DNA from: Lachnospiraceae bacterium
GTDB taxonomy: Bacteria; Bacillota; Clostridia; Lachnospirales; Lachnospiraceae
DNA: 64,000 nt
Assembly: GCA_009774175.1 (NCBI GenBank)
Contig: VSNG01000002.1
Coordinates: forward strand, 11,095-75,094
Direction: 5' to 3'
Shown here: piece by piece, positions 1-64,000 of the stretch
How positions within the stretch are numbered: the first letter of the stretch is position 1
How the letters are laid out: every line of letters starts with the position of its first letter
Made by a program: the position numbers and the translations under genes
Notes under the pieces: model-generated
Told to the model about the DNA's origin: nothing
Databases searched by the model: none
The model's input: the letters and a program-made list of their open reading frames with translations, nothing else

Positions 1-198
1 CGTTCCCAGCGCTCCCGCTGACTTCACATTGGTAAAATCATCATGGGAGTAAAACGTATACCACGCCGCAATGATAACCGGTATCAAAACAAACGCCGCC
101 GTACCAAGCAGCGATATCTCCGCAATCAACGCATATCCCCGATTGCTTTTACCCCCCCCCCTATTTAAATTGCCATTTTCTATTACCGTCTCCTGCAT
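1..198 (-). CDS. hypothetical membrane protein, N-terminal 66 codons only (continues beyond left edge)
   Basis: Hand translation of the minus strand from ATG 198..196 stays open to position 1: MQETVIENGNLNRGGGKSNRGYALIAEISLLGTAAFVLIPVIIAAWYTFYSHDDFTNVKSAGALGT. It has one hydrophobic helix after a basic tail. AAAGGA lies upstream of the ATG. It is absent from the ORF track, probably because the fragment runs off the window edge with no in-window stop. It contains an in-frame G10 tract. Confidence 0.45.
   Translation of the reverse strand, partial: MQETVIENGNLNRGGGKSNRGYALIAEISLLGTAAFVLIPVIIAAWYTFYSHDDFTNVKSAGALGT
152..161 (-). repeat. G10 homopolymer (C10 on plus strand) within codons 13-16 (RGGG) of the partial CDS; part of the 16-nt element AGGGGGGGGGGTAAAA (147..162)
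   Basis: Counted directly: a at 151, c at 152-161, t at 162. The same 16-mer recurs at 43189..43204. Confidence 0.9.
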
Positions 199-227
199 CC
201 TTTTATTCCTTTCTTTTCTTCACGTTC

Positions 228-2126
228 TCACCACAAATCTTCCACATACTCCTGATACCACATCTGGAACATCATAAATCCCCATAACACAGAACTGTAT
301 ACAGACTTGTCTGACACTTCCAATCTCTGTATGAACTCACTAATCTTCCCTGCTTCAAAAATACTCTGTTTCTTCAAAATGTGGGGATCTGCATATTGTC
401 TTAGCTGCTTGTTAAGATCATTCCTCAGCCAGAGCGCCACCGGAACTCCAAAACCTTGCTTGGGTCTGTCTAGCAGTTCTCTCGGTACAAGATCGTAAGC
501 AATGTCCTTTAGAATATACTTTTTCTTTCCGTTACGGTATTTATACTGCAAAGGAACCCGAAAACTATACTCCACAATTCGATAATCCAACAACGGACAT
601 CTGATCTCCAAGGAGTATTTCATGGATCCCCTGTCTGTCTTCACCAGCACTTCATCCGCCATATAGTACCGCATGTCAAGCAGCATTCGTTTTGTCTGCC
701 AATCATTTCCAAGCGACGTGATTTCATGTATTTTCTCTTCGAAGTCACGTTTTGCCGATTCAGACCCGCTAATTATCATATCCCGGGTATGCTTTTCCCG
801 GACGTCTGCAAACAACTGCAATTTTGTACGTTGATCCCTGTTATTCAAAAACGCATTCATTTTATCCGGCAGCCTGTCCACTAATGCCATATTCCGAAGC
901 AACGGCATATGACATACAGCGTGTCCTGCCTTTCCAAGCCACTCCAGCTTTTGCGCCCACAACATCCAGTCATACTGCTCATATCCGCAAAACAGTTCGT
1001 CCCCGCCGTCCCCTGACAATATGACGGATACATCCCCTTTTGCCAGTTTGGACACCAGCATGGTCGGTATCTGCGAAGAATCTGCGAAAGGTTCGTCATA
1101 CCACTTACAGATATCCTGAATCTGCTCCAGCAAATCCTGTTTAGATACATAAAGCTCCGTATGGTTTGTCCCGATATGCTTTGCAACGGCTTTGGCGTAT
1201 TCCGCCTCGTTCTCTTTTTGGGTAGAAAAGCCTATTGTATATGTCCTGATCGGTTCGACGGATGTTCTCTGTGCCAGCGCTGTGATCACCGTTGAATCAA
1301 TTCCTCCGCTCAGAAAAGTGCCCAGCGGAACGTCAGAAATCATTCTTTTTTCTACCGAATCCGATAATAAATTTACCAAACCATCTTTGGCGGCGGCGTA
1401 GTCCGTTATTTTCCGCCCGCTCTGTTTCTGATAGGTTTCCAGCAGATCCCAATAAAAATAGCTGTGCACATTATTCTTTTCCCATATCACGCATTCGCCC
1501 GGCTGCACCTTCCAAGTATGGCGAAACACGGTATCTGGCGAATCAAAGCATTTATTTACCAAATATCCAGAAATCAGCTCCGTTCTTATCTCCTTGCGGA
1601 ATTCGGGAAATGCCATAATCGGCTTCAATTCAGAAGCAAAAACAAATGCGCCTGTCTCAGGAGACCGATAATAATACAGCGGCTTTTTACCCATCCTGTC
1701 CCTGGCAAGCATCACCCGCCCCTGCCGCAAATCCGCAATCGCCAGGCCAAACATTCCGTTCAGCATGGTCAGGCAGTCAATGCCATACTCCAAATACAGA
1801 TTTAATATTACTTCCGTATCGCAGGCGGAACGAAACCGATACCCCTTTAGCTCCAGCTCTTCTCTTAACTCAATGTAATTATATACCTCTCCATTATACA
1901 CAAGAACCACCTGCCGGTCATCAGAAAACATGGGCTGATGGCCAGCAGAAGACAAATCCAGGATAGATAATCTCCTTTGTCCCAATCCCAGATAAAGCCC
2001 ATTCGACAACCCCGTCTGGTAGATTCCCGCATCGTCCGGTCCCCTATGAATCATGGTATTATTCATTTCCGTCAAAATCTCCGGTCTGTACTTTTGTCCG
2101 GATAGATAACCGCAGATGCCGCACAT
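228..2126 (-). CDS. asnB: asparagine synthase (glutamine-hydrolysing), glycan-locus AsnB/WbpS-type amidotransferase
   Basis: N-terminal MCGICG (Cys2 Ntn glutaminase nucleophile). PP-loop SGGIDS. 632 aa, typical length. ATG at 2126 preceded by GGGGAAAAG. Confidence 0.9.
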   Translation of the reverse strand: MCGICGYLSGQKYRPEILTEMNNTMIHRGPDDAGIYQTGLSNGLYLGLGQRRLSILDLSSAGHQPMFSDDRQVVLVYNGEVYNYIELREELELKGYRFRSACDTEVILNLYLEYGIDCLTMLNGMFGLAIADLRQGRVMLARDRMGKKPLYYYRSPETGAFVFASELKPIMAFPEFRKEIRTELISGYLVNKCFDSPDTVFRHTWKVQPGECVIWEKNNVHSYFYWDLLETYQKQSGRKITDYAAAKDGLVNLLSDSVEKRMISDVPLGTFLSGGIDSTVITALAQRTSVEPIRTYTIGFSTQKENEAEYAKAVAKHIGTNHTELYVSKQDLLEQIQDICKWYDEPFADSSQIPTMLVSKLAKGDVSVILSGDGGDELFCGYEQYDWMLWAQKLEWLGKAGHAVCHMPLLRNMALVDRLPDKMNAFLNNRDQRTKLQLFADVREKHTRDMIISGSESAKRDFEEKIHEITSLGNDWQTKRMLLDMRYYMADEVLVKTDRGSMKYSLEIRCPLLDYRIVEYSFRVPLQYKYRNGKKKYILKDIAYDLVPRELLDRPKQGFGVPVALWLRNDLNKQLRQYADPHILKKQSIFEAGKISEFIQRLEVSDKSVYSSVLWGFMMFQMWYQEYVEDLW

Positions 2127-2139
2127 TTTCTTTTCCCCG

Positions 2140-3342
2140 CTACTCGGATATAATTTCCAGCCACCTGTTCACAGATCCTTCAATCGTCAACATCTTTGCC
2201 CGCGAACTGGTCTTGTGTTTATAATAATCTCTTTTTTCAGAATCCTGCAATAATAATGTCATAGCCTTTACAAGCTCCTGCTCCGCCCGCTCCAAAGGCT
2301 CTTTTCCTCTGTATTTTTGTCCACTGCACAGGGGAACCAAAATTCCGTATTCAACCTCTGTCATTTCCTCGATTTGCACCGCACTGTCAGCTATATCCGG
2401 TGCCAGTATTTCCCTTGCGCCCGCATGGAAGTCCGTCGCTATACACGGAATCCCCAAGCAAACAGCCTCGGCCATTGCATTGGGAAATCCCTCATAGAGG
2501 GACGTCATGACAAACGCGTCTGCTTTGCTGACAAGCCGATAAAGATTTTTCGTAAAACCAGCAAAAAATACGCTATCCGCTATTTTGCAGTTTTTTGCAA
2601 GCTCTTTTAAAGATTCTTCCAGCTCGCCTTCTCCTGCGATAATCAGCATGGCGTCTCTTATCTGCTTTTGCGTTTCAGCAAATGCCCTGATTAAATGCTG
2701 ATATCCTTTGACATCCACAAGCCTTCCGGCTGTCACAATCACTTTTTTGTTTTGCATGCACATCTGTTCAGCATCCGTCAGCGGTTCTTCAGCCAGTTTG
2801 TTCAATCCGTTGATATCGTACCCGTTTTCAATAACAACAACCTTATCCTTTTTCAAAGAAAAGCTCTGTACCAATTCACTTCCAACGCCCTTTGATACGG
2901 CGACAATCCGATCCGCCCTATTATATAAAAGCCGTACCAGCGGAATGACCACATACTTATACTGCGGCAGCATACTCTGTCTTTGCAAACTGCTTCGGGC
3001 CGATATAATCACCTTACAATATTTATTTCCGGTTAATATATTGGCCACATTCGAGCTGTCCAGAAAGCTGACGCACGCTGCATATCCGTTATTTTTCTTT
3101 AACTGATACAGCATTTTCATTCTTTTGATCAATAAACGAAAATGGAAGAAAACTGATCCCATCCTTTCATTTTCAATATCCAGTGAAATCAGTCTGCCGC
3201 GATACGGATATGTCTCCGTTTTATCATTATTGAGCAGGATATCAATTTCCCAATCATTCGGTATGTGGGTAACCAGGTTCGACAATGCCCGCTCCGCTCC
3301 GCCGCCATATAAGTGCGATATAACAAAAAGAATTCTTTTCAT
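2140..3342 (-). CDS. glycosyltransferase family 4 (GT-B)
   Basis: ILFVISHLYGGGAERA N-terminus. C-terminal EGFPNAMAEAVCLGIPCIATD (E-x7-E type motif). Confidence 0.85.
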   Translation of the reverse strand: MKRILFVISHLYGGGAERALSNLVTHIPNDWEIDILLNNDKTETYPYRGRLISLDIENERMGSVFFHFRLLIKRMKMLYQLKKNNGYAACVSFLDSSNVANILTGNKYCKVIISARSSLQRQSMLPQYKYVVIPLVRLLYNRADRIVAVSKGVGSELVQSFSLKKDKVVVIENGYDINGLNKLAEEPLTDAEQMCMQNKKVIVTAGRLVDVKGYQHLIRAFAETQKQIRDAMLIIAGEGELEESLKELAKNCKIADSVFFAGFTKNLYRLVSKADAFVMTSLYEGFPNAMAEAVCLGIPCIATDFHAGAREILAPDIADSAVQIEEMTEVEYGILVPLCSGQKYRGKEPLERAEQELVKAMTLLLQDSEKRDYYKHKTSSRAKMLTIEGSVNRWLEIISE

Positions 3343-3348
3343 ATACGA

Positions 3349-4479
3349 TTATAAGTCCCTCTCGTCTACTTTTTGCAGTACATCCTCATACCGTCTGATA
3401 ATCTGCTCCCAGTCATACCGCGACACGTCCATGACGCAATCCAGCTCCGCAGGATCTTTTTCCATCACCTTTCCAAGCTTGTCCGCAAGCCCCTGCACAT
3501 CATCCGGCGCAAAATAGTATTGATCATCACCGATCAGCTGTCTGTGTCCCGGTATGTCCGAAAGAAGCGGATAGCATCCCGCCGCGGCCGTCTCAAGAAC
3601 TGCCATCGGACAGTTTTCAAAGTGACTCGCCGTAATATAGACAGACGCCTTTTGCAGGTAAGCAAGCTGCTCTTTACTGTTATTATCAATCCATCCGTGG
3701 AATCTCACGCAGTCCGCCAGTCCCAGCTCTGCCACTAATTGCTCCAGCTCTCCCCGATACGGTCCGTCCCCCAGAATATCTACCATCCATCCCGACCGGT
3801 CAACCGCCGCAACCGCACGGATCGCCGTCTGCATATTTTTATATTTCTGCATTCTCCCCATCAGAAGAATCCGCTTTTCTTTCTTATTTCGATCTGCAAT
3901 TTCACTGTATTTTTTTACATGAAGTCCGTTTGGTATCTGAATATAATTGCCTCCGTCATACTCCTTTTTCATAAGAGAAAGAAGATAATTTGACGGGGCG
4001 ATCACACCTTCCGACTCCTTTACAATTTTTCTCCAGGAAGGCCGCAAAAACCTGTGCATAATCTTCATGTACTTTTTGGAATTATATCCTTCCACGTCGC
4101 TTCCATGTGCCGTAATCACATAGGGAATCCCATATTTGTCCTTTACCCATTTGGCCGCTTCCCCCGTGGGTATCACGAAATGGGTATGGCAGACATCATA
4201 AGTATGGGATTTCATATGGCTCTTCATGAAATGTCTGACCGCCAGCAGATAGGAATATTGTTCCCACGGCATACAGGAGCTCTTTTTGCCGCGCAGACAC
4301 TTTAAACGATAAATTTTGACTCCCTGCTCCTCCTCATATGCCAAAAGACCATGGAATCCCATGGTCACTATCGTCACATCATGGCCCCGCTTCGCAAGCT
4401 GTATGGATATATCCCTGGATACCGGGGCCGCGCCGCCGCCAAGGGGCGGATATTCGTAATTCAACACCAATATTCTCAT
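3349..4479 (-). CDS. glycosyltransferase family 4 (GT-B)
   Basis: MRILVLNYEYPPLGGGAA N-terminus. FENCPMAVLETAAAGCYPLLSD near the C-terminus. Confidence 0.85.
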   Translation of the reverse strand: MRILVLNYEYPPLGGGAAPVSRDISIQLAKRGHDVTIVTMGFHGLLAYEEEQGVKIYRLKCLRGKKSSCMPWEQYSYLLAVRHFMKSHMKSHTYDVCHTHFVIPTGEAAKWVKDKYGIPYVITAHGSDVEGYNSKKYMKIMHRFLRPSWRKIVKESEGVIAPSNYLLSLMKKEYDGGNYIQIPNGLHVKKYSEIADRNKKEKRILLMGRMQKYKNMQTAIRAVAAVDRSGWMVDILGDGPYRGELEQLVAELGLADCVRFHGWIDNNSKEQLAYLQKASVYITASHFENCPMAVLETAAAGCYPLLSDIPGHRQLIGDDQYYFAPDDVQGLADKLGKVMEKDPAELDCVMDVSRYDWEQIIRRYEDVLQKVDERDL

Positions 4480-4509
4480 GTCTGTATCTGACCTTTCCCA
4501 AACGGTGTA

Positions 4510-5454
4510 TCACTGTTCCTCGGTATTCTCCACAACTTCCCTAATATTATAGGGCAAATCCACATGCGTCCCGTAATATACCTTCATCATGATCTCGCTC
4601 ATCAGTCCAAATACAAACATCAGAACGCCCATAATCATAAAAAACACTGTCAGGATTGGCGGAATAATATTATTTGACATTTTATAACCCATCACAAATA
4701 ATACAATCGACCAAATGCCGCATATTCCCCCTAACATACAGAATAAAATGCCAAAAGCGCCGAGAACGTGCAGCGGTCTGGAAGCATATTTATTCCAAAA
4801 CCAGACGGAAATCATATCCACAAATCCCTTAATGGTTCTGTGCCAGTTATATTTTGTCTTACCCGACGTCCTTGCTCGGTGATTGACCACCATCTCCCCG
4901 ACCTTAAACCCTTTAATCTCCAATATCGCCGGAATAAAGCGATGCTGTTCGCCATACAGATTTATTCCTTTAAAGCATTCCCTTCGGTACACTTTTAAAG
5001 AACAGCCGCTGTCATGGATACCGTCATGGACCAGCAGATATCTAAGCGCATTCGCACCGCGGGAAATAAACCGCTTCATGAATGTGTCCTTGCGATTCTT
5101 TCGCCAGCCGGAAACCACGTCGTAGTGATTCTCCCGCATGTATTCCAGCATTTTGGGAATATCCGCCGGATCGTTCTGCCCGTCGCCGTCCAGCGTAGCG
5201 ATAAACTCCTTTGTTGCCGCCTTAATCCCCGCGTCCATGGCCGCCGTCTGCCCGAAATTTCTACGGAACTGAATATATTTAAGCGGTTTCAGGGTACGGC
5301 AGATCTGATCCGTTTTGTCCGAGGAGCCGTCATTGATAAAAATAATCTCATAGTCGTATCCTGCGTTCACACACATCCGCTTAATTTCCTGATGCAGCTT
5401 TTCCACGTTTCCTTCTTCATTATAAACCGGTACTACAACTGATACTCCAAGCAT
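4510..5454 (-). CDS. GT2 polyprenyl-phosphate glycosyltransferase (GtrB/CsbB/ArnC-like) with C-terminal membrane helices
   Basis: VSVVVPVYNEEGNVEKL, INDGSSDKT, TLDGDGQNDP, then hydrophobic C-terminal helices. The track ORF begins at a TTG (5484). ATG at 5454 has AAGGTGG 8 nt upstream and avoids overlap with the upstream gene. Confidence 0.8.
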   Translation of the reverse strand: MLGVSVVVPVYNEEGNVEKLHQEIKRMCVNAGYDYEIIFINDGSSDKTDQICRTLKPLKYIQFRRNFGQTAAMDAGIKAATKEFIATLDGDGQNDPADIPKMLEYMRENHYDVVSGWRKNRKDTFMKRFISRGANALRYLLVHDGIHDSGCSLKVYRRECFKGINLYGEQHRFIPAILEIKGFKVGEMVVNHRARTSGKTKYNWHRTIKGFVDMISVWFWNKYASRPLHVLGAFGILFCMLGGICGIWSIVLFVMGYKMSNNIIPPILTVFFMIMGVLMFVFGLMSEIMMKVYYGTHVDLPYNIREVVENTEEQ

Positions 5455-5467
5455 TTTGTTTGCCACC

Positions 5468-6628
5468 TTATCTGTTATTTGCAAAATCCTGTTTGTTCTT
5501 CAATATTTCCTGATAAACAGCCCAAATTTGTTCACAATTATTCTTTACCGTGTATGTTTCCGACACTTTCCTCGCCTGACGCCCGATATTCTGCATCTCA
5601 TTCCTGTGATCAATACAGTATATCATTCTGTTAGCAAGCTCCTCAATATGATTGACTTCGTAAAGTAAATTCATAAATGATACCAGTTCCGGTGTGGCGC
5701 CGCTGCGCGCCCCGATAACCGGCATATAATTGGACATATATTCGACAGTAACCCGCCCAAAAGCCTCATTATTCGTAGCCATGATTCCCACGTCCATATG
5801 CTCCAGAACAGACCCCACATCCGATTGATATCCCGTAAAACAGATATACGGATTCAACTGCGCTTCCTTTATATAATTTAGTATCTTATGATAATAATCC
5901 CCCTGCGTCGGCCCGATGATTGTCAGGGAAAAATCAGTGTATCCCCTTGAAACTAAAACCTTACACGCTTTGACGGCATCCATCTGATTTTTTTGCTCAT
6001 ATATCATTCCCACCATGCAAAAATGGACGATTCCACCTTCGCAATATTTTTTTACATAGGGTGGTCTGATTTCTACGCCGTCATATATCTGAATATTATT
6101 GATTTTTAGCGAATAACCTTCTATTCTTTTTGCCAATGCCTCGGAAATCGTAATTATCTGAGACGATTGCAGTAATTTTTGGGTAAACTCCCTTTTTCCC
6201 CATACATATTCCAGAGGATACCCGTCCTTTAAAATTTCGCGAAAATGCCAGACATGGGGAACACCCCATTTTTTTGCCAGAAACAGGCCAATATCCGTTA
6301 TACTTGTATTGGTATGCACCAAATCAAACGTCAGGCCCTGTCTGTCAATCATATCCAAAACGGCATAAAATTCTTTATACCGCATGATTTTTCTTGTCAG
6401 TTTTCTAAAAGGCTTGTATTTTATGTTTTCATCAACAGCGCTGATTCTGAAAGTATGAAAAATAAATTTAATCCCATAGGGCTTTAATTTCGCTTCAATC
6501 GTGCCGCCGGACGGAACAAGTATATATGGTTCCACATTATGGTATCGCTGCATATATAGCGACATTTCACACAGGCAATGATTCGCGCCTCCCATGGTGT
6601 CGTAATTTGTTATATATAAAACTTTCAT
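5468..6628 (-). CDS. glycosyltransferase family 4 (GT-B)
   Basis: MKVLYITNYDTMGGANH. NEAFGRVTVEYMSNYMPVIGARSGATPE. AGGAG before ATG 6628. Confidence 0.8.
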   Translation of the reverse strand: MKVLYITNYDTMGGANHCLCEMSLYMQRYHNVEPYILVPSGGTIEAKLKPYGIKFIFHTFRISAVDENIKYKPFRKLTRKIMRYKEFYAVLDMIDRQGLTFDLVHTNTSITDIGLFLAKKWGVPHVWHFREILKDGYPLEYVWGKREFTQKLLQSSQIITISEALAKRIEGYSLKINNIQIYDGVEIRPPYVKKYCEGGIVHFCMVGMIYEQKNQMDAVKACKVLVSRGYTDFSLTIIGPTQGDYYHKILNYIKEAQLNPYICFTGYQSDVGSVLEHMDVGIMATNNEAFGRVTVEYMSNYMPVIGARSGATPELVSFMNLLYEVNHIEELANRMIYCIDHRNEMQNIGRQARKVSETYTVKNNCEQIWAVYQEILKNKQDFANNR

Positions 6629-6713
6629 ATATCTCCTGCGCAGCTTCCTTTCTTTCTGATCCCCTTAGCCCTGGCAAGCCTGGATATCAGATATCAGAAA
6701 AATCCAAAGGCAA

Positions 6714-8207
6714 TTAATTTATATAAAACAAATAAGCCCTTCTCTCATACTCGCTATACGAATATCTTTCCAATAAAGTCGCGAGAAAATCTTCGTCAAT
6801 TTCGTTCAACTGAAAATCGCTGTGCGTACCTATCATCAACGCATAAGGTTCTTCCGTTCCCTCCAGATAACGCAGCAGTGCGGACAAATCTTCCTCCGTA
6901 TACCCGTTAGAAGCATTATCACTGTCACTCAATGCAAGCAAATACTCAGCGTCTAACGGAAACGCCGCTGCCTCATGCTCGTCTGACCATATGCAGATAC
7001 ACTTTCTTCCATCGTCTATGGCCGTCTGCGTTTCTTCAACCAGCCCACCATAATTGTTAAAATTCGTTTCATTCCAAAGATAGGGCACCCGGATATATTC
7101 TTTTATATTTATTTCCGCCTCTGGTTTCAGAACCGCAAATAAAGAAAATAGCAATATTATACATTTACAGAATGTATGCGCCGCTAACAGGTCAAAGCCC
7201 AAAACGGCGGCAAAAACAAATACCGGCAGATAAGGCGCATATACCCGCATGGGAAAACAATCGAAATACAGTGCGTTAAAGGCAAGAAACGGTATGACGC
7301 CAAGGCAGTAAATCCCTATCACATTATCCGCATAGTCATTTCTGCGCTTTACCAGATAATAACCATATATAATCACGCCTGCCACAAGACCGATTCCACC
7401 ATAATAAAAGTTTCTGCTAAAATAAGCATGTCCCCAATAGGGGCCATATATGTTTAACATCCTGTCCACAAATTTCGGAAGCGGTGATGAAAGGATACCC
7501 ATTCGATTAACAACCAATATTGCTTCCAGCAGCACAAGCAGGCTCAAGCCTGTCCATACAACTGTGCGGATGTATTTCGCTTTCTTCAATTGTACGGCAT
7601 ATTTTTTTAATATAGCGTTTAACACGAAAGCCAATAATGCAAATAATGTCAGACCAACCGCTATCAAATACCCTGATTGCATGATGGTCAGACTAAACGC
7701 AAATAAAATATACAGTATACCAAACCCGATCCTTTTTATCTGCTGTCCCTGCTGCTGCATTTTATAAAGCAGAAAAACCAGAACCGACCATACGGCCTCA
7801 TCCCAAATATATTCGCGTATATAGAGATGATTATAAATAATAACGCCATGAAAGCTGATGATAAAAGTAAATATCACTATGCTGTACGTATGCGTTACCA
7901 CATGATACAGTACATAAAGCAGTGCCCCAAAGCTGATGCCGCTTAAAACAAACGGAATTAGCTTATAAACGTAATAAGATTTCCCAATGTATTCGCTCAG
8001 CCAACGAATGATATCGTTAATATAAACAGCTCTGTCATACAAAGATATTTTGTAAAACTCTGCATTGGAAGAGGAAATATGATAGGTTTCATCAAAAGCA
8101 TACCACCCTTCATAATGGGCGATCAAAATAATCCGCCAGATAACAAAGAAGAAATAGCAGCCAAATGCCATTGTTTTTTTATTTGTCAAATATTTTCCTC
8201 TTATCAA
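6714..8207 (-). CDS. polytopic membrane protein, GT-C-like (ArnT/PMT-like) with soluble C-terminal domain
   Basis: About 10 or more hydrophobic segments. FDETYH (acidic DE) sits in the first predicted loop, as in GT-C enzymes. Acidic soluble tail of about 130 aa. TTG start at 8207 has GGAAGGG 6 nt upstream; the alternative ATG at 8171 lacks an RBS. Confidence 0.5.
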   Translation of the reverse strand: MIRGKYLTNKKTMAFGCYFFFVIWRIILIAHYEGWYAFDETYHISSSNAEFYKISLYDRAVYINDIIRWLSEYIGKSYYVYKLIPFVLSGISFGALLYVLYHVVTHTYSIVIFTFIISFHGVIIYNHLYIREYIWDEAVWSVLVFLLYKMQQQGQQIKRIGFGILYILFAFSLTIMQSGYLIAVGLTLFALLAFVLNAILKKYAVQLKKAKYIRTVVWTGLSLLVLLEAILVVNRMGILSSPLPKFVDRMLNIYGPYWGHAYFSRNFYYGGIGLVAGVIIYGYYLVKRRNDYADNVIGIYCLGVIPFLAFNALYFDCFPMRVYAPYLPVFVFAAVLGFDLLAAHTFCKCIILLFSLFAVLKPEAEINIKEYIRVPYLWNETNFNNYGGLVEETQTAIDDGRKCICIWSDEHEAAAFPLDAEYLLALSDSDNASNGYTEEDLSALLRYLEGTEEPYALMIGTHSDFQLNEIDEDFLATLLERYSYSEYERRAYLFYIN

Positions 8208-9972
8208 CTAAATGTGCCCTTCCGTCTTTTATTTCAAATATTTTATCACATTTTCTAATTGTTGCCAACCGATGGGCAACTATAATCATCGTCTTGATAC
8301 CCTGCAAGGCGTCAATCGCCTCCATAACCGCCTGCTCTGTTTCTGAATCCAGTGCAGAAGTCGCCTCATCCAGTACCAGAATATCCGGGTTATAATATAG
8401 AGCGCGCGCAATGGCTATTCGCTGTCTCTGTCCTCCTGAGAACTTAACGCCCCGCTCACCCACTACCGTATCCAGTCCCCTTTCACAATTTTCCACCATC
8501 GTTTTGATCTGCGCCTGATCCAGCGCCCGCCAGATCAACTGATCGTCAATCTCCTCTTCCGGCAGGCCAAACGCGATATTATTTCGAATGGTATCGTCAA
8601 GAAGAAACACCGACTGCGGCACATATCCGATCACCTTTGCCCACTGCGGCAGAATGGTAAAAATGTCCTTTTCATCTATTTTTATGCATCCTTCCTGGGG
8701 CTGCAAAAGCCCCAGCATAATATCCGCCAGAGTCGTTTTACCGGCGCCGGATTCCCCGATTAACGCTACGGATTCCCCCTTCCGTATTTCCAGAGACAAG
8801 TCCTCTATCACCCAGGGAAGTTTTTCTCCATATCTCCATTTGACATGTTCTACTGACAGCCCTTCGCGAAAGCTTATCATGCTCTGATCTTTACTTTTTT
8901 CAACATTCTCCCACAGCGCCGCGTTTCGTTCATCTTCCTGTTTTGCGCTCATGATATTCTGATATGCCTCATCCAGCGCCAGCCTGTTAAAAACCAGGGA
9001 ATTCATATAATTTGCAAGATTTGAAATGGATGGTAAAAGCCTGACCGCCGCTATTGCCATTGTCCCCAGACTGGAAATATAGTCGGTGGATACTCCCCCG
9101 CTTTTCACATTGAAACAGACCAGCAGCAGCATACTTCCCACAAAAATGGTCTCTGTCAACCGATTAGGAACTTTTTGAATACATAAATAGGTCGTATTAT
9201 ATTGGCAGGCCTTTTCAGATGCGCGCGCAAACTGACTGACAAAATTGTCTCTTCGCTGCATCACCGTTATCTCTTTTACACCGTTAACGGATTGATAGGC
9301 GCACTGCTGTCTCTCCGAAAAAGCTTCCCTTGTTTTTTTCCCGCACTCCCCTATCTTCTTTTTAAATCCCACTACCATTCCCATTGCGAACAATACGGTC
9401 ACGCCCATCAGGGAAAAGGCAAGGAAGGGATTGAGGAAAACGAGAAATATGCCAATAAAGAAACATGTCAGCCCTTCCGCCAGCAATCCCGAATAACCAT
9501 CCAACACAAGCGCAATCCCGGTAGTATCATTAATGACGCCTCTTAAAATATCCGCGCTGTTTGTATCCAGAAAAAAAGTATACGGCCGCTTCATGTAGGA
9601 AGCCAGAAGTTTAATTGACAAATCTTTCTCCAGTTTATTCCGAAAGTCCGCCTGATAATAATTTGCAAGTAAAATCATGGCATTCTTAACAACATAGACT
9701 CCAATAATGCCTATGGCTACCAGAAGCAGTATATTATCGTAATCATCTAAATGCAGGAAGCCTGCAACGCTTACAATATATTTATTATTTAACAGTAATT
9801 CCGGCTCCAGCATGGCAATAATAAAGGGAATTACCACACTGATTCCCAGCATTTCCAAGATGGAAACAAAAATCAAAAGAATGATCAGAATAACCCCTTT
9901 TATCTTTTGCTTGCTGGTCAAAATCCCCAGCAGCTGCTTATACATTGTGAAAAAAGTCCGTATATTCTTCAT
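8179..9972 (-). CDS. ABC transporter, fused permease/ATP-binding half-transporter (MsbA/PglK type exporter)
   Basis: N-terminal multi-helix domain. Walker A GESGAGKTT, signature FSGGQRQR, Walker B LVLDEATSALD. Confidence 0.9.
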   Translation of the reverse strand: MKNIRTFFTMYKQLLGILTSKQKIKGVILIILLIFVSILEMLGISVVIPFIIAMLEPELLLNNKYIVSVAGFLHLDDYDNILLLVAIGIIGVYVVKNAMILLANYYQADFRNKLEKDLSIKLLASYMKRPYTFFLDTNSADILRGVINDTTGIALVLDGYSGLLAEGLTCFFIGIFLVFLNPFLAFSLMGVTVLFAMGMVVGFKKKIGECGKKTREAFSERQQCAYQSVNGVKEITVMQRRDNFVSQFARASEKACQYNTTYLCIQKVPNRLTETIFVGSMLLLVCFNVKSGGVSTDYISSLGTMAIAAVRLLPSISNLANYMNSLVFNRLALDEAYQNIMSAKQEDERNAALWENVEKSKDQSMISFREGLSVEHVKWRYGEKLPWVIEDLSLEIRKGESVALIGESGAGKTTLADIMLGLLQPQEGCIKIDEKDIFTILPQWAKVIGYVPQSVFLLDDTIRNNIAFGLPEEEIDDQLIWRALDQAQIKTMVENCERGLDTVVGERGVKFSGGQRQRIAIARALYYNPDILVLDEATSALDSETEQAVMEAIDALQGIKTMIIVAHRLATIRKCDKIFEIKDGRAHLVDKRKIFDK

Positions 9973-10022
9973 TTTTGCTCCTTAACGCTCCTGTAACCCC
10001 TGAATACCTCCTACTGATTTCA

Positions 10023-11057
10023 TTACCAATAGCAGGCCTGTTCCACCTGATTTGCACCGGCTACTCGTTCCGATTCCAGCGGTCTTGTCCAGTATTCATT
10101 TACCACATTCCTGCAAAATTCTGCATTTTCATCTTCCCAGCGTCGTCCCAGTATCCCAAACATCAGCTGGGTTGCGCCGCCCAGATGAATGGCGGTCTTT
10201 CCCATCCTTTTGATCTCGGCCGCCAACGGAAACCCATACGCGCCGCAGCCGATAATGGCTACGTCAAAATCTGACTTCCTGCATTGGTCAACCATCCAGG
10301 TAAGCGCCTCAAACCATGTGGAAAATCTGCCGTCCCGCTCTCCCGCAATTGTCTGTACCGCTTTCAATGTATTCAGCTCAAATTCCGGCAGAATATCTTC
10401 CGCATCGTATATACGCTCAAAGATATGCACTCTGTTTTTCTCATACTGGCTTCTGATGGATTCTTCGAAAGGATGCACCACCAGCACCTTCTTTCCTTTC
10501 AATGCATAACTCCACGGCTTGATATTACTACGGGGATATTGATACATATTCCACGGCTCCAGGCGCGAAAGCTGTGTCAGTCTGGTATGGGGCTGATATT
10601 TCACATAGATATAGTCCTCCATATATCTTCCCCATTCGCCCAATAAATCTATATGCGCGCATGATTCCAGCATTAAATCGCTAAATTTTTCCCCCAGACT
10701 CATGTTGTATGGGAAAAAACCGGCATTCGTACATAATTGCCTTAACGCCGCTTCCCGCCCATCCTTTTCCGGATGCATCCGATGTAACAGCGTCTGATAA
10801 ACCATCTTCAACTCGGTATCTCCAAACCGACCGGCCCAAAAGGGCGCGCCGTCCGTAATGGCCCGGCCAATTATTTCGTTGGCCTTCGGCGTTGAAAGCA
10901 GCCACCGTCCGGCCACCATGCGGGGCATGGGCCAGCGCAGCCTGCCGGTAAGCTTCTCATAAATCTGGCTTCTGCGAAAACAAATGTATTCTGATATATA
11001 ATTATATTTATCGAAAAACTCCCAGCACAACCTGTCATCCATGTAACACATCCTCAT
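10023..11057 (-). CDS. hypothetical protein, possible GT-D-fold (DUF1792-like) glycosyltransferase
   Basis: RFGDTELK resembles the RFGDGE motif recalled for DUF1792. VLVVHPFEESI and IIGCGAYGFPLAAEIKRMGKTAIHLGG give a Rossmann-like layout. ATGA overlap with the upstream gene at 11054..11057. Family assignment is from memory only. Confidence 0.4.
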   Translation of the reverse strand: MRMCYMDDRLCWEFFDKYNYISEYICFRRSQIYEKLTGRLRWPMPRMVAGRWLLSTPKANEIIGRAITDGAPFWAGRFGDTELKMVYQTLLHRMHPEKDGREAALRQLCTNAGFFPYNMSLGEKFSDLMLESCAHIDLLGEWGRYMEDYIYVKYQPHTRLTQLSRLEPWNMYQYPRSNIKPWSYALKGKKVLVVHPFEESIRSQYEKNRVHIFERIYDAEDILPEFELNTLKAVQTIAGERDGRFSTWFEALTWMVDQCRKSDFDVAIIGCGAYGFPLAAEIKRMGKTAIHLGGATQLMFGILGRRWEDENAEFCRNVVNEYWTRPLESERVAGANQVEQACYW

Positions 11058-12247
11058 TGCAGTACGTCATTCTTCCCCGAAACGCTCCTGTAAATATCCA
11101 GATACTTTCTGCTTATCTTCTCCATATCAAACTTCTCTACCGCATAAGCCCTGATGGCATCGCTCTGGTATTCCCGAAAATGTGTCATCATTTCCCGAAT
11201 CCCCCGATACAGGGCCTCCTCGTCTTCCCTCTCCACCAGTACCCCTGTCTCCTTCGTCACAAAGGACTCCGGCCCGCCGCTCTTTGTGGAAACCACGGGT
11301 TTCCCCAGCATCATCGCCTCCGCGATGGTACAGCCGAAAGACTCAAACTTACTGGCGGACACAAGAAAATCCATCTGGGAAAGAATCTCATACAATTTCT
11401 TTTTATCCGCTTTTCCGTGGAAAATGCAGTTCTCCCCCACGCCAAGCCGCGCGGCCGTCTGTTCAAACTCCTGTCGGAACGCCCCGTCTCCCACAATATG
11501 CAGTGTAAACCGCATCCCTTCCCGCTTTATTCGGGAAGCTACGGAAAGCAGCATGGGAATCCCTTTGATTTCCCGGTCATACAGGCTTGCTGCCAGCGCG
11601 AAGTTCACACAGCCGGCCATCCGATATGACACAGGCCCAGCCGCCTCATCCTGATAAACCTCGTTCTTCTCCGCTTCTGACGAACGCTGCTCAATCAAAA
11701 CGGCCGGCTCCTTTGGCACGATAATGCCATTATAAACCGTATGGAAACGGTACTTTGGAAAAATCGCCGACAGCTTCTTCGTCAGATCTTCCGACACGCA
11801 GGCATTATATCTGCTGTTTCTGTATACAAAATCCGCATACTGATGCAGCGGGAAATGCAGCACGCCCGACGCCTCGATGGTGGAGTGCTCCGTCACCATC
11901 ACGGGAATATGAAAGATTTTCCCCAAAATAATGGCAAACCGTCCCACCTCCGTAGCCACCTGGGCATGAATAATGTCCGGGTGAAAAGATTTTACAATCC
12001 GTCTCATGGTACGAAACATATACATCCTGTTTCTGATCTTATTCTGCAGCTTATAGGGCGAGCGCCAGACTCGCATCCCCTGCTCCATTCCCTCCTCAAT
12101 CTGCTTCACCTGTCTGTCATAGGGATAATAGATCATGATATTACAGTATTTACTCAGGGACATCGCCTGCTCATAATGAAAATTTCCGGCATGATCCGCG
12201 CCGTCTTTTGGCAGATACCAGCTTACCATCATTAATACGTTCAGCAT
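11054..12247 (-). CDS. glycosyltransferase family 4 (GT-B)
   Basis: FESFGCTIAEAMMLGKPVVSTKSGGPESFV. Size and layout are typical. Confidence 0.85.
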   Translation of the reverse strand: MLNVLMMVSWYLPKDGADHAGNFHYEQAMSLSKYCNIMIYYPYDRQVKQIEEGMEQGMRVWRSPYKLQNKIRNRMYMFRTMRRIVKSFHPDIIHAQVATEVGRFAIILGKIFHIPVMVTEHSTIEASGVLHFPLHQYADFVYRNSRYNACVSEDLTKKLSAIFPKYRFHTVYNGIIVPKEPAVLIEQRSSEAEKNEVYQDEAAGPVSYRMAGCVNFALAASLYDREIKGIPMLLSVASRIKREGMRFTLHIVGDGAFRQEFEQTAARLGVGENCIFHGKADKKKLYEILSQMDFLVSASKFESFGCTIAEAMMLGKPVVSTKSGGPESFVTKETGVLVEREDEEALYRGIREMMTHFREYQSDAIRAYAVEKFDMEKISRKYLDIYRSVSGKNDVLQ

Positions 12248-12259
12248 GTACGGCTCCTT

Positions 12260-13207
12260 TTATCTGCTTTTCAATTTTTCAAACACAGATTTATTCACGT
12301 CAAGTCCCAGCATGGACTTGATCTTTACAATCAGCCCGTGGCGGTTTGCCGCCTTAAAATACCCCCTGTCAAAGGCCTCGTCCCACTGCACCTTCTCCCG
12401 ATGGCGGATGGGAAACCGCACTGGCCGCACCTCCTGTTTCATCCACTTGGGCGCCCGGAAGGTATGCGTCGCTTCTTCACTGAATCCAATATTAAACACA
12501 TGGCTCTCGCGGGGCGCAATATTCAGCTTATCATGTAAAATACCTGCATACATAAGCTGATAATCCCATGTATCAAATTCATGGCGGTACAGGGATTCGT
12601 ATTCCGCCATATAAACCCAGTATGCCTTTGTTGGCAGCACCCGCTTAAATACAGACGACTTTCGGTTTTCAGGAAGGGTCTTTAAATCATAATCATACAG
12701 CTTCCAGGCCCGCCGCCAGGAAGCCCAGCCCCAGATAAAGGGCACTTTGGAAAACAGATAATCCTCGTCGCCGTGATAACAGCTTGCATAGGGATTGTTC
12801 CCGCTGATCATCATAATCCGTTCATCATCCTTATAATACTCCAGCATTTCCTGACAGTAGCGGAAAAAGGTGGGATCGGGCACACAGTCATCCTCCAGTA
12901 TGATAGCCTGTTCCTCCTGCTCGAACACCCAGCTTAAGCCGCTGGAAATCCTTCTGCCGCAGCCCATATTATCCTGTGCATAATTTTTATGCACTTCACA
13001 GTCCCAGTCGATATGTTCTTCGATATAGCTCCGAACCGCGTCCACTTTTTCCTTTTCGCCCGGCACATGGCCTCTGGCCGCGTCGGCTACAATATATAAT
13101 TTCGGCGGCTTTGCTTCTCTGATCCTCTCAAAAACCTGTTTTGTGGTATCCAGACTCTTAAATACGCAAAAAGCAACCGCTGTCGTTAAAACAAAATTCT
13201 CCTGCAT
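12260..13207 (-). CDS. GT-A fold glycosyltransferase (GNT-I-like / HlpA-like family)
   Basis: DNMGCGRRISSGLSWVF and IILEDDCVPDPTFF (EDD motif). ATG at 13207 is preceded by GGGAGA and follows the stop of the upstream gene (13230). The 60 extra N-terminal codons in the track overlap that gene and are rejected. Confidence 0.6.
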   Translation of the reverse strand: MQENFVLTTAVAFCVFKSLDTTKQVFERIREAKPPKLYIVADAARGHVPGEKEKVDAVRSYIEEHIDWDCEVHKNYAQDNMGCGRRISSGLSWVFEQEEQAIILEDDCVPDPTFFRYCQEMLEYYKDDERIMMISGNNPYASCYHGDEDYLFSKVPFIWGWASWRRAWKLYDYDLKTLPENRKSSVFKRVLPTKAYWVYMAEYESLYRHEFDTWDYQLMYAGILHDKLNIAPRESHVFNIGFSEEATHTFRAPKWMKQEVRPVRFPIRHREKVQWDEAFDRGYFKAANRHGLIVKIKSMLGLDVNKSVFEKLKSR

Positions 13208-13229
13208 GTTTTTTCTCCCTCGCCATGAT

Positions 13230-15281
13230 TCACTCAAAACTGATCCTGTAAACCTTCCATCCCCTGTATGCATATTCCTGCTCTTCCAGCACATGGAAAC
13301 GCTGTCTGATCTCCTCCGCCAGCCCTTCTCCCGCACAGGGAAGATAGCAGTAGTTTTTCCTGCCTTCAAAATCTTTTGCCACCACATCCCAATCCGGCTC
13401 TTCGGCCAGCTGACAGGCCGTATAGATCTGCACGCCGTCTTCGAACACAGCCTCGCGCCTGCCCCTGTCAGGATTCCAATACTCCTGCTGCCGGTAATAC
13501 GCTCCGGTAACCGCCCCTACCTCGGCCATCCCGTCAAAATAATAGGTGTTCCCGCCCAAAGACGGAAAGAAAACGGTATCGCTCCCTGCAAGGGAATCCG
13601 CCAATGCCGCCCCCAGCGCATGTTCCAGCCAGAGCATCTGTCTGTTATAAATCATGCCGTCCCCCAGCGGATTGGTATCGGTCGTAATCATGACCGTACT
13701 CCCGGCGGAATATTGAGGAAAGCTCAGCCGCGTCACCGGATCAACGGTACAAAAGGAAGACACCGCCATCAAAACGGCCACACACCCTGCAAGAATCTGT
13801 CCATACAGATGTTCCAGCGCATAGGCCGAAAGCACAATTGCCATGCACATAAGCGCCGGCTGATTTGTTCCATTATAGCGCGGGTGATTTACCGTCTTAA
13901 AAATACAGCTAAAAGCCGTAAAGGCAAGCTGTCCGCACAAAATCGGGAAAAGTCTTTGCCAAACGCCCCTTTCCTTTCTGAGGATACAGACAGCGGCGCC
14001 GCCTACACAAAAAACCGTAAACAGCCAGTTAAACTGTAAAATATATAAAGCCTTTAGCTTCTCAAACACATAAGCGCCGTCTATATGAAGGCCTCCCACA
14101 CCGGCGCTCCAAGGCCCCAGAATCTTGTAAGTGGCAAGCCACAGAATACCCGGCAGAGTCATGGCATAATACCGTTTTGTCCGAAACATCCTTCCGACCC
14201 GCGTCCAGAAAGGCGCACCTGACTGATCAGTAAAATCCAGGACAACAAGGCTTACGCATGTCGTTGCGTAAATCAGAACGGCAGGTTCCTTGGTAAAACA
14301 AAACAGCATGGAAGCAATGAAAAAGTAAATCCACTGCCTCCGATACAAAAAGCACAGCATAATCACAAAAAAACAAAGACAGTAAAAGTCCAGACTGTGA
14401 TAGTATACCATGCCCAGCGTAAAAGGCGACCATGCATATACTGCCGCCGCAAGCGCATACACAAAATCCTGTTTCCCCGGCAGCATACACTTTATCATAC
14501 CATAAAAGGCGCATACACTGCAAAGAAACAGGATGATATTCATGCCAATCATTGCCGCCGCCGTATCCCCCGCAAGTATACGTCCCAGACAGTTCAACAT
14601 GCCATAGGTCTGCGCAATATGCCCGTAAGGAGCAAGGGAGCTGATGGAATCCGCCGCCCCTTCCCGACAGGCAAGATAATATAAAAGCCCGTCCCACTTA
14701 AACTGCACGGCGTCCGGCTCGATCAAAAGCAGGGCCGTCACTGCCAGCAAAAAAAGCAGCCACCGATGAGAGCCCGCCGCTCCCATGACGCGTTCCTTCC
14801 ATCCCCCCGACAGGAGCCCCTTTCCGCTGTCTTCATCTGTCAGAAGCTTTCCGCGCCGGTCTGTCGAAACCAACCGACTTTTTTCATCACCCGGCAAAGA
14901 CTGCCTGAACCGCCCCAAAAGTAGAAAACATCCTGCAAAATTGGCAAACCACAGAATATTCAGACAAAGCTTGCCATATTCTCCCTGTAAAAACAACGCG
15001 CCGCCGCCTCTTAAAAAAAGCAACAGGCAAAGAACCGCGCCCAGGCCTGATATCACCATAAGCTGCCTGCGAAAATCTTTTCCTGCAAGCACAAGGACAG
15101 AATAACAAAACAGCGTATAGAAAAGCATCGTCAGCAGTGAAAAAAGGAATCCGGCCTCACCAAAGGCGCCGCTTTTGTGATGAACCGTCAGTAATCCCCA
15201 CGCAAAATACCCGACAAGAACCGTCCCAATCCCCATCATTAATGAAACAATGCCCATTTGCTGTTTCATCCGTTTTATCAT
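13230..15281 (-). CDS. large polytopic membrane protein, GT-C-like, with soluble C-terminal domain
   Basis: 683 aa with many hydrophobic segments. Acidic/aromatic loop FKWDGLLYY. Non-hydrophobic tail of about 150 aa. GGGAGA before ATG 15281. Confidence 0.5.
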   Translation of the reverse strand: MIKRMKQQMGIVSLMMGIGTVLVGYFAWGLLTVHHKSGAFGEAGFLFSLLTMLFYTLFCYSVLVLAGKDFRRQLMVISGLGAVLCLLLFLRGGGALFLQGEYGKLCLNILWFANFAGCFLLLGRFRQSLPGDEKSRLVSTDRRGKLLTDEDSGKGLLSGGWKERVMGAAGSHRWLLFLLAVTALLLIEPDAVQFKWDGLLYYLACREGAADSISSLAPYGHIAQTYGMLNCLGRILAGDTAAAMIGMNIILFLCSVCAFYGMIKCMLPGKQDFVYALAAAVYAWSPFTLGMVYYHSLDFYCLCFFVIMLCFLYRRQWIYFFIASMLFCFTKEPAVLIYATTCVSLVVLDFTDQSGAPFWTRVGRMFRTKRYYAMTLPGILWLATYKILGPWSAGVGGLHIDGAYVFEKLKALYILQFNWLFTVFCVGGAAVCILRKERGVWQRLFPILCGQLAFTAFSCIFKTVNHPRYNGTNQPALMCMAIVLSAYALEHLYGQILAGCVAVLMAVSSFCTVDPVTRLSFPQYSAGSTVMITTDTNPLGDGMIYNRQMLWLEHALGAALADSLAGSDTVFFPSLGGNTYYFDGMAEVGAVTGAYYRQQEYWNPDRGRREAVFEDGVQIYTACQLAEEPDWDVVAKDFEGRKNYCYLPCAGEGLAEEIRQRFHVLEEQEYAYRGWKVYRISFE

Positions 15282-15306
15282 AACGTTTCTCCCACGTCAA
15301 AATCTT

Positions 15307-16047
15307 TTAATGCCCAAAAATACGCTTTCCCACACAAAATAAGTGATATAATTTATTCACCATAATCTGCTTGTTGTATTCCCATGCCGAAATCAGGTTC
15401 CAATTGCGCTGCATTTTCAACAGATCCAAATATGCCGTCTCCGTTGCGCACATGCCGCCTGCCGTAAAATTGGTAATCACATGGTACACAGGATAAAATT
15501 TCACTTCCCTTTTCTCCGCCATGCGAAGCATAAAATCATAATCCGCCACGCTGGGATAGCGCAAATCAAATCCGCCCAAATCTCTGTATACCGCTCTGGT
15601 TACAAAACAAGCCGGGTGATAAATCATTCTGTCTCTCAGAAACGTATGTGTCAAAAGTCCGACCGATTCTTCTTTCCCGTTCCGCCATGTGCGCATTTCG
15701 CCATACAAAATCTGATAACGATCTTCTGTCATGGCATTTACCATAATTTCTACCGCATTCTTTTCATAGTAATCATCACTATTGAGAATGCCAATCAATT
15801 CCCCTGACGCCATGCGAATGCCTTTGTTCATGGCGTCATAAATTCCCCGATCCGGTTCGGAAACCACTTTCAGCCTTCCGGCAAATTTTTCCCGGTACGC
15901 CTCCACAATTTTCATCGTGTTATCTGTTGAGTTTCCATCCACGATAATATATTCTATATCATGGTAAGTCTGATCCAATACGCTTCCTATGGTCTGTGCA
16001 ATTGTCTTTTCACTGTTATAACAAACTGTTATGATACTGACCGGCAT
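15307..16047 (-). CDS. glycosyltransferase family 2
   Basis: VSIITVCYNSEKTIAQTIGSVLDQT, YIIVDGNSTDNT, PDRGIYDAMNKG. Confidence 0.85.
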   Translation of the reverse strand: MPVSIITVCYNSEKTIAQTIGSVLDQTYHDIEYIIVDGNSTDNTMKIVEAYREKFAGRLKVVSEPDRGIYDAMNKGIRMASGELIGILNSDDYYEKNAVEIMVNAMTEDRYQILYGEMRTWRNGKEESVGLLTHTFLRDRMIYHPACFVTRAVYRDLGGFDLRYPSVADYDFMLRMAEKREVKFYPVYHVITNFTAGGMCATETAYLDLLKMQRNWNLISAWEYNKQIMVNKLYHLFCVGKRIFGH

Positions 16048-16109
16048 AATGCCCTCTCCACATTTCCGTTGCTCCGTCCCCGTACCCGAACATCGTCATA
16101 CATCCGCTT

Positions 16110-17339
16110 TTATGCGTTGTTCCACAGCGCCTCGTAAGCGCTGCCAATCGTCATATAATCGTTGTCCGGCAGCGCTGCCTGTCGTATGCGAATCTGATTA
16201 TCCGCATCCGTGCACCACCTGATCCCCGCTAACAGCTCCCGTGCATCTTTTGCCGGAGCCAGATAGCCGTTATCCAGATGCCTTACCTGATCTTTGATGC
16301 CACCCACGGCAAAAGCAGCCACCGGCACCCTGCACGACAGCGCCTCGCTTACTGTATAACCAAAGGCCTCCTGTAAAGACGGCGCCGCAAAAACATCCGC
16401 GCAGCTGTAAATTTCCGCAAGCTCGTCCTCCTGTTTCACAGGGCCAAGACATCTGACTTCCAGTTTGTCGTTAGTCAGCCGCACGCCTCCCTGATTGCCA
16501 AAAATGACTACAGCGTACTCCCTTTCAGACAACCCGCACAATGCCTCATCCAAGTACTGCATCCCCTTGATTTTATTGTTATCCGCCTGTGTGGCGCCGA
16601 ACAGAATGATCTTCCTGTCCGCCGGAATTCCATACTTTTTCTTTAACATCGGTATGTTATCTCTTCTGTAAAACACATCCCGATTTACTGGATTTAATAT
16701 TCTGACGATCCTTTGTCCTTCTGTGATCCTGCTCTTCCCCGCACAGTCCACGCTCCACTGGCTGGGCCCCACAAAAATCATTTTCCCGCTTTTTATGGCC
16801 CGTGTCTTACGCACAAAGTTCCTGCGGGACAGATCGTTTTCTTTCCTGCTTTCCATATGGGGACAGTTTCCGCAGTCATGAGCATATCCGCCGCAGTACC
16901 CGTCATAATGGCAGCCGCCGGTAAAAGTCCACATATCATGCATTACCCATATGACTGTTTTCCCTGTGGCTAACAGCTTTTCCACGCTCCTGTATGACAG
17001 AAAGGAATTAACCCAGTGAAGCACAAGCACGTCTGCATCCCGCACCATCGGATGGGCAGAGACATCTGTGCCCAGATAATCGCTGATGATGTCTTTTTTG
17101 GACAATGTCAGGTTGATCACATTTTTTGCTTTGGAGCCAAATTTCTGTATCGGATTTTTAAAAATCTCCATAGCCTGCGTATCGTCATGCACTTTGGTTC
17201 TGATCAGAATTTCCGAATCCACGCCGCATTTTTGCATACTCTCACTGATCCTGACCGCTGCCTTATAAGCGCCTCCCAGATCAATCGTCGCCAGATGCAG
17301 TACTTTTACTTTTGATTTTCCCGCGCTCTCTTTATGCAT
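16110..17339 (-). CDS. glycosyltransferase family 4 (GT-B)
   Basis: VKVLHLATIDLGGAYKAA. QEAFGYTVSEALSCRVPVAAFAVGGIKDQV. AAAGGA 8 nt before ATG 17339. Confidence 0.75.
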   Translation of the reverse strand: MHKESAGKSKVKVLHLATIDLGGAYKAAVRISESMQKCGVDSEILIRTKVHDDTQAMEIFKNPIQKFGSKAKNVINLTLSKKDIISDYLGTDVSAHPMVRDADVLVLHWVNSFLSYRSVEKLLATGKTVIWVMHDMWTFTGGCHYDGYCGGYAHDCGNCPHMESRKENDLSRRNFVRKTRAIKSGKMIFVGPSQWSVDCAGKSRITEGQRIVRILNPVNRDVFYRRDNIPMLKKKYGIPADRKIILFGATQADNNKIKGMQYLDEALCGLSEREYAVVIFGNQGGVRLTNDKLEVRCLGPVKQEDELAEIYSCADVFAAPSLQEAFGYTVSEALSCRVPVAAFAVGGIKDQVRHLDNGYLAPAKDARELLAGIRWCTDADNQIRIRQAALPDNDYMTIGSAYEALWNNA

Positions 17340-18061
17340 CTCACAAATCCTTTCGGGAGCTTTATCAAATAATAGAAAAGCGGATAACTGTTTTTCAGGC
17401 TTCTGTCATCCTCTTTTCGCATGAGGTCATAATTATTCACCCGGGAACTGAGTCCCGCCACATTTTCTACAATGCTGACTGTCCTGTCCACATATCGAAC
17501 AGAGCATTTCTGCTTTTTCGCCCTCACAACAAAATCATAGTCGGCACAGATACGGTACTGTTCGTCAAAACGCAGCCGCCGCATCACCTCTGTCCTCGTA
17601 AACAGGGACTGATGGCTCATCATCCTGCCGCTTAAAAGAAGCAGCATCAATTTATGTTTCCCGTGATATTTCTCCAGCTCTTCCCCGTCCGCCCTGCGCC
17701 GCAGTACATTGCCGTATACCAGATCCTGATCCAGACAGGGAAGCATGTCCGCAAGAACCCGCTCGTCATAAAACTGATCGCCACTGTTCATGAAGATCAC
17801 ATACTCTCCGCAGCACAGATCAGTCCCCTTGTTCATGGCGTTGTACAAACCGCTGTCCGTCTCAAATACGGTCCTTACCTTTGGGTCGTTCTCATACTTA
17901 CGAATCAATTCTGCGGTACCGTCCCCGGACAAACCGTCAATAATCAGATACTCCATATCTTCACATGTCTGCCCCAGTACCGACTCTATCGTTTCCACAA
18001 TGGTATCAGCCGCATTATAGCACACGGTAACCACCGAAATTTTTACTTTCCGCATATCCAT
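17306..18061 (-). CDS. glycosyltransferase family 2 (paralog of 15307..16047)
   Basis: ISVVTVCYNAADTIVETIESVLGQT, YLIIDGLSGDGT, TDSGLYNAMNKG. The track start at 18067 is TTG; the first ATG is at 18061. Confidence 0.85.
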   Translation of the reverse strand: MDMRKVKISVVTVCYNAADTIVETIESVLGQTCEDMEYLIIDGLSGDGTAELIRKYENDPKVRTVFETDSGLYNAMNKGTDLCCGEYVIFMNSGDQFYDERVLADMLPCLDQDLVYGNVLRRRADGEELEKYHGKHKLMLLLLSGRMMSHQSLFTRTEVMRRLRFDEQYRICADYDFVVRAKKQKCSVRYVDRTVSIVENVAGLSSRVNNYDLMRKEDDRSLKNSYPLFYYLIKLPKGFVRCIKRARENQK

Positions 18062-18072
18062 AATCAACTCTT

Positions 18073-19035
18073 TCAGGAATCCTTCTCCTCAAAGTTAATC
18101 CGCTTCTCCTCAATCACAATGGGCCTGTGAATAATCCTCGTATTAATATTTAAAATATACTCGCCAAGCAGTCCGATAAAAAAAAGCTGCAGAGAACCGA
18201 TCACATAAACGCCCAAAATCATGGGCGCATTACCCGCCTGAAAATCCCCCCAGTTTACCAGCTTCATAATCAGATAGATAAACGCAATAAGCAGGCTGAC
18301 GCCGGAGGATAAAAAGCCAAGCAGCGTTGCAAGCCGCAGACCCACCTTGGTGTAGGATGTAATACTGAGCATGGCTGCGTCGTAAAGGCTGTAAAAGTTA
18401 TTGTGCGTCTTACCGGCCTTCCGCTTCGCCTGTTCGTACTCAATCTCGATCATATTAAAGCCCGACGCGTATTCCGCCACAATCCCCCGCAAAAAAGGAA
18501 TCGGATCGTCCAGTTCCCGAAGTAATGCTATAAAGGTCTTATCGTACAGTCCAAACCCCGTAAAATGCTCTATCATCTTGACGTCGGACATATTTTTGAT
18601 CAATTTGTAATATACGGTTCTTAAAAAATAGAGCACGCTGGACTCCCTGCTGGAGGTCTTGATCCCGCTGACAATCCTGTGCCCCTTCTCCCATTCTTCC
18701 ACAAAACGGGGTATCAGTTCCACCGGGTCCTGAAAGTCACAGCACATGCTGATCGTACAGTCTCCCGTAGTCTGACACAGACCATGGAACGGAGAATTAA
18801 ACTGTCCGAAATTCGTCACATTAAAAATGGCCTTTATTTTCCTGTTGGCCGCGCAGATTTTCTCAAGCTTGTCCCTCGTGCCGTCCGTGGAGCAATTGTC
18901 GATAAACAATATCTCATAGTCGTACTTGGAAAGAGCCTCCTCCAGCACGTTGACTACCGCATAGCTCATCGGCTCCACATTTTCCACTTCGTTATAGCAG
19001 GGAATCATCACACTGATTTTTTTCTTTTTTTCCAT
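18073..19035 (-). CDS. GT2 polyprenyl-phosphate glycosyltransferase (GtrB/CsbB-like) with C-terminal membrane helices
   Basis: ISVMIPCYNEVENV, FIDNCSTDGT, CCDFQDP, then two hydrophobic helices (LATLLGFLSSGVSLLIAFIYLI, ILGVYVIGSLQLFFIGLLGEY). Confidence 0.8.
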   Translation of the reverse strand: MEKKKKISVMIPCYNEVENVEPMSYAVVNVLEEALSKYDYEILFIDNCSTDGTRDKLEKICAANRKIKAIFNVTNFGQFNSPFHGLCQTTGDCTISMCCDFQDPVELIPRFVEEWEKGHRIVSGIKTSSRESSVLYFLRTVYYKLIKNMSDVKMIEHFTGFGLYDKTFIALLRELDDPIPFLRGIVAEYASGFNMIEIEYEQAKRKAGKTHNNFYSLYDAAMLSITSYTKVGLRLATLLGFLSSGVSLLIAFIYLIMKLVNWGDFQAGNAPMILGVYVIGSLQLFFIGLLGEYILNINTRIIHRPIVIEEKRINFEEKDS

Positions 19036-19070
19036 TTTCGGCCTTTATCCTTCTTTACATATATTGGATA

Positions 19071-19099
19071 AGTTTACCATACATTATGAAATAATACAA
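19071..19099 (-). promoter_or_regulatory. candidate sigma-A-type promoter in the 76-bp gap upstream of 18073..19035
   Basis: The minus strand reads TTGTAT, a 17-nt spacer, then TG-G-TAAACT (extended -10-like). Sequence match only, with no expression data. Confidence 0.2.
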
Positions 19100-19111
19100 C
19101 TTTCCGCCGCC

Positions 19112-20089
19112 CTATCTCCCTGTCAGTAAATGTATTCCCCGAAACAGAAAAATAAATACTCCCGGGCAGTAAATTATCATAACCGCGCTGCATTTCAGGT
19201 AAAAAGGGGTTGCCGTGCTGCGACAGATCTCTTTTTTATGCGCCCGCAGATGTTCCCGCAGCTTACGGATCACTGCCCGGTCATAAGACCTGTTTCTGCA
19301 CATGGCCGTAATCACCGCCATCTCAAACTCCGCATAAAAGCTGCGCAGCTGCCCCTGGTATTTCGGAAATGCCTGCTCAAATGCGCGTTCAATCTCCATA
19401 TATTTTTCAAGGGAATTTGCGTACTTTGGATTATAACCTGAATGGGAAATGCTGCCTCCCCGCATCAGATAATTATAATAGGCGGCGTCCGTAATGACGA
19501 TTTTCGCCGCTTTCCACACCAGCTGGGAAACCATGTCATGTTCTTCTCCAATAGCCAGATTTCCCGGAAATTCCACCGTTTCCAGAAGGGGCCGCCTAAT
19601 CAGCTTGGTCACCGCGGAAGTATTGATATAGCGCGTTATATGCAGATGATATACCATATCCTTCCTGTCGTTGCAGATAATTTCGGAAAACTCTATCTTC
19701 TCCCCAATGGGAGCTCCCGTCTCCGCAACCCGTCGAAGCTGCGAACAGACCACATCGGCCCCGGTTCTTTCGGCCGTTTCATACAATGCCGACAGCATCT
19801 TTCTGTCGATCCAGTCATCCGAATCGAGAAACATCACATACTTTCCTTTAGCCGCCTCAAGCCCGTTTCGTCTGGACAGCGCAAGTCCGCAGTTTTTCTG
19901 ATGGATCACCCGGATTCTTTCATCCCGCTTCTCATACTCGTCGCAGATTTGCCCCGCCTGATCGGGCGAGCCGTCCTCCACCAGAATGATCTCAAACTTT
20001 TGAAACGTCTGTCCCAGAACGCTGTCCACGCACTTTTTCAAATACTGTTCGGTATTGTACACCGGTATGATAACACTGATTTCACACAT
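19112..20089 (-). CDS. glycosyltransferase family 2
   Basis: ISVIIPVYNTEQYLKKCVDSVLGQT, VEDGSPDQ, FLDSDDW. Confidence 0.85.
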   Translation of the reverse strand: MCEISVIIPVYNTEQYLKKCVDSVLGQTFQKFEIILVEDGSPDQAGQICDEYEKRDERIRVIHQKNCGLALSRRNGLEAAKGKYVMFLDSDDWIDRKMLSALYETAERTGADVVCSQLRRVAETGAPIGEKIEFSEIICNDRKDMVYHLHITRYINTSAVTKLIRRPLLETVEFPGNLAIGEEHDMVSQLVWKAAKIVITDAAYYNYLMRGGSISHSGYNPKYANSLEKYMEIERAFEQAFPKYQGQLRSFYAEFEMAVITAMCRNRSYDRAVIRKLREHLRAHKKEICRSTATPFYLKCSAVMIIYCPGVFIFLFRGIHLLTGR

Positions 20090-20101
20090 TCGTTTTCATC
20101 C

Positions 20102-22087
20102 TCAATAAAAAACGCCCCGTTTTCCCCTCTGTCCGAAATACAGCCTGTACACTGCGACCTCCTCATTCTCAAAAGCCACTTCACCCACATCCTTCGGGCA
20201 TGTAAACAGCGGCGTATAAAACTTTCTCTGCACGATATAGTCAAGCCCCAGCTCCGCGTAGTACCTTACCGCTTCCTGATTTCCGGCAAAACAGCTTATT
20301 CCGCGCAGATAATCGGTATCGTAATCGTGAAAGAGATATGCATATCGTTCCGAAAAAACGCCGGTAGGATCATGCAGGTTTCCCCAGACCCTGTCGGATA
20401 ACAGAATCACATCCTCCTCCGTATTGTCCCTGATCCACGTGTAGGCCTCGCACTGCGCCTGGGATACATAAAGCAGACATTCGCCCTTATGCCTGTCAAC
20501 GGCATTCGGCGTACCGATATTTTTCACTCCGGCCGCCAGATTAGAGCCAAAGTAACCCAGATAGTTATTCTGTAGCATAAATACAATCGCGGCAGCACCA
20601 ATCGCCCCTGCCGCCGCATAGCCGGCCTTCCCCCGCAGATACTTCTCAAATACGATTTCCGCAAGACACCCGGTAAGTACTGCGGCAAACGGAAATGTGA
20701 TAAAACAGAAATACATATGCGAGTTCCCGTTAAAGTTAATCACATAGCTTCCCATGGTTCCGGCCAGGATAATAACGGCAAACAACAGATGCTCCTTTTT
20801 CAGCTTTTTTAAAAACAGCAGATAAAGACAATAAATCCCTGCCGGAATAAAAGTAAAACAATTGGATCTCGCCGTTTTCACACCGTATCTGACAATCCAG
20901 GCAGCGCATGAACGCAGGGACTGCATCGCCTGCGATCCGCCGTTAAGCTGAATATCCGGAAGATGCAGCGTCAGATTATAATTTTTCGCAATCGGCCAAA
21001 GGTATACTCCCACTGCTCCAAATACAACCAGCATAAGGCCCGTGGCAATATACGCTGTCCTCCTGCTGCTTCGTGAGAGAAACAAATAAAGATACGCCGC
21101 TGCAAAACCGCAGAAAACAACCGCGCCTGCCGCGCTCTTGGTTCCCGTACAGCATAGCAGACAACATAGGCTCCAGACTAGATTGCGCACATCCGTTTTT
21201 TCGTTTTCCAGCTGTACCAGAAGCAGCGCCACCACGATAAGGCCCAGAGCCTGCGCAATATCGTAGGACATCGGCACCAGGTACATATGCCATATATAGG
21301 TCATAGGCACCACTTCCTCGTACCCGGTGGAAAACAGCAAAAGCAACAGGGCCAGAACCTGCGCCGCCTTATTTTTCATCATTCTGCTCACAAGCGCGTA
21401 AGAAGACAGCCCCGTCAATAAAGCGCTCTCAATAAAAGAATAGCACACCGCCACCTTAACCGCCTGAATCCCCGTCACAACGGAAACCGCCGTCTGCTGC
21501 AGCGCCCCCAGGTAATGGTAACGGTATCCCGGCGCAAGCGTGCGAAATTCCTTTGGCGGAAAATGCTTTTTCAGGGCAACCATATCTCCCGTCCAATACA
21601 GAAAATCCGTCTCGTAATTATTGGAGCCTGCTGTATAAGGTATCTTCCATCTCATGGAAAAAACTACAAGCATAACAAAAAAGACTGCTAAAACCGTGCC
21701 GATCCATATGATGTTTCCTTCGCCATCCGAAGATTTTGTCGCCGTTTCCTGCACGAAGTCCCTTTTCTGATTCCGCTTAAACGCCAATGCTGCGCACGCC
21801 AGAACCGGCAGCAGGAAAAAGGCGCCCCGCACATACCTGATTCCCACAGTCAGCATCAGCGCTGTATATAGCAGAATCGTCAGCATATAGCCGGACGCGT
21901 AGATCAGCGTCAGTTTTTCTATCCTTCTCAGATTTTTTATCGGCACAAGCGCCATAACGGCGGCGCCGGGCAAAATCATGCAAAAAAACTGAAAGCAGAT
22001 ATATACCAGAAGCTCTCCCGGAGCTATCTGATTACATACCCCTGTAACAATCGTCATAAAGGCAATCAGACCGATTAAAGCAATCAT
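20102..22087 (-). CDS. large polytopic membrane protein, GT-C-like (ArnT/PMT-like or polymerase-like) with soluble C-terminal domain
   Basis: 661 aa with more than 12 hydrophobic segments. C-terminal soluble domain of about 130 aa ending VAVYRLYFGQ. AGGAG before ATG 22087. Confidence 0.5.
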   Translation of the reverse strand: MIALIGLIAFMTIVTGVCNQIAPGELLVYICFQFFCMILPGAAVMALVPIKNLRRIEKLTLIYASGYMLTILLYTALMLTVGIRYVRGAFFLLPVLACAALAFKRNQKRDFVQETATKSSDGEGNIIWIGTVLAVFFVMLVVFSMRWKIPYTAGSNNYETDFLYWTGDMVALKKHFPPKEFRTLAPGYRYHYLGALQQTAVSVVTGIQAVKVAVCYSFIESALLTGLSSYALVSRMMKNKAAQVLALLLLLFSTGYEEVVPMTYIWHMYLVPMSYDIAQALGLIVVALLLVQLENEKTDVRNLVWSLCCLLCCTGTKSAAGAVVFCGFAAAYLYLFLSRSSRRTAYIATGLMLVVFGAVGVYLWPIAKNYNLTLHLPDIQLNGGSQAMQSLRSCAAWIVRYGVKTARSNCFTFIPAGIYCLYLLFLKKLKKEHLLFAVIILAGTMGSYVINFNGNSHMYFCFITFPFAAVLTGCLAEIVFEKYLRGKAGYAAAGAIGAAAIVFMLQNNYLGYFGSNLAAGVKNIGTPNAVDRHKGECLLYVSQAQCEAYTWIRDNTEEDVILLSDRVWGNLHDPTGVFSERYAYLFHDYDTDYLRGISCFAGNQEAVRYYAELGLDYIVQRKFYTPLFTCPKDVGEVAFENEEVAVYRLYFGQRGKRGVFY

Positions 22088-22098
22088 ATGATCTCCTA

Positions 22099-23091
22099 TT
22101 AAACATTATATATATCGCTCTTATAGCATCCCATATTCTCTCTGATCCAGGCAATCGTCTCCCTGATTCCCTCCTCGAACGTATATCGGGGTTCCCATGC
22201 GGTCAGTCTTTTGATCTTCTCGTTTGCGCCCAGCAGACGGTTTACCTCGCTCTTTTCCGGGCGAAGTCTCTGCTCATCGCAGACGATCTTCGCACTCGGA
22301 TTGATCTGCCTGATGATCTCATTTGCCAAATCCCCGATGGAAATCTCCTGCTGGGTCGCAATATTGATTTCCTCTCCGATGGTCTTGTCCGATTCCGCAA
22401 TCGACACAAACCCTGCCGCCGTGTCCTTCACATAATTAAAGTCTCTGGTGGGCGAAAGCGATCCCAGCTTAATCTCTTTTTGTCCCGCCAGAAGCTGGGT
22501 AATAATCGTGGGAATCACGGCCCTTGCCGACTGTCTCGGGCCGTATGTATTAAACGGCCTGACAATCGAAACCGGTAAATTAAAGCTTCTGTAAAAGCTC
22601 TCCGCCAGCCGATCCGCTCCTATTTTAGTGGCGGAATAGGGGGACTGACCCTGATAAGGATGTTTTTCGTCAATAGGCACATACTGCGCCGTGCCGTACA
22701 CCTCCGAGGTGGACGTGACCATAATCCGCTCTGTTCCCAGATCACGCGCGGCCTGCAGCACGTTTAAGGTGCCCTTGATATTCGTATCCACATAGGAATC
22801 GGGCGAATGGTAGCTGAACGGAATAGCGATTAATGCCGCCAGATGGAATACGCCGTCCACGCCCTTCATCGCTTCCCGCACCCCGTTGGGATCACGGATA
22901 TCCCCCGAAAACACTTCAATTTCCCTCATTTTATCCTGCGGCAGCGTATCCAGCCACCCCCAGGTATTAAAGGAGTTATAATAAGCAAACGCCTTTACCT
23001 GATATCCCTTTTCTACCAGCAGTTCGGTCAGATGACTTCCGATAAAGCCGTCCGCTCCTGTCACCAACACTTTTTTCATAATGCTCCTCAT
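22099..23091 (-). CDS. legB: NAD-dependent sugar-nucleotide 4,6-dehydratase, LegB-like (SDR family)
   Basis: VLVTGADGFIGSHL Rossmann motif, STSEVYG, YSATK (YxxxK). The FAYYNSFNTWGWLD segment is as recalled for LegB-type enzymes. ATGA overlap with neuC at 23088..23091. Sits in a NeuC/NeuB/NeuD context. Confidence 0.7.
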   Translation of the reverse strand: MRSIMKKVLVTGADGFIGSHLTELLVEKGYQVKAFAYYNSFNTWGWLDTLPQDKMREIEVFSGDIRDPNGVREAMKGVDGVFHLAALIAIPFSYHSPDSYVDTNIKGTLNVLQAARDLGTERIMVTSTSEVYGTAQYVPIDEKHPYQGQSPYSATKIGADRLAESFYRSFNLPVSIVRPFNTYGPRQSARAVIPTIITQLLAGQKEIKLGSLSPTRDFNYVKDTAAGFVSIAESDKTIGEEINIATQQEISIGDLANEIIRQINPSAKIVCDEQRLRPEKSEVNRLLGANEKIKRLTAWEPRYTFEEGIRETIAWIRENMGCYKSDIYNV

Positions 23092-24269
23092 TCCTGCACT
23101 GTTTTTCCATGCAAATCGTAAAAAGTTTTCTTTAAATAAATCCGGTCATGCAGCAGAAAGTCTTTACAGACAGCGGCTATTTTCCTGCTTGTCCCCTCCG
23201 CTTCATAGGGATTATGCACCGGCTCCTTTTTCAGTCGTTCCTTCATGGCCGCCGCCTCTTCCATGGCTTTCCTGATATCTCCACGCTCCGCCTCACAGTG
23301 TATCACACTTTCGGCCGCCGTTCTACCCCGCTGTCTGTCTCCGATATTTACCGTCGGCACCTGAAAAGACGGCGCCTCGATGATTCCGCTGGAAGAATTT
23401 CCGATCACCATCCTGCTGTATTTCACCGCGCTCAGGTATCTGCGCATCCCCAGCGAAGCAACGGCATACACGTTACCGCGGACCGCCGCATATTGGTCTA
23501 TCATCCGGTTAATGATGTGGCCGCCCGCATCGGCGTTTGCCTTGGTGATAATATATTTCATAGTAAAATCATCCAACGCATCCAAAAGTGCCTGAAACTG
23601 GCTCTCCACACTTCCATCTTCCAAAGTAACAGGGTGAAAGGTCACAACCGCATAGGGGTCCCCCAATGGAAAATCCAGCGACGCTTCCAGTTCTGTCTTT
23701 GTCATCAACGGCACTTTTCTGATATTTTCCACACCAAGCGCCCCCACCGGAAAAACCCTGTCAGGAGATTCTCCCAACTGGATAATGCGGTTTGCATATT
23801 CCTGCGTGGAAGGAAAGTGCAGATAGCTGAGCTTTGTAATAGAATGGCGGATAGCGTCATCCACCGCCCCTTCCGTAATCTCGCCGCCGTGAAGATGCGC
23901 GATAGGTATGCGGGCATTCATTGCCGCCAGACACACCGCAAGCGTCTCATACCGATCCCCCAGCACAACAAGCATGTCCGCCCGGTTCTCCTCAAAATAT
24001 CCGCCAAACGCTTCCAAAGCTTCAGCCATCGTCCTGCTGACCGCCGCCGCTGTATCTCCTTTTTCCAAAATCGGTATTTTTACCGCAATGGGAAATCCAT
24101 CGTCAAGAATCTCCCGATAGGTATTTCCGAACTCCTCCGACAGGTGGGCGCCAGTCACCAACAGGGAAATTTCCAAGTCTCTATCCGCATAAAATCTCTC
24201 AATCAGCGGCCTTAAGATGCCATATTCGGCTCTTGTCGCCGTCAATACAGCGATCCTTTTCTTTGCCAT
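23088..24269 (-). CDS. neuC: UDP/GDP-sugar 2-epimerase (hydrolysing), NeuC/LegG type
   Basis: RIAVLTATRAEYGILRPL, DRYETLAVCLAA, IAHLHGGE. The track start at 24275 is TTG. ATG at 24269 has GAGG 7 nt upstream. Confidence 0.85.
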   Translation of the reverse strand: MAKKRIAVLTATRAEYGILRPLIERFYADRDLEISLLVTGAHLSEEFGNTYREILDDGFPIAVKIPILEKGDTAAAVSRTMAEALEAFGGYFEENRADMLVVLGDRYETLAVCLAAMNARIPIAHLHGGEITEGAVDDAIRHSITKLSYLHFPSTQEYANRIIQLGESPDRVFPVGALGVENIRKVPLMTKTELEASLDFPLGDPYAVVTFHPVTLEDGSVESQFQALLDALDDFTMKYIITKANADAGGHIINRMIDQYAAVRGNVYAVASLGMRRYLSAVKYSRMVIGNSSSGIIEAPSFQVPTVNIGDRQRGRTAAESVIHCEAERGDIRKAMEEAAAMKERLKKEPVHNPYEAEGTSRKIAAVCKDFLLHDRIYLKKTFYDLHGKTVQE

Positions 24270-24271
24270 TT

Positions 24272-25270
24272 TCAAACCTCTATCAATTCGTCCTGCGCAA
24301 AATCCCTGACCGCCGTTTTTCCAACAACGTCATTCCAACGCATAGGGGAAATGCCGTTTCCCGGTCTCTTAGTCGTAAGATTGTCCTCCGTAAGCCGCTC
24401 CCCCGCCCTGATGGGACATTTAGCCACGATGCTTTTGCGCGCAATTTCCGTATTTTTCTTCTCCGATTCGGAGGGTCTCTTGACGCCATCTCCCAGAGCC
24501 GATTCTATGTTTCTGACCGCTTCTACCATGGCCCGGAGTTCTGCGGGCTCCAGGCTGGCTTTGTGGTCCGGCCCTTCCATCGTTCTATCAAGCGTAAAAT
24601 GTTTCTCGATCACCACGGCGCCCAAAGTCGCCGCCGCAATCGGAATCTCAATGCCCTGCGTGTGATCCGAATATCCCACGGGCACGCCAAGCTCCCTTTC
24701 AAGGGTCGCCATCGCCCGCAGATTTACATCCCGATAGGGCGTCGGATACTCTGTATTACAATGAAGCACGGTAATGTCGCCGCTGCCATATTCCCGCAGC
24801 ACCGCCACGGCCTCTCTTATCTCTACAAGGGTACACATGCCAGACGAAATGACAACCCGTTTCCCACACCTTCCCACTTCCCGCAAATAGGGGTAGTTGG
24901 TCACCTCCCCGGAGGGTACTTTTATGATTTCCAGGCCGCACTGTATCAAATAATGCAGGCTGTCAACATCAAAGGGTGTAGACAAGAACATAATGTTCTT
25001 TTCTCTGCACCGGGCAATCAGCTGTTCATGCATATCCGGCGATAATTCCAGTTTTTTAAGCATGTCATACTGGGACTCCTCCTGTCCCGTCGTCTCCATC
25101 TGATAAGCCGCCTTTTTTGCGTCCCTGCTCACCAGCGCCTCCGCTTGAAACGTCTGGAACTTCACGGCGTCCGCGCCCGCTTTTGCCGCCGCATCCACTA
25201 ACTTTTTTGCGATTTCGATATCTCCGTTATGGTTGACGCCCGCTTCGGCGATGATAAATATTCTGTTCAT
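24272..25270 (-). CDS. neuB: N-acylneuraminate / N,N-diacetyllegionaminate synthase (NeuB/LegI family)
   Basis: IIAEAGVNHNGDIEIAKKLVDAAAKAGADAVKFQTF. C-terminal SAF-like KSIVAKCPIRAGERLTEDNLTTKRPGNGISP. ATG at 25270 forms an ATGA overlap with the upstream stop. Confidence 0.9.
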   Translation of the reverse strand: MNRIFIIAEAGVNHNGDIEIAKKLVDAAAKAGADAVKFQTFQAEALVSRDAKKAAYQMETTGQEESQYDMLKKLELSPDMHEQLIARCREKNIMFLSTPFDVDSLHYLIQCGLEIIKVPSGEVTNYPYLREVGRCGKRVVISSGMCTLVEIREAVAVLREYGSGDITVLHCNTEYPTPYRDVNLRAMATLERELGVPVGYSDHTQGIEIPIAAATLGAVVIEKHFTLDRTMEGPDHKASLEPAELRAMVEAVRNIESALGDGVKRPSESEKKNTEIARKSIVAKCPIRAGERLTEDNLTTKRPGNGISPMRWNDVVGKTAVRDFAQDELIEV

Positions 25271-25902
25271 AACTGCTTTACCTTTTCCCCGCTCCATGCG
25301 ATGCTGTGCGCTTTCACATCACGGCGGATGGTGGTTCCCGCTCCGATCGTGCTTTTATCCCCGATGGTTGTGCACTGGACAACCGTTGCATTGGCCCCCA
25401 CCAGCACGGATCTGCCCACCTTTACCTCCCCGCACAAAACCGTTCCCACCGATATATGGGAAAAATCTCCTACCTGACAGTCATGCTCCACAATCGCGCC
25501 CGTGTTGATAATACACATATCCCCTATCACTGCGTTTACATTGATAACGGCTCTCTTGCCGATAAAACTGCCCTCTCCGATTCGTGCGCCGGCAGAAAGA
25601 ATCGCGGAAGGGTCGCAGACTATCGGAAGCCGGAAACCGATCTGCTTTAAGGTACCAAAGAGCTTTTCCCTGACATCCGACTTCCCCATATAGCCGATTC
25701 CCACAGCGGCGTTTCGGATGCCGCTTTGAAAAAGCCGCTCCAGATCCTTATCGCCGCCAAGCACCGGATAGCGGCTTCCCTCTTTTGCGCATACCGCGTC
25801 ATTGACCACATAACCCGCTATCTCATATTCCTGTTGTCTCTCCAGAACGTCCGCAAGACTTTCCGCGTGTCCGCCCATGCCGAGAATAATTATCTTTTCC
25901 AT
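25267..25902 (-). CDS. NeuD/PglD/LegH-family sugar N-acetyltransferase (left-handed beta-helix)
   Basis: IIILGMGGHAESLADVL N-terminal Rossmann-like part. Hexapeptide repeats IGEGSFIGKRAVINVNAVIGDMCIINTGAIVEHDCQVGDFSHISVG. Confidence 0.85.
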   Translation of the reverse strand: MEKIIILGMGGHAESLADVLERQQEYEIAGYVVNDAVCAKEGSRYPVLGGDKDLERLFQSGIRNAAVGIGYMGKSDVREKLFGTLKQIGFRLPIVCDPSAILSAGARIGEGSFIGKRAVINVNAVIGDMCIINTGAIVEHDCQVGDFSHISVGTVLCGEVKVGRSVLVGANATVVQCTTIGDKSTIGAGTTIRRDVKAHSIAWSGEKVKQL

Positions 25903-27690
25903 TTATTTATCCCTAATCATCAGCTCTTCATACTCTTCCTTTGCAAGAAAGGGGTACATGTCCTGCAAGGCAGGCGTAAGCATTTTACCGTTTTCGTCCA
26001 ACCGTGACATCACCTTTGGCGTCACCGGGTCGTCAAGCCGCTGTTCAATCTCAAGCAGACATCTCGTCTCACAAGTTGTCAGCCATCTGACCGCTTCCTC
26101 CACTTCTTCATTAGAAGCGCACTTACGGTATGCATAGCCGAAGGTTTCCGCCACCTTCCGAAATTCCGGGAAGCTTACGCCGGTATCGGGAGTACATCCG
26201 ATATAGGCCCCTTCAAAGAAATTTTTGCTTGTCTGCCTGATGGCTCCGTAACCGTCATTGGAAAATACGACCACATTCACCGGAAGATCGTTCTGCACAA
26301 TGGTCTGCAATTCCTGCAAATTCATCATAATGCTGCCGTCCCCGGTAATACAGTACACCTTTCTCTTCGCCGCCACAGCCGCGCCGATGGCCGCAGGAAT
26401 GTCATATCCCATGGAGCCGCAGGTATAGTTCGTCATAACCCGCTGGCCGGCATACTGCACGCCGATCTGGAGCTTGGCCGTATTAGCCGTATTATTTCCC
26501 AGCGCCAGAATACTGTCCCTTTCCTCATACTGTCGAAATATCTTCCAGAAATAATAGGAATTGACCCGCTCCTTTGGCTCGATATCCTCTGCGCCTTCAT
26601 AGGGCGTAAATCTTTCCTTCAATCTGTCGCAGTAGGCAAGCCATTCTTCCGGCGCCTGAACCCGGCAATCCTCTTCCAGCATTTTTCCAATAAACGCGCC
26701 CACGTCGGCATGAACAAACTTTTCGATGCAAAGCCCCGGCTTCCTGCTTTCCTCCGCGTCCGCATCCACCATCACGATCCGCGCCCCCGGCGCAAATCCT
26801 TCCAGATTAAATCCTGTCTGCCGAAATCCCAGACTGTTCCCCATGGCCAGAATCACGTCCGCGTTCTGTAAAATAAAATTCCCGGTTCTCGGCCCCACGT
26901 TCCCGGAATTGCCGTAATAGAGCGGGTGCTCTGCATACAGATTGTCCGCAACCCAGGCGCCGCCGATCACGGGAATCCCCATCTTATTAATGAACTGCTC
27001 AAACGCGTTCCTGCAATGACTGCTGATAATGCCTGAACCCGCCAGAATACACGGTCTTTTCGCACAGCGAAGCATCCCAAGCACATCCTGTATCTGCGCC
27101 TGATCCGCCTGCGGCACATCGCTGATAAATGCTTCCTCTGGATACAGATCCGCCTCTTCCACTCTGGCGTTCTGGATATCCTGCGGAATATCCAGCCACA
27201 CGGGCCCTCTTCTGCCATCCATGGCAATATGAATGGCTTTTATAAGCTCCCGCCTCACCGCCAGCGGATCGGTCAGCATCACGGCATATTTCGTCATATT
27301 TTTCACTGTGGGAATAATCTCGAACTCCTGAATGCCCCGATACCGCAGCTTAAGTCCCGATTTGGGAACGGAAATCTCATATCTGACCTGGCCGGACAAA
27401 ACAACCATGGGCAGGCTGTCCTGCCACGCTCCCATTACGCCCGTCAGGGTATTGGTCGCCCCCGGCCCGGAGGTAACGCAGACCGCCGCCGGCCTGCCGC
27501 TGTATCTGGCGTAAGCCTCCGCCGCCATGGCGCATGCCTGCTCGTGATGGTTAAAATATTTGTGCATCCCTTCACACACAAGCAGCGCATTATCCAGGTG
27601 CATGGCGCCGCCGCCCACCACGGCAAAGCAGTCTGTAACGCCGTATTCGATTAACGTGTCCATAACAATGTCCGCTACTCTTTTTATCAT
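25903..27690 (-). CDS. thiamine-diphosphate-dependent enzyme, acetolactate-synthase large-subunit-like
   Basis: VGGGAMHLDNAL, GPGATNTLTGV. ThDP motif ITGDGSIMMNLQELQT...VVFSNDGYGAI. 595 aa. Confidence 0.85.
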   Translation of the reverse strand: MIKRVADIVMDTLIEYGVTDCFAVVGGGAMHLDNALLVCEGMHKYFNHHEQACAMAAEAYARYSGRPAAVCVTSGPGATNTLTGVMGAWQDSLPMVVLSGQVRYEISVPKSGLKLRYRGIQEFEIIPTVKNMTKYAVMLTDPLAVRRELIKAIHIAMDGRRGPVWLDIPQDIQNARVEEADLYPEEAFISDVPQADQAQIQDVLGMLRCAKRPCILAGSGIISSHCRNAFEQFINKMGIPVIGGAWVADNLYAEHPLYYGNSGNVGPRTGNFILQNADVILAMGNSLGFRQTGFNLEGFAPGARIVMVDADAEESRKPGLCIEKFVHADVGAFIGKMLEEDCRVQAPEEWLAYCDRLKERFTPYEGAEDIEPKERVNSYYFWKIFRQYEERDSILALGNNTANTAKLQIGVQYAGQRVMTNYTCGSMGYDIPAAIGAAVAAKRKVYCITGDGSIMMNLQELQTIVQNDLPVNVVVFSNDGYGAIRQTSKNFFEGAYIGCTPDTGVSFPEFRKVAETFGYAYRKCASNEEVEEAVRWLTTCETRCLLEIEQRLDDPVTPKVMSRLDENGKMLTPALQDMYPFLAKEEYEELMIRDK

Positions 27691-27765
27691 CTCTTCATCC
27701 CGATTCCGAAACCACTGCTCCTGCCAGCGTATTTCAAAATATCCCTTCGTGCAAAAAATGTCCTT

Positions 27766-28806
27766 TTATACCCGCAGCTTATTTTTCATCCGATCCAATT
27801 CTTCCATCTGTCCCATATCCATATAGGCGGACTCTTCAATGATGTAAGCGCCGATTTTTCTGCCCTCAGCCTTGCACCTTTCGATAATCTCCGGGAAGGA
27901 AATCGCCTCATTCTCAGGCATGGCGTCAATCAGCTCCTGCCGCACCATATACATGCCGGTATTAATCAGATAATCGTTCTCCGGCTTTTCCGTCAGCGCC
28001 TCACAATTTCCCGATTCATCCAGCGAAAGAACGCCGTAAGGCACTACATGCTTGTATTTTGCGGCCACAATCGTAATATAGTTGTTATTTTTTTTATGGT
28101 GATTATAAATTTCGCTGTAATCCGCGTCAATGATAATGTCGCAGTTTACGAGAAAAAAATCTTCCGTTATCCTGTTTTTCAAAAGGTAAAGGCCCCCGCC
28201 GGTTCCCAGATAGGTATCCTCTTCCACATACTCAATCTCATACGGCTTCTCTAACGCCTCGAAATAGGATTGAATCATCTTTTTCTTATGATTGACAATC
28301 ATATAGAACTGTTTACAGCCATAATCAAGAAAATTGTTGATAATCCGTTCCGAAATGGGTATCTCCCCTATGGGAATCAGCGCTTTTGGCAGAATCTTCG
28401 TATAGGGAAACAGTCTTGTTCCCTTACCCCCCGCCATCATCACCACCGGGCAGTTTAAATGATAGTCCTTCCTTACCCTGCGGCCGTTTTTAAACACCAC
28501 CTCTATAACTTCGCCGTTGTAGTTTACAATCGGTATCGAAGGCACGTCCGTGGCTCTAAAGAGCTCGTCCACCTTGTTCCTGTCATAGCTCACAAGAAAC
28601 TCCGGCTGATAGTTCGCTATATACTTAATGGGGAGGGCGGTATCGCCATCCCCAAGGGCATATCTTCTCACATCGCCGTCTGAAACAGAGGCAGACAGCT
28701 TACCGTTATCCACCACATATACCACTTTACAGCGCACCCGCTCCAGCTGTTCCACAGCCTCTTTAATGATTGCGCCCTCCTCTATCAATAAGTCCGTAAT
28801 CTGCAT
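27766..28806 (-). CDS. CBS-domain sugar-phosphate nucleotidyltransferase (PtmE-like)
   Basis: N-terminal CBS-like region. MMAGGKGTRLFPYTKILPKALIPIG (GxGTRL motif). GGGAGGA before ATG 28806. Confidence 0.8.
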   Translation of the reverse strand: MQITDLLIEEGAIIKEAVEQLERVRCKVVYVVDNGKLSASVSDGDVRRYALGDGDTALPIKYIANYQPEFLVSYDRNKVDELFRATDVPSIPIVNYNGEVIEVVFKNGRRVRKDYHLNCPVVMMAGGKGTRLFPYTKILPKALIPIGEIPISERIINNFLDYGCKQFYMIVNHKKKMIQSYFEALEKPYEIEYVEEDTYLGTGGGLYLLKNRITEDFFLVNCDIIIDADYSEIYNHHKKNNNYITIVAAKYKHVVPYGVLSLDESGNCEALTEKPENDYLINTGMYMVRQELIDAMPENEAISFPEIIERCKAEGRKIGAYIIEESAYMDMGQMEELDRMKNKLRV

Positions 28807-28838
28807 AATTCCTCCCTGTCAAAGCAAGTTTTACGGTC

Positions 28839-29726
28839 TTAGCCGTAAATCAGAGAATAAAGGTCTATGCTGTCAATGTGCTCCCTGTACCAGTCGTATA
28901 ACAGCTTCACCGCCGCGCGCATATCGGTCAGCTCCCATTCGGGCAGCTCCGCCCGTATCCTGTCATTGTTGGCGGTGTACTCATTTGCCCACCCGTCGCT
29001 GCATACAAAAATATCTCCCGGCTTGTCAGCTATATCATTGACTATCTGCGCCAGCTCATAAAGACTTACCCGAACGCCGCTGACCGCATTATAGACATGG
29101 TATTTCGGATGCTCCAGATGCAGAAACAGTTCCACCAGCCGGCAGAAATCGTCAATCCACAGATAATCGAAATAACAGTTTTTCCGAAGGGACAGGGGCA
29201 GCCCCTTTAAGGATTTACAGCAAAGGTTTGAAATATATTTAGTTTTCCAGTATTCATATTTTCCGAAAATTCCAAACAGACGCAGATTATAGATATTCTC
29301 GCTTTTCTCAATCATCTGATTTACGGTATACTTCATCAGTCCGTACTGATCCGTGGGAATCAGGTGGTTCTCAATGTCCTCCTCCGTAACGGACATAATC
29401 GGAAAACGCTTGTCATACTCCGCGCCCGACCCGGCATAAATCATTCTGCCGTATAAATCGGCATGTCTGTAAAAATTCAAAAACATTCTGAGGTTGTAAT
29501 CCAAAATCCTGCTGCCGTCCTTGCTCGGATCCGTTCCGTTCACATAGACGGCAAAATTCAGCACCACATCATAGCGGGTCTTTTGCAGACAGGCCGCGAC
29601 CTGTTCTTCGTCTACGCCGTTTAATTCTCTACTGGAAGGCGCATACACGTCATAGCCCTTCTGCAGCAGATATTCTTTGACATTTCTTCCCACAAACCCG
29701 GAACCGCCGGTCATCAAAATCTTCAT
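28839..29726 (-). CDS. NAD(P)-dependent epimerase/reductase (SDR family)
   Basis: ILMTGGSGFVGRNV Rossmann motif. About 295 aa. ATG 29726 is preferred over 29738 on RBS context (weak). Confidence 0.7.
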   Translation of the reverse strand: MKILMTGGSGFVGRNVKEYLLQKGYDVYAPSSRELNGVDEEQVAACLQKTRYDVVLNFAVYVNGTDPSKDGSRILDYNLRMFLNFYRHADLYGRMIYAGSGAEYDKRFPIMSVTEEDIENHLIPTDQYGLMKYTVNQMIEKSENIYNLRLFGIFGKYEYWKTKYISNLCCKSLKGLPLSLRKNCYFDYLWIDDFCRLVELFLHLEHPKYHVYNAVSGVRVSLYELAQIVNDIADKPGDIFVCSDGWANEYTANNDRIRAELPEWELTDMRAAVKLLYDWYREHIDSIDLYSLIYG

Positions 29727-29779
29727 ACTAATCCCCATTCTTGCTCAGCCTGCGAATTTGGGCGCAAGCACAAATTTGC

Positions 29780-29814
29780 GTGTGAAAAATCTTGCGCATA
29801 TGGATTTTTCACAC
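29780..29814 (-). other. perfect 12-bp stem-loop abutting the stop codon of 29814..30863
   Basis: gtgtgaaaaatc (29780..29791), an 11-nt loop, then gatttttcacac (29803..29814). The arms are exact reverse complements. No U-tract follows on the coding strand. A second, imperfect hairpin follows (gcaaatttg/caaattcgc, one mismatch). Confidence 0.6.
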
Positions 29815-30863
29815 TATCCCCTGTATACTCCTCTGTCCACCATATAATAGTTCTCATACCGCCTGTTGTTTAACAGGCAGGCCAGCACCGAACCGCCGCC
29901 CTGCACCCGGAACAGCGCGTCGCAGGTCGACAGCAGATATGTCTCGATCAAATAATCGACGGCCCGTTCCTCCGTGCTCTGGTGATCCGTCTCAATGTGT
30001 CCGCCTACCCCTTCTTTATAGGGATGCCCTTCCTCGTCAAAATAACGCGGCAGCGTTCTCCCCTCCATATACAGACATTTCTCCCCAAACTCCCGTTTCA
30101 TTCTCTCCGCGTAATATCTGTCGTCAGGAGAAAGGAAAAGATATTCACAGCCAAATTCCCGCATGTACCGATGGGCATACTCGATATATTCGTCAATATT
30201 TAACCCTTTCGGATGATTCACATACATTTCCGTATGCGCCACCTCGCCCCAGTACAGACCGGCGCGCATGCCGATTCCCAGTATTTTACTGCCTCCCGCT
30301 CTGCCAAAGAGGGTTTTTCTTATTTCCTGCGCCCTTTTCAGAATATCGGGCCGAATGCGGATATATTTCGCCATCGCCTCGAAATAGGGCGTATACATCT
30401 CATCCGACAGTTCCCTCATTTGTTTCCAGTCCACACTGCCGTAGGGCTGTCCCTTATCCGGCGCCAGAATCACACGGCTGCTCTGATATACGTCCTCCAG
30501 AGAATAGCCGGGCGCCGGCTGCTCAAAATAATACTCCCAAGCGTTTTCCTTTCCTTTGTGCTCCTCATTCTGAACGCCCTTAATATAACAGCGTTTCAAA
30601 TCAACCACGGGTATCCAGCCCCGCTCGGTTGCATACTTGATATTGTTGAGCACAATGCTGACCGTCGTTGCCAGTCCCCAGCTCTGGGGCCACTGCGAAT
30701 AAATCACATAAAACGTCTTATCCTTATTCAGCTCTCCGTAACGGTGCACCCGCATGGCGCGTTTATTTTTATATACAATCTTTATCCGCTGAAACCATTC
30801 GTTATACGCCCGCCTTACGTTTTCCGAAACAAGCTTTCTATATATCCCTAATAAAAAATTCAT
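29814..30863 (-). CDS. hypothetical protein, no confident family (possibly fucosyltransferase-superfamily-like GT)
   Basis: 349-aa ORF with GAAGAGG before ATG 30863. No transmembrane segment. The C-terminal segment YLLSTCDALFRVQGGGSVLACLLNN is loosely reminiscent of the GT11/GT23-type terminal motif. Confidence 0.35.
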   Translation of the reverse strand: MNFLLGIYRKLVSENVRRAYNEWFQRIKIVYKNKRAMRVHRYGELNKDKTFYVIYSQWPQSWGLATTVSIVLNNIKYATERGWIPVVDLKRCYIKGVQNEEHKGKENAWEYYFEQPAPGYSLEDVYQSSRVILAPDKGQPYGSVDWKQMRELSDEMYTPYFEAMAKYIRIRPDILKRAQEIRKTLFGRAGGSKILGIGMRAGLYWGEVAHTEMYVNHPKGLNIDEYIEYAHRYMREFGCEYLFLSPDDRYYAERMKREFGEKCLYMEGRTLPRYFDEEGHPYKEGVGGHIETDHQSTEERAVDYLIETYLLSTCDALFRVQGGGSVLACLLNNRRYENYYMVDRGVYRG

Positions 30864-30963
30864 CTAATACCTCTTCGCCTATCCCTATTTCTTTCCAGTA
30901 TAACACAAATGTCTGCATAATTCTTCCACTTTATCTACAGATACCCATGCGGCCTCATTATCT

Positions 30964-31668
30964 CTAATCGGAAATCATCATATACGCCTGCAAGTATTCT
31001 TTGATCGTTTCTTTGGAATTAAACATCATCACATCAATAATTGACAAATTCGGTTGAAATTCATTGTCAAACTGTTGGTATACAATATTCTGCGTTTTTA
31101 CGAAATTTAACCGCAGGCCATGTTCCCGGAATGCCTCATAGGAATACAATTCCCGGCCGCCTATCGCATTATAGTACTCTGTCGCGCCCAACAGCTTGCA
31201 TATCGCCAGAACCTTATCCTGGCCTCTCAGGGTATTGTCCTTTTTCAGGTCGGAAGACATAATCAACCCGGTCTTTATATCCAAATAGTTTCCTATCACC
31301 TCAAACGAATGCTTGATATACTTTGCAATATTATCTTCTTCACACCACAGGATCTCTTCTAACATCGGATTCACAATATCATAATAGGGCGCTTTTCTAT
31401 AAGCGCCCTCTATGCTCCTTAAATTCTTGCAGATGACGGCCTCATTGTGATCCACCCGCACTTCATTAATCAGGACATTGGATGAGGAACCCAACATTGG
31501 CACATTAAAATACTTAGGCGCTCCATTCACCAAAATTCTGTTTCTGTTAATCCATCCGCCCTTGATAAAGTTCACATCGTCATAGATCACATACTGATCC
31601 ACAAAATTCATCAACTGCCAATAGCCTATATAAGGCATGAAATAGGGCTGCATAATACCCAGTCTCAC
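30964..31668 (-). CDS. WbqC family protein
   Basis: IMQPYFMPYIGYWQL N-terminus is typical of WbqC-like proteins. GTG start at 31668 is preceded by AGGAGGAG. Confidence 0.8.
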   Translation of the reverse strand: MRLGIMQPYFMPYIGYWQLMNFVDQYVIYDDVNFIKGGWINRNRILVNGAPKYFNVPMLGSSSNVLINEVRVDHNEAVICKNLRSIEGAYRKAPYYDIVNPMLEEILWCEEDNIAKYIKHSFEVIGNYLDIKTGLIMSSDLKKDNTLRGQDKVLAICKLLGATEYYNAIGGRELYSYEAFREHGLRLNFVKTQNIVYQQFDNEFQPNLSIIDVMMFNSKETIKEYLQAYMMISD

Positions 31669-31684
31669 TCGACTCCTCCTGCTT

Positions 31685-32794
31685 CTAGCGTTTACACCTA
31701 ATCACTATACTGCATATCCGTTCCACATCTCTTAAGTCCAGATCCGCATAAAGAGGCAACGTCAACACCCTTTGGCTGATCAGCTTCGCCATCGGCGTAT
31801 TCTCCACGTTATATTTCCCATGAAAGCAGTCAAACGTATTCGTCAGCGGATAAAAATACTTCCGCGCGCCGATATTCTCACGTTCGAGGGCTTCCTGCAC
31901 CTCGTTCCGATCTGCACCAAATTTTTTTTCATCTATGATTATCGGAAAATACGCGTAATTCGTATACACGCCTTCCTGCAGGCTGTTGAGCCGCAATCCC
32001 TTTACGCCCTCCAGCCGTTCCCGGTAATATGAAACTACCTTCTCCCGTCTCTCCCGGTTTTCCTTCAAATGTTTCAGGTTGCAGAGGCCCATAGCCGCGC
32101 AAAATTCATTCATCTTCGCATTGGCTCCCACACCCTCAACCGTCTCCTCATCACGGATTCCAAAATTCTTCAACTGATATAGCGTTCTGCCAAGAGCCGG
32201 ATCCCGGTAACAGCAGGCTCCTCCTTCAATGGTGTTGAACACTTTCGTGGCATGAAAACTAAAACAGGAGGCGTCGCCAAACTGTCCCACCGCCCTATCC
32301 TTATAGCGGACACCAAAAGCATGGGCCGCGTCGTAGAGCACCTTTAAATGATATTTATGCGCAATCCTCTCTATTTCCTCCACATCGCATATATTCCCAT
32401 AGACATGCACCGGCAGGATCGCCGAGGTTCTGTCCGTGATTAATCCCTCAATCTTAGACGCATCAATCGTAAAATCCCTTTCATTGATGTCGCAAAATAC
32501 CGGTTCCAAACCGTTTCTGATAATGGCGTGGGTGGTCGACGCAAAAGTAAAGGGCGTGGTGATCACTTCCCCCTCAAGTTTCATCGCCTGCACGGTAAGC
32601 TCCAAAGCCATATGGCCGTTGGTAAACAGCTCCACTGAAGGAACCTCCAAATATTCCTGCAGTTTCTCCTGCAGCTCAACATGCTTGCTTCCCATATTGG
32701 TCAACCAGTGCGTCTGCCAGAGCTCCCTGATCTCTTCCACGTATTCGTCCAACTCCGGCATCGACGATCTTGTCACATTAATTCTATCCGACAT
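31685..32794 (-). CDS. DegT/DnrJ/EryC1/StrS family PLP-dependent sugar aminotransferase
   Basis: NGHMALEL, DAAHAFG, SFHATKVFNTIEGG (Schiff-base Lys). ATG 32794 is preferred; an alternative GTG at 32812 would form a GTGA overlap. Confidence 0.85.
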   Translation of the reverse strand: MSDRINVTRSSMPELDEYVEEIRELWQTHWLTNMGSKHVELQEKLQEYLEVPSVELFTNGHMALELTVQAMKLEGEVITTPFTFASTTHAIIRNGLEPVFCDINERDFTIDASKIEGLITDRTSAILPVHVYGNICDVEEIERIAHKYHLKVLYDAAHAFGVRYKDRAVGQFGDASCFSFHATKVFNTIEGGACCYRDPALGRTLYQLKNFGIRDEETVEGVGANAKMNEFCAAMGLCNLKHLKENRERREKVVSYYRERLEGVKGLRLNSLQEGVYTNYAYFPIIIDEKKFGADRNEVQEALERENIGARKYFYPLTNTFDCFHGKYNVENTPMAKLISQRVLTLPLYADLDLRDVERICSIVIRCKR

Positions 32795-32808
32795 TTTTTT
32801 CCGGCCTT

Positions 32809-34596
32809 TCACGCATCCTCAAATATCTCTTTTTTATCCTTGGCAGTAATCTGTTTATCCTTCACTTCGTAGATCAAGTCGCACTTTCTGACGGTGGTAA
32901 GCCTGTGCGCCACTATTATGAGCGTTTTATAGCCTTGCAGCGCCTCAATCGCCTTCATCACTTCCGATTCCGTCTCATTGTCCAAAGCTGCCGTAGCCTC
33001 ATCTAACACCAAAACGTCCGGATTGCGGTATAGGGCTCTTGCAATCGCCAGTCTCTGTCTCTGTCCTCCGGAGAAACGCACGCCACGTTCTCCCACTTTA
33101 GTATCCAAGCCATGTGGCAGCTTTCTAATAAAATCATCCAGCTGCGCAATCTTTAAGGCCTGCCAAACCTTTTCGTCGTCAATTCTTGTCTTTTTTTCTC
33201 CAAAGGCAATGTTATGGCGAACCGTATCGTCTATGATAAACGTGGCCTGCGGCACATATCCGATAATTCGGTTCCACTGATCGCCCAAATCTTCTATGTC
33301 AATGCCATCCATCAGGATCTGACCCTCTGTCGGCTTTAACAGTGCCAAAATGATGTCGGACACCGTGGTCTTCCCGGCTCCGGAGGCGCCGATAAAGGCA
33401 ATGGACTCTCCCTTTTTGATGGTAAAATTCACATTTTCCAACACATTTTCCTCTGCCTCCGGATACCGAAAGCTGACCCCTTGCAAAGCAATCTCCCCCT
33501 GAAGCTGTACATCGGTATACTTTTTCTTCAGTTCAGTTTTTGTCTGCTCCTCCTGTTCTAACTGTTTTACCTGCCGCACTGTCTCATAACAGGCGCCCAA
33601 TTGAGCGGTACTCATGGTAATCGTATTAATCCCGCTCGTGATTGCCCCCAACGCCGGCAGAATACGGAACGCGCCCGCCGCAATCGTCGACAGCTGTGCA
33701 ATCAGCTGCGTTACGTTACTGGTGTTTCCCATTTGTACCGCTACCGCCACTAGAATCCCGGTAATACAGATCATTTCAATCAGGTATGCAGGCACCGTAG
33801 TTCCCATATCCACTTTTACGGACACACTGCTGTACTTCGCTTTGACGTCCCCGTACTCCTTAATGAAATATTCCTGTTTGTTCATCACCAGAACTTCTTT
33901 ATGTCCCTGAATCGCCTCCATGGCAACTTGATTCATCTCACACATCAGATCTCTTCTGATAATTCCGTTTTTACTCATGGACTTTCTGTACAGCAGCTGA
34001 ATCACAAGCAGACAGAGCAACGCAAGCAGCAATAAGACCAATGCCATCTGCACAGATTGCATCATAATATAAGCGCCGATACACAAAATCGTCAATAACT
34101 TCATTAGCGACGTAAAAAGAGTCTTTAAGATGCCGTAAATACTGGACGCATCCCCTGAAATCCCGTTAATCAGGCGGGATGTATTGTTTTGCACAAAGAA
34201 AAGATACCCTTGTTTCATATAGGCTTCTAACACCCTGACACCCAATTCTCTCTGTACCATATAGGAATATTTGGCGGAAACCCAACTGTAAAATGTAAAA
34301 TACACGGTCTTTGCCAGATAAATAGCAATAACGCTTCCGCAGACAAACCAGATCACCTTAAGATCGGTATCCAGATGGAGTAATTTCACAAAGGGAACCA
34401 TATACCATCTGTTACGCACGCCCTTAATATCCAGCATCATATCCAACACCGGCATGATCACCGCAACGCCAAGCGTCTCTATAAGAGCCGCCGCCACACT
34501 CATAAGCAAGATATACACCGCATATCTTTTCTGCTTTTTCGTCAGAATATATAACAGTTTGTGCAAAACATCCTTCGCTTTTCTAAACTCATTCAT
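32809..34596 (-). CDS. ABC transporter, fused permease/ATP-binding half-transporter (MsbA/PglK type exporter), second copy
   Basis: Walker A GASGAGKTT, signature FSGGQRQR, Walker B LVLDEATAALD. ATG 34596 is preceded by GAAGGGA. The N-terminal 34 codons in the track overlap the upstream gene and are rejected. Confidence 0.9.
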   Translation of the reverse strand: MNEFRKAKDVLHKLLYILTKKQKRYAVYILLMSVAAALIETLGVAVIMPVLDMMLDIKGVRNRWYMVPFVKLLHLDTDLKVIWFVCGSVIAIYLAKTVYFTFYSWVSAKYSYMVQRELGVRVLEAYMKQGYLFFVQNNTSRLINGISGDASSIYGILKTLFTSLMKLLTILCIGAYIMMQSVQMALVLLLLALLCLLVIQLLYRKSMSKNGIIRRDLMCEMNQVAMEAIQGHKEVLVMNKQEYFIKEYGDVKAKYSSVSVKVDMGTTVPAYLIEMICITGILVAVAVQMGNTSNVTQLIAQLSTIAAGAFRILPALGAITSGINTITMSTAQLGACYETVRQVKQLEQEEQTKTELKKKYTDVQLQGEIALQGVSFRYPEAEENVLENVNFTIKKGESIAFIGASGAGKTTVSDIILALLKPTEGQILMDGIDIEDLGDQWNRIIGYVPQATFIIDDTVRHNIAFGEKKTRIDDEKVWQALKIAQLDDFIRKLPHGLDTKVGERGVRFSGGQRQRLAIARALYRNPDVLVLDEATAALDNETESEVMKAIEALQGYKTLIIVAHRLTTVRKCDLIYEVKDKQITAKDKKEIFEDA

Positions 34597-35335
34597 ATTG
34601 CTTTCCCTTCGATGCAAAGAAAAACCCTTCCGGCTGGTACAGACATGTGTTAAAAGCCAGTCTTTTGCCATCCGTCGTATTAACCGTATAATATCCAAGA
34701 TTTTTGTGATCCGGGCGACTGATATCTATATCAATTTCAAACGGCGCGTATTTTACATTTCCATATCCGTAATCCGCAAACAATTCCGTGATCTTCGGAA
34801 CGGAATATATATTGTAATATACTTGTGAAAAATCAGATTCCTTCGTGGGTTTCCCGTAATTTTCAAGACTGATCGTATAATTGATACTGCCTTCATAAAA
34901 CAACGAAGAAAACGCAATCCAATTCGGATTCAGCTTACACATCTGTTCAATCGGGCCTCGGTACTCAGGAAGCCACGAAAGCGTCTGCAGGCTGATAATC
35001 CCATCAAACTGATTTGTCAGCGTATGATCCAAATTGAATACGTCCCCATATTGAAATTGAATATTACCACTCGTTCCCTGATATAAATCAAACAATTTTG
35101 TATTAATGTCTATGCCTGTAAAGCTGCTGCTCAAATGCTTTTGTGCGAAATAAGAGGTTCCCGATCCGGGACCGCAGCCGATATCCAAAATCTTTTTGTG
35201 ATCCAAATCCGTGTTCACAGCCAAAAATTTTTCAAAAGCCACCGTAATTCGATATGGCTCCCTAAACTGCCTAATATACCATTCCAGATTATTCTCTTCC
35301 GTCCAGTAATCAATATTTTTCTTTTCTTGCCCCAT
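34589..35335 (-). CDS. class I SAM-dependent methyltransferase
   Basis: ILDIGCGPGSGT (motif I). 248 aa. Confidence 0.8.
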   Translation of the reverse strand: MGQEKKNIDYWTEENNLEWYIRQFREPYRITVAFEKFLAVNTDLDHKKILDIGCGPGSGTSYFAQKHLSSSFTGIDINTKLFDLYQGTSGNIQFQYGDVFNLDHTLTNQFDGIISLQTLSWLPEYRGPIEQMCKLNPNWIAFSSLFYEGSINYTISLENYGKPTKESDFSQVYYNIYSVPKITELFADYGYGNVKYAPFEIDIDISRPDHKNLGYYTVNTTDGKRLAFNTCLYQPEGFFFASKGKQYE

Positions 35336-35338
35336 GTC

Positions 35339-36253
35339 CTAACCCTCAAAAAGTATCCAGCCGTCTAAATACTGTGTTGCCTCTCCGAATCCGTCATTGT
35401 ACCAACGATTCGGCGCCATTACGATCTTTCCTTCCTTCTCAGACAAAAACTGCCCCCACCAACTAAAAGTACTGTTGGACATAATAAAATGACTGCATTT
35501 TGTCATCAAATACAAGCTTTCATAGTCATAGTCGCTCCTATCCTCATATATAACAGGAAAATCCAGATTCATACGCTTTACATCGTCTATATCATCGGAA
35601 AAAACATAAAAGACCGGATGATCCAAACGCTCCGACATTGCCCTCATGGCCGCTTTATAATAGGCTTCCGTGCACACACCAAACTGCGTATTATTGACAT
35701 AATCCCCCCTTCTGATGTGCACACACACGGACTCCTCCGCCGTGATCCTGCGCTCCATATCCTGAATCTTCTCCGGCATACATTCCACAATTTTAAAATC
35801 TCTCAACAAAATATCCCGAATCGGTTCAATCTCCTTCGCTTCCTGAAACCAACCGTTCATATAGATATTTCTGTGAAATCTCAGCAGAAAATGACTTGTC
35901 GTCCCCGCGCAATGATCCTTCTGAACAATACCCAAAAGATAGAACAGCTTTTCCAGCTTTTTTTCCCTGCGTATTGCAACATCCTCCTGCCGTCCGGCAA
36001 CGAAATAGCTGACTAGTCTTTTCGCAATCTCCCCACGGATTCGGAATGGTATACCTGTTGCCCCGTAATCTATCATTTCCACATCTTCACACAGGCAAAA
36101 ATGGTGCAGTGAAAAATTTCTCAATTCATCCTGTTGGACAACCGTTGTGTCTAATGCAAGCCGGTCGATTCCCAGCTCTAACTGCAGCTTGCGCGCCATG
36201 GCATACTCAAACATTTGATTACCCAATCCGCCTTTTATCCTAACAACGATCAT
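35339..36253 (-). CDS. alpha-1,2-fucosyltransferase (GT11)
   Basis: IKGGLGNQMFEYA, HIRRGDY, SNSTFSWWG are the classical GT11 motifs. ATG 36253 is preceded by GGGGAGAG. Confidence 0.85.
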   Translation of the reverse strand: MIVVRIKGGLGNQMFEYAMARKLQLELGIDRLALDTTVVQQDELRNFSLHHFCLCEDVEMIDYGATGIPFRIRGEIAKRLVSYFVAGRQEDVAIRREKKLEKLFYLLGIVQKDHCAGTTSHFLLRFHRNIYMNGWFQEAKEIEPIRDILLRDFKIVECMPEKIQDMERRITAEESVCVHIRRGDYVNNTQFGVCTEAYYKAAMRAMSERLDHPVFYVFSDDIDDVKRMNLDFPVIYEDRSDYDYESLYLMTKCSHFIMSNSTFSWWGQFLSEKEGKIVMAPNRWYNDGFGEATQYLDGWILFEG

Positions 36254-37241
36254 CACGCTCTCCCCTATGAGTAATCTTAAAAAAAGCCTTCCTTCCCAAC
36301 AACCTGTACACAAAATAAGTCAACGGGTCGTTGTACCACTTTGCGCGTTTGATATTCCATTCATGGTTATCATCCAAAAGTCTGTCATTAAATAGAACCG
36401 GCTTCACATTCTCAATTCTGTATTCAAACTCCCTGATCTGATCCAATTCCAGACCCACATGTTTTTTATTGTCTTCCGAATTGCCAACAATGTTTTGACC
36501 GCTTCCGTCCCAACCCCAGTTTCTTACTTTTGTCTTCGTCGGATTGATTGTACAAAACCCGTTGATTGCCAAAAAAATCCCCCTGTTGATATCTGTATTC
36601 AACAACGTTTCCTCTATAGACGGATCGATTATCGTACCAAGCATTCTCGAAAAAAGTCTTTTTCTTCTCCTGTAAATCGTCCACATCAGCCGCATATTTT
36701 TTGCCGCATACAGCCATTTTCTCATTGTCAGCTGCTCGTGAATCACTTTCTCTTTTTCGCGCCAAATCCCCATGCCCCATGCGCAAAAATTTGTAAGCGC
36801 TATAACGTTGTCATCACCATATTTAAAGCCTAAATCATCCGCATAGCCACATATACCGTACACTGTTGGATGATTTTCAAATCGCTCAAGGCCCTTATTC
36901 ATATATACTAAAAAATTGCCAGCAAACTCATTATCGTCCTCTGAAAAAATCAGTCTATCGTGTTCTTTAAAAACCACTTCTTCAAGATACCCGTAATTTT
37001 CCTCAGCCCCCAAGTTTGTCTCCTGAAAAATAACATGCACCCTGTGAAACCCTTCTATCGGATTCTTCAACATTTGGCAGACTCGTTTCCAACCTTCCAC
37101 ATATTTTTCCGCGGGCGGATAATCAACGCTGATATATACTTCCGTCTTGTCCGCATCCGTATTTTTCTGCAAAGACGCAATACATCTTTGCAAATGTTCA
37201 TATCTGTTGCATGTGGTTATCATAACCGGCGCATATATCAT
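36240..37241 (-). CDS. GT-A fold glycosyltransferase (GNT-I-like; same architecture as 12260..13207)
   Basis: ITTCNRYEHLQRCIASL, ETNLGAEENYGY, LIFSEDDNEF (EDD motif). ATG 37241 is preceded by GGGGGA. Confidence 0.55.
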   Translation of the reverse strand: MIYAPVMITTCNRYEHLQRCIASLQKNTDADKTEVYISVDYPPAEKYVEGWKRVCQMLKNPIEGFHRVHVIFQETNLGAEENYGYLEEVVFKEHDRLIFSEDDNEFAGNFLVYMNKGLERFENHPTVYGICGYADDLGFKYGDDNVIALTNFCAWGMGIWREKEKVIHEQLTMRKWLYAAKNMRLMWTIYRRRKRLFSRMLGTIIDPSIEETLLNTDINRGIFLAINGFCTINPTKTKVRNWGWDGSGQNIVGNSEDNKKHVGLELDQIREFEYRIENVKPVLFNDRLLDDNHEWNIKRAKWYNDPLTYFVYRLLGRKAFFKITHRGERDDRC

Positions 37242-37345
37242 CTTTTCCCCCGTTCTCTGTTGCCTGCACGTATCTTGCCGTTTCATCCGTTAATGCAATT
37301 ACGCAGGGCACGGATGTGCTTCGCAATGGCTTTCCCGCCGTCCCG

Positions 37346-38899
37346 TTACCGCACCGCCTCCGTCAACTCCTCATAGCTGTCAAACAAAAACAGCAGATAA
37401 TCCTCCGACTGATAATCCGCTTTCTTCCGGGACAGAGCCCCCTGAAAGGAGCACACTCCATACTCTTCCTCCGTAAGCAGCACAAAAACCCTGCCCTCCG
37501 GCCGTGTGATCTGATGAGCCGCATTCTGCAGCCATGGAAGCACATCGTCCACGTCACGCAAGGTGGACAGATCATCCTCCCACACCCAAACATCGATCGC
37601 CCCGTCGGACAGCTCCCGCAACACATTGCCATTCCAGAACGTGGCGTATCCCTCACAAGCTCCTTCTTCCTGCACAAGATACGTCACAATAGGACGAAGC
37701 TGCGCCGTCTTGTCCATACTGCCGTAACGCGCATATCGAAAAATACCGCTAAGCAGAATGCCGCCACCCAAAAAAACAAGCAGTCCCGTTTTCACATATC
37801 GATTCCATGTAATCTCAGACAAGTTCAAAATCATAAGCGGGATGGCAAACACCATGGCCGCCATGTTATATCTGTCCGAGTACAGCATATCGGTAAAAGT
37901 ATACATACAGAAAAAAATGCCGTACACCCCTGTAAAGTACACTGCCAAAAGCCAGATTGGCTCTGACTCTCCCCACTTCTTAACAACCGTCCGAGCCACG
38001 CACACAACCATCACCAAGGCAAGCACGCAGCTGAACGCACTAGCTATCGGCGTCGGTTTCCCGTCTCCATAGGAATAGCCGAAAGCGCGCAACGTACCGA
38101 AGAAAAGATCCCGAATTCCCTGAACGGACACCCGGAATTTCATGCCACCGACCCAAGTCTCGTACCAATAATGTCCCGCCAACACGCAGGAGTTAACCAA
38201 ATATCCCGTGCAGGAAGCGACAAGTCCCACTGCCGAACAGGCAAGATATCCCGAAGGCTTCCTCTGTATTAACGCCATCAAAACCGTTGCGGCAAACAGC
38301 GGTAGATAAAGCACCACCAGATGTCTGATGCCGCCAAGACCGGTCATAAAAGCAAGCACGACCGTGAATGCCAACACAGCTTTTTTCATCCTCGTCGAGG
38401 CGCGTGCATAATGAAACACCATTCCCACCGCAAAGAAGGAAATACTGATAAAGGACGCATATAAAAGCGCCAACAGCACATATTCAAAATAACCGTCGGA
38501 AACCGGCAAGAGCAGAAATATGGCGGAAACCGCATAGATCTTTTCCTGTCCCATCTGCCGCATCATATAGTAGTAACTTACAAGCATCAGCAGATAGGAA
38601 ACGACACAGGCTCCTGTCCTGACCATTGTCCAGTCCCGGAAAAAATGAAAAAAGAATGAGTAAAGCAGCTGTATATTTAATACGCGAAGCTCCGTGGAAT
38701 AAAACCAATTTCTGGAGATCAGCGCGTGTTCCCCGTTTAAAATCTCCGCCAGAAGCATTTCACTGGAAATATCGGAGTCCGTCAGCATATCCCCGCGAAG
38801 CTGCATAAAAACGGAGAGGTAGACAAACAATCCAACCAGGCATATCCACGGCAGAGCCTTGATCCATCTATTTAACAGCTTATCCGTTTCCCGCTTCAT
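37346..38899 (-). CDS. polytopic membrane protein, GT-C-like, with soluble C-terminal domain
   Basis: 517 aa with more than 10 hydrophobic segments. Acidic first loop LRGDMLTDSDISSE. Soluble tail of about 110 aa. Confidence 0.45.
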   Translation of the reverse strand: MKRETDKLLNRWIKALPWICLVGLFVYLSVFMQLRGDMLTDSDISSEMLLAEILNGEHALISRNWFYSTELRVLNIQLLYSFFFHFFRDWTMVRTGACVVSYLLMLVSYYYMMRQMGQEKIYAVSAIFLLLPVSDGYFEYVLLALLYASFISISFFAVGMVFHYARASTRMKKAVLAFTVVLAFMTGLGGIRHLVVLYLPLFAATVLMALIQRKPSGYLACSAVGLVASCTGYLVNSCVLAGHYWYETWVGGMKFRVSVQGIRDLFFGTLRAFGYSYGDGKPTPIASAFSCVLALVMVVCVARTVVKKWGESEPIWLLAVYFTGVYGIFFCMYTFTDMLYSDRYNMAAMVFAIPLMILNLSEITWNRYVKTGLLVFLGGGILLSGIFRYARYGSMDKTAQLRPIVTYLVQEEGACEGYATFWNGNVLRELSDGAIDVWVWEDDLSTLRDVDDVLPWLQNAAHQITRPEGRVFVLLTEEEYGVCSFQGALSRKKADYQSEDYLLFLFDSYEELTEAVR

Positions 38900-38956
38900 T
38901 TAAGACAACCGCTCCTCTCCCCGCACGCCCTTATCGGGACAGCTGCAGACACCGCC

Positions 38957-39487
38957 CTATATGCCGATTCCATATAAGGCTGATACTGCGTCTTCCCACT
39001 GCCCCCGCTCTTTTAACAGCGCACAGATCACGTCCCGCACAGCGCCGCTTCCGCCCTTTACCTGTGCCACATAATCCGCATACGCCTTCACCTCTTCGCA
39101 GGCGTCCGCCGGACACCCAACGAAACCGCACAGCTTCATTGGCGGCAGATCATTGAGGTCATCCCCGATATAACCGATCTCCTCCTGCAGAATCCCGTTT
39201 TTCTCCATAAAATCCGCAAGATAGGAAGCTTTATCTTTAATATTCTGCACAACGTAATCAAACTTCATCTCCTGCATCCTGCGGGTGGTCGCCTGACACT
39301 CCCTGCCGGTCAGCACCATAAGCCGTATTCCCGCCTGATGCGCCGCAAAATAACCGGCGGCGTCTTTGGTACAGAACTTTTTTAATTCATTTCCATGTTC
39401 GTCATAATAAATACCGGCATCCGTCATGGTTCCGTCCACATCGATGACCAGATATTTGATTTTATCCAACTGTTCTTTGTTCCGCAT
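38957..39487 (-). CDS. HAD-IIIA phosphatase, KdsC family (ulosonate-phosphate phosphatase)
   Basis: LVIDVDGTMTD (DxDGT), GDDLNDLP. 176 aa, typical KdsC size. GGAGGAAG before the ATG. Confidence 0.85.
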   Translation of the reverse strand: MRNKEQLDKIKYLVIDVDGTMTDAGIYYDEHGNELKKFCTKDAAGYFAAHQAGIRLMVLTGRECQATTRRMQEMKFDYVVQNIKDKASYLADFMEKNGILQEEIGYIGDDLNDLPPMKLCGFVGCPADACEEVKAYADYVAQVKGGSGAVRDVICALLKERGQWEDAVSALYGIGI

Positions 39488-39551
39488 TACTTCCTCCGCT
39501 TCTTTACGCCCCGCGGCAGTCGGACCGCGATACCGGCGCGCGCAAAACGCT

Positions 39552-41123
39552 TCATCTATTATATAGGGAATCCGTCAAAAACACAACCTCTATCTGCTTG
39601 CGGATCTTCTCCAGATACGCGCGGTTTCTGATATTTTCCTCCGTCCCTTTCGTATACTGGCTCGCCATATAGGAAGTGACATAGTTACCGCCCTCCTTCT
39701 GGTAGCCGTCAAAGCCCGCCACATATACCTGCCCCGCTTTCAGCCTGATTAAAAGCTTCATCAGCATGATGACACAATTGTCACAAACTCCCTTTTCATC
39801 AAAACACAGATCCGCATAATTAAGCACGTTTTTCTCCTCGCACACATCCGTCAAGTTCGAGGTAATCAGCACCGTGCTCTCCTCTTTTTTCTCTTCCAGC
39901 GCGTCATAACGCATGGCGTTGGAACAGAAAATATAATCCGCATGGTAATCCGACGGCGCAAAGTTCGCCGCAAACACAACCGGCTTCTCTTCCCCGATAA
40001 AGGTTTCGATTTTTTCCCTGCATTTCAGAATGCTTGCGCCGGGCGCCAAAATCAGAATCTTTTTCTGTTTCAGCTTCTCTTCCAGCGAAGCAAGAATTAC
40101 GTCGTCGTCCACTTCATGATTCTGAAACCTCAGATACAGCTCTTCGATATACGCCTCGTCGTACGCCGTCTTTTTATGATCCTCAATACCCGCAAGAATC
40201 TGGTTGATCTGTTTGGCCCGCAGACGTCCTTTGCCGATCAGGTATTCCGCGTAATTCCTATGCAGGTTAAATTTGGCGGACAGCGCATAGGGCGTGCTGT
40301 AGCCCCAGGGTTCGATCTGCTTTAACTGAATGATATAATCGTCAATCCCGTCCAGCACAGGATTCACATCATAGACGGCTCCCTGCGTCTTATTCATGTA
40401 ATCCATAATCAGCTCCATGCACAGATTACCCGGCGTCCGCCCCATGCCCAGCATGGAAGCGTCGATTACGCTCTTTCTCTCGCTGGCCTTCATGGCGATA
40501 AACTCCTGCGCCAGCGAATAGGACAGGGCCAGATTTTCATGCAAGTGCAGGCCGATCACAATGGACTTGTCCAGATTATGCTCGATAAGAGAGTAAATCC
40601 GAAGCAGGTCGGATTTCATCATGGAGCCGAAGGTATCCACAATGGAAAAAGCATAGGGCTGGATCCGATTCACCTTTGCCAAAAGCTCCAGAATCATCTC
40701 ATCGGAATATCCCATGATATTGATGGGATTGCAAAACACCTTATATCCCTTGTTTTTGGCCTTACCGATAAATGCCAGACCCTCGTCGATATCATAATCA
40801 TGAAACGTCACGCGGATCGCGTCGATGGTTCTGCCGTCGTAATCCTCCAGCTTGTCTATGTCGTACTTATTATGCAGCGCCATGGCGGTAAACAGGGTAT
40901 TGCCCCGCTTCTCCGGTAATATGGGGAGAATCTCGCTACAGTTGTTGTATAAGGCCTTATTCCTGTCATACTCACAGTTGCGCAAAAAGCCCACTTCCAC
41001 ATAGTCCACCTGGGATTCCACCAGCTGTCTGATAATGCTGCGAATCGTATGATACCCAAAATTCCAGTCGTTGATATACCCGCCGTCCCGGAGGGTACAG
41101 TCCAGTAATTTAACAAATGACAT
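39552..41123 (-). CDS. HMGL-like (DRE-TIM) aldolase domain fused to a C-terminal Rossmann-like domain of unknown function
   Basis: LDCTLRDGGY and GLHLHENL match pyruvate-carboxyltransferase/HMGL-like metal-binding motifs. C-terminal domain of about 190 aa (KKILILAPGASILK...VYVAGFDGY). The track start is TTG. ATG 41123 has GGAG 9 nt upstream. Confidence 0.7.
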   Translation of the reverse strand: MSFVKLLDCTLRDGGYINDWNFGYHTIRSIIRQLVESQVDYVEVGFLRNCEYDRNKALYNNCSEILPILPEKRGNTLFTAMALHNKYDIDKLEDYDGRTIDAIRVTFHDYDIDEGLAFIGKAKNKGYKVFCNPINIMGYSDEMILELLAKVNRIQPYAFSIVDTFGSMMKSDLLRIYSLIEHNLDKSIVIGLHLHENLALSYSLAQEFIAMKASERKSVIDASMLGMGRTPGNLCMELIMDYMNKTQGAVYDVNPVLDGIDDYIIQLKQIEPWGYSTPYALSAKFNLHRNYAEYLIGKGRLRAKQINQILAGIEDHKKTAYDEAYIEELYLRFQNHEVDDDVILASLEEKLKQKKILILAPGASILKCREKIETFIGEEKPVVFAANFAPSDYHADYIFCSNAMRYDALEEKKEESTVLITSNLTDVCEEKNVLNYADLCFDEKGVCDNCVIMLMKLLIRLKAGQVYVAGFDGYQKEGGNYVTSYMASQYTKGTEENIRNRAYLEKIRKQIEVVFLTDSLYNR

Positions 41124-41181
41124 AAATGTCAGCTCCAATCCGATTTTATGGCCTGCGTTTAGTATAACACTGAACCCGAAC

Positions 41182-43852
41182 TCATAGCAAGTCTTCCTGT
41201 TTTCTCCTCCGCATCCGTAATCCGCCGCCGGTTCTGTTTTTCAGACATTCCACACCAATAAGCAGTATTCCGATCAAAGACGCCAGAAAGCCCATTTTCT
41301 GCCAAAGCGGGTCGTATACCACCCTGACGTGGTGCATCCCCTCCGTAAGCTTTACCGCGGTAAATCCGATGTTTGCCCGTTCTGTGGAAACCTCAGCCTG
41401 ATCCACATACACCTTCCATGCCCTGTCAAAGGGGATGCTCAGGAAAAGCCAGCCGCCGGACGCATTAATATCTCCTTCCAGATAATTATCCCCATACTCC
41501 AAATTGGTCAGCGCGCGCCGCTGTAATACCGCAAGCGCCTCCCTCGTCTGTTCCATTTCATACCAGTATACGGACATGCTGTCAATATGATACGCCGTGC
41601 CCTGTGCCAGTTCCAAAACGATTTCCTGCTCGGCTTTTTCGATCTTAACCAGCTGATCCTTCTGACCCGTGGTATAAATATTATTTGCATTATGAACCGC
41701 CAGCGTTTTATCGGCAACACGGATTTCTCCTCCTTCTGCCGTTTTTGCCTCCGTTCCTTCCAGATAAAGATATAGTTCCCCTTCCTCAAAATTAAAGGTT
41801 GACAGCTCCTCCTTTATGTGCACAATAATCCTGGCGTCTTTTCCCGCAGTCAGACAACCGTCTTCCTCTTCTATATTGACGTATTCTGTCTCATAATGCA
41901 GCGCCGTAACCGCACTCTCCGTCTCCTCCTCTTTGGAAAGCAGACTTCCCCGCGGATTTTCCAGCACGAGCCCTCTCATCATGGCGCTCTGCCTTTCAAG
42001 CGGCGGCATCCGCAAAAAATCTTCTTCCGAAAGCGCCGACGCATATTGCACCCCAAAGGGCAGCCAGCTGGCATTTTCCACCAATTCCCCATTTTTCTCA
42101 TAGTATTTCACACCTAAAAGCGACTGCAGCGCCTCCCGCCCGTCCAAACCGGCAAGATAATTGATTGTCCGCATTGCCGGAGATATTTTCAAAGCGTCAT
42201 AAAAGGACCAGATATTGCCGTTCATAATACTGTAATATCCCCAGCATCCCCTGTATCCCTGTAGCAGCGCGCCCTGATTTGCCTGCTCCTGCCTGTCAGT
42301 CCGATACCATTCCTCTGTCTGTTCCGTCTCCTCCACAGTCAGCGCAACAGCTTCCATCTCGTCCCTCGACATAAAGGAAAGATACAGTTCCTGTCCGCCA
42401 ATCTGATAAGGCCCCTCCAAAAAGATCATATTCAGCATTAAATTAACAAGCAGCGCTGCCACCAGCCTTTTCCTGCGTCTTACGCCATCCGAAAGGAGCG
42501 TCCAGATACAAAACGCCGTCACCCCGACACAGGCAACCGTTCTGAGTTTATCCTGCTGCACCATGTAGTGATAGCTCATGGAGCAGACAAAAACAGCAAT
42601 GGCGGATGCCATTCTCCTTTTACCCACCTTCTCCTCTCCATGCTCAATAAATAAAATCACCGCATAGGCGATGCCTAAATAGATGGCATACACCCATCTT
42701 GTATTGGGATAGGAAAAGCCGTTCATCATGCTCCACACAAAGGGACTGGCGTAAGCGACCGTCAAAAGCGCCGAGTAAACGCGTTCTCTTTTATTATGAC
42801 CGAGCCAGCACCGGATGACGGCCAGAAACGCAGCAAAGGAAATACCCAGAGACACCGCAAACATGGCAGATTTCTTATGTATAAACAGATTTTCAAGCTT
42901 TAGCAGAAGCTCCTGCACCGTCCAATACAGATACGGGCCTCCGATAATACCCGTTTCCATTCTTGCGCTCAAAAGAAATCCCCTGATCACGGGAAACAGT
43001 ATCGCGCCGGAAAGCAAAATTCCCATCAGATAGTATTTGGAAACGCAAAGCGCTTTTCGGGGAAGTCCCCGCAAATTCTTTGGATACCTGATTAAATATT
43101 CTGCCAGCGCATAGACAAAAACAAGAATTGTTTGAATATACAGAAAATAAAAACTACAACATGCCTGTAACGCAATGAGGAGCGAGAGTTTTACCCCCCC
43201 CCCTCATTTTTTCGTCATTTTCAGTCAAACTCCCCGCGGGAATAAATTTTTCCACCTGTATCAGCAGCAGCGGAAAAATATAGGCCGCATTCAAAATTTG
43301 ATAAAACTGTAACCCATTTGGCAGGGCAAACGCGGAAAAAACATAAAGAACTGCTCCCAGTACAGACAAAACCGTATCTTTTCCATGTCTTCTGCAAAAC
43401 AAAAGCATGGCGGCTCCGCAAAGCCAGAGCCGCAGAATCAGGGTAAATTCATACAGACGAACCGCGCCCTTCCCCACCGCGAATACGGAAAGCAGATTAA
43501 GCGGATCTCCAAATCCGTTAAAATTCAGCGGAGAAATCACATCGCTTCCCAGGCCTATGGAAAAATCATACAGGCGAACGCTTCCTGTAGAAAGGAAGCG
43601 CCGCAGCAGCTTCCCAAAATATAGAAACGTCGGATAATCCTGTCCCGGCGCATCCACATTATAAATAAATGATCTGCCGTTTATTACGTGAAATAATATG
43701 CCCACCCCGAAAAAAACAAAAAACAGTGCACTATACCATCCAAAGGGCAGCCATTTTTCTCTTTTGCTCTCTATCTTCATATCAGATTCTATCCTCTCAC
43801 TTTCCATTGCCTGGGCTCTCTCGAACCTCCGCCCCTTAAACGCTTCTCGCAC
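41182..43852 (-). pseudogene. YfhO-family GT-C glycosyltransferase, split into two frames by a G10 tract (phase-OFF or frameshifted)
   Basis: The N-terminal fragment (43154..43852) carries a YfhO-like start (DAPGQDYPTFLYF, YDFSIGLGSDVISPLN, GDPLNLLSVF). The C-terminal fragment (41182..43074, TTG start in the track) ends with the YfhO-like FLSIPFDRAWKVYVDQAEV...HHVRVVYDPLWQKMGF. The 630-codon frame is open back to the tract. Likely true starts are ATG 43780 or 43807. Confidence 0.8.
43194..43203 (-). repeat. G10 homopolymer (C10 on plus strand) at the frame break of the YfhO-family gene; part of the 16-nt element AGGGGGGGGGGTAAAA (43189..43204)
   Basis: Counted directly: c at 43194-43203, flanked by a (43193) and t (43204). 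The 16-mer is identical to 147..162. Confidence 0.9.
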
Positions 43853-43863
43853 TCTCTGTCCGG

Positions 43864-44544
43864 TTACACCGTCGGGTTCGGATCCTTCATCGCATAGAGC
43901 GCCTTCGCCATCTCATAATCATACAGATCGTCAATATCCGCCGCCTCCCGCTTATTGATCACAAGCTGATAATATTTCGGTCCGTAGTTGTAATGCCACT
44001 CCCGTACCTTCTCGGTGGGCGCCAGATCAATCCCGTTTGTGAAATGGTACATCATGGGAAGCTGCTCGGAATTTTTATGCTCCAGCCCCATCTTGAAATT
44101 CAGAGGGCCGTTGTCGTCCATCAGATAGGTCTGATAGGGAGATACGGTGATCAGAGAATCATATCCTTCCTTTAACTTCTCAAAGTATACGTTGATGGCC
44201 TTCTCATACAAATAAGGCTCCACACAGGGAGACGTTGCGCAGGCATACAGCAGATGATCTCCTTCGATGGTGTCGCAAAGATACTCCAGAAACATACCGA
44301 AGGGCACGGACTCATCCGCGTACTTCTGCGGCCTCTTAATGGCCTTCACCCCGCATTTTTCTCCGATGGCAAGCATCTCGTCGGAATCCGAAGAGACAAT
44401 AATCTCGTGGAGTCCCTTCACCTGTTTTAACTGTTCAATCTTGTGCTGCAGCAAATTCGAATCTCCAAAAGGCAGGATATTCTTATTTGGCAGCCTCGTG
44501 CTGTTTCCCTTTACCGGTATTACCGCTGTAATCTTATCGCCCAT
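43864..44544 (-). CDS. acylneuraminate (nonulosonate) cytidylyltransferase, NeuA/LegF family
   Basis: ITAVIPVKGNSTRLPNKN motif. ATG 44544 is preceded by AGGAGGAGG. The 35 upstream codons in the track overlap the preceding gene and are rejected. Confidence 0.85.
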   Translation of the reverse strand: MGDKITAVIPVKGNSTRLPNKNILPFGDSNLLQHKIEQLKQVKGLHEIIVSSDSDEMLAIGEKCGVKAIKRPQKYADESVPFGMFLEYLCDTIEGDHLLYACATSPCVEPYLYEKAINVYFEKLKEGYDSLITVSPYQTYLMDDNGPLNFKMGLEHKNSEQLPMMYHFTNGIDLAPTEKVREWHYNYGPKYYQLVINKREAADIDDLYDYEMAKALYAMKDPNPTV

Positions 44545-44575
44545 CTTATTTTCCTCCTCCTTAACGTGCATGTTT

Positions 44576-45949
44576 TTATTTTTCAAGCTCCCCTGCAATC
44601 TTAGCAATAATCCCCGCGATCTCCTCATCGTTCGTCTTCTCGAAATCATGCGCTACCTGTTCCAGTTCTCTTCTGGCCCTGCGCTTTGCCTCCAGCCACT
44701 TCCATTTCGGCCGGTCGTTCTCTAACATGGTCAGATAAACGTTATAGAGCGGCGTGATTTTTGTCAATGCCTTCGTCAGTTTTTCCGCCGTACCCATTTT
44801 GTGATAATAGGCTTTGAGCTGCTCCTTTGTCAGATCATAATAAGGGTTCTTCCAAACCTCTTCCGCCATATCGACAAACTTCATATAGCTTGGCGTCTCC
44901 CAGTCGATGGTATATACCTCGTCGATCAGCTTCTCACTGACGGGGAAGGGCCTGTCGTCTTCCCCGGTGGTCTTTTCAAAATCGGCAAAATCAGAAATCT
45001 TATCCGCGTCTTTCAAAAAGGCCAGCTCATAGTCCGCAGGCACCGGCACAGGGAAAAGCAGATAGCACATCTTTTTCCCGAAAAACGCCTCCACAAAGGT
45101 AGAACTGTTTCCCGTATAAATTTTATCGCTTATCAGTATCCACTGTTTGACGGACAAATCGCCGATCACTTTAAAGTTATCATATCTGCGCGCCATCTCC
45201 TGAGCCTGCGCGCTCTCCTCTCCGGGATGCGGACGGTAGACAAACACAACGTCCTTTCTCGTTTCGCAGGTCTTTCCCATCCACTCCAGTATCATCTTTT
45301 TGGAGGGAAGCATACAATCCTGATAATAATAGCGCCAGCCCTCGCCGAACCGCCTGCACATCTCCGCCAGATACTCCTCGGTGTGGTAATCGGAGAAATA
45401 GGGCGAGACAAAAAGAAAAACTTTCCTGTCCGCCGGAATCCCGTACTCTTTGAGCACCTCTTCCTTACTGCGGTAAAATCCTCTCAGCTCCTCCCGCAGA
45501 AAATCCATGCCCACATGACCGATCATTTTCACTTTCTGCGGATCCATCTTCGCCACTTCCAGCAAGCGTTTTTTGTTCATTTCGCCCCAGGAAACGCGGA
45601 CAACCTCTTTGGCCACGCCGGAGTAATTCTTATATGCCTTCTCATCCTTCTCGTCCATGGGAAACACAATGTTTTCCCACTGCATATCAATCAGCTTGTC
45701 AAACTTGACAAAATTCTTCGTATGCCACTCAATGGAGCTGTTCTGATAACAGGCCATGGTCACTACGACCCTGGTATGATAGATGGGACGCATCGCCTTA
45801 AGCGCCTCCGCATTCTCGATATGAATGATCTTCGTTCGGTAGCCCCTGCGGTCCAGCTCGTATTTTAACAGGCACAGATTTTCCAGCTCCCTCACCTTAT
45901 GCTCGTATATAAACAAAAAATCCAGTTCCTCGATCTTATACCTGACCAT
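44576..45949 (-). CDS. hypothetical soluble protein; candidate surface-carbohydrate (nonulosonate?) transferase
   Basis: No transmembrane segment and no classical GT2/GT4 motif. VFVYRPHPGEE is an HP-type motif reminiscent of capsule/teichoic-type transferases. It lies immediately upstream of the CMP-sugar synthetase. ATG 45949 has AAAGGAG 10 nt upstream; the alternative ATG at 45985 lacks an RBS. Confidence 0.35.
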   Translation of the reverse strand: MVRYKIEELDFLFIYEHKVRELENLCLLKYELDRRGYRTKIIHIENAEALKAMRPIYHTRVVVTMACYQNSSIEWHTKNFVKFDKLIDMQWENIVFPMDEKDEKAYKNYSGVAKEVVRVSWGEMNKKRLLEVAKMDPQKVKMIGHVGMDFLREELRGFYRSKEEVLKEYGIPADRKVFLFVSPYFSDYHTEEYLAEMCRRFGEGWRYYYQDCMLPSKKMILEWMGKTCETRKDVVFVYRPHPGEESAQAQEMARRYDNFKVIGDLSVKQWILISDKIYTGNSSTFVEAFFGKKMCYLLFPVPVPADYELAFLKDADKISDFADFEKTTGEDDRPFPVSEKLIDEVYTIDWETPSYMKFVDMAEEVWKNPYYDLTKEQLKAYYHKMGTAEKLTKALTKITPLYNVYLTMLENDRPKWKWLEAKRRARRELEQVAHDFEKTNDEEIAGIIAKIAGELEK

Positions 45950-45999
45950 TCTCTCATAACTCCTTTCGTCCGCCGTCCATTCCATCCATCAGGAAACGC

Positions 46000-47301
46000 T
46001 TATGTCCGCCATACCCGGGACAGTTCCTTTGCCGCCGCGCTGAAATTTCGTCTGGCATTAAAGTTCTCCTTAAATATGTCCAGGGATCTTTCGCACATCT
46101 GAAAATAGGCGTCCGTACCGTAACACTGCGCCATTTTTTCAATGGCGCGGGCCGTCTCCTGCGCCGTGGGATCTTCAGAAATCAGAACGCCATTGCCGTC
46201 CACCATCCGCTGCAGTTCTCCCACCGCCGTTGCGATCACCGGCACGCCGAAGGAAAGCGCCTCCTGCACCGCCACCGGCGAGCCGCCCTCGCTCTGGGTT
46301 GTGGTAATCAGACATCCCACATAATGCGTCCTGTAATATGTCACAACCTCCAAATTGCGCATCTTTCCCGTAAACTCATACTGTATATTATCCCTGCCGC
46401 CAAGCTTCTCATCCGCCAGCTTACGCATCTTTTCCAGATCTTCTCCGCCGCCGATATGCACCCAGCGCACCTTCGCTGACGTCACAGAGGCCAGTCCGTC
46501 AATAATCCTGTCGATCCGCTTCACAAAGCCGCTGGAACAGCTCAGAAGAAGAAATTCCCCGCCTTCACGGTATCCCTCTCTTCTGCTCTCGCCCGTCACG
46601 CCGCGCTCCGGCACGCCCAGCCTGTACAGCGGATATTTTTCACCGCCCGTAAGCCCGTACCGGGAAAGATAATACTCCCTGGCGGACTGCGCCGCAAAGA
46701 TCAGCCTTGTAAGCCCTTCGTCCGTCTGCGGTTTAAAAAACTGCTTTCCGTAAAGCTCCCGCTCGTCATACAGCTCATATCCGTGGGTTCTGGCCACGAT
46801 TTTGATCTGCGGAAACCTGCGTCTGTGCATGGTAAGGCCGAAGCACTTATAATCAAACCAGTAAAAGTAAAAAAGCGCCCGTGTATCCTTCGTCAGGTGA
46901 AGCTTTTTCTTTAATCTGCGGTAAAAAGTCTCCGCCGCCGTACCAAACATCAGCGCCCGGTAAACTCTCTGCGGAATTTTCTCCCCGCTTTTCAAAATCG
47001 AAACAAGCTCCCTGTAGCAATCTTTATTGGCAAGAAAACAAAGCATTGAAACCAGCTTTTCGGTTGCACTCTGCTTCGTGGGAATGATGCACGCTTCCAC
47101 GCCCTCCCCCGATCCGCCTGTCTGCGTCACGTTTTCCTGCGCTGCCGGCTCGTCTTTCGCCCTTATCTCGGCGGCAACCACCGACACATGGAAGTATTCG
47201 CACAGATAGGGATACTCCGGAGCCACAAAGGAGTCCTCCCCATGCCCGTAGGGAAAATCCTGTGTAATAAGATACATATCGGGTTTTCTGTTCTGTCCCA
47301 T
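46000..47301 (-). CDS. glycosyltransferase family 4 (GT-B)
   Basis: SEGGSPVAVQEALSFGVPVIATAVGEL. GGAGA/GGGAGGA upstream of ATG 47301. Confidence 0.8.
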   Translation of the reverse strand: MGQNRKPDMYLITQDFPYGHGEDSFVAPEYPYLCEYFHVSVVAAEIRAKDEPAAQENVTQTGGSGEGVEACIIPTKQSATEKLVSMLCFLANKDCYRELVSILKSGEKIPQRVYRALMFGTAAETFYRRLKKKLHLTKDTRALFYFYWFDYKCFGLTMHRRRFPQIKIVARTHGYELYDERELYGKQFFKPQTDEGLTRLIFAAQSAREYYLSRYGLTGGEKYPLYRLGVPERGVTGESRREGYREGGEFLLLSCSSGFVKRIDRIIDGLASVTSAKVRWVHIGGGEDLEKMRKLADEKLGGRDNIQYEFTGKMRNLEVVTYYRTHYVGCLITTTQSEGGSPVAVQEALSFGVPVIATAVGELQRMVDGNGVLISEDPTAQETARAIEKMAQCYGTDAYFQMCERSLDIFKENFNARRNFSAAAKELSRVWRT

Positions 47302-47333
47302 TCTCCTGCAATTCCTCCCTGTCAGAACGGCTA

Positions 47334-49016
47334 TCAGAAATATTTCCTGACCATGGCCAGCACCGTGACCGCCAGGCTCTTTTCCTCCACGCTGCCCTTA
47401 GCAAGAAGAAGTCCGATATCTCTTTGAAGCTCCTCGTCCAATACCGAATGCTTCATGGTATCTGCGGCATAATCCGCAAAATATTTCTGTATGCCCGCGT
47501 CCCTCTCATACCAGTAATCTATGGGATTCATGTTATCCCGGTTCTCAATGCGGGCAGCGGCGCAAAATTTCTGCCACAACAGCCTCTGCGCGGTCTTCAT
47601 CATCCGAAAGGGAATATGACTCTCTTTGGGTTTCACGCCGCCCCACTTTTCCCAGCCAAATTCCGCCGCCTGAGGATATTTTTCATTCAGCCACCGCAAA
47701 TAGATATGGTGATGATTCCTGTAGTCAAAGGGAATGGAAAATGCCACGTCCAGCAGATCCACGTCCATAAAGGGCGACGCAGTCTCTATATACTGCTGTC
47801 TGATCAGGTAAGAGGACGACGCCCCCAGCATTCCTCTTGTATAGATGCCAAACATCTCCTGACAGGGATATTCCTCCAGAATTTTTTCATCAAAGGAATA
47901 CTGCAGACGCTCCGAATGCGCATTCTGCCCAAACACGGGCTTCCCGCAGCTCAACGCCTTATCCCGGTACAAAGTTCCCAGAACAGCGTCCCCGATCATG
48001 CCCGTATGCTCCATGCCAAAGGACGTCGTATCAATCAGCTCAAGCAGGCGTCTTCCTCCCGTCATGCCCATATACAGGGCAGCACCGTTATTCTGGGAGG
48101 TCATCTCGTCGATATCATACATCCACTTCCCGTCATCCAACGGTTTATAAAGATACTCGTGTCCGAGATGCAGCGCAATCTGCCTTGCGATCTTCTCATC
48201 CCGGTATCCGTCCCGACAGTAAGTAACATTGACCTGATCCGTATAGCCAAGCTCGTGAGCCACCCAGGAAACCATACGGCTGTCCAGACCGCCGCTCAGG
48301 TCCACCAGATGACGATAGCCATACTCCCTGTCCTTCTCAAACTCACGCCTCACCGCCTCGCGAAAGGCTGCGTCGATCCTCTCCACAGCCTCCGCCTCGG
48401 ACATGATCTGAGGCTTATCCTGTATGAAATGATATCTGGAAACAACCGTCTGGCCGCCCCCGACCCGCAGATATTTGCCCGGCAGAAGACGATGAATCTG
48501 TCTGACAAACGTAATATCATCTATCATATAGCCGTAGGTAAGCATATACCGCGCCGCCAGCGGCTGAAAATCAACAGACAGACCATTGTATTTCAGCACT
48601 TCCACCATATCGTCCACACGGTCGGAAACCATCCACCTATCGCCGTCCACATAGTAATATACCGGCCTGACTGCAATCTGATCCGTATAGACAAGCAGTT
48701 CCTTCGTATTACAATCGTACAGATAGCCGCAGAAACCGCCTCTGAGTTTCAAAAGAGCGTCTTCGGCATTCTCCGCAAGAGCGCGGGTAAACGCTTCCGG
48801 CCAGTCTGCGCCGTCTGTTTGCCCATAATCCGCCTTATTGTAGGCATAACCGTTAAAAAAACCAACCTTTCCCTCGTCTTCCCGGAAAAACTGATCATCC
48901 GAAAATTTATTTAACAAATTCTGATAATGACGGCACTCCCCCGCCATCTGCACCTCACCCAGACATTCAATATTCAGATTCTTTGACGCCAAAAAGCCGT
49001 AACTCTTTTTCTTCAT
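47334..49016 (-). CDS. asparagine-synthase-family protein lacking the N-terminal Cys nucleophile (amidoligase-like)
   Basis: PP-loop LSGGLDSRMV in the synthetase domain. The N-terminus MKKKSYGFLAS has no Cys2. The track start at 49055 is TTG. ATG 49016 follows the upstream stop at 49033. Confidence 0.75.
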   Translation of the reverse strand: MKKKSYGFLASKNLNIECLGEVQMAGECRHYQNLLNKFSDDQFFREDEGKVGFFNGYAYNKADYGQTDGADWPEAFTRALAENAEDALLKLRGGFCGYLYDCNTKELLVYTDQIAVRPVYYYVDGDRWMVSDRVDDMVEVLKYNGLSVDFQPLAARYMLTYGYMIDDITFVRQIHRLLPGKYLRVGGGQTVVSRYHFIQDKPQIMSEAEAVERIDAAFREAVRREFEKDREYGYRHLVDLSGGLDSRMVSWVAHELGYTDQVNVTYCRDGYRDEKIARQIALHLGHEYLYKPLDDGKWMYDIDEMTSQNNGAALYMGMTGGRRLLELIDTTSFGMEHTGMIGDAVLGTLYRDKALSCGKPVFGQNAHSERLQYSFDEKILEEYPCQEMFGIYTRGMLGASSSYLIRQQYIETASPFMDVDLLDVAFSIPFDYRNHHHIYLRWLNEKYPQAAEFGWEKWGGVKPKESHIPFRMMKTAQRLLWQKFCAAARIENRDNMNPIDYWYERDAGIQKYFADYAADTMKHSVLDEELQRDIGLLLAKGSVEEKSLAVTVLAMVRKYF

Positions 49017-49032
49017 TCCCAATCCTTTGATT

Positions 49033-49413
49033 TTATCTTTCCCCGGAATCCGCAAACAATGCCGCTGTCTCCACGCCGTCAGGATAGTTGATCAGTACGG
49101 CCCGGTTGGCTCCCCAAAACACAAAAATGCTTCCCGCTGCCGCCGCGCTGGCTCCGCTGTCTATCGCACGCCTGCAATCCTCAAGATTTCCCGCGCCGCC
49201 GCTGATACCTACAATACAGTCATATTTCTTACCTTTTCCCGAATTTTTCACCTCTGCGCCGAAAGCTGCAACGTCAAAATTCTTACGCTTTTCTTCCACC
49301 TCCCGCAGCTTTTTTCCTGCGCCTTTGCAATGATTGCAGACTCCCTGCTCATCGAACACAATTTCCGGGTCTGATGTATCCATAACGCAATGACTGCACA
49401 TCTGATATTCCAT
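49033..49413 (-). pseudogene. in-frame fusion relic: N-terminus of N-acetyl-sugar amidotransferase (WbuX/WbpG type) joined to C-terminus of HisF-like cyclase (WbuZ type)
   Basis: MEYQMCSHCVMDTSDPEIVFDEQGVCNHC...KKYDCIVGISGG matches the zinc-ribbon plus PP-loop start of the amidotransferase. It is followed directly by AGNLEDCRRAIDSGASAAAAGSIFVFWGANRAVLINYP, which matches a HisF/WbuZ C-terminus. Only 126 codons. GGAGG lies 5 nt before ATG 49413. Confidence 0.6.
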
Positions 49414-49472
49414 GATAACCTCCACACTACGCTGCTGCCCTGCAGCTTCACAGTTCACTCCGCTTCACTGCA

Positions 49473-50582
49473 TCAAATCAGTCCCGTAATTTTATCAATC
49501 TCGCTCTCCTGCAAATAGGCATGTAACGGAAGGGAAAGACATGTCCCGCTCACCTTTTGGGCCGTACCGCAGTCGGTCCTGTATGTCTGCGTATCGGCGA
49601 ACGCATGCAGCGCATGCATGGGCTTCTTATAATAAATCATACTGGGAATCCCGGCCTCCTTTAACCGACCCATGGCTTCCCCCCGCATCTTCTCATCCGC
49701 AAACTGCACCGTATACTGGGCCCAGCTCGAATAGTATCCCGGTAGAATCTCCGGCGTCTTCACCTTACCCCGCAGCCGCTCCGTATAAGCGCCCGCCAGA
49801 CGGTTACAGTTCTCCAGCTCTTCATCAAAAAAGGCCAGCTTTTCGCTCAGCACTGCCGCCTGTATCGTATCCAGTCTGGAATTCATGCCAAGGCGGATAT
49901 TGTCATACTTGTCCTCCCCCTTGCCGTGCACCTTAAAAGAGCGGACAAGCTGCGCCCACTCGTCGTTATCCGTAAAGACCGCGCCGCCGTCGCCATAACA
50001 GCCAAGAGGTTTTACCGGGAAAAAGGAGGTTGTGGAAATATCCCCGAAGCTGCACGCTCTTTTCTCTCCGATCCTGCCGCCGAATCCCTGGGCGCCATCC
50101 TCCAGCAAAAGCAGCCCCTGCTCCTGCGTAATCCTGCGAATCTTCTCATATTCGGCGGGCTGTCCGAACAAGTCCACTGCAATAACCGCCCGGGGCTTCA
50201 GCCTGCCCTCGGCTTTCACGCCGGCCACCGCCTCTTCAAGCGCCTGCGGCGACATATTAAAGGTATCCGCATCAATATCCACAAAAACCGGCGTCGCGCC
50301 TGTCCAAGGCACCACCTCGGCTGTGGAAAAGAAGGTAAAGTCCGGGACAAATACGGCGTCGCCCTCTCCCACGCCCCAGGCCATCAGCCCAAGCAGCAGC
50401 GCATCCGTTCCGTTTGCGCAGGAAATGCAGTGCTTTACACCGACATATTCCGCCAGCTGTTTTTCCAGCCTCGTTACCGGCTCTCCGCCGATAAACTGTG
50501 CGCTTGCCACGGTCTTTGCGATAGCGCCGTCTATGGCTTCCTTATGACGCATATACTGTGTTTTCAAATCTTTAAATTCCAT
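49473..50582 (-). CDS. DegT/DnrJ/EryC1/StrS family PLP-dependent sugar aminotransferase (WbpE/ArnB-like)
   Basis: NGTDALLLGL, DGAQGFGG, SFFPVKPLGCYGDGG (catalytic Lys). ATG 50582 follows the upstream stop at 50599. The 82 extra codons in the track overlap wecB and are rejected. Confidence 0.9.
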   Translation of the reverse strand: MEFKDLKTQYMRHKEAIDGAIAKTVASAQFIGGEPVTRLEKQLAEYVGVKHCISCANGTDALLLGLMAWGVGEGDAVFVPDFTFFSTAEVVPWTGATPVFVDIDADTFNMSPQALEEAVAGVKAEGRLKPRAVIAVDLFGQPAEYEKIRRITQEQGLLLLEDGAQGFGGRIGEKRACSFGDISTTSFFPVKPLGCYGDGGAVFTDNDEWAQLVRSFKVHGKGEDKYDNIRLGMNSRLDTIQAAVLSEKLAFFDEELENCNRLAGAYTERLRGKVKTPEILPGYYSSWAQYTVQFADEKMRGEAMGRLKEAGIPSMIYYKKPMHALHAFADTQTYRTDCGTAQKVSGTCLSLPLHAYLQESEIDKITGLI

Positions 50583-50598
50583 TTTTATCCGCCTTCTT

Positions 50599-51669
50599 TT
50601 AAATAAAATTTCTCTCCCGCAGCGCCTGTACCATCTTCGCCGCCGCGTGCCCGTCCCCGTAAAACTTCGGCCGCTTTTCAATCGCCACACGCTGCGCCTG
50701 AGACGCAAAGCGCAAAGCGTCCGCCACGCTCTCTTCGCTCTGCGGATCGACCTTATGCAGCCAATCCACCCGGGCCAGATCTCCCCATATATCCATATCC
50801 AGCATAAACAGGCATTTCGCCCCCGCAAAGGAAGACTCCTTGGACACGCCGCCGGAATCCGTCAGGATCAGCTTCGCGCTCTGCATAAGCTTCACCATCT
50901 CCACATATCCTATGGGATCCGTGATATCCAGATTGGAAACCGCCTGCGCCCTCTCCCACAGACCGTAATCCTGCAGGCATTTTCTGGTGCGGGGATGCAT
51001 GGGGCAGATCACCCGATCCCCCAATCGCTCCACCAGCCGTAAAATACTCTCCATACGCGTCCTGTCGGCAGTATTCTCCTGCCTGTGCCAGGTCATGACA
51101 ATCGGCTCTTCCTGCGCCTTTTCCTCCGCCGATTGTCCGGCAATGGCAAGATAGGTGTCAAACATGATATCGCCCGTCATAAAGGCGCGATCCTCCAACC
51201 CTTCCCTGCGCAGATTGTCCATGGAAATCTGATCCGGGCTAAACAGCACGTCCGAAAGATGATCCGTGGCGATCCGATTGCACTCCTCCGGATTGGACTT
51301 GTGCCCCACTCTTGGGCCCGCCTCCACATGGGCAATCGGAATGCACAGCTTCGCCGCAACCACCGCGCCGGCAAGGGTGGTATTCGTGTCCCCGTACAAA
51401 ACCACAAGCCGCGGCTTTATGCGAAGCAGCTCCTCCTCGATGCCGACCATAGCCTTTGCCGTCACCTGCGCATGGCTTCCGCCCCCTGCCGCCAGATTGA
51501 CACAGGGCGCGGGAATTTGCAGCTCCTGAAAAAACACATCCGACATATTCTCGTCGTAATGCTGTCCGCTGTGAATAATATTCTGTTCATACCCTTCCTT
51601 ATCCAGCTCCCGATACAGCGCGGCCAGCTTGATAAACTGGGGTCTGTTTCCTACAATATGTGTAATCAT
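50599..51669 (-). CDS. wecB: UDP-N-acetylglucosamine 2-epimerase (non-hydrolysing), WecB/WbpI family
   Basis: GNRPQFIKLA, HSGQHYD, VLYGDTNTTLAG, HVEAG. Confidence 0.9.
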   Translation of the reverse strand: MITHIVGNRPQFIKLAALYRELDKEGYEQNIIHSGQHYDENMSDVFFQELQIPAPCVNLAAGGGSHAQVTAKAMVGIEEELLRIKPRLVVLYGDTNTTLAGAVVAAKLCIPIAHVEAGPRVGHKSNPEECNRIATDHLSDVLFSPDQISMDNLRREGLEDRAFMTGDIMFDTYLAIAGQSAEEKAQEEPIVMTWHRQENTADRTRMESILRLVERLGDRVICPMHPRTRKCLQDYGLWERAQAVSNLDITDPIGYVEMVKLMQSAKLILTDSGGVSKESSFAGAKCLFMLDMDIWGDLARVDWLHKVDPQSEESVADALRFASQAQRVAIEKRPKFYGDGHAAAKMVQALRERNFI

Positions 51670-51684
51670 AAATTATTACCGCCT

Positions 51685-52794
51685 TTATTTTCCGATATAG
51701 TCTGCAATAGGCTCCATAACCGCCTCCATGCTCACATGTTCCCTCGCGAACTGCCTGATGGCGTCCGCCAGCTTTCCCTTATCAGGCTCTTTGCTTCTTA
51801 TCTTCCGATAAAAGGAAATGATATCCTCCGTCCTTACCGTACTCCCGTCGTTTGGAAATACAAGGGCATAGGGATAGTCGTCCGGCAGCACGTCAATCGC
51901 ACAGCCCGTGAGAAGAGGCATACCCTTGGCCAGACATTCTCTGGACTTGAGGGCTCCCATTTTCCCGAAAAACCGGGCCTTATACATGCCAAAGGAAATC
52001 AGCACGATCTCACATCTGTCGTACAGCTCGTCAAGAGGCTTTCCCACCATGGTGGGATAAAAGTGCACATATGCTTCCAGACCGTATCTGGCTGTCAGCT
52101 CCTGATAAAACGGTTTCTCCGGGCCGTCTCCCACCAGATGCAGATGCACCTGATATTCTTTTGCGCCGTCCGTCTGATAATATTGGCGCAGCCCCTCTAT
52201 GATGCGTTCGTAACCGTGATGCCTCTGCATGAAGGCTACGCCGATCAGATTGACCTCTCCTTCCGAAAAAGCGCCGCCGACCTTCGCCATGCTCTCCACA
52301 TTAATCCCATTATAGGTACAGATCGTGGGAACGCCAAAGATCTCCCGGTCTTTCGTATAGGTCACAAAACGATCCACATACTTTTTCAGCTGCGGACGAT
52401 AAAGCTTCTCTTTGACATAAAAAGGCCATGCATTCCACTTTCCGAAATCGTCTCCGTCATAAGGATACGTGAAAATCTCAATAATAATTTTGCAGGCCGG
52501 ATACCGTTCCCTGATTTTTTTAAAGAAACGGATATACGCCCTGTCCGCAACCGTCCGCCTGACATACACAAAATCCGGATGGTCAAGCCGGGCAAACGCC
52601 TCCTCATAATCCCTTGCGATGGAAGCTGTCGGAAACAGCCCGGCAATCCGCTGTGCCAGCGACCGTTTCGGCGTCCCGACCTCAATCTCCTGCATGTCAA
52701 AATACCTGCCAAGCTCTTCCATCTGCATGTCTATTTTCCTGCTGACACCGATGGACTGGCGCCCCTGAAAGTGCAGATAATAGCCTTTTTTCAT
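51685..52794 (-). CDS. putative GT-B-like glycosyltransferase
   Basis: 369 aa. VHLHLVGDGPEKPFYQELTARYGLEAYVHFY and SRECLAKGMPLLTG resemble the C-terminal half of GT1/GT4 enzymes. AAGGAG 9 nt before ATG 52794. The track start is TTG. Confidence 0.5.
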   Translation of the reverse strand: MKKGYYLHFQGRQSIGVSRKIDMQMEELGRYFDMQEIEVGTPKRSLAQRIAGLFPTASIARDYEEAFARLDHPDFVYVRRTVADRAYIRFFKKIRERYPACKIIIEIFTYPYDGDDFGKWNAWPFYVKEKLYRPQLKKYVDRFVTYTKDREIFGVPTICTYNGINVESMAKVGGAFSEGEVNLIGVAFMQRHHGYERIIEGLRQYYQTDGAKEYQVHLHLVGDGPEKPFYQELTARYGLEAYVHFYPTMVGKPLDELYDRCEIVLISFGMYKARFFGKMGALKSRECLAKGMPLLTGCAIDVLPDDYPYALVFPNDGSTVRTEDIISFYRKIRSKEPDKGKLADAIRQFAREHVSMEAVMEPIADYIGK

Positions 52795-52831
52795 AATAGC
52801 ACACTCCTTTTCCAATTGCAATCGCCGCCCA

Positions 52832-54262
52832 TCACCGGCACAATTGATAGCCGTCGTCTCCGTCTATTCCGAACGAATCGGCCACAATACCCGTAATCCT
52901 GTCAAAAACCACCACATTTATTCCGTTTTCAACCGTCTGATATCTCTGATTGTCAATGACGATCTCATTATCATATCCGCCGTCCGGCAGCTGCACTCTC
53001 TTAAGCCCAAAATCATGCCGGTCGGTCTCAAAATATCGTGAATCCTCTCCGTTACCGCTGCTCCAGACAATACCGTCACCGCCTGCAAAATGCCACAGAC
53101 CTCCGCCCTGCGCATCGCTGATACCCAGCGCGGCAAGTATGCCGCTGACAGCCGCCTCCTGCGGCTGACAGTATCCGTCCACCGAAACAAAAACATCGTA
53201 GTGATTTTGCAAAATCGCTTCCTGTATCAGACCCGTGTCTTCCGTTTCCCGAAGCTCCATATCCTTTAAAAGCGCATCCAGATACGCCGCGTTTCTCTCC
53301 CAGCCCTCGTATGCCAAATCTCCCCTGTGATCCGGAATATGATAGCGCCCGGCAATATATTCTCCCCACCCGGACGTAAATTTACAGCTGCCCCGGATAT
53401 TTAAATGCGACTCGTCAAGCATATCCGTCGCATAATTGATCGGCATCTCTTCTCTCATCACATTATAATTCAAAAACGGCGTCTCATACTCCTGTGCAAT
53501 TTTCTGCGCGGTATTGAACCGCATCAGGTCTTCCTCCGTCATGCTGGCAAAAGGGGCAACCACCACCATAATCGGGATGTTCCTTTCCCTTGCAAGGGCA
53601 AGGATGGCCCGGTAATACTTTTCCGATTTTTCCGTAAGCTCCTCACATTCGGTACTTGCGCCGATATCCGGCTCTTCCACGGACTCCGTTATCATTCCCG
53701 GTTCAAATCCCCTCCAGTCTCTGTACTTCTCAGCTTTCTTGTGAAACGTAAAATCCTCCTCCGACAGCTCCTTATACCGATCATGATACTGCGTATATCC
53801 AAGCAGAAATCCAAGCCGCTCTTCTTGCGGCACGCCGGCCCAAACTGCATCCAGCCTGTTTCGCGACCACTTCATACCGTAGGTATTCTTAATTGCGTAA
53901 CCAATATCAACAAATTCCTCCTCCTCCACTACGCGATAGCCTTCCAGCACAATCAATTTGGGCGTCTGCGTTTTAAGCGCTTCCCTGAGACAATAATAGG
54001 AATTCCACAAAGGCTGCGCAGAGCCCGACAGCACATAGGAAGATATTCCCTGTTCCCTCCACAGGACTCCCGTATTAAAGCTGCTGTAGGCATGACTGCT
54101 GCCCACCACCAGCACATCGACGGTATTTTTGTCCAGTTCATAAAATTTCTTCATGCTGTAAACGCCGTCGTCATCCTTGATTGAAAGCACATGATTCGCA
54201 TACCATAATACAAGACACAGGATCATTATGATCCCGACTGTCTTAACCGCTGTTTTCCTCAT
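52832..54262 (-). CDS. DltD-like SGNH-fold acyl-transfer protein, membrane-anchored (partner of the MBOAT)
   Basis: N-terminal signal-anchor VGIIMILCLVLWY. VVGSSHAYSSF (GSS nucleophile block) and LDESHLNIRG (Asp-x-x-His block), as in DltD-type proteins. Lies immediately downstream of the MBOAT gene. Confidence 0.55.
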   Translation of the reverse strand: MRKTAVKTVGIIMILCLVLWYANHVLSIKDDDGVYSMKKFYELDKNTVDVLVVGSSHAYSSFNTGVLWREQGISSYVLSGSAQPLWNSYYCLREALKTQTPKLIVLEGYRVVEEEEFVDIGYAIKNTYGMKWSRNRLDAVWAGVPQEERLGFLLGYTQYHDRYKELSEEDFTFHKKAEKYRDWRGFEPGMITESVEEPDIGASTECEELTEKSEKYYRAILALARERNIPIMVVVAPFASMTEEDLMRFNTAQKIAQEYETPFLNYNVMREEMPINYATDMLDESHLNIRGSCKFTSGWGEYIAGRYHIPDHRGDLAYEGWERNAAYLDALLKDMELRETEDTGLIQEAILQNHYDVFVSVDGYCQPQEAAVSGILAALGISDAQGGGLWHFAGGDGIVWSSGNGEDSRYFETDRHDFGLKRVQLPDGGYDNEIVIDNQRYQTVENGINVVVFDRITGIVADSFGIDGDDGYQLCR

Positions 54263-54276
54263 CGTTTTCTCCCCGC

Positions 54277-55770
54277 CTAAAATTGGAAATAGATAAACTG
54301 CTGCGGATCAAAACCCACGCCGTATTTACCGCAGACAAAGATCAGGACAACCAGTCCGATCATAATGCCCCCGCGAAACCAAAGGTTCTGCTGCATCAGG
54401 AAAACGTCCAACGTCATCTTTTTCCTGTATCTGACCAGGTCCACCAGGCCCAGCATACAGATTGACACAAGCAGAATATTCATCTCCGGCCGATCCAGTC
54501 CCAACGTAAAGATTTCTCCGTTAAACAATACCCAGGGCGTCGGCCTCACCCAGATTCTCCGAATGTACTGTAAAGCGTCTCCAATCGAGTCCGCCCGGAA
54601 AAAGATCCACGCAAACACCACAAGAACAAACGTCACCGCCGTCTGTAAAAACTTCCAGCTGAAGCACGCCGTATTAACCCGCAGCTTTCGAATGCATTTT
54701 TCCCTGAAAGACGCCAGATAATCTCCAATCACCTGATATGCCCCATGTATACCGCCCCAGACGACATAGGACCAGTCCGCGCCATGCCACAGACCGCTTG
54801 CCAGAAAGACGATCATGATATTCACTGATTTTCTGACGCGCCCCCTGCGGTTCCCGCCCAAAGGAATATAAAGATAGTCCCGAAACCATGTGCTCAGAGA
54901 AATATGCCACCTGCTCCAGAAGTCCCGTATACTGCATGCAAAATACGGCGTATTAAAATTCTCCATCAGCTCGAATCCCATAATTTTCGCCGCACCGATG
55001 GCAATAAGCGAGTAACTCCCAAAATCACAGTAAATCTGCAGCGCAAAGAAAACCGCAGCCAAAACCAGTTCCGTGCTTCCATACATACGGTAATTATCAA
55101 AAACCGTATTGACAAGGACCGCCGCCCTGTCAGCGATCACCATCTTCACAAAAAAACCCCATATCATCAAAATCGTTCCCGAGGTCACTCTTCTGGCATT
55201 CCACAGCTTTATTTCCGCAATATTCTGCATCTGCGACAAAAGATTCTTCGACCGTTCAATCGGGCCCGCCACAAGCTGCGGAAAAAAGGACACGAACAGC
55301 GCATAACGAATCAGATTCGTCTCCGCCCTGACGTCTCCCCGGTAAACGTCAATCGTATATCCAAGCGCCTGAAAGGTGTAGAACGAGATCCCCACCGGAA
55401 GCAGGAAATAAAATCTTTGATCAACAGAGCCGATATGCAGAAGCTCCAACCCCCTATCCAGTGAAGCAATCAGAAAATTACCGTATTTAAAGAAAAGCAG
55501 AATCCCCAGATTAATGCCAAGACATGAAAACAGCACTGTCAGCCTCCTGCCCGTTCGCCCTCTGTCCCGATATCTTTCTATCGCGATACCGCTTACATAT
55601 GTAATCAGGGTCGACGCCGCAATTAGCAGCGCATACCTGGCATTCCAGCTCATATAGAAATAATAGCTGGCCGCCAGCAGCCAGATCTGGCGAAGCGCTT
55701 TCGGAATCACAAAATACAGCGCCAGTACGACGGGGAAAAATATCATAAAATTTATTGAATTAAACTCCAT
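54277..55770 (-). CDS. MBOAT family membrane-bound O-acyltransferase (AlgI/DltB/PatA-like)
   Basis: MEFNSINFMIFFPVV start. WHISLSTWFRDYLYIPLGGNRRG and SGLWHGA (conserved His region). Polytopic. Confidence 0.9.
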   Translation of the reverse strand: MEFNSINFMIFFPVVLALYFVIPKALRQIWLLAASYYFYMSWNARYALLIAASTLITYVSGIAIERYRDRGRTGRRLTVLFSCLGINLGILLFFKYGNFLIASLDRGLELLHIGSVDQRFYFLLPVGISFYTFQALGYTIDVYRGDVRAETNLIRYALFVSFFPQLVAGPIERSKNLLSQMQNIAEIKLWNARRVTSGTILMIWGFFVKMVIADRAAVLVNTVFDNYRMYGSTELVLAAVFFALQIYCDFGSYSLIAIGAAKIMGFELMENFNTPYFACSIRDFWSRWHISLSTWFRDYLYIPLGGNRRGRVRKSVNIMIVFLASGLWHGADWSYVVWGGIHGAYQVIGDYLASFREKCIRKLRVNTACFSWKFLQTAVTFVLVVFAWIFFRADSIGDALQYIRRIWVRPTPWVLFNGEIFTLGLDRPEMNILLVSICMLGLVDLVRYRKKMTLDVFLMQQNLWFRGGIMIGLVVLIFVCGKYGVGFDPQQFIYFQF

Positions 55771-55821
55771 AGCTTTCTAACCTCTTTTATTGGCTCTCAA
55801 AAAATCCCTTCCGCCGCCGTC

Positions 55822-56730
55822 TCATCCGTAGTATGCCGATCTGCCAAAGCGTCCCCTGTGAAAATCCCTGACGCCAAGCCAGGTAGCCCTGACAAGCGCC
55901 CCCTTCCCCCGCAGAAGCCAGAGAAGACAACAGATAGCCCTGTTTATCACATAATAGAGCAGAAAAACAGGGTATCGCCTCCCCAACTGCAGCCGGCTGC
56001 ACAAAAGCCAGTTGCGGGCGATATAGTAAGCGCAAAGAGCGCTGTCCGCGCCCCTTGTGCTGGCCCCAACCTTATGATACATTACCGCCTGCGGGCAGTA
56101 CCAGATGGCAATTCCCTGTTTTTGCAGACGAAAGCTGTATTCCGTATCCTCATAGTAAAGAAAAAACCGCTCGTCCAGCGCGCCCGCCTGCTCAATCACC
56201 TGCATGGGTATAAACAGACAGCATCCCGTGGCAAAAAAAGTCCTGCGCTCCTCATCGTACTGTCCCCTGTCTTCTTCGTCCAGCCCGATATGCGCGACTT
56301 TTCCCACTACAGGCGATACCCGTCCGCCCGCCGACCAGATGCGCAGTCTGTCGTCACTGTAATAAATCTTCGGGACAATCATGCTGCCCGGATGTCTGTC
56401 CGCACAGGCCAGCAGTTCCTGCAGCATAGTCTCGCCGATCTCCGTATCGTTGTTTAAAAGCAGGACCGCATCCGCTCCCCATTCTCCGGCGAGACGGATC
56501 CCCACATTGTTGGCGTGGGAAAATCCGTAATTATCGGAGAGCTCCTTCACCTCCACGGATTCCTCTTCCCCATAACGCTCTCTGAGAACTTGCACGGAAC
56601 CGTCCTGCGAGGCGTTGTCTACCACAAAAATGCGCACCTGCGCGTCAGTTTTGCCTGCGCGGACGGATTCGATACACGCCTCGTTATATTTCTTTCCGTT
56701 ATAGTTTACTAAAACCACCGCCAGTTTCAT
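55822..56730 (-). CDS. glycosyltransferase family 2 (rhamnosyltransferase-like)
   Basis: LAVVLVNYNGKKY, VVDNASQDGS, NNDTE. Confidence 0.85.
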   Translation of the reverse strand: MKLAVVLVNYNGKKYNEACIESVRAGKTDAQVRIFVVDNASQDGSVQVLRERYGEEESVEVKELSDNYGFSHANNVGIRLAGEWGADAVLLLNNDTEIGETMLQELLACADRHPGSMIVPKIYYSDDRLRIWSAGGRVSPVVGKVAHIGLDEEDRGQYDEERRTFFATGCCLFIPMQVIEQAGALDERFFLYYEDTEYSFRLQKQGIAIWYCPQAVMYHKVGASTRGADSALCAYYIARNWLLCSRLQLGRRYPVFLLYYVINRAICCLLWLLRGKGALVRATWLGVRDFHRGRFGRSAYYG

Positions 56731-56781
56731 AAGTACCCTGTCCCTCTTTTGCCGTCATTGTCCGCGTTTCGGAATGGTCCG

Positions 56782-57897
56782 CTATCCCAGATACCGGCAC
56801 AGCGTCTCGTAATATTTTCTGCAAAGCTTCTCCTGATCATATACCTTAAAATCCATTTCTGCAACCCTGTCCACAGGATTTTCCATGGCCGCAATCCACG
56901 CCGCCTCGTCGTAGGGATCTGACACATAATTGGCCCTGCCCTGAGTGACCTCAGGAATGCAGGCACGATCCGTGGTGATGACCACCGCGCCAAAGAGCAT
57001 GGCCTCGATGGGCGGCATCCCGAATCCCTCAAACACGCTGGGAAACAAAAATGCACGACAGTGCTCATACAGCGTATTCCTCTCCTCGTTCTCTACAAAT
57101 CCCGTGAGGGTGACTTCCCGCTCCAGTCCTCTCTCCCTGATCCGCCGCTCCATGGCTTCCCTTCCCGCGCCATTTACGCCGGATATGAGAAGCCGGCAGG
57201 GCAGGCCGGTCTTTTCCCTCCTGATACGCTCCATGACTGCAAGCAGCGTTTCCAGATTCTTGTGGGGAATCATCTGAGACACCGTATAGTAATATGCCTT
57301 TTCCCCGATCCCGTACTTCTCGGAAAGCTCTGCAAAGGGAACCGTCTGCTTCCTGTCCACGGTAATGGGGTTATAAATCGTTGTGATATGCGAAGGCTTT
57401 ACATGATATCTGCCCACGATATCCTCCTTCACCCAGTCGGAAATCGCGACGATATGAGCGGAGCAGTGCACATCCAGCCACCAGCAGAGTCTGGAGTAGG
57501 CGATTTCATGAAGGGGATGATATTTCGGATAATGGGCGGCCTGTAAATCATGGATCACATTCACATAGGTAACGCCGCCGTTAAAAAGCGGCCTGCAATA
57601 TACCGGCGTAAAGCATTTCCGAATCCCCTTCTTTCGCAGAAACCGATTCTGACAGAAAAACTGCCAGAGGATGCGTCCGGCAATATTGGCGGAAACCACA
57701 TTCGTCTCAAGCAGCTCGATCCGCTTATCCTGCGTATAATGCAAAAAGGTCTCCCTGTTATCCGCAGACACCAGTAAAAAGAGATGAAAAGGCTCCTCCA
57801 GCTGCAAAAAACCGTCCAGAAGATTTCTGATAAAAAATTCCGTGCCGCCCACCTTTCTCGGGCGAAGCCAAAGCAAATCCACCGCTATCGTAAGCAT
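56782..57897 (-). CDS. glycosyltransferase family 4 (GT-B)
   Basis: FEGFGMPPIEAMLFGAVVITTDRACIPEV. AAAGGGGA before ATG 57897. Confidence 0.85.
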   Translation of the reverse strand: MLTIAVDLLWLRPRKVGGTEFFIRNLLDGFLQLEEPFHLFLLVSADNRETFLHYTQDKRIELLETNVVSANIAGRILWQFFCQNRFLRKKGIRKCFTPVYCRPLFNGGVTYVNVIHDLQAAHYPKYHPLHEIAYSRLCWWLDVHCSAHIVAISDWVKEDIVGRYHVKPSHITTIYNPITVDRKQTVPFAELSEKYGIGEKAYYYTVSQMIPHKNLETLLAVMERIRREKTGLPCRLLISGVNGAGREAMERRIRERGLEREVTLTGFVENEERNTLYEHCRAFLFPSVFEGFGMPPIEAMLFGAVVITTDRACIPEVTQGRANYVSDPYDEAAWIAAMENPVDRVAEMDFKVYDQEKLCRKYYETLCRYLG

Positions 57898-57916
57898 ATA
57901 TCCCCTTTCCGCCCTC

Positions 57917-59806
57917 CTACTCCGTCCCGGAAGCCATATGGCTTTTTCCGTAAACCGTCAGATCCGCAAGCACCGGCTCCGACCCGTCAAACAGCCTGCC
58001 GTCCTGAGTATACCAGCCTTCAAACACCCGGCCCCCATCCACATCCCCCGGATCGCCAATGGGCATGCTCTCAATGGTTTCTCCCCGGATCACGCTCACA
58101 TACATATCCTTCGTAAATTCTTCTGCAATAAAGTGAACCGTACACAGCTCCTTTTTCTCAATCCAGACTTCGTCAAGAAATTCCTTTCTGGCCGTCAGAA
58201 AATCCCGGATCCTCCAGACTTCCGCATTATAATCGAGGTCGTCCCCATATATTTCCTTCCATCGGATCCGATCCATATTTGCAGATACATAGATTTCCGA
58301 TACATACTCCTCTATTTTGCTCTCCTGAATCACCTGAAAATAATCAGAGAAAAACTCCTGGTAACACCTGGACACCGCCTGTCTGAAATCAGGATGGGTA
58401 TTCAGATACCAGAAAAGCGTGGTACTGCCGTCCCTCTGGGTCAGATAGCACAGATCCCGCGTCGTCCCGTCAATTCCGTACAATCTGCCGTAGGCCTTGT
58501 CATAATCCCACACAGGGCCGGCAAACAGGCCGGCATCCTGCGGCTTATAGAAGAAGGAGCTGGTAGCGCCGCCTCCCTTGTTCTTGCTCAGCTCCTCCAC
58601 AATATATTTCCGGGCGTAGGACTCTAGATCCAGATAGGCCGGATAGGAAAGGCCCGTATCAGGATTGACGCCGTCCGTTTGCGTGACGGCTTTCTCCATT
58701 GCGTTCATCAGACCGCTGATATAGTCTACTTCCGCCCGGGACGCATATTTCGGGCTTTTGATGGTATACTGGTCGCCAAGGAGAGTTGTCTCAAATCCGC
58801 TGACCTCCTCATTGTACTTATCCGACACATCCCGTTCCAGCAGATAACCACCCGTCAGATCCACCGGTTCTGCAGCCAGCTCTACTCCCTTTTTCATTCC
58901 CGTGTCAAAACGGGCAAGCTCTTTCATATTCTTATTGCGCTTTTTATTCTCCTCCCCCAGATCGTTTATGGGAATCCGCTCCGAATCTATCTCCACCTTT
59001 TCACATAGCTGATACATGCCGTGATACCTGTGGTTGACATAGAGGTCTATATACTGCGATTCGGGAGAGCCCTCCATCCCTGCGGCAATTCCCATCTCAT
59101 AGGTGATTTTATTGCGAATATAGGAATGGTCCTCCACATTGCTTAACAGAATCCAGTTATCCGCGCTTCCCATCCCAAACAGGTCCGTCCTGTTTTTCAG
59201 CCGGATGCCGTAGGATTTCTTCGGATAGAACCAAGTGGAATTTCCACGCCCTGAAATGCGTTCCAGCTTATCCACGCACACGATGCTCCCGCCCGCGTCA
59301 AAAAGAACGATTTTCCCTCTCTCCTCATAATCCTTGTCCGCATCCAGCATTTCCATGGAACCGCTCTGCGTCTCAAGAAACAGGGCGGGCAGATTGGCGG
59401 AATGCATAATCACCATATTGCGCCCGGCAATTCGGTTCCCGGCCCTGTCATAAAAGCTCAGCTCATAGGGTTCGTCGCATACAAGGGGCGCGATATCTTC
59501 GCCGCTTTTCAAAGAAATTTCCTCTTCTCCCCTGCGAAAGACCGCCCGGTCAGCTCCTGTAAAGGAAATTTTCACATTTCCGGCATTGGCATAGGAGGGC
59601 AGGAAGAGATAGTCCGTCTGTTCCTGTGTAAAACAGCGGATTTCCTGTTCCGGCGCGGTACTGCCGACAACGAAGCGCATACTTTCCAGACAGTCCCCGT
59701 CAGCCTGCCTTTTTTCATATGCCGCCCTTTCCCCCGCCGCTGCCGCAGCGATCATCAGTGTAAGCAATACCCCAAGTATTGCGTATCGTTTCGTCCTGTA
59801 TGTCAT
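57917..59806 (-). CDS. CotH kinase-family protein, signal-anchored, copy 1
   Basis: GRGNSTWFYPKKSYGIRLKNR, ADNWILLSNVEDHSYIRNKITY, YIDLYVNHRYHGMYQLCEK. N-terminal hydrophobic anchor AILGVLLTLMIAAAAA. C-terminal FEGWY repeat-like module. Confidence 0.85.
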   Translation of the reverse strand: MTYRTKRYAILGVLLTLMIAAAAAGERAAYEKRQADGDCLESMRFVVGSTAPEQEIRCFTQEQTDYLFLPSYANAGNVKISFTGADRAVFRRGEEEISLKSGEDIAPLVCDEPYELSFYDRAGNRIAGRNMVIMHSANLPALFLETQSGSMEMLDADKDYEERGKIVLFDAGGSIVCVDKLERISGRGNSTWFYPKKSYGIRLKNRTDLFGMGSADNWILLSNVEDHSYIRNKITYEMGIAAGMEGSPESQYIDLYVNHRYHGMYQLCEKVEIDSERIPINDLGEENKKRNKNMKELARFDTGMKKGVELAAEPVDLTGGYLLERDVSDKYNEEVSGFETTLLGDQYTIKSPKYASRAEVDYISGLMNAMEKAVTQTDGVNPDTGLSYPAYLDLESYARKYIVEELSKNKGGGATSSFFYKPQDAGLFAGPVWDYDKAYGRLYGIDGTTRDLCYLTQRDGSTTLFWYLNTHPDFRQAVSRCYQEFFSDYFQVIQESKIEEYVSEIYVSANMDRIRWKEIYGDDLDYNAEVWRIRDFLTARKEFLDEVWIEKKELCTVHFIAEEFTKDMYVSVIRGETIESMPIGDPGDVDGGRVFEGWYTQDGRLFDGSEPVLADLTVYGKSHMASGTE

Positions 59807-59829
59807 GTCCGCCTCATACTCTCCGTCAT

Positions 59830-61722
59830 CTACACTCCATGACTTTTTCCATACACGATAATATCTTCAAAAATCGGGACAGTACAGTCAAATACCTCGC
59901 CGTCCTCCGTAAACCAGCCGTCAAACATCTGGTCACCGCTCACTTTTCCCGGCTCGCTTCCCGGCAGCCTCTCAAGCGTCTCTCCCGCAGCCACACTCAC
60001 ATACCGTTCCTCGCCGGTCTCCGAAACAAAGGTCACTGTGCGCAGTTCTCCCTGCCCCGTCCAGACTTCATCCAGAAACTGTTTTCGTTCCAGCAGAAAG
60101 GTTTTGATCCGCTCCAGTTCATACGGATAATCCAGAGGGGCGCTGCCTTCCTCTTTCCATCTGATCTGATCCATAGCAATGGAAGAAAGAATCTCCTGCG
60201 CATACTCGTCCACCTTCTCCTCTGCAGCCTCCTGCATATAATCCGAGAAAAAATCCTCATAGCAGTCAGACACCGCCTCTCTGAAATCCGAATGCGCATA
60301 CAGCCTCCAGAAAAGCGTAGTGCTGTTGGTATCCCGCAGCATCAGATAGCACAAATCCCGGGACGATTCGTTAATTCCCGTCAGGCTTGCGTAGGCCTTA
60401 TCATAATCCCATACGGGGCCGGCAAACAGCTTTGTGCTGATCGCCTCCTGCGGCTTATAAAAAAAAGAACTGGTGGCCCCGGCACCATTATTTTTTGTCA
60501 GCTCTTCCAAAATATACTTCTGCACGAAGGAATGCAGATCAATATACTCCGTATAGTGCATCCCGGTATCGGGATTAATACCGTCTTCGGCAAGCAGCGC
60601 CTTTTCCATATCGTTTATGAAGGCGCTGATATAATCCACCTGAACCTCTGACGCATGGGCGGGCTCCTTTATCGTATACAGATCTCCCAGATTCCCCGAG
60701 ACAAAGCCGCTGATCTCCTCCCAGTATTTTTCCGGCACATCCCGTTCCAGAAGATACCCGCCCGTCAGATCATCCGGCTCCGTGACAAGGGCCACTCCCT
60801 TTTTTTCCTCCGTCTCAAAGCGTCCGCATTTATCAAGCTCCCCGTTAAGCCTTTTGTTCTCTCCCTCCAGATCCGCTATGGGGACTCTCTGTTCGTCGAT
60901 TTCCACCTTCTCGCAAAGCTGGTACATCCCATGATAAGTATTATTGATATACAGATCAATATACTGCGATTCCGGCGAACCCTCCATTCCCGCCGCAACG
61001 GCCATGTCGTAGGTAATTTTATTGCGGATATAGGCGGGATCTTCCACATTGCTTAACAGAATCCAGTTGTCCGCGCTTCCCATGCCGAACAGATCCGTCC
61101 TGTTTTTGAGCCGGATCCCGTAGGACTTCTTCGGATGCGCCCAGGTGGAGTTTCCCCGCCCCGAAATCCGATTAAGCCTGTCTGCGCACACCACCTTCCC
61201 CGCCGCATCAAACAGGACAATTCTGCCCTTTTCCTCATAGCTTTTATCCGCATCCAGCATTTCCATGGAGCCACTGTCCGTTTCCAGAAAAGCGGCCGGC
61301 AGATTGGCGGAATGCATAATGACCATACACTGCTCGGCCATTCTCTCGCCCTTCCTGTTGCAAAAATACATACGGTACTTCTCATGATACGCAAGGGCCC
61401 CGATGCTCTCGCCGTTTGTAAACGGCACCTCTGATTTTTCGTCGGCAAAGACAACCTGATCCGCCCCCACGAAAGAAATCCTGACATCGTCTGCCTCCGC
61501 ATAGGACGGTAAAAACAGATACTGCACATTTTCCCTCTCGTCGGTATAACAGAAAAGCTTCTGCTCCGATGAGGAATTACCGATTACAAAATAAAGGTTT
61601 CCCATATAGTTCCCGCTTGTCTGAGCCTGTCTGTATGCCGCTTTTTCCATAAGCGCCACAGTCATAGCCAGAAGAACGGGCAAAATCCACAGCAAACCGC
61701 GCCGTTTTATCCTATCCGTCAT
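59830..61722 (-). CDS. CotH kinase-family protein, signal-anchored, copy 2 (tandem paralog)
   Basis: GRGNSTWAHPKKSYGIRLKNR, ADNWILLSNVEDPAYIRNKITY. N-terminal anchor LLWILPVLLAMTVAL. C-terminal FDGWF module. The start is uncertain (ATG 61722 or 61734). Confidence 0.8.
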   Translation of the reverse strand: MTDRIKRRGLLWILPVLLAMTVALMEKAAYRQAQTSGNYMGNLYFVIGNSSSEQKLFCYTDERENVQYLFLPSYAEADDVRISFVGADQVVFADEKSEVPFTNGESIGALAYHEKYRMYFCNRKGERMAEQCMVIMHSANLPAAFLETDSGSMEMLDADKSYEEKGRIVLFDAAGKVVCADRLNRISGRGNSTWAHPKKSYGIRLKNRTDLFGMGSADNWILLSNVEDPAYIRNKITYDMAVAAGMEGSPESQYIDLYINNTYHGMYQLCEKVEIDEQRVPIADLEGENKRLNGELDKCGRFETEEKKGVALVTEPDDLTGGYLLERDVPEKYWEEISGFVSGNLGDLYTIKEPAHASEVQVDYISAFINDMEKALLAEDGINPDTGMHYTEYIDLHSFVQKYILEELTKNNGAGATSSFFYKPQEAISTKLFAGPVWDYDKAYASLTGINESSRDLCYLMLRDTNSTTLFWRLYAHSDFREAVSDCYEDFFSDYMQEAAEEKVDEYAQEILSSIAMDQIRWKEEGSAPLDYPYELERIKTFLLERKQFLDEVWTGQGELRTVTFVSETGEERYVSVAAGETLERLPGSEPGKVSGDQMFDGWFTEDGEVFDCTVPIFEDIIVYGKSHGV

Positions 61723-62083
61723 GTTCCCTGCCATCCTTTTCCAGATCCCGCACACGTTTATCCAAAATGGCAAGCTCCTGAATCAGCGTCCGAAGCTTGC
61801 GGTTTTGTCTGGAAGCAATCGAGGTCAGCGACAACAGGATCAATACAATAAAACCGATGCAGAAAAGAAACAGGCCGTTCATATTGTCCTGAATGCCGAA
61901 AAGCCGGATGGTACGCGTCAAAAGCTCCGGCACCACCACCAGGATCCCCATAACGGCTCCCGCCACCAGCCATAAAAGCGTATACTTTAAATTGAGCGCC
62001 TTCTGTTTCAAAAAATACAGGATCACTATGAAATAGCTGATCACCACAATGATCAGCGTTATGCGCAAATGACTCGGTATCAT
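61712..62083 (-). CDS. DUF2304-family small membrane protein
   Basis: 123 aa with four hydrophobic helices and a charged C-terminal tail (RKLRTLIQELAILDKRVRDLEK). ATGA overlap with the upstream GT2, which is the usual GT2+DUF2304 pairing. Confidence 0.65.
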   Translation of the reverse strand: MIPSHLRITLIIVVISYFIVILYFLKQKALNLKYTLLWLVAGAVMGILVVVPELLTRTIRLFGIQDNMNGLFLFCIGFIVLILLSLTSIASRQNRKLRTLIQELAILDKRVRDLEKDGREHDG

Positions 62084-62808
62084 TGTCTCTTCCCCCTTCT
62101 CACGCCATAGCTGAGTCTGCAGATCAGAATGGCCAGCGTCACCTTGATCATATAGTAAATGGATTTTTTAAAGGTTATGGAGCTTACGCCTCCCTCTCTG
62201 GCCCGCATCTGCACCGGAACCTCCCGCACCCGGCCAAGATGCATAATCGCCGCCACAATGGCCTCCGGCTCGGGATAGTCCATGGGATAATCCTTACTGT
62301 ATATCTCGATAAACATACGGTTCACCGCCCGAAAACCACTGGTCACATCCCTGATCCGCTTTCCCGTGGTAATCCGAATCAGGGCGCTTAAAATATTGAT
62401 ACCCGCCCTGCGGCTTGCGGAAGTCTGAAAGCCCTCCTTTTCAAGGAAACGGGAACCGATCACCACGTCCGCTTCATCTGCAAGTATCGGCTCCAGAAGG
62501 TTTTCCAGATAGGCCGCGTCATGCTGTCCGTCGCCGTCCATCTGTACGGCGATGTCATAATCATTCTTATATGCATAGATATAGCCTGCCTGCACCGCGC
62601 CGCCAATTCCCATATTAATGGAAAGATCCAGATAGCGGAAGCCCTGCCCTTCGCAGATGGCCGGCGTTTTGTCCGTGGAACCGTCGTTTACCACCAGATA
62701 GTCGCACCAGGGCGCAACACTACGCATCTGTTCCACTACCTGCACTATATTTTCCGCCTCGTTGTAGGCCGGTATGATAACCAGAATTTTTTTTCCCTTA
62801 TAATCCAT
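62080..62808 (-). CDS. GT2 glycosyltransferase (dolichyl/polyprenyl-phosphate sugar synthase-like, soluble form)
   Basis: ILVIIPAYNEAENI, VVNDGSTDKT, QMDGDGQHD. ATG 62808 has GGAG 6 nt upstream. The longer track ORF is rejected. Confidence 0.85.
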   Translation of the reverse strand: MDYKGKKILVIIPAYNEAENIVQVVEQMRSVAPWCDYLVVNDGSTDKTPAICEGQGFRYLDLSINMGIGGAVQAGYIYAYKNDYDIAVQMDGDGQHDAAYLENLLEPILADEADVVIGSRFLEKEGFQTSASRRAGINILSALIRITTGKRIRDVTSGFRAVNRMFIEIYSKDYPMDYPEPEAIVAAIMHLGRVREVPVQMRAREGGVSSITFKKSIYYMIKVTLAILICRLSYGVRRGKRQ

Positions 62809-62934
62809 AACAATCTCCATTTCGGAGCATTTATGCGATCCGTGGCCCCGCTTTGCTGACAAAAAGCCGTAAATATCAAATTTGTGATGCTCCTGCACAA
62901 ATTTGCGCCTAAGCTTCTTCGGAAGGTGAAATAA

Positions 62935-63984
62935 TCAGCGTTTCCGCCGTCTCAGAAACTCTCTCAGACGTACCCGCCACAGCTGCCGTAAAAGCAGATA
63001 AAACGCAATATAAAAAGGGCCGAAATTATATACCAGATACCGCTGCTGCCCGAAAAACACCAGCGATATGACAAGCACCGTCACCACATTCGATCCAAGC
63101 ACCAAAGCCATCATCTCCGCCCCTTCCCTGCACGCACGCACATCCGCGTATCCCCAGATCATCAGGGACAGCGCCGCCAGATACAGAAAAGCCGTCACCA
63201 GATGACAGAAGCCGTAAAGCGGCGCAAACTGGAAAAATACCGTACTGATAAAGGCCTGCGGCAGAAGCATCAGCGTATGATATAAAAACCGCCCGAAATG
63301 CGCTCTGATCAGCGTAAACCCTATGGTCCGCAGATGAGAAGACCTGATTTCACTGAACTGATCCGATCTGATCACTTCCGGGGCACACTCCACATAATAT
63401 TCGGAAGGCGTAAAAAGGCAGGTTCCGCCTATTTTTCCAATTCCCCCTACAATATCTTTCCACATCCACAGCCCTTCGCGGGCATAGGCATACCGTTCCT
63501 GCTCCCGGTCTGTCTCTTCATAAAGCGCAAGAAACAGCCCCTTTACCACCGGGTCCTGAAAAAGCGCCGCATCCTCATAATCCGCCTCATACATGCCTCT
63601 GGAAAAAATCAGGGTCATATACTGGCTGGTGGTAAAGCTCTTATCCACCAGCGCCTCCTCTGTTTCTGCAGCGGAAAGTGCCTCCTCATTGACCGTCTCG
63701 GCCTGTCCCTCTGACTCCGCCGCCTGCGCATCCAATTCCGTCCCCGCGGCCTCCTGCGCCGCGGCTTTCTGTCTGTCTTCCTCCAAGGCGATCTGGTACA
63801 CCTCCGGCCACTGTACTTTCAGGCCGAACCTGTTAAAAGGATGCTCCGGCCCCAGCATCACGCGGTATCCCCTGATAAGGCCAAGCACCAGAACAACCCC
63901 CGCCAGACTGACAGCCATACACCCAAGAAGCCCCGCCGCGGCGCGTATGATCTTGCGTCCTTTTCCCGCCGTCTTTTTCCCCAT
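62935..63984 (-). CDS. hypothetical membrane protein with an acidic low-complexity linker
   Basis: N-terminal anchor AAAGLLGCMAVSLAGVVLVLGLI. Ala/Glu/Gln-rich segment (QKAAAQEAAGTELDAQAAESEGQAETVNEEALSAAETEEAL). Hydrophobic helices at the C-terminus. No recognised family. Confidence 0.45.
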   Translation of the reverse strand: MGKKTAGKGRKIIRAAAGLLGCMAVSLAGVVLVLGLIRGYRVMLGPEHPFNRFGLKVQWPEVYQIALEEDRQKAAAQEAAGTELDAQAAESEGQAETVNEEALSAAETEEALVDKSFTTSQYMTLIFSRGMYEADYEDAALFQDPVVKGLFLALYEETDREQERYAYAREGLWMWKDIVGGIGKIGGTCLFTPSEYYVECAPEVIRSDQFSEIRSSHLRTIGFTLIRAHFGRFLYHTLMLLPQAFISTVFFQFAPLYGFCHLVTAFLYLAALSLMIWGYADVRACREGAEMMALVLGSNVVTVLVISLVFFGQQRYLVYNFGPFYIAFYLLLRQLWRVRLREFLRRRKR

Positions 63985-64000
63985 ACAGACCAGATAGAAA

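Follow-up and report, generated by a model that had tools for sequence, protein, structure and literature searches.

A poly-G tract as a probable phase-variation switch in a glycosyltransferase gene of a Lachnospiraceae bacterium

A run of ten guanines (G10) near the start of a membrane glycosyltransferase gene of a Lachnospiraceae bacterium is very probably a phase-variation switch operating by slipped-strand mispairing, that is, a contingency locus, and one of at least four in the same locus. The tract, termed site 1, lies at the left end of the 64-kb stretch of DNA that was analysed, referred to below as the window. A second G10 tract in the window, in a gene of the YfhO family, is termed site 2. 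Sites 3 and 4 lie beyond the left edge of the window and were read on public contigs, which are designated L001 onwards.

Gene content of the locus

The window consists of one co-directional string of about 45 genes, and the whole glycan locus exceeds 75 kb. It contains the genes of a nonulosonic-acid pathway (NeuB, a PglD-like acetyltransferase, a 2-epimerase, a 4,6-dehydratase and a CMP-sugar cytidylyltransferase), together with many GT2 and GT4 glycosyltransferases, two ABC exporters, an MBOAT protein, aminotransferases and methyltransferases. These families and their context point to surface-glycan tailoring as the probable function. Identical proteins in NCBI (MCI9064485.1 and MFG6335098.1) come from Lachnospiraceae bacterium MAGs. 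The exact 574-aa product of the site-1 gene is found on 803 contigs, indicating that the organism is common in public metagenomes.

The nonulosonic-acid genes are located on the minus strand at 22099..25902 (4,6-dehydratase, Epimerase_2, NeuB, PglD-like) and at 43864..44649 (CMP-sugar cytidylyltransferase, beside the YfhO-family gene). The pathway looks complete, and the set recalls the flagellin and capsule glycan loci of Campylobacter. Two tandem CotH-kinase-like proteins (PF08757) are also encoded within the glycan locus, on the minus strand at 57917..59806 and 59830..61773. Two further minus-strand ORFs of 375 and 683 residues, at 12260..13387 and 13230..15281, overlap by 158 nt, and neither matches Pfam; they could be one frameshifted gene or a true overlap. 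Among strains that are 97–99% identical, colinearity breaks at about 49196..49202, when the window is compared with L009, L010 and L011. Near this point, L009 has HisH/HisF-like amidotransferase genes and L011 a 126-aa ORF instead, which indicates that the locus also varies by cassette exchange.

Long G runs in the window

The features of the window on which the analysis is centred are the following, all on the minus strand.

1..198, minus strand: 5' end (66 codons) of the terminal gene, which in full encodes 574 aa and belongs to PF19528 (DUF6056 / GT_STM0557_N)
127..140, minus strand: candidate internal restart of the site-1 gene, taken from gene calls, with GGGGA (140..136) and then TTG six nt on (129..127, codon 24)
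147..162, minus strand: 16-mer AGGGGGGGGGGTAAAA of site 1, located by the window search
149..151, minus strand: TAA directly 3' of the site-1 tract, which stops the frame at G8/G11 (one of the two OFF phases)
152..161, minus strand: site-1 poly-G tract (G10 on the coding strand), encoding part of R13-G14-G15-G16, ON at G7/G10/G13
228..2126, minus strand: asparagine-synthase-like amidotransferase gene of the same gene string, next to the terminal gene on its upstream side
41182..43807, minus strand: YfhO-family (PF09586) gene split by a tract, with its start at 43807 (MESER...) or 43780 (MKIESK...)
43194..43203, minus strand: site-2 poly-G tract (G10) in the YfhO-family gene, OFF here, ON at G9/G12

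A first-pass annotation of this DNA had reported the same 16-mer, AGGGGGGGGGGTAAAA, at 147..162 and at 43189..43204, in a region otherwise free of long G/C runs where the next longest would be 6 nt, and had considered two G10 tracts with the same flanks to be unlikely by chance. These observations were all confirmed. The window has exactly two occurrences of the 16-mer, each on the minus strand, and no further copy was found in it even when up to two mismatches were allowed. In dinucleotide-preserving shuffles, 0.06 matches were expected, and two matches were not obtained in any of the 100 shuffles. The only G/C homopolymers of at least 7 nt in the 64 kb are those at 152..161 and 43194..43203, which read as C10 on the plus strand, and the homopolymer census found five C6 runs as the next longest. 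There are no other tandem or simple repeats of note in the window. The identity between the site-1 and site-2 copies stops at 16 nt.

The site-1 gene

The minus-strand ATG at 198..196 opens a frame that runs off the window (MQETVIENGNLN-RGGGK-SNRGYALIAEISLLGTAAFVLIPVIIAAW). The protein begins M-Q-E-T-V-I-E-N-G-N-L-N-R-G-G-G-K. As previously annotated, the tract is in frame (ON) 12 codons past this ATG; it starts at codon 13. A 79%-identical orthologue conserves the residues that precede the tract (MQEPILNDGNLNRGG), which supports ATG 198 as the true start.

The remainder of the gene was recovered with the amidotransferase gene at 228..2126 as an exact-match key, which retrieved public contigs reaching past the window edge. 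One of them, L001, is 100% identical to window positions 1..12126. Exact-match look-ups with two other window ORFs, 43864..44649 and 62935..63984, gave no match, as the called starts probably differ. The partial ORF, which had been taken to be a membrane-protein gene in a glycan locus, does continue past the window edge and encodes a 574-aa protein of family PF19528. It matches the profile with 56.6 bits (gathering score 27) over positions 9–441 of 442, and precomputed PF19528 matches are present on all of its close homologues. NCBIfam has no model for the protein, and a sequence search against the PDB returned nothing meaningful. The family now takes its name from STM0557, the gtrC gene of the gtr LT2_I O-antigen modification cluster of Salmonella Typhimurium (PMC2909390).

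An AlphaFold2 model computed from an alignment of 23 homologues has a pLDDT of 87 and a pTM of 0.86. Its only disordered segment comprises residues 1–17, including the glycines encoded by the tract, and is followed by TM1 (17–46). The pair D53-D54, just after TM1, is invariant in the alignment and would lie in the first extracytoplasmic loop. When the model was compared with the PDB using Foldseek, the best nine matches were all oligosaccharyltransferase (STT3) entries. EmbA/B, DPY19, PimE and Pmt1/2, which are among the lower matches, are likewise all GT-C enzymes. The Foldseek probability was 1.0 for the top ten matches and lower for the rest, with TM-scores of only 0.34–0.40. It is concluded that the product of the terminal gene is a GT-C membrane glycosyltransferase of the GtrC kind. 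From its fold, the enzyme would be expected to use a lipid-phosphate-sugar donor. A GT2 gene follows directly after the terminal gene (L001:13665..14705).

Products of the site-1 gene were simulated for other tract lengths. Peptides of 23 aa, 15 aa and 16 aa were obtained with G9, G8 and G11, respectively. The OFF products span only 15–24 aa because the tract is at the 5' end of the gene. When site 1 is out of frame, gene callers start at TTG codon 24 or at GTG codon 27, giving N-truncated proteins of 551 aa (P0042) and 548 aa (P0032) on about 30 contigs among the matches listed. The TTG codon is part of a GGGGA-N6-TTG arrangement located 21 nt past the tract. The OFF state of site 1 may therefore be leaky, with an N-truncated protein produced from the putative TTG or GTG restart.

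The site-2 gene and the tracts beyond the window

The YfhO gene is split into an N-terminal part of 208–232 aa and a C-terminal frame of 630 aa. The 232-aa ORF matches PF09586 positions 16–163 (51 bits) and the 630-aa ORF positions 213–833 of 835 (194 bits). As these are consecutive parts of the same profile, a single YfhO gene is split by the tract. With G10, as in the window, the frame stops 12 codons past the tract and the gene is OFF. With G9 or G12, it would encode 889 or 890 aa from GTG 43852, or 865 or 866 aa from the called start. The 630-codon frame past the tract is fully open. The peptide R-G-G-G-K had been read in both genes. This is correct for site 1, where it is in frame; at site 2, RGGGK belongs to the OFF frame, and the productive reading at G9 is R-G-G-V-K. 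The C-terminal similarity of the site-2 protein to PgfM1/M2 is weak.

Two more tracts were found past the left edge of the window. Site 3 (L001:15297..15306, AG10TAAAC), 3.3 kb past the edge, lies in a GT1-family (PF00534) gene that is split at G10 into 216 + 185 aa and is ON at G9/G12. Site 4 (L007:21329..21338, TG10TAATT), about 11 kb past the edge, lies in a split Acyl_transf_3 gene. It was read in L007, a 99.2%-identical strain, and is OFF at G10 and ON at G9/G12. In simulations at all sites, each tract is a poly-G on the coding strand with exactly one productive phase in three. It had been suggested that two tracts could give up to four combinatorial states. The tracts do vary and can combine, but their number was underestimated: with at least four switches in the locus, there are 16 possible states.

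Variation of tract length between assemblies

The lengths G9, G10 and G11 were read in DNA, and G8 and G12 are implied by product sequences; all tract alleles are assembly consensus calls. Tract length is thus not invariant across samples, as the first-pass annotation had anticipated for a switch. At site 1, L004 (G9) differs from L001, L002 and the window (G10) by one gap and no mismatch over 5,966 to 7,414 nt. At site 2, two contigs from the same project, L009 (G10, YfhO of 208+630 aa) and L010 (G9, 865 aa), differ by one gap and two mismatches over 20,673 nt. In all, site 1 is G9 in L004, L030–32, L034 and L035, and G11 in L029, L033 and L036; contigs that carry P0032 have G9 in five places and G11 in three.

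The in-frame 574-aa product of site 1 is found on about 1,230 contigs versus about 30 with N-truncated products, among the matches listed for 15 of 99 cluster members. For site 2, with 15 of 202 cluster members listed, the products correspond to G8 on 4 contigs and to G9 on at least 26; G10 is implied for at least 867 contigs and G12, as an 866-aa RGGGV product, for 6. The occurrence of both shorter and longer alleles, and of two ON lengths (G9 and G12), indicates repeated steps in both directions. Scans of JGI metagenomes with variable-gap patterns for sites 1 and 2 gave no matches.

On contigs where site 1 is OFF, the site-3 products are of 394, 395, 216 or 202 aa. Contigs L030 and L034, which come from the same study, measure 60,524 and 60,523 bp, and their site-3 products imply G12 (ON) and G11 (OFF), respectively. 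The switches assort independently.

Several contigs break at tracts (L002, L003, L005, L011, L015–L017, and L016/L019). L017:1..88 (GCA_043557505.1, JAIAZF010000120.1) and L019:1..5 are poly-C-rich contig heads (CCCCCTCCCCCCCCCCGCCCCCC...CCCCAAAAACTCTCG) that run into the site-2 tract, abutting window position 43192. This junk resembles a sequencing-chemistry artefact that has passed into a public assembly. It indicates that some of the contig breaks at tracts are technical, and that G10 hampers sequencing and corrupts short-read assemblies. Contig breaks were considered in this analysis as a sign of heterogeneity within samples; this use was rejected as unsafe given the poly-C heads of L017 and L019.

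The modal length at all four sites in this species is G10, whether this is ON (site 1) or OFF (sites 2–4). This suggests that G10 is either a mutational equilibrium length or the favoured default glycoform. As the mode is the same regardless of frame, it may reflect mutational equilibrium and not selection on phenotype.

The dominance of G10 at every site, whatever the frame, would also fit a role of the tracts in expression. By RNA-polymerase slippage or ribosomal frameshifting on the G run, out-of-frame alleles would still yield full-length protein, and tract length would tune dosage and not turn the genes ON and OFF. At site 1, restart at codon 24 or 27 could have a like effect. The GGGGA-N6-TTG arrangement past the site-1 tract, which is used by gene callers, goes in the same direction. 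However, none of the results obtained for this organism speaks for slippage on G runs, the variation observed at the DNA level is sufficient by itself, and recoding would add to a DNA switch and not replace it. Recoding as the explanation is therefore considered unlikely.

Conservation of the tracts in related genomes

Tracts at orthologous positions are kept in L027 and L028, where the DUF6056 protein is 79% identical, and in L025 and L026 (69%). Their lengths range from G9 to G11, and the gene calls are intact or split accordingly, as in two genes of L025 and L026:

GT1 glycosyltransferase: G10 in L025, 378 aa, intact; G11 in L026, 203+182 aa, split
TylF-like methyltransferase: G9 in L025, 330 aa, intact; G10 in L026, 277+97 aa, split

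The tract in the TylF-like gene is an extra one in these relatives, and L027 has another, in a pyruvyl-transferase gene. The RGGGK peptide is absent from a 64%-identical homologue; it is the DNA tract that is conserved, not the protein motif. When GTDB representative genomes were scanned with the 574-aa protein, the only relative found was a 35%-identical one from a Lachnobacterium MAG (L008), where G/C runs of at least 7 nt are absent.

Past its tract, the GT1 gene has an omega of 0.14 at a dS of 0.60 in a comparison of two strains with this gene OFF in each, and the DUF6056 gene has an omega of 0.29. These low values indicate working genes that are toggled, not decaying pseudogenes. The YfhO sequences of the window and L009 are identical, which makes dN/dS uninformative.

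Static polymorphism or gene decay would predict frameshifts fixed in each strain, that is, pseudogenes without reversible switching. In this sense, YfhO is OFF (G10) on at least 867 contigs versus about 32 where it is ON among the matches listed, and GT1 is OFF in most of the loci seen. Against decay, the tract is the sole difference between otherwise identical contigs, alleles are both shorter and longer with two distinct ON lengths (G9, G12), the 630-codon YfhO frame is open, GT1 is under purifying constraint past its tract (omega 0.14), and the tracts are maintained across species instead of being eroded. Static polymorphism or decay is thus considered very unlikely.

Homopolymer error in sequencing or assembly could also create the pattern, if each tract had one true, fixed length and the split genes were artefacts. 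The contigs that often end at tracts and the poly-C junk at the site-2 break of L017 and L019 show that the tracts are difficult templates. Nevertheless, consensus alleles from G8 to G12, including the two-step G12, recur over many independent studies and assemblers. Tracts are found at orthologous codons in relatives with 69–79% protein identity. In the DNA covered, all of it from the glycan locus, the tracts are confined to genes for glycan tailoring, it is invariably the coding strand that carries the G run, and one length in three yields a full-length, conserved protein. It is highly improbable that errors account for these regularities.

Sequence following the tracts

The dinucleotide TA immediately follows the tract at six of six independent sites, and TAA at four of the six:

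149..151 of the window, minus strand: after the site-1 tract
43191..43193 of the window, minus strand: after the site-2 tract
L001:15307: after the site-3 tract
L007:21339: after the site-4 tract
L025:19587: after a tract of a related genome
L027:19356: after a tract of a related genome

Ordinary G runs of 4–9 nt on the same coding strand (n = 283) are followed by TA in 3.2% of cases and by TAA in 0.7%. The strong preference for TA 3' of the tracts is real. A role of the stop codon would account for TAA, not for TAT or TAC. Other tracts of the clade have the flanks T-G10-TAATT, C-G9-TATTT, A-G10-TACAA and C-G9-CATAAA.

A shared origin of the identical flanks had been envisaged. That the 16-mers descend from a single ancestral element, whether by duplication, by mobile insertion or as a recombination site, has hardly any likelihood: two sites separated by 43 kb agree in all 16 bases and a third tract in 15 of them, but no similarity is seen outside the 16-mer, the host genes belong to unrelated families (PF19528, PF09586, PF00534), other tracts of the clade are flanked differently, and no repeats or mobile-element features surround the tracts. 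Shared ancestry is unsupported given the unrelated host families, the lack of extended homology and the flanks of the other clade tracts.

Discussion

The proposed mechanism of the site-1 switch is the following. The gain or loss of one G during replication would put the ribosome out of frame in the site-1 gene. With G9, a 23-aa peptide would be made, and with G8 or G11 translation would end at the TAA directly past the tract, so that one decoration of the surface glycan would be off or strongly reduced. The lengths G7, G10 and G13 would restore the frame, and one glycine more or fewer in the disordered cytoplasmic tail should be harmless. The same device would act on the genes for YfhO, the GT1 glycosyltransferase and the Acyl_transf_3 acyltransferase of the locus. 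With independent toggling, a clonal population would become a mixture of up to 16 surface glycoforms. Switching is presumed to be rapid and reversible within a lineage, the decorated target to be a wall or capsular polysaccharide, and the benefit to be escape from phage, antibody or other glycan-directed pressure. All three proposals draw on analogy with the systems of Campylobacter, Neisseria and Salmonella.

Slipped-strand phase variation is a classic process; what is new is the host and the gene families. The switched GT-C enzymes (DUF6056/GtrC-like and YfhO) are, to our knowledge, not part of the phase-variable set of Campylobacter. YfhO-family proteins act in teichoic-acid glycosylation in Bacillus and Listeria, and as PgfM1/M2 in Streptococcus mutans. 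We know of no report that the Bacillus and Listeria YfhO enzymes or PgfM1/M2 are phase-variable. The site-2 gene resembles these glycosyltransferases as a member of PF09586 (194 bits).

The closest parallel is with the poly-G contingency genes of Campylobacter jejuni, which are found in its loci for capsule, LOS and flagellin glycosylation, Cj1295 being one of them (PMC3068675). Both systems have G runs of about 8–12 nt in coding sequence, several per surface-glycan locus, nonulosonic acids, and independent, frame-dependent ON and OFF states that would combine into different glycoforms. The host here is a Gram-positive-type Lachnospiraceae commensal, in contrast to a pathogen of the Campylobacterota. 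In addition, the G(n)-TA flank bias is strong here, unlike in C. jejuni.

The gtrABC operons of Salmonella and phage P22, which glucosylate the O-antigen, are also phase-variable, with STM0557 as GtrC (PMC2909390, PMC3688519). They share with the site-1 gene a homologous membrane GT-C family and, as proposed here, the addition of a side branch onto a surface polysaccharide and phase variation. In Salmonella (PMC2909390), the switch is in the promoter and depends on Dam methylation and OxyR, and is therefore epigenetic, whereas homopolymer slippage in the coding sequence would be involved here. GtrC enzymes act in three-component systems, together with the flippase GtrA and GtrB, which synthesises the polyprenyl-phosphate sugar. 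Unlike in Salmonella, no gtrA or gtrB partner was identified beside the terminal gene.

In Bifidobacterium breve, replication slippage in poly-G switches sortase-dependent pili (PMC9187656). This is also a Gram-positive gut commensal with a poly-G ON/OFF slippage switch for a surface structure. In B. breve, which belongs to another phylum (Actinomycetota), single switches control pili, whereas here a battery of at least four in one locus would control glycan tailoring. In the literature on poly-G phase variation in Lachnospiraceae, in other commensal Clostridia and in the wall glycans of Firmicutes, no direct precedent was found.

A wider proposal can be made only tentatively, and we consider it somewhat less probable than its opposite. 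A prevalent uncultured lineage of Lachnospiraceae may maintain a conserved set of poly-G switches, four to six or more in number, on the tailoring enzymes of one giant surface glycan that contains nonulosonic acid, so that each clone would have at least 16 glycoforms. No multi-switch glycan system of the Campylobacter style would have been described before in commensal Clostridia, and the selected G(n)-TA/TAA grammar might be an unrecognised determinant of slippage or of the handling of the OFF state.

The finding is of moderate interest, mainly for microbiome biology and for the way in which genomes are annotated and assembled. Annotation routinely records switch genes of this kind as pseudogenes or fragments; for YfhO, the 208-aa fragment by itself is present on more than 860 contigs. 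As metagenomic reads give the tract length directly, existing time series could be used to follow the ON and OFF states.

For pathogens, phase variation of surface glycans is a central means of evading antibodies and phages. Among gut commensals, invertible promoters, as in Bacteroides, are the main mechanism known, beside the poly-G pilus switch of Bifidobacterium. If the proposed switching is true, commensal Clostridia would also keep a heritable and stochastic heterogeneity of their glycans, which would bear on IgA coating, on the host range of phages, on how strains persist and on how metagenomes are read.

Follow-up and report, generated by a model that had tools for sequence, protein, structure and literature searches.

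A legionaminic-acid-type gene module of gut Lachnospiraceae that includes a YerE-like ThDP enzyme and a putative YerF-like reductase

Seven contiguous minus-strand genes at positions 22099-29738 of the window (the whole 64-kb stretch of DNA analysed here), encoding SDR299, a CBS-domain NTP-transferase, a ThDP enzyme, NeuD, NeuB, NeuC and LegB, form a single conserved, tightly packed biosynthetic module, which is a variant of the legionaminic acid pathway and not that pathway with insertions. The best explanation of the whole, offered tentatively and with somewhat less than even confidence on the strength of sequence comparisons, is that a pair of enzymes of the YerE/YerF type adds a branch to the 4-keto product of LegB at C4. 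The identical seven-gene order was seen again in independent genomes and metagenomes, in many gut Clostridia, and the arrangement is therefore not due to chance. The module occurs in gut Lachnospiraceae and predicts a surface sugar so far undescribed. The features discussed below are the following.

20102..22087, minus strand: polytopic membrane protein, about 11 TM segments and a C-terminal domain (hydropathy scan)
22099..23091, minus strand: LegB-family NAD-dependent NDP-GlcNAc 4,6-dehydratase (TIGR04180, 526 bits; cutoff 475)
23088..24269, minus strand: NeuC-type hydrolysing NDP-HexNAc 2-epimerase, 393 aa (TIGR03568, 456 bits; cutoff 236)
24272..25270, minus strand: NeuB-type nonulosonate synthase, 332 aa from the ATGA-overlap start (TIGR03569, 505 bits; cutoff 400; PF03102, SAF)
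25267..25902, minus strand: NeuD/PglD-family hexapeptide acyltransferase (TIGR03570, 197.6 bits; cutoff 160.8)
25903..27690, minus strand: YerE/JanthE-like ThDP-dependent carboligase, 595 aa (PF02776, PF00205, PF02775)
27766..28806, minus strand: CBS-domain sugar-1-phosphate nucleotidyltransferase of PtmE-like architecture (PF00483, weak CBS match)
28839..29738, minus strand: SDR299, extended SDR of the RmlD/Epimerase type, 299 aa (PF01370, PF04321)
29814..30863, minus strand: GT-B glycosyltransferase, 349 aa, soluble (GDP-sugar, GT23/GT65/GT68-type fold)
30964..31668, minus strand: WbqC-family protein, function unassigned (PF08889, 231 bits)
31685..32794, minus strand: DegT-family sugar C4-aminotransferase, 369 aa (DesI-like, perosamine-synthase-like)
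43864..44544, minus strand: CTP_transf_3-like cytidylyltransferase, NeuA-like (tblastn 24% identity, E 9e-8; motif IPVKGNSTRLPNKN)

A sequence-only reading had placed ten ORFs, LegB to DegT, on the minus strand, and their places, order and domains are as it described; the ORFs of NeuB, NeuC and DegT reach 25297, 24275 and 32812, respectively. Of the tight coupling that it reported, the junctions read directly bear out TAAATG with zero gap (ThDP/NeuD), an ATGA overlap (NeuD/NeuB) and TGAAAATG with a 2-nt gap (NeuB/NeuC), whereas NeuC and LegB overlap by ATGA only with 23091 as the start of LegB. An alternative ATG 12 nt downstream, at 23079, is preceded by the better ribosome-binding site, GAGGAG, and is the start taken in public gene calls (326 aa). 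From the ThDP gene through LegB, neighbouring start and stop codons abut or overlap, as in an operon. The top NCBIfam matches of the NTP-transferase are sugar-1-phosphate nucleotidylyl- and guanylyltransferases, every one below cutoff.

The same reading regarded the cluster as a legionaminic cassette interrupted by additional genes, a description that does not fit, as the ThDP enzyme, the SDR and the NTP-transferase are integral to the conserved module. Nor is the module the canonical pathway plus an add-on: compared with ThDP-negative clusters whose LegB is 85-90% identical, NeuA/LegF has been lost from it, as has LegC in most cases, and its NeuD and NTP-transferase are of other lineages. Among loci counted at LegB identity of at least 60% and NeuB identity of at least 45%, which are not phylogenetically independent, NeuA is present in 40/40 ThDP-negative but 1/21 ThDP-positive loci (Fisher p = 3e-15, with the loci sharing ancestry), and LegC in 38/40 versus 8/21 (p = 2e-6, with the same shared ancestry). 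In trees, NeuD of ThDP-positive loci forms its own clade and their NTP-transferase a clade separate from that of ThDP-negative Leg clusters, whereas the LegB, NeuB and NeuC lineages are common to both kinds of locus; LegB copies 85-91% identical exist in both alike, and window-type NeuC intermixes with NeuC of canonical Leg clusters. A true side-by-side arrangement is found in locus L375, where NeuA and LegC are retained. The ThDP enzyme and SDR thus appear to stand where ordinary legionaminic clusters have an aminotransferase and a CMP-activating enzyme, suggesting replacement rather than addition.

What kind of ThDP enzyme is this? Its catalytic Glu lies in HHEQ (residues 48-51) and its ThDP motif is a canonical GDG-X25-N (residues 450-478); by sequence the enzyme classifies as YerE-like, as had been proposed. 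Its best PDB match is JanthE (8rph, 353 bits), a YerE-like ketone-accepting carboligase, followed by PpYerE (5ahk, 231 bits), with AHAS structures at no more than 201 bits. In direct comparison, PpYerE (228 bits) scores barely above E. coli IlvI (214 bits), so that the assignment leans mainly on JanthE and on context. In a neighbour-joining tree, the window clade with 80 genomic homologues is joined by JanthE, PpYerE, IlvI and Gcl, in that order, and the relatives of JanthE itself are mostly located in RfbF/RfbG/RfbH loci. A housekeeping acetolactate synthase, the main alternative, is rejected: the enzyme falls under every NCBIfam ALS cutoff (top 309.7 bits versus 538), groups with JanthE and PpYerE apart from IlvI, and has no ALS small subunit gene adjacent to its own.

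SDR299 is the regular companion of the ThDP enzyme, with which it pairs as YerF pairs with YerE, and by analogy with YerF, the reductase of the branch carbonyl in yersiniose synthesis, it is proposed to reduce the new branch carbonyl. Its PDB matches are RmlD-type and weak. A homologue lies within the locus in about 20 of 26 ThDP loci (L001-L026), mostly adjoining the ThDP gene, and ThDP homologues 48-73% identical to that of the window accompany the same SDR in CDP-3,6-dideoxyhexose (yersiniose-type) or 6-deoxyheptose loci. The yersiniose-type locus L023 reads RfbF-SDR299-ThDP-RfbG-RfbH, with RfbF, RfbG and RfbH each over the NCBIfam cutoff, and the heptose-type locus L007, whose ThDP enzyme is 73% identical and falls in the window clade, brings together flagellin, Maf, GmhA, GmhB, a HldE-like enzyme, a 4,6-dehydratase, SDR299 and ThDP, with aldolase absent from the locus. 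Taken together, these two gene sets suggest that close ThDP homologues join a small donor to the particular 4-keto-6-deoxy sugar that their own locus supplies. In the window, LegB is the proposed, putative source of this acceptor because the 64 kb encode no other 4,6-dehydratase: Pfam scans of the larger ORFs revealed no second one, and no RfbF, RfbG or RfbH was found there. The earlier suggestion that the ThDP enzyme and SDR act on the 4-keto intermediate fits these data, with the exact product being conjectural; its companion, that they build an unusual N-acyl substituent, gained no support. L024, which has LegB (86%), ThDP, SDR, a PseG-like hydrolase and NeuB, with NeuC, NeuD and LegC all absent, also favours the LegB product as acceptor. 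L025 (SDR, ThDP, a CTP_transf_3 and PseG-like fusion, NeuB-like, GT2), which speaks for replacement, is, in its predicted functions, a complete branch-then-NulO gene set.

From gene content, homology, phylogeny and co-occurrence we infer the following route. The NTP-transferase would make an NDP-HexNAc, which by analogy with Campylobacter is probably GDP-GlcNAc, and LegB would dehydrate it to NDP-2-acetamido-2,6-dideoxy-4-hexulose. Escaping transamination by LegC, this 4-keto sugar would be taken by the ThDP enzyme, which would decarboxylate a small 2-oxo acid, for which pyruvate is the likeliest candidate, and add the acyl-anion equivalent to C4, leaving a tertiary alcohol with an acetyl branch whose carbonyl SDR299 would reduce. 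In the preferred continuation, NeuC would strip the nucleotide and epimerise C2, and NeuB would condense the product with PEP to a 7-C-branched, 7-deamino, 9-deoxy nonulosonic acid of about C13H23NO9. NeuD would supply an acyl group (a formyltransferase occupies its slot in L084, L085 and L134), and activation would fall to an enzyme outside the module.

Two points speak against this continuation: the 7-deamino product offers NeuD or the formyltransferase no obvious acceptor, and the CMP activation that it needs has no gene in the module. Direct transfer of the branched sugar as an NDP-sugar, bypassing NeuC and NeuB, also fits, and a GDP-sugar-type glycosyltransferase adjoins the SDR. Moreover, L004 has kept SDR-NTP-ThDP-LegB but, in place of NeuD-NeuB-NeuC, has a Neu cassette in inverted orientation that includes a NeuA of its own, which suggests that the four retained genes form a unit apart from the nonulosonate genes. 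NeuB and especially NeuC of aminotransferase-less ThDP-positive loci are sister to the canonical LegC- and NeuA-containing versions, which suggests that they use the usual 2,4-diacetamido substrate, with the aminotransferase encoded elsewhere. The eight ThDP-positive loci noted above retain LegC, and two amino groups explain more easily those relatives with two formyltransferases and a PIG-L deacetylase. Finally, several deeper relatives have RfbF/G/H beside ThDP and Leg genes, and the Leg association could therefore be partly inherited from a two-sugar glycan.

In the window and in L004, L133 and L134 alike, the glycosyltransferase gene is the next one upstream of the SDR gene. Its 349-aa product, formerly taken for an orphan, has 79 database homologues; a Pfam scan gave nothing but a faint NodZ match, and its AlphaFold2 model (pLDDT 93.6) matches FUT8, NodZ and POFUT in Foldseek searches of the PDB (probability 1.0, TM ~0.56). 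With an invariant Arg200 inside a GVxxR motif, it is, on this model, a fucosyltransferase-like GT-B glycosyltransferase and a candidate transferase for an NDP-linked 6-deoxy sugar.

DegT, earlier counted as part of the legionaminic cassette, is not of the LegC family (TIGR04181, 165 bits versus a cutoff of 420). It stays below cutoff for TIGR04427 (299 bits) and resembles DesI (2po3, 189 bits) and GDP-perosamine synthases (~157 bits) in the PDB. For WbqC, neither a sequence search nor a fold search of the PDB gave a match (the best fold hit having E 0.03 and TM 0.29), though its model has a pLDDT of 91. The two genes make up an amino-sugar cassette of their own, an optional one: the window, L004, L130 and L134 have it, and L133, otherwise identical, lacks it. 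A Wzx cluster of Roseburia inulinivorans, in which NulO and ThDP genes are absent, likewise has WbqC and DegT, together with a 4,6-dehydratase. This cassette may also draw on the LegB product.

No CMP-nonulosonate synthetase lies within the ten-gene span 22099-32812. The only candidate in the window, the CTP_transf_3-like gene 16 kb away, was found with an N. meningitidis CMP-NeuAc synthetase query (positive control in L004). It is 85-98% identical in 43 Lachnospiraceae species, every time with HMGL-cupin aldolase and HAD phosphatase neighbours, and is part of a conserved core block that is distinct from the module. Immediately downstream of LegB, the membrane-protein gene, whose product gave no match in a Pfam scan, has copies 77-94% identical after LegB in L001 and L297; co-occurring with the module in its closest relatives only, it may encode a GT-C-type transferase or polymerase.

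ORF calling with Pfam and NCBIfam checks bears out the gene content proposed by the sequence-only reading, with all ten genes present in the claimed order and with the claimed domains:

31685-32794, minus strand, DegT aminotransferase
30964-31668, minus strand, WbqC
29814-30863, minus strand, 349-aa protein
28839-29738, minus strand, 299-aa SDR (SDR299)
27766-28806, minus strand, CBS-NTP-transferase
25903-27690, minus strand, ThDP enzyme
between the ThDP enzyme and LegB, minus strand, NeuD, NeuB and NeuC
22099-23091, minus strand, LegB

The tight junctions described for the last genes of this series stand for ThDP/NeuD (TAAATG), NeuD/NeuB (ATGA) and NeuB/NeuC (TGAAAATG), whereas the ATGA overlap of NeuC and LegB hinges on the start chosen, public gene calls using a downstream ATG with a GAGGAG site. 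A promoter and terminator scan of 19-36 kb gave no convincing division of the module, i.e. of the stretch from SDR299 to LegB.

The ThDP enzyme carries the three-domain ThDP fold made up of PYR, middle and PP domains (PF02776, PF00205 and PF02775), with the catalytic Glu in HHEQ (residues 48-51) and a GDG-X25-N cofactor motif (residues 450-478; the family motif was taken as GDG-X24-27-N). Its top-scoring NCBIfam model is that of the acetolactate synthase (ALS) large subunit, TIGR00118, at 309.7 bits versus a cutoff of 538.35, and it scores lower still relative to the cutoffs of the remaining ALS models. The nearest solved structure is JanthE of Janthinobacterium sp. HH01 (8RPH; 353 bits, 34% identity over the full length); PpYerE (5AHK) reaches 231 bits (31% identity, nearly full length) and AHAS structures at most 201 bits. 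By BLASTP, PpYerE and E. coli IlvI are almost equal (228 and 214 bits), so the YerE-like assignment rests mainly on JanthE and on genomic context. A neighbour-joining tree of 93 sequences places the enzyme in a single clade with all 80 genomic homologues, and JanthE, PpYerE, E. coli IlvI and Gcl branch at increasing distance from this window clade; JanthE and PpYerE were rebuilt from PDB alignments, and with YpYerE, YerF, ErwE and MMAR_2332 outside the comparison the placement with respect to these is indirect. No ACT or ALS_ss domain occurs in any scanned ORF of the window, in contrast to E. coli ilvI-ilvH, and the gene is flanked by the CBS-NTP-transferase and NeuD genes, with no IlvH/IlvN-type small subunit and no ilv context. 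The sequence-only reading had leaned towards a YerE-like enzyme over a housekeeping ALS and had named phylogenetic placement and an adjacent small subunit as the points to check; both come out in its favour. Mainly on the strength of JanthE and context, the protein appears to belong with the YerE-like ThDP-dependent carboligases, with putative C4-ketone carboligation as its activity. JanthE and the YerE enzymes are the only known ThDP enzymes of the decarboxylase superfamily that add acyl-anion equivalents to unactivated ketones, and in nature YerE enzymes equip the 4-keto deoxysugars of surface glycans with carbon branches (PMC12247030, PMC12188165).

In what company do such enzymes occur? 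About 170 homologous loci (numbered with an L below) were annotated against a reference set checked with Pfam or NCBIfam, and all those inspected are sugar clusters. Just as the window enzyme shares its glycan cluster with LegB and SDR299, homologues share theirs with a ketoreductase and a dehydratase of the RfbG, GDP-heptose or LegB type. Homologues of 40-43% identity and the relatives of JanthE lie mostly in RfbF-RfbG-RfbH loci, those of the distant homologues often with an Epim306-type SDR and an adjacent HMGL-cupin or NeuB-cupin aldolase that could make ErwE-type hydroxy-2-oxo-acid donors; such loci follow the scheme of ErwE and caryophyllose, in which a long hydroxy-2-oxo acid is the donor. 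ErwE (erwiniose), MMAR_2332 (caryophyllose) and MygE (gastriose), which are of the same enzyme class as the window protein, set branches onto 4-keto deoxysugars of surface glycans and prefer hydroxy-functionalised C4-C8 2-oxo acids (PMC12247030). Unlike these users of long donors, the sub-clade of the window enzyme is always found with an SDR299-type reductase and its non-Leg relatives have no dedicated aldolase, while the HMGL-cupin gene of the window is part of a core block that occurs with or without a nearby ThDP gene.

The pairing with SDR299 recalls YerE/YerF of the yersiniose A pathway in Yersinia pseudotuberculosis, where an AHAS-like three-domain ThDP enzyme and an NAD(P)H reductase share a glycan cluster with an NDP-sugar 4,6-dehydratase and YerE takes pyruvate as the source of an activated acetaldehyde, which it adds to the keto group at C4 of CDP-3,6-dideoxy-4-keto-glucose (PMC12247030). 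Relatives of both window proteins (ThDP 48%, SDR 39% identical) lie in L023, whose order RfbF-SDR-ThDP-RfbG-RfbH, with RfbF, RfbG and RfbH all above cutoff and with no aldolase, is, judged by sequence, a textbook yersiniose arrangement. In L007 (3831-9085), the ThDP enzyme, 73% identical and inside the window clade in the tree, forms a ThDP/SDR299 cassette alongside flagellin, a Maf-type (PF01973) glycosyltransferase, a heptose pathway (GmhA, GmhB, an HldE-like enzyme), a 4,6-dehydratase and a split transketolase, again with no aldolase. These two arrangements suggest that ThDP/SDR299 behaves as a YerE/YerF-type cassette, predicted to join a small donor to whichever NDP-4-keto-6-deoxy sugar its cluster makes. 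Unlike in the yersiniose system, however, the pair of the window is embedded among NeuD, NeuB and NeuC; no homologue of the CDP-glucose genes RfbF, RfbG or RfbH was found in the 64-kb window (Pfam, and BLAST with the L023 proteins), and the likeness is known through homologues rather than through authentic YpYerE/YerF. Since the sole 4,6-dehydratase of the window is of the LegB family, the sugar to be branched would be a 2-acetamido-2,6-dideoxy-4-hexulose, probably carried on GDP. Taken with the content of L024, a locus where LegB (86%), ThDP and SDR are joined by a PseG-like hydrolase and a NeuB-like synthase but NeuC, NeuD and LegC are absent, these observations make the LegB product the most likely acceptor of the ThDP enzyme. 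JanthE, which like PpYerE is a ketone-accepting carboligase forming tertiary alcohols (PMC12188165, PMC12247030), differs in having CDG where the window enzyme has GDG and in that its relatives lie mostly in RfbF/G/H rather than Leg-type loci; its physiological substrates are unknown (PMC12188165).

Several accompanying genes recur around these cassettes. ThDP/SDR299 cassettes often serve flagellin glycosylation (L007 and L132, the latter adjoining fliD/fliS). One to three radical-SAM/SPASM genes, which may further modify the branch, adjoin the ThDP/SDR cassette or follow LegB in L007, L021, L132-L134, L084, L003, L086 and L024. A second, divergent ThDP paralogue (31-46% identity) is present in L002 (16899-20903) and L086 (3839-7189), where it adjoins a NeuB/NeuC pair of its own or a NeuB+cupin fusion with NUDIX and radical-SAM genes.

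Turning to the Leg-type genes, LegB passes the equivalog model TIGR04180 (526.1 bits, cutoff 475), and NeuD (TIGR03570, 198 versus 161), NeuC (TIGR03568, 456 versus 236) and NeuB (TIGR03569, 505 versus 400) pass family-level models that are blind to the distinction between Leg- and Neu-type enzymes. No LegC-family aminotransferase was found in the window by TIGR04181 (cutoff 420), on which true LegC proteins of relatives score 444-492 bits, DegT at 49473-50828 scores 176.3 and DegT at 31685-32794 scores 165.4; the last, assigned by the sequence-only reading to the Leg cassette, instead resembles DesI and GDP-perosamine synthases. Nor was a CMP-nonulosonate synthetase (NeuA/LegF) found between 22099 and 32812. 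The wider statement that the whole window has none, drawn from Pfam scans, was dropped when a tblastn probe found an ORF at 43864-44649; this only CTP_transf_3-like gene of the window (43864-44544) lies in a separate conserved core unrelated to the module. The module thus compares with the Campylobacter jejuni CMP-Leg pathway (PtmE, LegB, LegC, LegH, LegG, LegI, LegF), in which LegB acts on GDP-GlcNAc (PMC7439481; enzyme list in PMC13317340), in its LegB, NeuD-family protein, 2-epimerase, NeuB-type synthase and PtmE-like combination of CBS and NTP-transferase domains, but differs from it in having no LegC or LegF and in its additional ThDP enzyme and SDR. The Bacillus subtilis sps genes of the spore crust likewise build a Firmicute surface structure on the Leg pathway, and the window has CotH kinases and many glycosyltransferases; sps, by contrast, has UDP-linked intermediates with SpsM, the aminotransferase SpsC and SpsF, and the paper describing it makes no mention of thiamine or acetolactate (PMC7439481).

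The order SDR-NTP-ThDP-NeuD-NeuB-NeuC-LegB, or a minor variant of it, is shared by the window clade (ThDP at least 74% identical; L001-L006, L084-L086, L132-L134, L297, L358 and L366) in varying contexts, L132 lying beside the flagellar genes and L133 and L134 adjoining the conserved island core that the window also has. The module is widespread in gut Lachnospiraceae, and metagenomes from human and animal guts yield it very often (at least 8,000 candidates), the ThDP enzyme being at least 77% identical in all 120 matches listed. In L084, L085 and L134, a formyltransferase takes the place of NeuD directly after the ThDP gene, and in L003, L006, L020, L026, L084 and L085 a second formyltransferase and a PIG-L deacetylase follow NeuC; N-formyl variants of the product are thereby implied.

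How, then, do clusters with the ThDP gene (ThDP+) differ from those without it (ThDP-)? A LegB-anchored metagenome search gave 80 loci with LegB 85-100% identical to that of the window, and the counts below are for loci that reach identities of at least 60% for LegB and at least 45% for NeuB.

NeuA and LegC in loci with and without the ThDP gene
ThDP- loci (n=40): NeuA in 40, LegC in 38
ThDP+ loci (n=21): NeuA in 1, LegC in 8

The Fisher p values are 3e-15 for NeuA and 2e-6 for LegC, and they overstate the evidence because the loci are not phylogenetically independent; with near-duplicates removed, NeuA is present in 2 of 30 ThDP+ and 19 of 19 ThDP- loci. The pattern spans several distinct gene orders and bacterial families. 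ThDP- clusters usually read NeuB-NeuC-NeuA-NTP-LegB-LegC-NeuD, and those from the gut with LegB of 85-90% identity keep the full canonical set. The sole NeuA-bearing locus among the 21 is L004, in which an unrelated inverted Neu cassette has been swapped in for NeuD-NeuB-NeuC. In trees, the LegB, NeuB and NeuC lineages are common to both cluster types and interleaved between them, whereas NeuD and the CBS-NTP-transferase of ThDP+ loci form clades of their own. L375, finally, shows what a true side-by-side architecture looks like, in that a canonical NeuA+, LegC+ cluster is accompanied by a separate module of RfbFGH, a distant ThDP enzyme and Epim306. From the counts, the trees and L375 together, the ThDP variant looks like a four-for-four exchange around a shared LegB/NeuC/NeuB core, in which NTP', ThDP, SDR299 and NeuD' would replace the PtmE-type NTP-transferase, LegC, LegH and NeuA. 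Missing LegC, taken as proof of replacement, is softened by the interleaved NeuB/NeuC trees, by the retention of LegC in 8 of the 21 loci and by alternative DegT genes in several of them. Plain Neu5Ac, which needs no aminotransferase, was also considered as the product of NeuD-NeuB-NeuC; that reading is weakened by the interleaving of NeuB and NeuC with those of LegC-containing clusters and by the formyltransferase/PIG-L combinations, which imply extra amino groups.

Two further gene groups of the island bear on the possible products. Upstream of SDR299, DegT and WbqC travel together (window, L004, L130 and L134) and are absent from the otherwise collinear L133, and in Roseburia inulinivorans the pair accompanies a 4,6-dehydratase in a Wzx-type cluster without nonulosonate or ThDP genes, which points to an optional amino-sugar cassette. 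In the window, the LegB product is the only intermediate open to this cassette, which might also take over the role of LegC. The AlphaFold2 model of WbqC (PF08889; pLDDT 91) has no meaningful PDB neighbour by Foldseek (best E 0.03, TM 0.29, faintly ThiF/E1-like), so that its predicted fold would be one without a solved representative, and the literature offered nothing useful on it. The 349-aa protein, by contrast with its earlier description as an orphan, has 79 homologues and a GT-B-like AlphaFold2 model (pLDDT 93.6) that matches FUT8, NodZ and POFUT1/2 in the PDB (Foldseek E 6e-8 to 1e-5, probability 1.0, TM 0.41-0.57), all GDP-fucose-dependent GT-B transferases; an invariant R200 in a GVxxR motif corresponds to the conserved Arg of the nucleotide-binding motif. 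The protein is a glycosyltransferase by fold, with an NDP-linked (GDP-type) 6-deoxy sugar as its probable donor.

The second group is a core block (38957-50828, minus strand) that recurs in 43 Lachnospiraceae species, in which the NeuA-like protein is 85-98% identical and the downstream DNA varies:

49473-50828, minus strand, DegT451, followed by a 141-aa ORF
47334-49055, minus strand, Asn-synthase-like amidotransferase
46000-47301, minus strand, GT4 glycosyltransferase
44576-45985, minus strand, 469-aa soluble protein
43864-44544, minus strand, NeuA-like cytidylyltransferase
41182-43852, minus strand, inserted split YfhO of 232 aa (N-terminal part of the profile) and 630 aa (the rest), 80-nt gap
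39552-41138, minus strand, HMGL-like plus cupin aldolase
38957-39487, minus strand, KdsC-like HAD phosphatase

The block appears to be a pathway that would make a CMP-activated 3-deoxy-ulosonic acid without NeuB. The split YfhO, which may be a disrupted gene, sits between the NeuA-like and HMGL-cupin genes as an insertion absent from most relatives.

What might the module make? It is rather probable, though well short of assured, that the ThDP enzyme branches C4 of the LegB 4-keto product, with pyruvate the probable donor, and that SDR299 then reduces the adduct. That ThDP-dependent C-C bond formation has taken the place of transamination at C4 of the NDP-4-keto sugar, and that the module makes a branched sialic-acid-like or higher-carbon sugar of a class not seen before, comes a little short of an even chance in our estimation. 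Its most specific form, in which the branched product would pass on through NeuC and NeuB to give a branched nonulosonic acid, is put forward tentatively, and the same reserve applies to its details, a skeleton of 11 carbons with a 7-C-(1-hydroxyethyl) branch and without an amino group at C7. The depletion of LegC in ThDP+ loci, the separate NeuD and NTP-transferase lineages and the architectures of L024 and of L025 (SDR-ThDP-[CTP_transf_3+PseG-like]-NeuB-like-GT2) are in keeping with this route; on the other hand, it offers no obvious acceptor to NeuD or the formyltransferase and no explanation of activation, and in type NeuC and NeuB hardly differ from the canonical enzymes.

It is conceivable, if on the unlikely side, that one 4-keto intermediate feeds two parallel products. 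NTP-transferase, LegB, ThDP enzyme and SDR299 would make a branched NDP-HexNAc, NDP-4-C-(1-hydroxyethyl)-2-acetamido-2,6-dideoxyhexose, to be moved by the fucosyltransferase-like protein, whereas DegT (or an aminotransferase elsewhere), NeuD, NeuC and NeuB would make an ordinary Leg-type acid activated by the distant NeuA. This would fit L004, which keeps SDR-NTP-ThDP...LegB in spite of its foreign Neu cassette, and the GDP-sugar-type GT-B gene that immediately precedes the SDR gene in the window, L004, L133 and L134 and adjoins a distant ThDP gene in L039, as well as the close relationship of NeuB and NeuC to those of canonical Leg clusters and the presence in the window of a DesI/perosamine-synthase-like C4 aminotransferase and, 16 kb off, of a NeuA-like gene. 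Branching of this 4-keto intermediate also has a parallel in known chemistry: shewanellose, a 4-C-branched 2-acetamido-2,6-dideoxyhexose, accompanies an 8-epi-legionaminic acid derivative in one polysaccharide of Shewanella putrefaciens A6. Its branch is a three-carbon carboxamide unit, unlike the proposed hydroxyethyl, and we know of no biosynthetic genes for it. However, two products would require LegC-type amination and CMP activation, and 13 and 20 of the 21 ThDP+ loci have no LegC and no NeuA, respectively, whereas 38 and 40 of the 40 ThDP- clusters with near-identical LegB have LegC and NeuA, respectively, and the genuinely side-by-side L375 keeps both; moreover, the NeuA-like gene of the window belongs to the block conserved in 43 species with or without nearby Leg genes, and the separate NeuD and NTP-transferase lineages would go unaccounted for.

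Alternatively, the nonulosonic acid might itself be the donor, an improbable scheme. Here the ThDP enzyme would decarboxylate the NeuC/NeuB product, a 4-hydroxy-2-oxo acid, and couple the C8 unit to the LegB 4-keto sugar; the outcome after reduction by SDR299, no less doubtful, would be an NDP-linked C14 higher-carbon branched sugar in no need of CMP activation. The near-total absence of NeuA from ThDP+ clusters would be accounted for, and the scheme agrees with the donor preference of ErwE, MMAR_2332 and MygE (PMC12247030) and with the habit of ThDP genes of this family to adjoin donor-making aldolases, as do the HMGL-cupin or NeuB-cupin fusions in the RfbF/G/H loci L030, L042, L049 and L069 and beside the second copy in L086. 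Yet no NeuB or other aldolase lies in the up to 10 kb of DNA covered on each side at L007 (73%) or L021 (70%), and none is present at L023; because these closest non-Leg homologues do without one, the donor of this sub-clade is probably small. In addition, long-donor members of the family use an Epim306-like SDR rather than SDR299, in L004 and L025 a ThDP gene of this type coexists with a NeuA or CTP_transf_3 gene, and nonulosonic acids are mostly cyclic in solution.

Could the acceptor come from elsewhere in the genome? ThDP enzyme and SDR299 would then act on CDP-3,6-dideoxy-4-keto-glucose made by rfbF/G/H outside the window, their place among Leg genes being a relic of a glycan that contained both sugars, and we consider both parts of this proposal improbable. 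RfbF, RfbG or RfbH does lie beside ThDP/SDR and Leg genes in L009, L011, L013, L016, L018, L020 and L022, and RfbH is very common in Lachnospiraceae (more than 596 matches), including the variable region of sister species that share the island core; the best 80 of the more than 596 matches do not include the query's own locus, so that co-presence in the same MAGs is uninformative. Against this, RfbF/G/H are missing from the 64-kb window and from up to 10 kb on each side of every window-clade locus, the ThDP and NeuD genes adjoin without a gap inside a compact module, and the loss of NeuA and LegC would find no explanation.

The abutting of the ThDP stop codon and the NeuD start, the distinct lineage of NeuD in ThDP+ loci and the many known N-acyl variants of legionaminic and pseudaminic acids invite yet another proposal, namely that ThDP enzyme and SDR299 make an acetoin- or acetolactate-derived or hydroxyacyl group that NeuD puts on N7 of Leg. 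This is very improbable, given that the same ThDP/SDR pair occurs in L023, L021 and L007 without NeuD or an amino sugar pathway, that it stays where a formyltransferase replaces NeuD (L084, L085 and L134), that no CoA-ligase or carrier protein is present and that the known chemistry of the family is ketone carboligation (PMC12247030). An ordinary AHAS large subunit that strayed by chance into a glycan island is scarcely credible, TIGR00118 being its best model notwithstanding, and was discarded on the sub-cutoff scores with all ALS models, JanthE as a closer match than any AHAS, the tree position, the want of an ACT-type partner and the uniform sugar-cluster setting of its homologues.

The favoured proposal, C4 branching of the LegB product, joins known parts (a YerE-like carboligase, a YerF-like reductase, LegB, NeuC and NeuB) in a combination that is new: a full-text literature search returned no paper tying ThDP enzymes to nonulosonate synthesis or clusters, and no earlier mention of the systematic loss of NeuA and LegC. 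When displayed on the surfaces and flagella of bacteria, nonulosonic acids such as sialic, legionaminic and pseudaminic acid influence motility, recognition by the immune system and the binding of phages and lectins. To our knowledge, every known member is built on an unbranched chain of nine carbons and depends on a CMP-synthetase for activation; we know of no description of a 7-C-(1-hydroxyethyl), 7-deamino branched sialic-acid-like sugar. Here, Leg core enzymes are joined to a carbon-branching ThDP enzyme, systematically without the activating enzyme and often without the aminotransferase. Should the proposal hold, abundant human-gut Lachnospiraceae would display a new kind of sugar on flagella or other surfaces, and 2-acetamido 4-keto sugars would be a physiological substrate class for the YerE/JanthE family, whose members are sought as biocatalysts for chiral tertiary alcohols.

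As to its setting, the window is a one-strand glycan island, with nearly all ORFs on the minus strand and a GC skew of about -0.2 throughout, and encodes more than 15 glycosyltransferases, two fused ABC exporters, YfhO, MBOAT and two CotH kinases. Human-gut assemblies and Lachnospiraceae MAGs contain identical or near-identical copies of its DNA. Island genes of Lachnospiraceae type (77-98% identity) also appear in MAGs labelled 'uncultured Bacteroides sp.' (L002, L102, L111, L121 and L219), for which mis-binning is the likeliest explanation and horizontal transfer a possible one. Several polytopic membrane proteins of the island have no Pfam match, among them four that may be GT-C-type transferases or polymerases, and these are given here with two other features:

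6714-8207, 13230-15281, 20102-22087 and 37346-38899, four proteins of 497-683 aa with 9-11 predicted TM segments and no Pfam match
12260-13387, minus strand, unannotated 375-aa ORF
57917-61773, upstream end of the island, tandem CotH-kinase paralogues of 629 and 647 aa

The tandem CotH kinases hint at a spore- or surface-layer-associated glycan.

Follow-up and report, generated by a model that had tools for sequence, protein, structure and literature searches.

A variable poly-G run as a probable on/off switch in a YfhO-family glycosyltransferase gene of a Lachnospiraceae surface-glycan locus

Phase-variable surface glycans and the YfhO family

Homopolymer on/off switches in surface-glycan genes are of a classical kind, and what is known of surface-glycan phase variation in gut bacteria comes mostly from Bacteroides, with its invertible promoters, and from pathogens with repeat-based switches. 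Phase-variable expression is also found for a decorating enzyme of the GT-C type in gtrABC O-antigen glucosylation of Salmonella and Shigella, but there the switch is epigenetic (Dam/OxyR) and sits at the promoter, with no repeat in the coding region of the gtr operons. Characterised YfhO proteins use a polyprenyl-phosphate donor to add a sugar to polymers of the wall or surface. The DNA considered here (the window) is a stretch of 64,000 nucleotides from a Lachnospiraceae bacterium (contig VSNG01000002.1, positions 11,095 to 75,094), in which a run of ten G residues lies within a yfhO-family gene, and a second such run lies in a GtrC-like gene of family PF19528 (GT_STM0557_N), a point of likeness with gtrABC.

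Campylobacter jejuni likewise has several surface-glycan genes with a G run of about 8-12 nt inside the coding sequence, and these poly-G contingency genes occupy the capsule, LOS and flagellin-glycosylation loci; there too one-nucleotide changes switch each gene ON or OFF in a gut-associated host, and the switched structures include phage receptors (PMC3025981, PMC8355987, PMC5808241, PMC3068675). C. jejuni is, however, a Gram-negative member of the Campylobacterota, its enzymes are not YfhO-type GT-C proteins, and the rates of switching and the accompanying phenotypes have been determined there, whereas the evidence on the yfhO run is comparative. The LOS glycosyltransferases of Neisseria and Haemophilus also carry a homopolymer within the glycosyltransferase ORF, and each genome has multiple independent switches that yield combinations of glycoforms (PMC5084427, PMC5320596), although these bacteria belong to another phylum and habitat and the enzymes are cytoplasmic GT-A/GT-B proteins as against a membrane GT-C enzyme here. 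Among Gram-positive gut commensals, Bifidobacterium breve has an ON/OFF G run inside a gene for a surface structure, its sortase-pilus, and poly-G slippage there was demonstrated by maximum-depth sequencing (PMC9187656); B. breve differs in being an actinobacterium and in switching a pilus protein rather than a glycan enzyme.

With respect to the enzyme itself, the comparison is with the CsbB-GtcA-YfhO systems acting on teichoic acids of B. subtilis, S. aureus and L. monocytogenes, whose YfhO proteins belong to the same family (PF09586), have the same GT-C architecture, including the large extracytoplasmic domain, and are similar in length. The match here is at the level of the Pfam family only, an adjacent CsbB or GtcA was not identified, and the gene is part of a large locus of polysaccharide and nonulosonic-acid genes. 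These systems have not been reported to be phase-variable, and the word "phase" is absent from the 2021 review (PMC5836110, PMC8035078). Full-text literature searches pairing phase variation or homopolymeric tracts with YfhO, Lachnospiraceae or Clostridia turned up no account of such a switch in this enzyme family or bacterial group, nor did broader searches.

The G10 run and the interrupted gene

The run is located on the minus strand at 43203..43194 (C10 on the plus strand, 43194..43203) in the context ...GACGAAAAAATGA-G10-TAAAACTCTCGC, and corresponds to codons 194-195 (Gly) of the full-length protein, directly after a predicted disordered loop. With ten G residues, the frame entering the run reads ...DEKMRGGGKTLAPHCVTGML and is terminated by TAG at 43156..43154. 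The resulting N-terminal fragment (43154..43780, minus strand) has 208 residues and ends ...MRGGGKTLAPHCVTGML when counted from ATG 43780, which is the start conserved in orthologs (MKIESKREKW...), with further possible starts upstream at ATG 43807 and GTG 43852. The downstream frame (41182..43203, minus strand) is open from the run to its stop at 41182 and encodes the remaining transmembrane helices, a beta-rich extracytoplasmic domain and a C-terminal helix. Its earliest in-frame start codon is TTG 43074, giving a 630-codon ORF at 41182..43074, and upstream the frame stays open as far as a TGA (43206..43204, minus strand) that closes it directly 5' of the run.

Replacement of the run in silico bore out the original prediction that G10 splits a YfhO-family gene which G9 or G12 would restore to one long ORF. 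Counted from GTG 43852, G9 and G12 give a single ORF of 889 or 890 codons, and G8, G10 and G11 all meet a stop at codons 219-232. Counted from ATG 43780, the whole gene (41182..43780, minus strand) is a single reading frame of 865 aa when the run is G9 and of 866 aa when it is G12, in keeping with homologs of 845-866 aa, and the products of G8, G10, G11 and G14 have 195-208 aa. The stop in the G8 (...MRGG*) and G11 (...MRGGG*) states is a TAA directly 3' of the run (43191..43193, minus strand), kept in all five run-bearing lineages. A stem-loop is predicted at 43174..43208 (minus strand; -31.9 kcal/mol, z = -2.78), with the G run base-paired to downstream pyrimidine-rich codons (CUCUCGCUCCUC).

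Assignment to the YfhO family, as originally proposed, was upheld by profile and by fold. The G9 reconstruction matches PF09586 at 270.4 bits (cut-off 28.5; 5e-80) in one stretch across the junction, residues 54-856 aligning with profile positions 17-833 of 835. An AF2 model of the intact protein (pLDDT 78.5, pTM 0.80) consists of helices at 6-455, a beta-rich domain at 557-822 and a C-terminal helix at 825-862, and its best Foldseek matches in the PDB are all GT-C enzymes, namely AftD, ArnT (with undecaprenyl phosphate), STT3, AftA and Pmt4, the top matches having probability 1.00 and TM-scores of 0.3-0.46. At the sequence level, the ortholog profile matched nothing in the PDB. Residues D43, Q47 and Y49 are the same in all of 18 homologs and D48 in nearly all (NVDAPGQDYP), which makes this stretch a candidate for the acidic DxD-like motif of an early extracytoplasmic loop. 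Equivalence with PgfM1 or PgfM2 was considered and rejected, since the NCBIfam models match only the C-terminal 130-145 residues and fall far below their cut-offs.

The rarity of G10 is by itself weak evidence. The window holds two G10 runs and no G or C runs of 7-9, but dinucleotide-preserving shuffles of the window contain a mean of 0.54 G10 runs and two or more in 14 of 100 shuffles, so that the presence of two is insignificant. The importance of the run is argued here from comparative data rather than from run frequency.

Variation in tract length

DNA of related sequences, all of them metagenome assemblies or MAGs rather than clonal isolates, was retrieved through exact-protein look-ups; searching genome and metagenome contigs for the exact pattern of tract plus flanks gave no match. 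On identical 25-nt flanks the run was found as G8 (L025), G9 (L006-L011), G10 (L001-L005), G11 (L030-L034) and G12 (L012-L016), which supplies the comparison among related genomes that the original prediction had called for. By exact protein look-up, the G10 proteins of 208 and 217 aa occur on 864 and 306 contigs (about 1,170 in total) and the G11 proteins on 209 and 84 (about 293), and the in-frame lengths occur on at least 53 (G9) and at least 8 (G12) contigs, including the exact G9 protein of this very allele. G14 was inferred from one protein only, and the same look-up in public contigs yielded no G6, G7, G13 or G15. A class of proteins of 195 aa was rejected as evidence of G8, being made up mostly of contigs that end inside the run, with L025 the sole true G8. 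Four contigs (L026-L029) terminate after exactly 10 G, which is only suggestive of mixtures of lengths.

ON and OFF lengths both occur among close relatives, and often on the same background. Within the 3.2 kb around the run only 11 sites carry SNPs, and one haplotype, identical over 3,220 nt, is found with G9, G10 and G12, and over 1,870 nt with G11 as well; three other haplotypes show two tract lengths each. The presence of G9, G10, G11 and G12 on identical haplotypes means that the length changes are recent and repeated, with the tract mutating far faster than its surroundings. Polymorphism of the tract and its recurrence on identical haplotypes are thereby established, at the level of assembled sequence.

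The distribution of lengths is nonetheless uneven. Out-of-frame lengths account for roughly 95% of assemblies, and G9 is far rarer than G11, though each is one step from G10. The excess of OFF lengths and the scarcity of G9 need selection against the ON state, a bias toward expansion, or a bias in detection.

Conservation of the run and selection on the gene

Including the present lineage, five lineages retain an uninterrupted run of G9-G11 at the same codon, the other four being L017 (G9), L036 (G11), L018 (G10) and L019 (G11), with 76-56% protein identity and diverged flanks. Values of dS between run-bearing lineages are 1.0-1.8, near saturation. The L019 run has the context AGA+G11, and its gene would therefore be in frame with G10 or G13, unlike the G9 or G12 required here. 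In three further lineages the run is lost or interrupted (AGC GGC; G4AG5; G5AG4), and the gene is in frame in all three.

Purifying selection is indicated by codon comparison for both halves of the gene, with dN/dS of 0.10-0.18 upstream of the run and 0.14-0.15 downstream (the downstream value for L019 being invalid). No second disabling mutation was found in the approximately 670 downstream codons in the lineages examined. These comparisons show retention of the run across species and purifying selection on both gene halves.

Slipped-strand switching and competing explanations

Taken with the polymorphism from G8 to G12 on identical flanks and the shared haplotypes, retention of the run supports the slipped-strand reading of the original prediction, and each of its proposed checks that public data allowed had a favourable outcome: the G10 run is probably a hypermutable contingency switch in a YfhO-family GT-C gene, in the OFF state in this sequence. 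Single G residues would be gained or lost, most likely by slipped-strand mispairing during replication. In the G9 and G12 states the full enzyme would be made, and in the G8, G10, G11 and G14 states an N-terminal stub in which the extracytoplasmic domain, the C-terminal helix and the greater part of the transmembrane core are missing. By analogy with characterised YfhO proteins, the enzyme would take its sugar from a polyprenyl-phosphate donor and attach it to a polymer of the wall or surface. Switching may be frequent and stochastic within a single population, the G10 state is presumed to be fully OFF and not leaky, and the benefit of the changes might be a varied surface glycan, as a defence against phage or host antibody, for instance.

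Among the competing explanations, recoding best withstands these data. Transcriptional slippage or ribosomal frameshifting could give some full-length enzyme in the G10 and G11 states, with tract length tuning the amount; this would account for a downstream ORF that is under purifying selection even as out-of-frame lengths dominate the assemblies, and the run, a possible slippery sequence, lies within the predicted stem-loop. Known frameshift stimulators, however, sit 5-9 nt downstream of the slippery site, and a frameshift-stimulating structure was considered and rejected here, since the run is itself part of the sole predicted hairpin, which does not lie at that distance. Nor is the out-of-frame arrangement fixed in relatives: both OFF frames (G10 and G11) occur along with in-frame lengths, the same haplotypes carry in-frame G9 and G12, and the lineages without the run are all in frame, none of them out of frame. 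Recoding is thus an unlikely account of the locus, but it is compatible with a DNA switch, and both may coexist.

Decay of the gene is more improbable still. A frameshift common in the species, with the rare in-frame alleles as ancestral leftovers, would agree with the roughly 95% of assemblies that are out of frame and with the closest species representatives (L036, L018, L019), which are out of frame as well. A pseudogene would not be expected, however, to show the low downstream dN/dS and the freedom from further disabling mutation described above, nor the recent and repeated changes among four lengths on identical haplotypes; although synonymous sites are close to saturation, five lineages have the uninterrupted run at the same codon, and the gene is intact in lineages without the run.

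That G10 is a homopolymer sequencing or assembly error in a gene that is truly intact can be given very little credence, even though several sequencing platforms are error-prone on long G runs and many Logan contigs break at this one. The exact G10-type fragment recurs on its approximately 1,170 contigs in assemblies from NCBI, ENA, JGI and Logan, some at 18-58x coverage, beside the distinct G11 class, and base-calling error, against which the original prediction had cautioned, was judged unlikely because of this recurrence in independent assemblies. Reproducible, discrete length classes are not expected of random error, and in the window yfhO is the only gene broken by a homopolymer, the five A8/T8 runs all lying within intact ORFs.

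The last explanation, that the halves are made separately and assemble as an active two-subunit transferase, has a YfhO match in both fragments and a break adjoining the predicted disordered loop between helices in its favour, but is scarcely credible given a downstream frame with no start codon until TTG 43074, some 43 codons past the run and without an evident ribosome-binding site, fragment ends that differ between G10 and G11, and run-less relatives that are single polypeptides. The related concern that the two halves are separate genes was met by the existence of full-length G9 and G12 proteins and by run-less orthologs that are single genes.

Other G runs and the surface-glycan locus

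The slipped-strand switch proposed for yfhO would not stand alone. The gene occupies a central position in a locus for surface-glycan biosynthesis that exceeds 64 kb, and the second G10 run of the window (152..161, minus strand) falls at codons 13-16 of the 574-aa PF19528 membrane glycosyltransferase, whose gene starts at ATG 198..196, continues beyond the left window edge and is in frame (ON) here. G9 and G10 alleles of this run were found with no differences in 5,100 nt of flanks. A third G run lies in a GT1-like gene just beyond the window, and splits that gene in L020. All three runs share the context A-Gn-TAAA, and yfhO genes of other Lachnospiraceae (L035, L050, L055) have frame-deciding G runs of their own. 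With at least two more glycosyltransferase genes bearing equivalent runs, several glycoforms are possible in combination.

As to partners of the enzyme, the window contains several GT2 genes and one follows the PF19528 gene, but none of the GT2 genes in the locus was identified as CsbB-type, and no GtrA-type flippase was found among its ORFs of at least 170 aa; partners of known multi-component systems can be encoded elsewhere (PMC8035078).

Implications for commensal surface variation

A broader and tentative proposal, slightly less likely than not, is that at least three independent poly-G switches (YfhO, PF19528 and GT1-like) in about 70 kb of glycan locus form a selected, lineage-wide set, and that the OFF excess reflects ongoing selection. 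If so, up to eight surface glycoforms would arise by chance in a common gut Firmicute, the set would parallel, in a Gram-positive commensal, the contingency gene sets of Campylobacter and Neisseria, and the strong excess of OFF lengths would record selection now under way in the gut, for example by phage or IgA.

Annotation of the gene is also affected: public MAGs list it as a pair of fragments, each named "YfhO family protein" (e.g., MCI9065372.1 and MCI9065371.1), which would conceal a conditionally expressed enzyme. If the yfhO switch works within hosts, it would provide a simple marker, readable from sequence, of surface selection in an abundant commensal, and the lengths read from metagenomic data could then be compared with phage load, antibody coating or host state.

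Reading frames of yfhO at the G10 run

On the minus strand, the yfhO-family gene at 41182..43780 carries a run of ten G at 43203..43194 (GACGAAAAAATGA-G10-TAAAACTCTCGC). Translation in the upstream frame runs to ...DEKMRGGGKTLAPHCVTGML and stops at TAG 43156..43154, and the frame of the 630-codon ORF at 41182..43074 is without a stop back to TGA 43206..43204, both as originally predicted. When the run was altered in silico, G9 and G12 gave a single ORF of 889 and 890 codons, respectively, counted from GTG 43852, and G8, G10, and G11 each led to a stop at codons 219-232; the frame analysis therefore bore out, in every detail, the original prediction that the G10 tract splits the gene and that G9 or G12 rejoins it. 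Because the ATG at 43780 (MKIESKREKW) is equivalent to the start of the orthologs, intact YfhO would have 865 aa (G9) or 866 aa (G12).

The occurrence of two G10 runs in 64 kb does not differ significantly from dinucleotide-preserving shuffles (mean 0.54; two or more in 14 of 100). The window has no G/C runs of 7-9, and all its G/C runs of at least 6 have G on the coding strand. A stem-loop is predicted at 43174..43208 (minus strand; -31.9 kcal/mol, z = -2.78), in which the G run pairs with downstream pyrimidine-rich Leu/Ser codons, and pyrimidine-rich sequence of a similar kind lies 3' of the run in orthologs.

Tract lengths in public assemblies

The 90% identity cluster of the YfhO protein has 202 members, fragments and full-length forms together. 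The original prediction had proposed comparing the tract in related genomes, and its length indeed varies: among loci from public assemblies with identical 25-nt flanks, G8 (L025), G9 (L006-L011), G10 (L001-L005), G11 (L030-L034), and G12 (L012-L016) were all seen in DNA. Exact look-up of the protein expected from each length gave, for out-of-frame (OFF) tracts, 864 + 306 contigs with G10, 209 + 84 with G11, and one with G14, and, for in-frame (ON) tracts, at least 53 with G9, in several alleles including the window's own, and at least 8 with G12; the same look-up returned none for G6, G7, G13, or G15. The resulting ON fraction of roughly 4% is a lower bound, since a full-length protein requires a longer contig and the counts are spread over alleles. 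The 195 aa protein was rejected as a marker of the G8 class, since most contigs that carry it break off after precisely ten G. Four independent Logan contigs (L026-L029) end in this way, which is suggestive of the de Bruijn graph branch point expected for a mixture of G10 with G11 or longer in one sample. Many assembly contigs likewise stop at or beside G runs, among them L022 and L024, both 5 nt past the second run of the strain, and L036, about 50 nt past its run.

Different lengths also occur on the same background. One haplotype, with zero differences over -820..+2400 nt around the run, has G9 (L006, L009, L011), G10 (L003), and G12 (L012-L016), and also G11 (L030) over the 1,870 nt common to all loci. 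Three other haplotypes have two lengths apiece: G10 in the window and L005 with G11 in L034; G10 in L001 with G11 in L031 and L033; and G10 in L004 with G9 in L007 and L008. Across 3.2 kb and 17 sequences, variation is confined to 11 sites, the replaced upstream segment of some loci excepted. Loci were picked by exact protein identity, which biases towards identical backgrounds; this selection notwithstanding, four tract lengths exist on one same background. Samples within one study series also differ in length: G9, G10, and G12 occur in BATT21-1, and G10 and G11 occur on a single haplotype in ERZ134104xx.

A probable slipped-strand switch and its alternatives

The best explanation of the yfhO run, and a probable one, is a slipped-strand contingency switch, in which mispairing would change the length of the G run and so move yfhO between ON and OFF frames. 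Transcriptional or ribosomal slippage at the run may provide leaky expression, possibly alongside the DNA switch; the sole predicted RNA structure includes the G run itself.

Comparison with other lineages argues against both a decaying pseudogene and a conserved programmed frameshift. Four lineages with diverged flanks keep an uninterrupted run at the same codon: G9 in frame (L017, 76% identity), G11 (L036, 76%), G10 splitting the gene into 210 + 623 aa (L018, 62%), and G11 splitting it into 204 + 648 aa, where G10 would be in frame (L019, 56%). Were the run neutral, its synonymous third positions should have been interrupted long ago. Compared with L017, dN/dS is 0.10 upstream of the run and 0.15 downstream; compared with L018, it is 0.18 and 0.14 (dS 1.0-1.8 throughout), which points to purifying selection on both halves. 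In three further lineages of homologous YfhO proteins the run is absent (P0003, AGC GGC GTA) or interrupted (P0009, G4AG5; P0007, G5AG4), and all three are in frame. TAA directly follows the orthologous run in all four lineages that keep it, so that one of the two OFF frames terminates at once.

It is unlikely that the halves form a two-subunit enzyme, as no start codon occurs in the downstream frame ahead of TTG 43074. Sequencing error, a doubt raised with the original prediction, is a very unlikely source of G10, given length classes reproducible over hundreds of independent assemblies and the lack of any other window gene broken at a homopolymer.

Other G runs

A second G10 run of the strain (152..161, minus strand) lies at codons 13-16 in the gene for a 574 aa membrane glycosyltransferase of family PF19528 (DUF6056 in the local Pfam copy; GT_STM0557_N, GtrC-like, in precomputed annotation) and is in frame in the window; a complete copy of the gene lies at 7929..9653 of the related locus L020. 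G9 is present at this run in locus L023 of the same SRA series, which reads MQETVIENGNLNRGGVKAIGDMR* from the ATG, out of frame, with 0 differences from the second-run background across 5,100 nt of flanks. A third G10 run (L020 11297..11306), about 3.3 kb past the window's left edge, interrupts a GT1-like gene (about 394 aa), leaving a 216 aa stub; G9 or G12 restores an ORF of 394/395 aa. The context A-G10-TAAA is common to all three runs (window 43191..43204 and 149..162; L020 11296..11310), which lie in unrelated genes and in different frames.

Distant YfhO homologs from other Lachnospiraceae MAGs have frame-deciding G runs of their own (G8-G10) elsewhere in the gene. A one-nt change restores the three that are out of frame (G10 at L035 4117..4126, G9 at L050 3787..3795, G10 at L055 4730..4739), and two are in frame (G8 at L041 3657..3664, G9 at L042 3661..3669).

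The YfhO protein and its glycan locus

Searched against Pfam, the G9 reconstruction hits YfhO (PF09586; 5e-80) with one match that spans the junction and takes in profile positions 17-833 of 835; NCBIfam PgfM1/PgfM2 matches are weak, partial, and well under cut-offs. An AlphaFold2 model built with 18 homologs (pLDDT 78.5, pTM 0.80) predicts a helical membrane core (residues 6-455), a beta-rich domain (557-822), and then a C-terminal helix. A sequence search of the PDB with the ortholog profile gave no match; the PDB structures that best match the model are GT-C glycosyltransferases without exception (AftD, ArnT with undecaprenyl phosphate, STT3, AftA, and Pmt4). The run encodes residues 194-195, shortly after a low-confidence loop (180-187) of the model, and aligns to a variable linker with a conserved block on either side, so that the G10 product would retain about five helices and lose the rest.

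All window genes lie on the minus strand in a single large surface-glycan locus. Among its products are many GT1, GT2, and GT4 enzymes and a GT11; two DegT aminotransferases, two UDP-GlcNAc 2-epimerases, NeuB, a PglD-like acetyltransferase, and nucleotidyltransferases; and an MBOAT, two CotH kinases, two ABC exporters, two asparagine-synthase-like proteins, and a methyltransferase. The neighbours of yfhO are a CTP_transf_3 cytidylyltransferase and, on the other side, an HMGL-like protein. Neither a GtrA-type flippase (ORFs of at least 170 aa) nor a clearly CsbB-like GT2 was identified among window genes. A nonulosonic-acid pathway (NeuB, NeuC-like epimerase, PglD-like acetyltransferase, dehydratase, and TPP enzyme) and two adjacent CotH-kinase-family genes are found at 22099..27690 and 57917..61773 (minus strand). 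Two long ORFs that match no Pfam family (12260..13387 and 13230..15281, minus strand) overlap by 158 nt, with no G/C run in the overlap. Some strains (L004, L007, and L008) differ upstream of yfhO: in place of GT1, a 457 aa protein, and CTP_transf_3 they have MobA/MobL, an adenine glycosylase, a Trans_reg_C regulator, and TnpW. The breakpoint lies about 85 nt 5' of the ATG corresponding to window 43780. The change resembles the insertion of a mobile element or a replacement by one, and G9 and G10 are both present in this context.

Relation to known switches

Contingency genes of Campylobacter, Neisseria, and Haemophilus use the mechanism proposed here (PMC3025981, PMC8355987, PMC5084427), whereas the case for yfhO comes from sequence comparison; a pilus switch in Bifidobacterium breve is a Gram-positive gut precedent (PMC9187656). 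The CsbB-GtcA-YfhO systems of teichoic-acid glycosylation belong to the same enzyme family (PMC5836110, PMC8035078) but, unlike what is proposed here, are not described as phase-variable, and literature searches turned up no paper tying YfhO or Lachnospiraceae to repeat-mediated phase variation. For this understudied group, the yfhO run is a clean case with population support, and existing metagenomic reads allow the proposed switch to be tested directly.

Follow-up and report, generated by a model that had tools for sequence, protein, structure and literature searches.

A 126-Codon wbuX-hisF Fusion ORF as the Very Probable Scar of a Short-Repeat Deletion in a Lachnospiraceae Acetamidino-Modification Cassette

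Location and Composition of the Fusion ORF

The window, which is the whole stretch of 64,000 nucleotides analyzed here, carries a surface-glycan gene cluster that includes an ORF of 126 codons plus stop on the minus strand, with the stop codon at 49033-49035. Its translation is MEYQMCSHCVMDTSDPEIVFDEQGVCNHCKGAGKKLREVEEKRKNFDVAAFGAEVKNSGKGKKYDCIVGISGGAGNLEDCRRAIDSGASAAAAGSIFVFWGANRAVLINYPDGVETAALFADSGER. The ORF, its parts, and its neighbors are as follows.

49033..49413, minus strand: fusion ORF, wbuX 5' part plus hisF/aglZ 3' part (ORF list, translation, and NCBIfam)
49203..49413, minus strand: wbuX remnant, codons 1-70 and the first base of Ser71 (99.0-99.3% identity to conspecific wbuX; TIGR03573)
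49196..49202, minus strand: junction, single remaining copy of the 7-nt repeat GCGGCGG (ORF nt 212-218; bases 2-3 of Ser71, Gly72, and bases 1-2 of Gly73)
49033..49195, minus strand: hisF-like (AglZ/WbuZ) remnant, last 53 codons, Ala74-Arg126, with the native stop (99.4% identity to conspecific hisF; NF038364)
49419..49423, minus strand: GGAGG Shine-Dalgarno of wbuX, retained, 5 nt upstream of the ATG (read from the sequence)
49473..50582, minus strand: DegT/PseC/LegC-type aminotransferase, 369 aa, intact, upstream; in the same place in all intact loci (NCBIfam and Pfam)
50599..51669, minus strand: WecB-type non-hydrolysing UDP-GlcNAc 2-epimerase, 356 aa, in the same conserved block (TIGR00236, 237.6 bits against a cut-off of 210.15)
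47334..49016, minus strand: asparagine-synthase-like (asnB-like) amidotransferase, 560-561 aa, intact, downstream; starts 16 nt after the stop of the relic

The original prediction described the ORF as an amidotransferase N-terminus joined to a HisF-like C-terminus, and the NCBIfam profile search gave significant matches for both halves. Residues 4-74 matched positions 2-71 of the 344 positions of the WbuX profile TIGR03573 (E 3.3e-19, 69.5 bits), and residues 68-113 matched positions 198-244 of the 248 positions of the AglZ/HisF2 profile NF038364 (E 2.1e-12, 47 bits). Both scores are far under the full-length cut-offs, as fragments should be. Pfam returned a weak His_biosynth tail alone (E 0.004); the N-terminal identity is visible with NCBIfam, and Pfam alone would miss it. 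Among solved structures, the HisF chains 1ka9_F and 2w6r_A align to the fusion at their residues 201-231, and 8wex, deposited as an 'N-acetyl sugar amidotransferase', aligns weakly to the N-terminal part.

The wbuX remnant contains the four-Cys N-terminal motif (C6, C9, C26, and C29; CxxC...CxxC), identical to that of the intact WbuX allele, and CIVGIS, the start of the PP-loop strand. The identical protein MFG6333866.1, from a Lachnospiraceae MAG, is labeled by NCBI as 'hypothetical protein' and nothing more.

Mapping of the Deletion Against Intact Alleles

Exact look-up of the repaired full-length WbuX led to three intact loci in the same species, L047, L048, and, from GCA_949507155.1, L049. 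Window positions 59474-49196 align to positions 1-10278 of these loci with 99.0-99.3% identity, and positions 49202-40527 align to positions 12498-21173 with 99.4% identity. The flanks are colinear and are separated by one gap with a 7-nt overlap; contigs L036 and L038 agree. The seven junction nucleotides align both to L047 10272-10278, at the Ser-Gly-Gly site of wbuX, and to L047 12498-12504, at the Cys-Gly-Gly site of hisF, and likewise to L036 6976-6982 and 9202-9208. The distance between the two copies (12498 - 10272) is 2,226 bp, or 742 codons, and this segment is missing from the window.

The left GCGGCGG copy encodes Ser71 (bases 2-3)-Gly-Gly of the WbuX PP-loop GISGGVDS, and the right copy lies in IACGGAGN of the HisF-like barrel, where it covers Cys202 (bases 2-3)-Gly-Gly. 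Since GCGGCGG stands in one and the same codon phase in wbuX and in hisF, joining the two copies preserved the reading frame. The event took wbuX codons 74-370, the whole of hisH (203 codons), hisF codons 1-202, and a 33-aa ORF; the RBS and start codon of wbuX were kept, together with the hisF stop and its native 16-nt spacing to the next gene. With a syntenic intact counterpart, a single gap in colinear flanks, and one remaining copy of a direct repeat, the locus has the features of a deletion-derived relic. The ORF is very probably what one deletion of 2,226 bp left of a wbuX-(33-aa ORF)-hisH-hisF(aglZ/wbuZ) acetamidino-modification cassette.

This agrees with the original prediction, according to which a deletion between two SGG-encoding sites took most of wbuX, all of hisH, and most of hisF, with the reading frame and a good RBS preserved. 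The alignment to intact loci of relatives that it proposed as a check placed the endpoints in the 7-nt repeat and the loss in frame, with GGAGG still ahead of the start codon. The idea of a shared SGG held in part: Gly-Gly is common to both sites, but the hisF side reads ACGGAG, with Cys-Gly-Gly in place of SGG.

Either of two mechanisms acting on the GCGGCGG copies would account for the deletion: replication slippage or RecA-independent illegitimate recombination. The wbuX site reads GGC in related species, which makes the repeat 9 nt long there. Repeats of 7 nt are common in the cassette, with at least 60 repeat families in 2.7 kb; thus, GCGGCGG explains how the deletion arose, not why that pair served.

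Intact Cassette in Conspecifics and Related Species

The conspecific intact order is DegT - wbuX - 33-aa ORF - hisH - hisF - asnB-like, exactly at the position of the fusion. The proteins of this intact cassette score above their cut-offs: WbuX with 292.4 bits over positions 2-344 (cut-off 203.2), HisH with 245 bits (105), and AglZ/HisF2 with 347.7 bits (310). For the comparison with other species, 19 loci from GTDB species representatives, nearly all of them Lachnospiraceae MAGs, were anchored on the asnB-like gene and searched by tblastn with reference proteins. In seven species (L016, L018, L019, L021, L022, L023, and L030), DegT - WbuX - HisH - HisF - AsnB-like is uninterrupted, and the cassette has no internal stops. 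The fusion ORF is syntenic with intact wbuX-hisH-hisF, which stands between the same DegT and asnB-like genes in L047-L049, L036, and these seven species; on this point, too, the original prediction withstood the comparison. A tblastn search of the 64-kb window for a second wbuX, hisH, or hisF returned none apart from the two fragments inside the fusion ORF, and no HisH-type glutaminase matched at E below 1e-6.

Related species differ in what fills the slot between the DegT and asnB-like genes, a variable module. In three species (L020, L028, and L033; around 9920-10001), the slot is empty and the two genes abut, and in four (L017, L029, L031, and L032) it holds other genes. In L017, the slot encodes a 334-aa protein with weak fucosyltransferase-like matches (8945-9946).

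The window has lost the 33-aa ORF (MKKIIKKIVFGCIYLMEDVVHVWHFHIHKQWRP), which overlaps the stop codon of wbuX and precedes hisH. Its positions in the intact loci are as follows.

L016: 8489-8590
L018: 8491
L019: 8421
L021: 8371
L022: 8393
L023: 8477
L030: 8275
L036: 7874-7975
L047: 11170-11271

The ORF is kept at the amino-acid level in all eight intact-cassette species, the most divergent version being that of L023 (MKKLVKKIILGCIYILEDILHIWHFHIYKKWRL). It had no match in Pfam or NCBIfam. A fourth component of the acetamidino cassette, so far unrecognised, may be encoded here.

Frequency and Origin of the Fusion Allele

The fusion protein identical to that of the window (P0167; MFG6333866.1) occurs on 20 contigs, and a second version that differs by 2 aa (P0001) occurs on 14. 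Three single-contig variants bring the total to about 37 contigs, drawn from Logan, ENA, JGI, and NCBI assemblies; some are 134-244 kb long. Exact look-up of the intact WbuX returned at least 1000 contigs and 3004 index blocks. The fusion allele is found in about 1% of the sampled contigs, and the intact cassette is the norm of a very commonly sampled Lachnospiraceae species. A word-indexed protein search with the deleted part of WbuX missed both the abundant intact protein and a known 259-aa fragment, and its negatives do not mean absence.

The same collection of contigs bears on whether the fusion exists at all. The junction lies in a short GC-rich repeat, and a 907-bp JGI contig (L046) looks chimeric or recombinant just downstream of it, as could be expected of a chimeric join made by an assembler at a shared k-mer. 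However, the same junction recurs across about 37 contigs that differ in sample, assembler, and archive of origin; the 7-nt repeat is far shorter than any assembly k-mer; and the deletion contigs have flank SNPs of their own, which mark them as a real lineage. Given the many independent assemblies, with contigs of up to 244 kb, an assembly artefact was excluded with near certainty.

The deletion contigs fall into two sub-haplotypes that differ by about 0.9%: that of the window and that of L001-L010. SNPs on both flanks of the junction (left, at distances of 177-365 nt; right, at 272-1118 nt) are common to all deletion contigs and absent from 12 full-length alleles. Since both sub-haplotypes share them, they point to one deletion event, followed by diversification of the lineage. 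An independent origin of the same deletion on two haplotypes was rejected on these SNPs. The data indicate that the fusion allele is a rare variant of single origin, carried by a minority lineage; in the species at large, the intact cassette is the normal state.

Over nt 1-230, which include the junction, contig L046 (JGI 3300015207) has 99.6% identity to the window species. Beyond this part, starting at nt 245, it has 93.7% identity to the hisF 3' end and asnB-like gene of another, L021-like species. Either the deletion allele has recombined between species here, or the assembly is chimeric.

Predicted Loss of Activity

The fusion reads GISGGAGNLE at the position where intact WbuX has GISGGVDSCY; the PP-loop SGGxDS is therefore incomplete, and its Asp and Ser are gone. 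The score of 69.5 bits is well short of the WbuX TIGR03573 cut-off of 203.2. The 47 bits of the C-terminal part are likewise below the thresholds for AglZ/HisF2 (310; NF038364) and WbuZ (299.7; TIGR03572), and the barrel is incomplete: four-fifths of it is gone, and the last beta-alpha units remain. The third component of a WbuXYZ/AglXYZ system, a HisH-type glutaminase, is missing from the 64-kb window.

Enzymatic activity is not expected because the product lacks the PP-loop Asp and Ser, the ATP-pyrophosphatase body, and a glutaminase, and has only a partial barrel. Judged from its sequence, the 126-aa product would have no enzymatic activity and is most likely dead. Since the window has no second copy of the cassette, acetamidino formation has presumably been lost. 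The surface glycan of the deletion strain would then carry an acetamido group where its conspecifics carry an acetamidino group.

The genes that follow appear to be spared. In intact L047, 16 nt separate the end of hisF (12667) from the start of the asnB-like gene (12684), and the spacing after the stop of the relic is the same. A search for terminator-like sites on the coding strand around the relic found none. With the native spacing and no terminator, downstream expression is probably unaffected, and the asnB-like and glycosyltransferase genes would still be expressed without polarity.

The relics of the two sub-haplotypes differ by 4 substitutions, of which 2 are nonsynonymous, and both keep the ORF open behind a good RBS. 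With only 4 substitutions, the open ORF is uninformative on activity either way. Similarly, the relic differs by 2-5 nt only from a 'virtual fusion' of the intact alleles, too few differences to give any power to detect constraint or decay.

The open ORF could nevertheless be read as a functional new small protein, e.g., a zinc-ribbon peptide with a regulatory or dominant-negative role, since none of the roughly 37 contigs, of either sub-haplotype, has lost the open frame, the RBS, or the four-Cys motif. We regard this as very unlikely. The in-frame outcome was automatic, given the equal repeat phase at both sites, and half of the substitutions between the sub-haplotypes are nonsynonymous. Conservation of the short protein as such across many genomes would speak for a small-protein family and against the original prediction; however, full-length matches were found only at identities of at least 98%, in one cluster, and the other matches were half-matches in full-size WbuX or HisF. 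The protein is thus confined to one sublineage of one species, with no cross-species conservation.

Neighboring Genes and the Likely Target Sugar

The top matches of the upstream DegT aminotransferase (49473..50582) are PseC and LegC, both under the cut-off. The WecB-like epimerase next to it, which had been named from the sequence beforehand, was confirmed by TIGR00236. Elsewhere in the window, LegB scores 526 bits (cut-off 475), and a NeuC-type epimerase, a NeuB-type synthase, and a NeuD-type acetyltransferase are also above their cut-offs; a PseF-like cytidylyltransferase is present as well. No UDP-sugar 6-dehydrogenase (WbpA-type) or Gfo/Idh/MocA oxidoreductase (WbpB-type) was found among the window ORFs of at least 200 aa.

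Two pathways had been suggested for the cassette. The Leg5Am-type pathway gains support from the LegB and NeuC/B/D-type genes, whereas the ManNAc3NAmA-type pathway was set aside as unsupported, since neither a WbpA-type nor a WbpB-type enzyme is encoded among these ORFs. A Leg5Am-type target would thus fit the gene content of the window better than ManNAc3NAmA.

The legionaminic-acid-type gene set (LegB, NeuC-type, NeuB-type, and NeuD-type) occupies window positions 22099-32812 on the minus strand. An acetolactate-synthase-like TPP enzyme (25903-27690), an enzyme unusual for such a cluster, lies between the NeuD-type acetyltransferase and a nucleotidyltransferase; a WbqC-like protein and a second DegT aminotransferase come next in the set.

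Two other observations concern the same glycan cluster. A YfhO-family membrane protein is split on the minus strand into two ORFs in different frames, 80 nt apart: an N-terminal ORF of 217-232 aa (43154-43852; Pfam YfhO positions 16-163 of 835) and an ORF of 630 aa (41182-43074). The identical split is present in the intact-cassette conspecifics L047-L049, and the sister species L011 has no YfhO gene there. Either the gene is a second pseudogene, or it is truly split. In addition, two adjacent CotH-kinase-family proteins of 629 and 647 aa (57917-59806 and 59830-61773, minus strand) are encoded upstream of the glycosyltransferases.

Other wbuX Lesions and the Question of Selection

Other loss-of-function alleles of wbuX, rare and independent of one another and otherwise full-length, occur within the species. 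Two contigs (L036 and L038) carry Q106* (C316T, CAG to TAG), and one (L012) carries K109* (A325T, AAG to TAG). A -1 frameshift in a T5 run at wbuX nt 455 was found in one contig (L042), and another in a C5 run at nt 634 was found in three (L043-L045), with its 98-aa product on 5. In the sister species L011, a 32-bp frameshift deletion in wbuX lies between AGGRGTTCC repeats (10380-10393). Contigs L037, L039, L040, L013, and L035 end exactly at wbuX lesion sites, which suggests within-sample polymorphism that breaks the assemblies.

We considered recurrent selected inactivation of wbuX and withdrew it: the contigs with lesions had been reached via truncated proteins, which is an ascertainment bias, and the gene is intact on at least 1000 contigs. 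The scattered wbuX lesions are ordinary rare variants and are no demonstration of selection.

Contig L041 (ENA ERZ14230262, 1.7x; 4294-7313) carries wbuX nt 1-505 followed by an unrelated PolyA_pol/CCA-adding enzyme gene, which the window lacks. Like the L041 product, a second protein (P0160) diverges after the residues KCRYI. L041 is either a rearrangement breakpoint or a low-coverage chimera; because it and L046 could each be a chimeric assembly, no conclusion rests on either.

The loss itself could be adaptive, with the deletion clade being an antigenic or receptor variant under phage, tailocin, or host-antibody pressure and the in-frame form sparing downstream expression. Several observations are in line with this: the distance between the two sub-haplotypes implies that the clade has persisted for some time, the species has other rare loss-of-function alleles of wbuX, the sister species has its 32-bp frameshift deletion, and the cassette is missing or replaced in seven related species. 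Moreover, the loss of O-antigen monomer genes, wbpG included, gives tailocin resistance in pseudomonads (PMC8319346). However, intact alleles outnumber the deletion roughly 100 to 1, and a few rare loss-of-function variants among thousands of contigs are what mutation-selection balance predicts. The impression that every full-length allele is broken resulted from the ascertainment bias. Overall, we consider an adaptive loss unlikely.

A more specific proposal is that the deletion clade is a natural glycan-variant ('serotype') lineage, held by phage or antibody selection against the acetamidino epitope, in which the in-frame fusion persists by preserving downstream translation and transcription. 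We give it a distinctly low probability. If it were true, then, taken together with the rare wbuX lesions and the absence of the cassette in some sister species, the surface antigenicity of commensals would be switched recurrently at the acetamidino modification.

The favored reading, a rare scar of one deletion, has modest uses of its own. It provides a mapped example of the loss of a surface-glycan modification in a gut commensal, in which one short-repeat deletion took three enzymes and a small ORF. It also corrects an annotation, as the 'hypothetical' MFG6333866.1 can be flagged as a fusion pseudogene. Finally, the deletion and intact alleles, with flanks about 99% identical, form a natural near-isogenic pair for the role of the acetamidino group in phage, antibody, or lectin recognition.

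Comparison with Known Systems

WbuX, WbuY, and WbuZ of the Escherichia coli O145 O-antigen cluster are an N-acetyl sugar amidotransferase and its HisH- and HisF-like partners, proposed to make FucNAm, an acetamidino sugar. The intact conspecific cassette encodes the same three proteins, with WbuX above its cut-off, and residues 1-74 of the relic belong to the WbuX family. The window keeps only WbuX profile positions 2-71 of 344 and no HisH. The intact order here is wbuX-hisH-hisF with the additional conserved 33-aa ORF, and the intact HisF-like protein is a better match to AglZ/HisF2 (348 bits) than to WbuZ (281 bits, under the cut-off of 299.7).

AglX, AglY, and AglZ of Methanococcus maripaludis carry out the acetamidino modification of a ManNAc3NAmA-type sugar in the N-glycan. 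AglZ/HisF2 is the top-scoring family for both the C-terminal part of the relic and the intact conspecific HisF-like protein. That system is archaeal and acts on an N-glycan, whereas the present locus belongs to a bacterial 64-kb surface-glycan cluster, in which the last 53-55 residues of the protein remain. The ancestral cassette belongs to the WbuXYZ/AglXYZ class. The relic falls outside the WbuX, AglZ/HisF2-WbuZ, and three-component definitions, retaining the four-Cys motif alone among the hallmarks of WbuX.

PseA/PtmG-type amidotransferases act in the nonulosonic-acid pathways of Campylobacter and Legionella. WbpG, PseA, and PtmG are of the same enzyme family and have the same role, the conversion of acetamido to acetamidino; the LegB/NeuC/NeuB/NeuD-type genes of the window would fit a Leg5Am-type target. 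WbpG and ManNAc3NAmA of Pseudomonas aeruginosa O5 are covered in PMC8319346, HisF/HisH paralogues of Legionella LPS clusters are listed in PMC3694923, and PMC11340318 describes WbuX, AglZ/HisF2, and HisH genes in a cluster of Sphingomonas. Unlike the WbpG system, the window has no WbpA or WbpB homologue, and the amidotransferase is deleted here.

Deletions between short direct repeats (microhomology) that make in-frame fusion pseudogenes are a well-known class of bacterial gene loss. The present case, with one 7-nt copy left, colinear flanks, and conspecific intact alleles, is not different in kind from that class. The relic is real, rare in its species, of single origin, and biologically ordinary, and it represents no new kind of system. 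Its one curiosity among microhomology deletions is that the repeat encodes, in the same phase, the Gly-Gly of two unrelated phosphate-binding loops.
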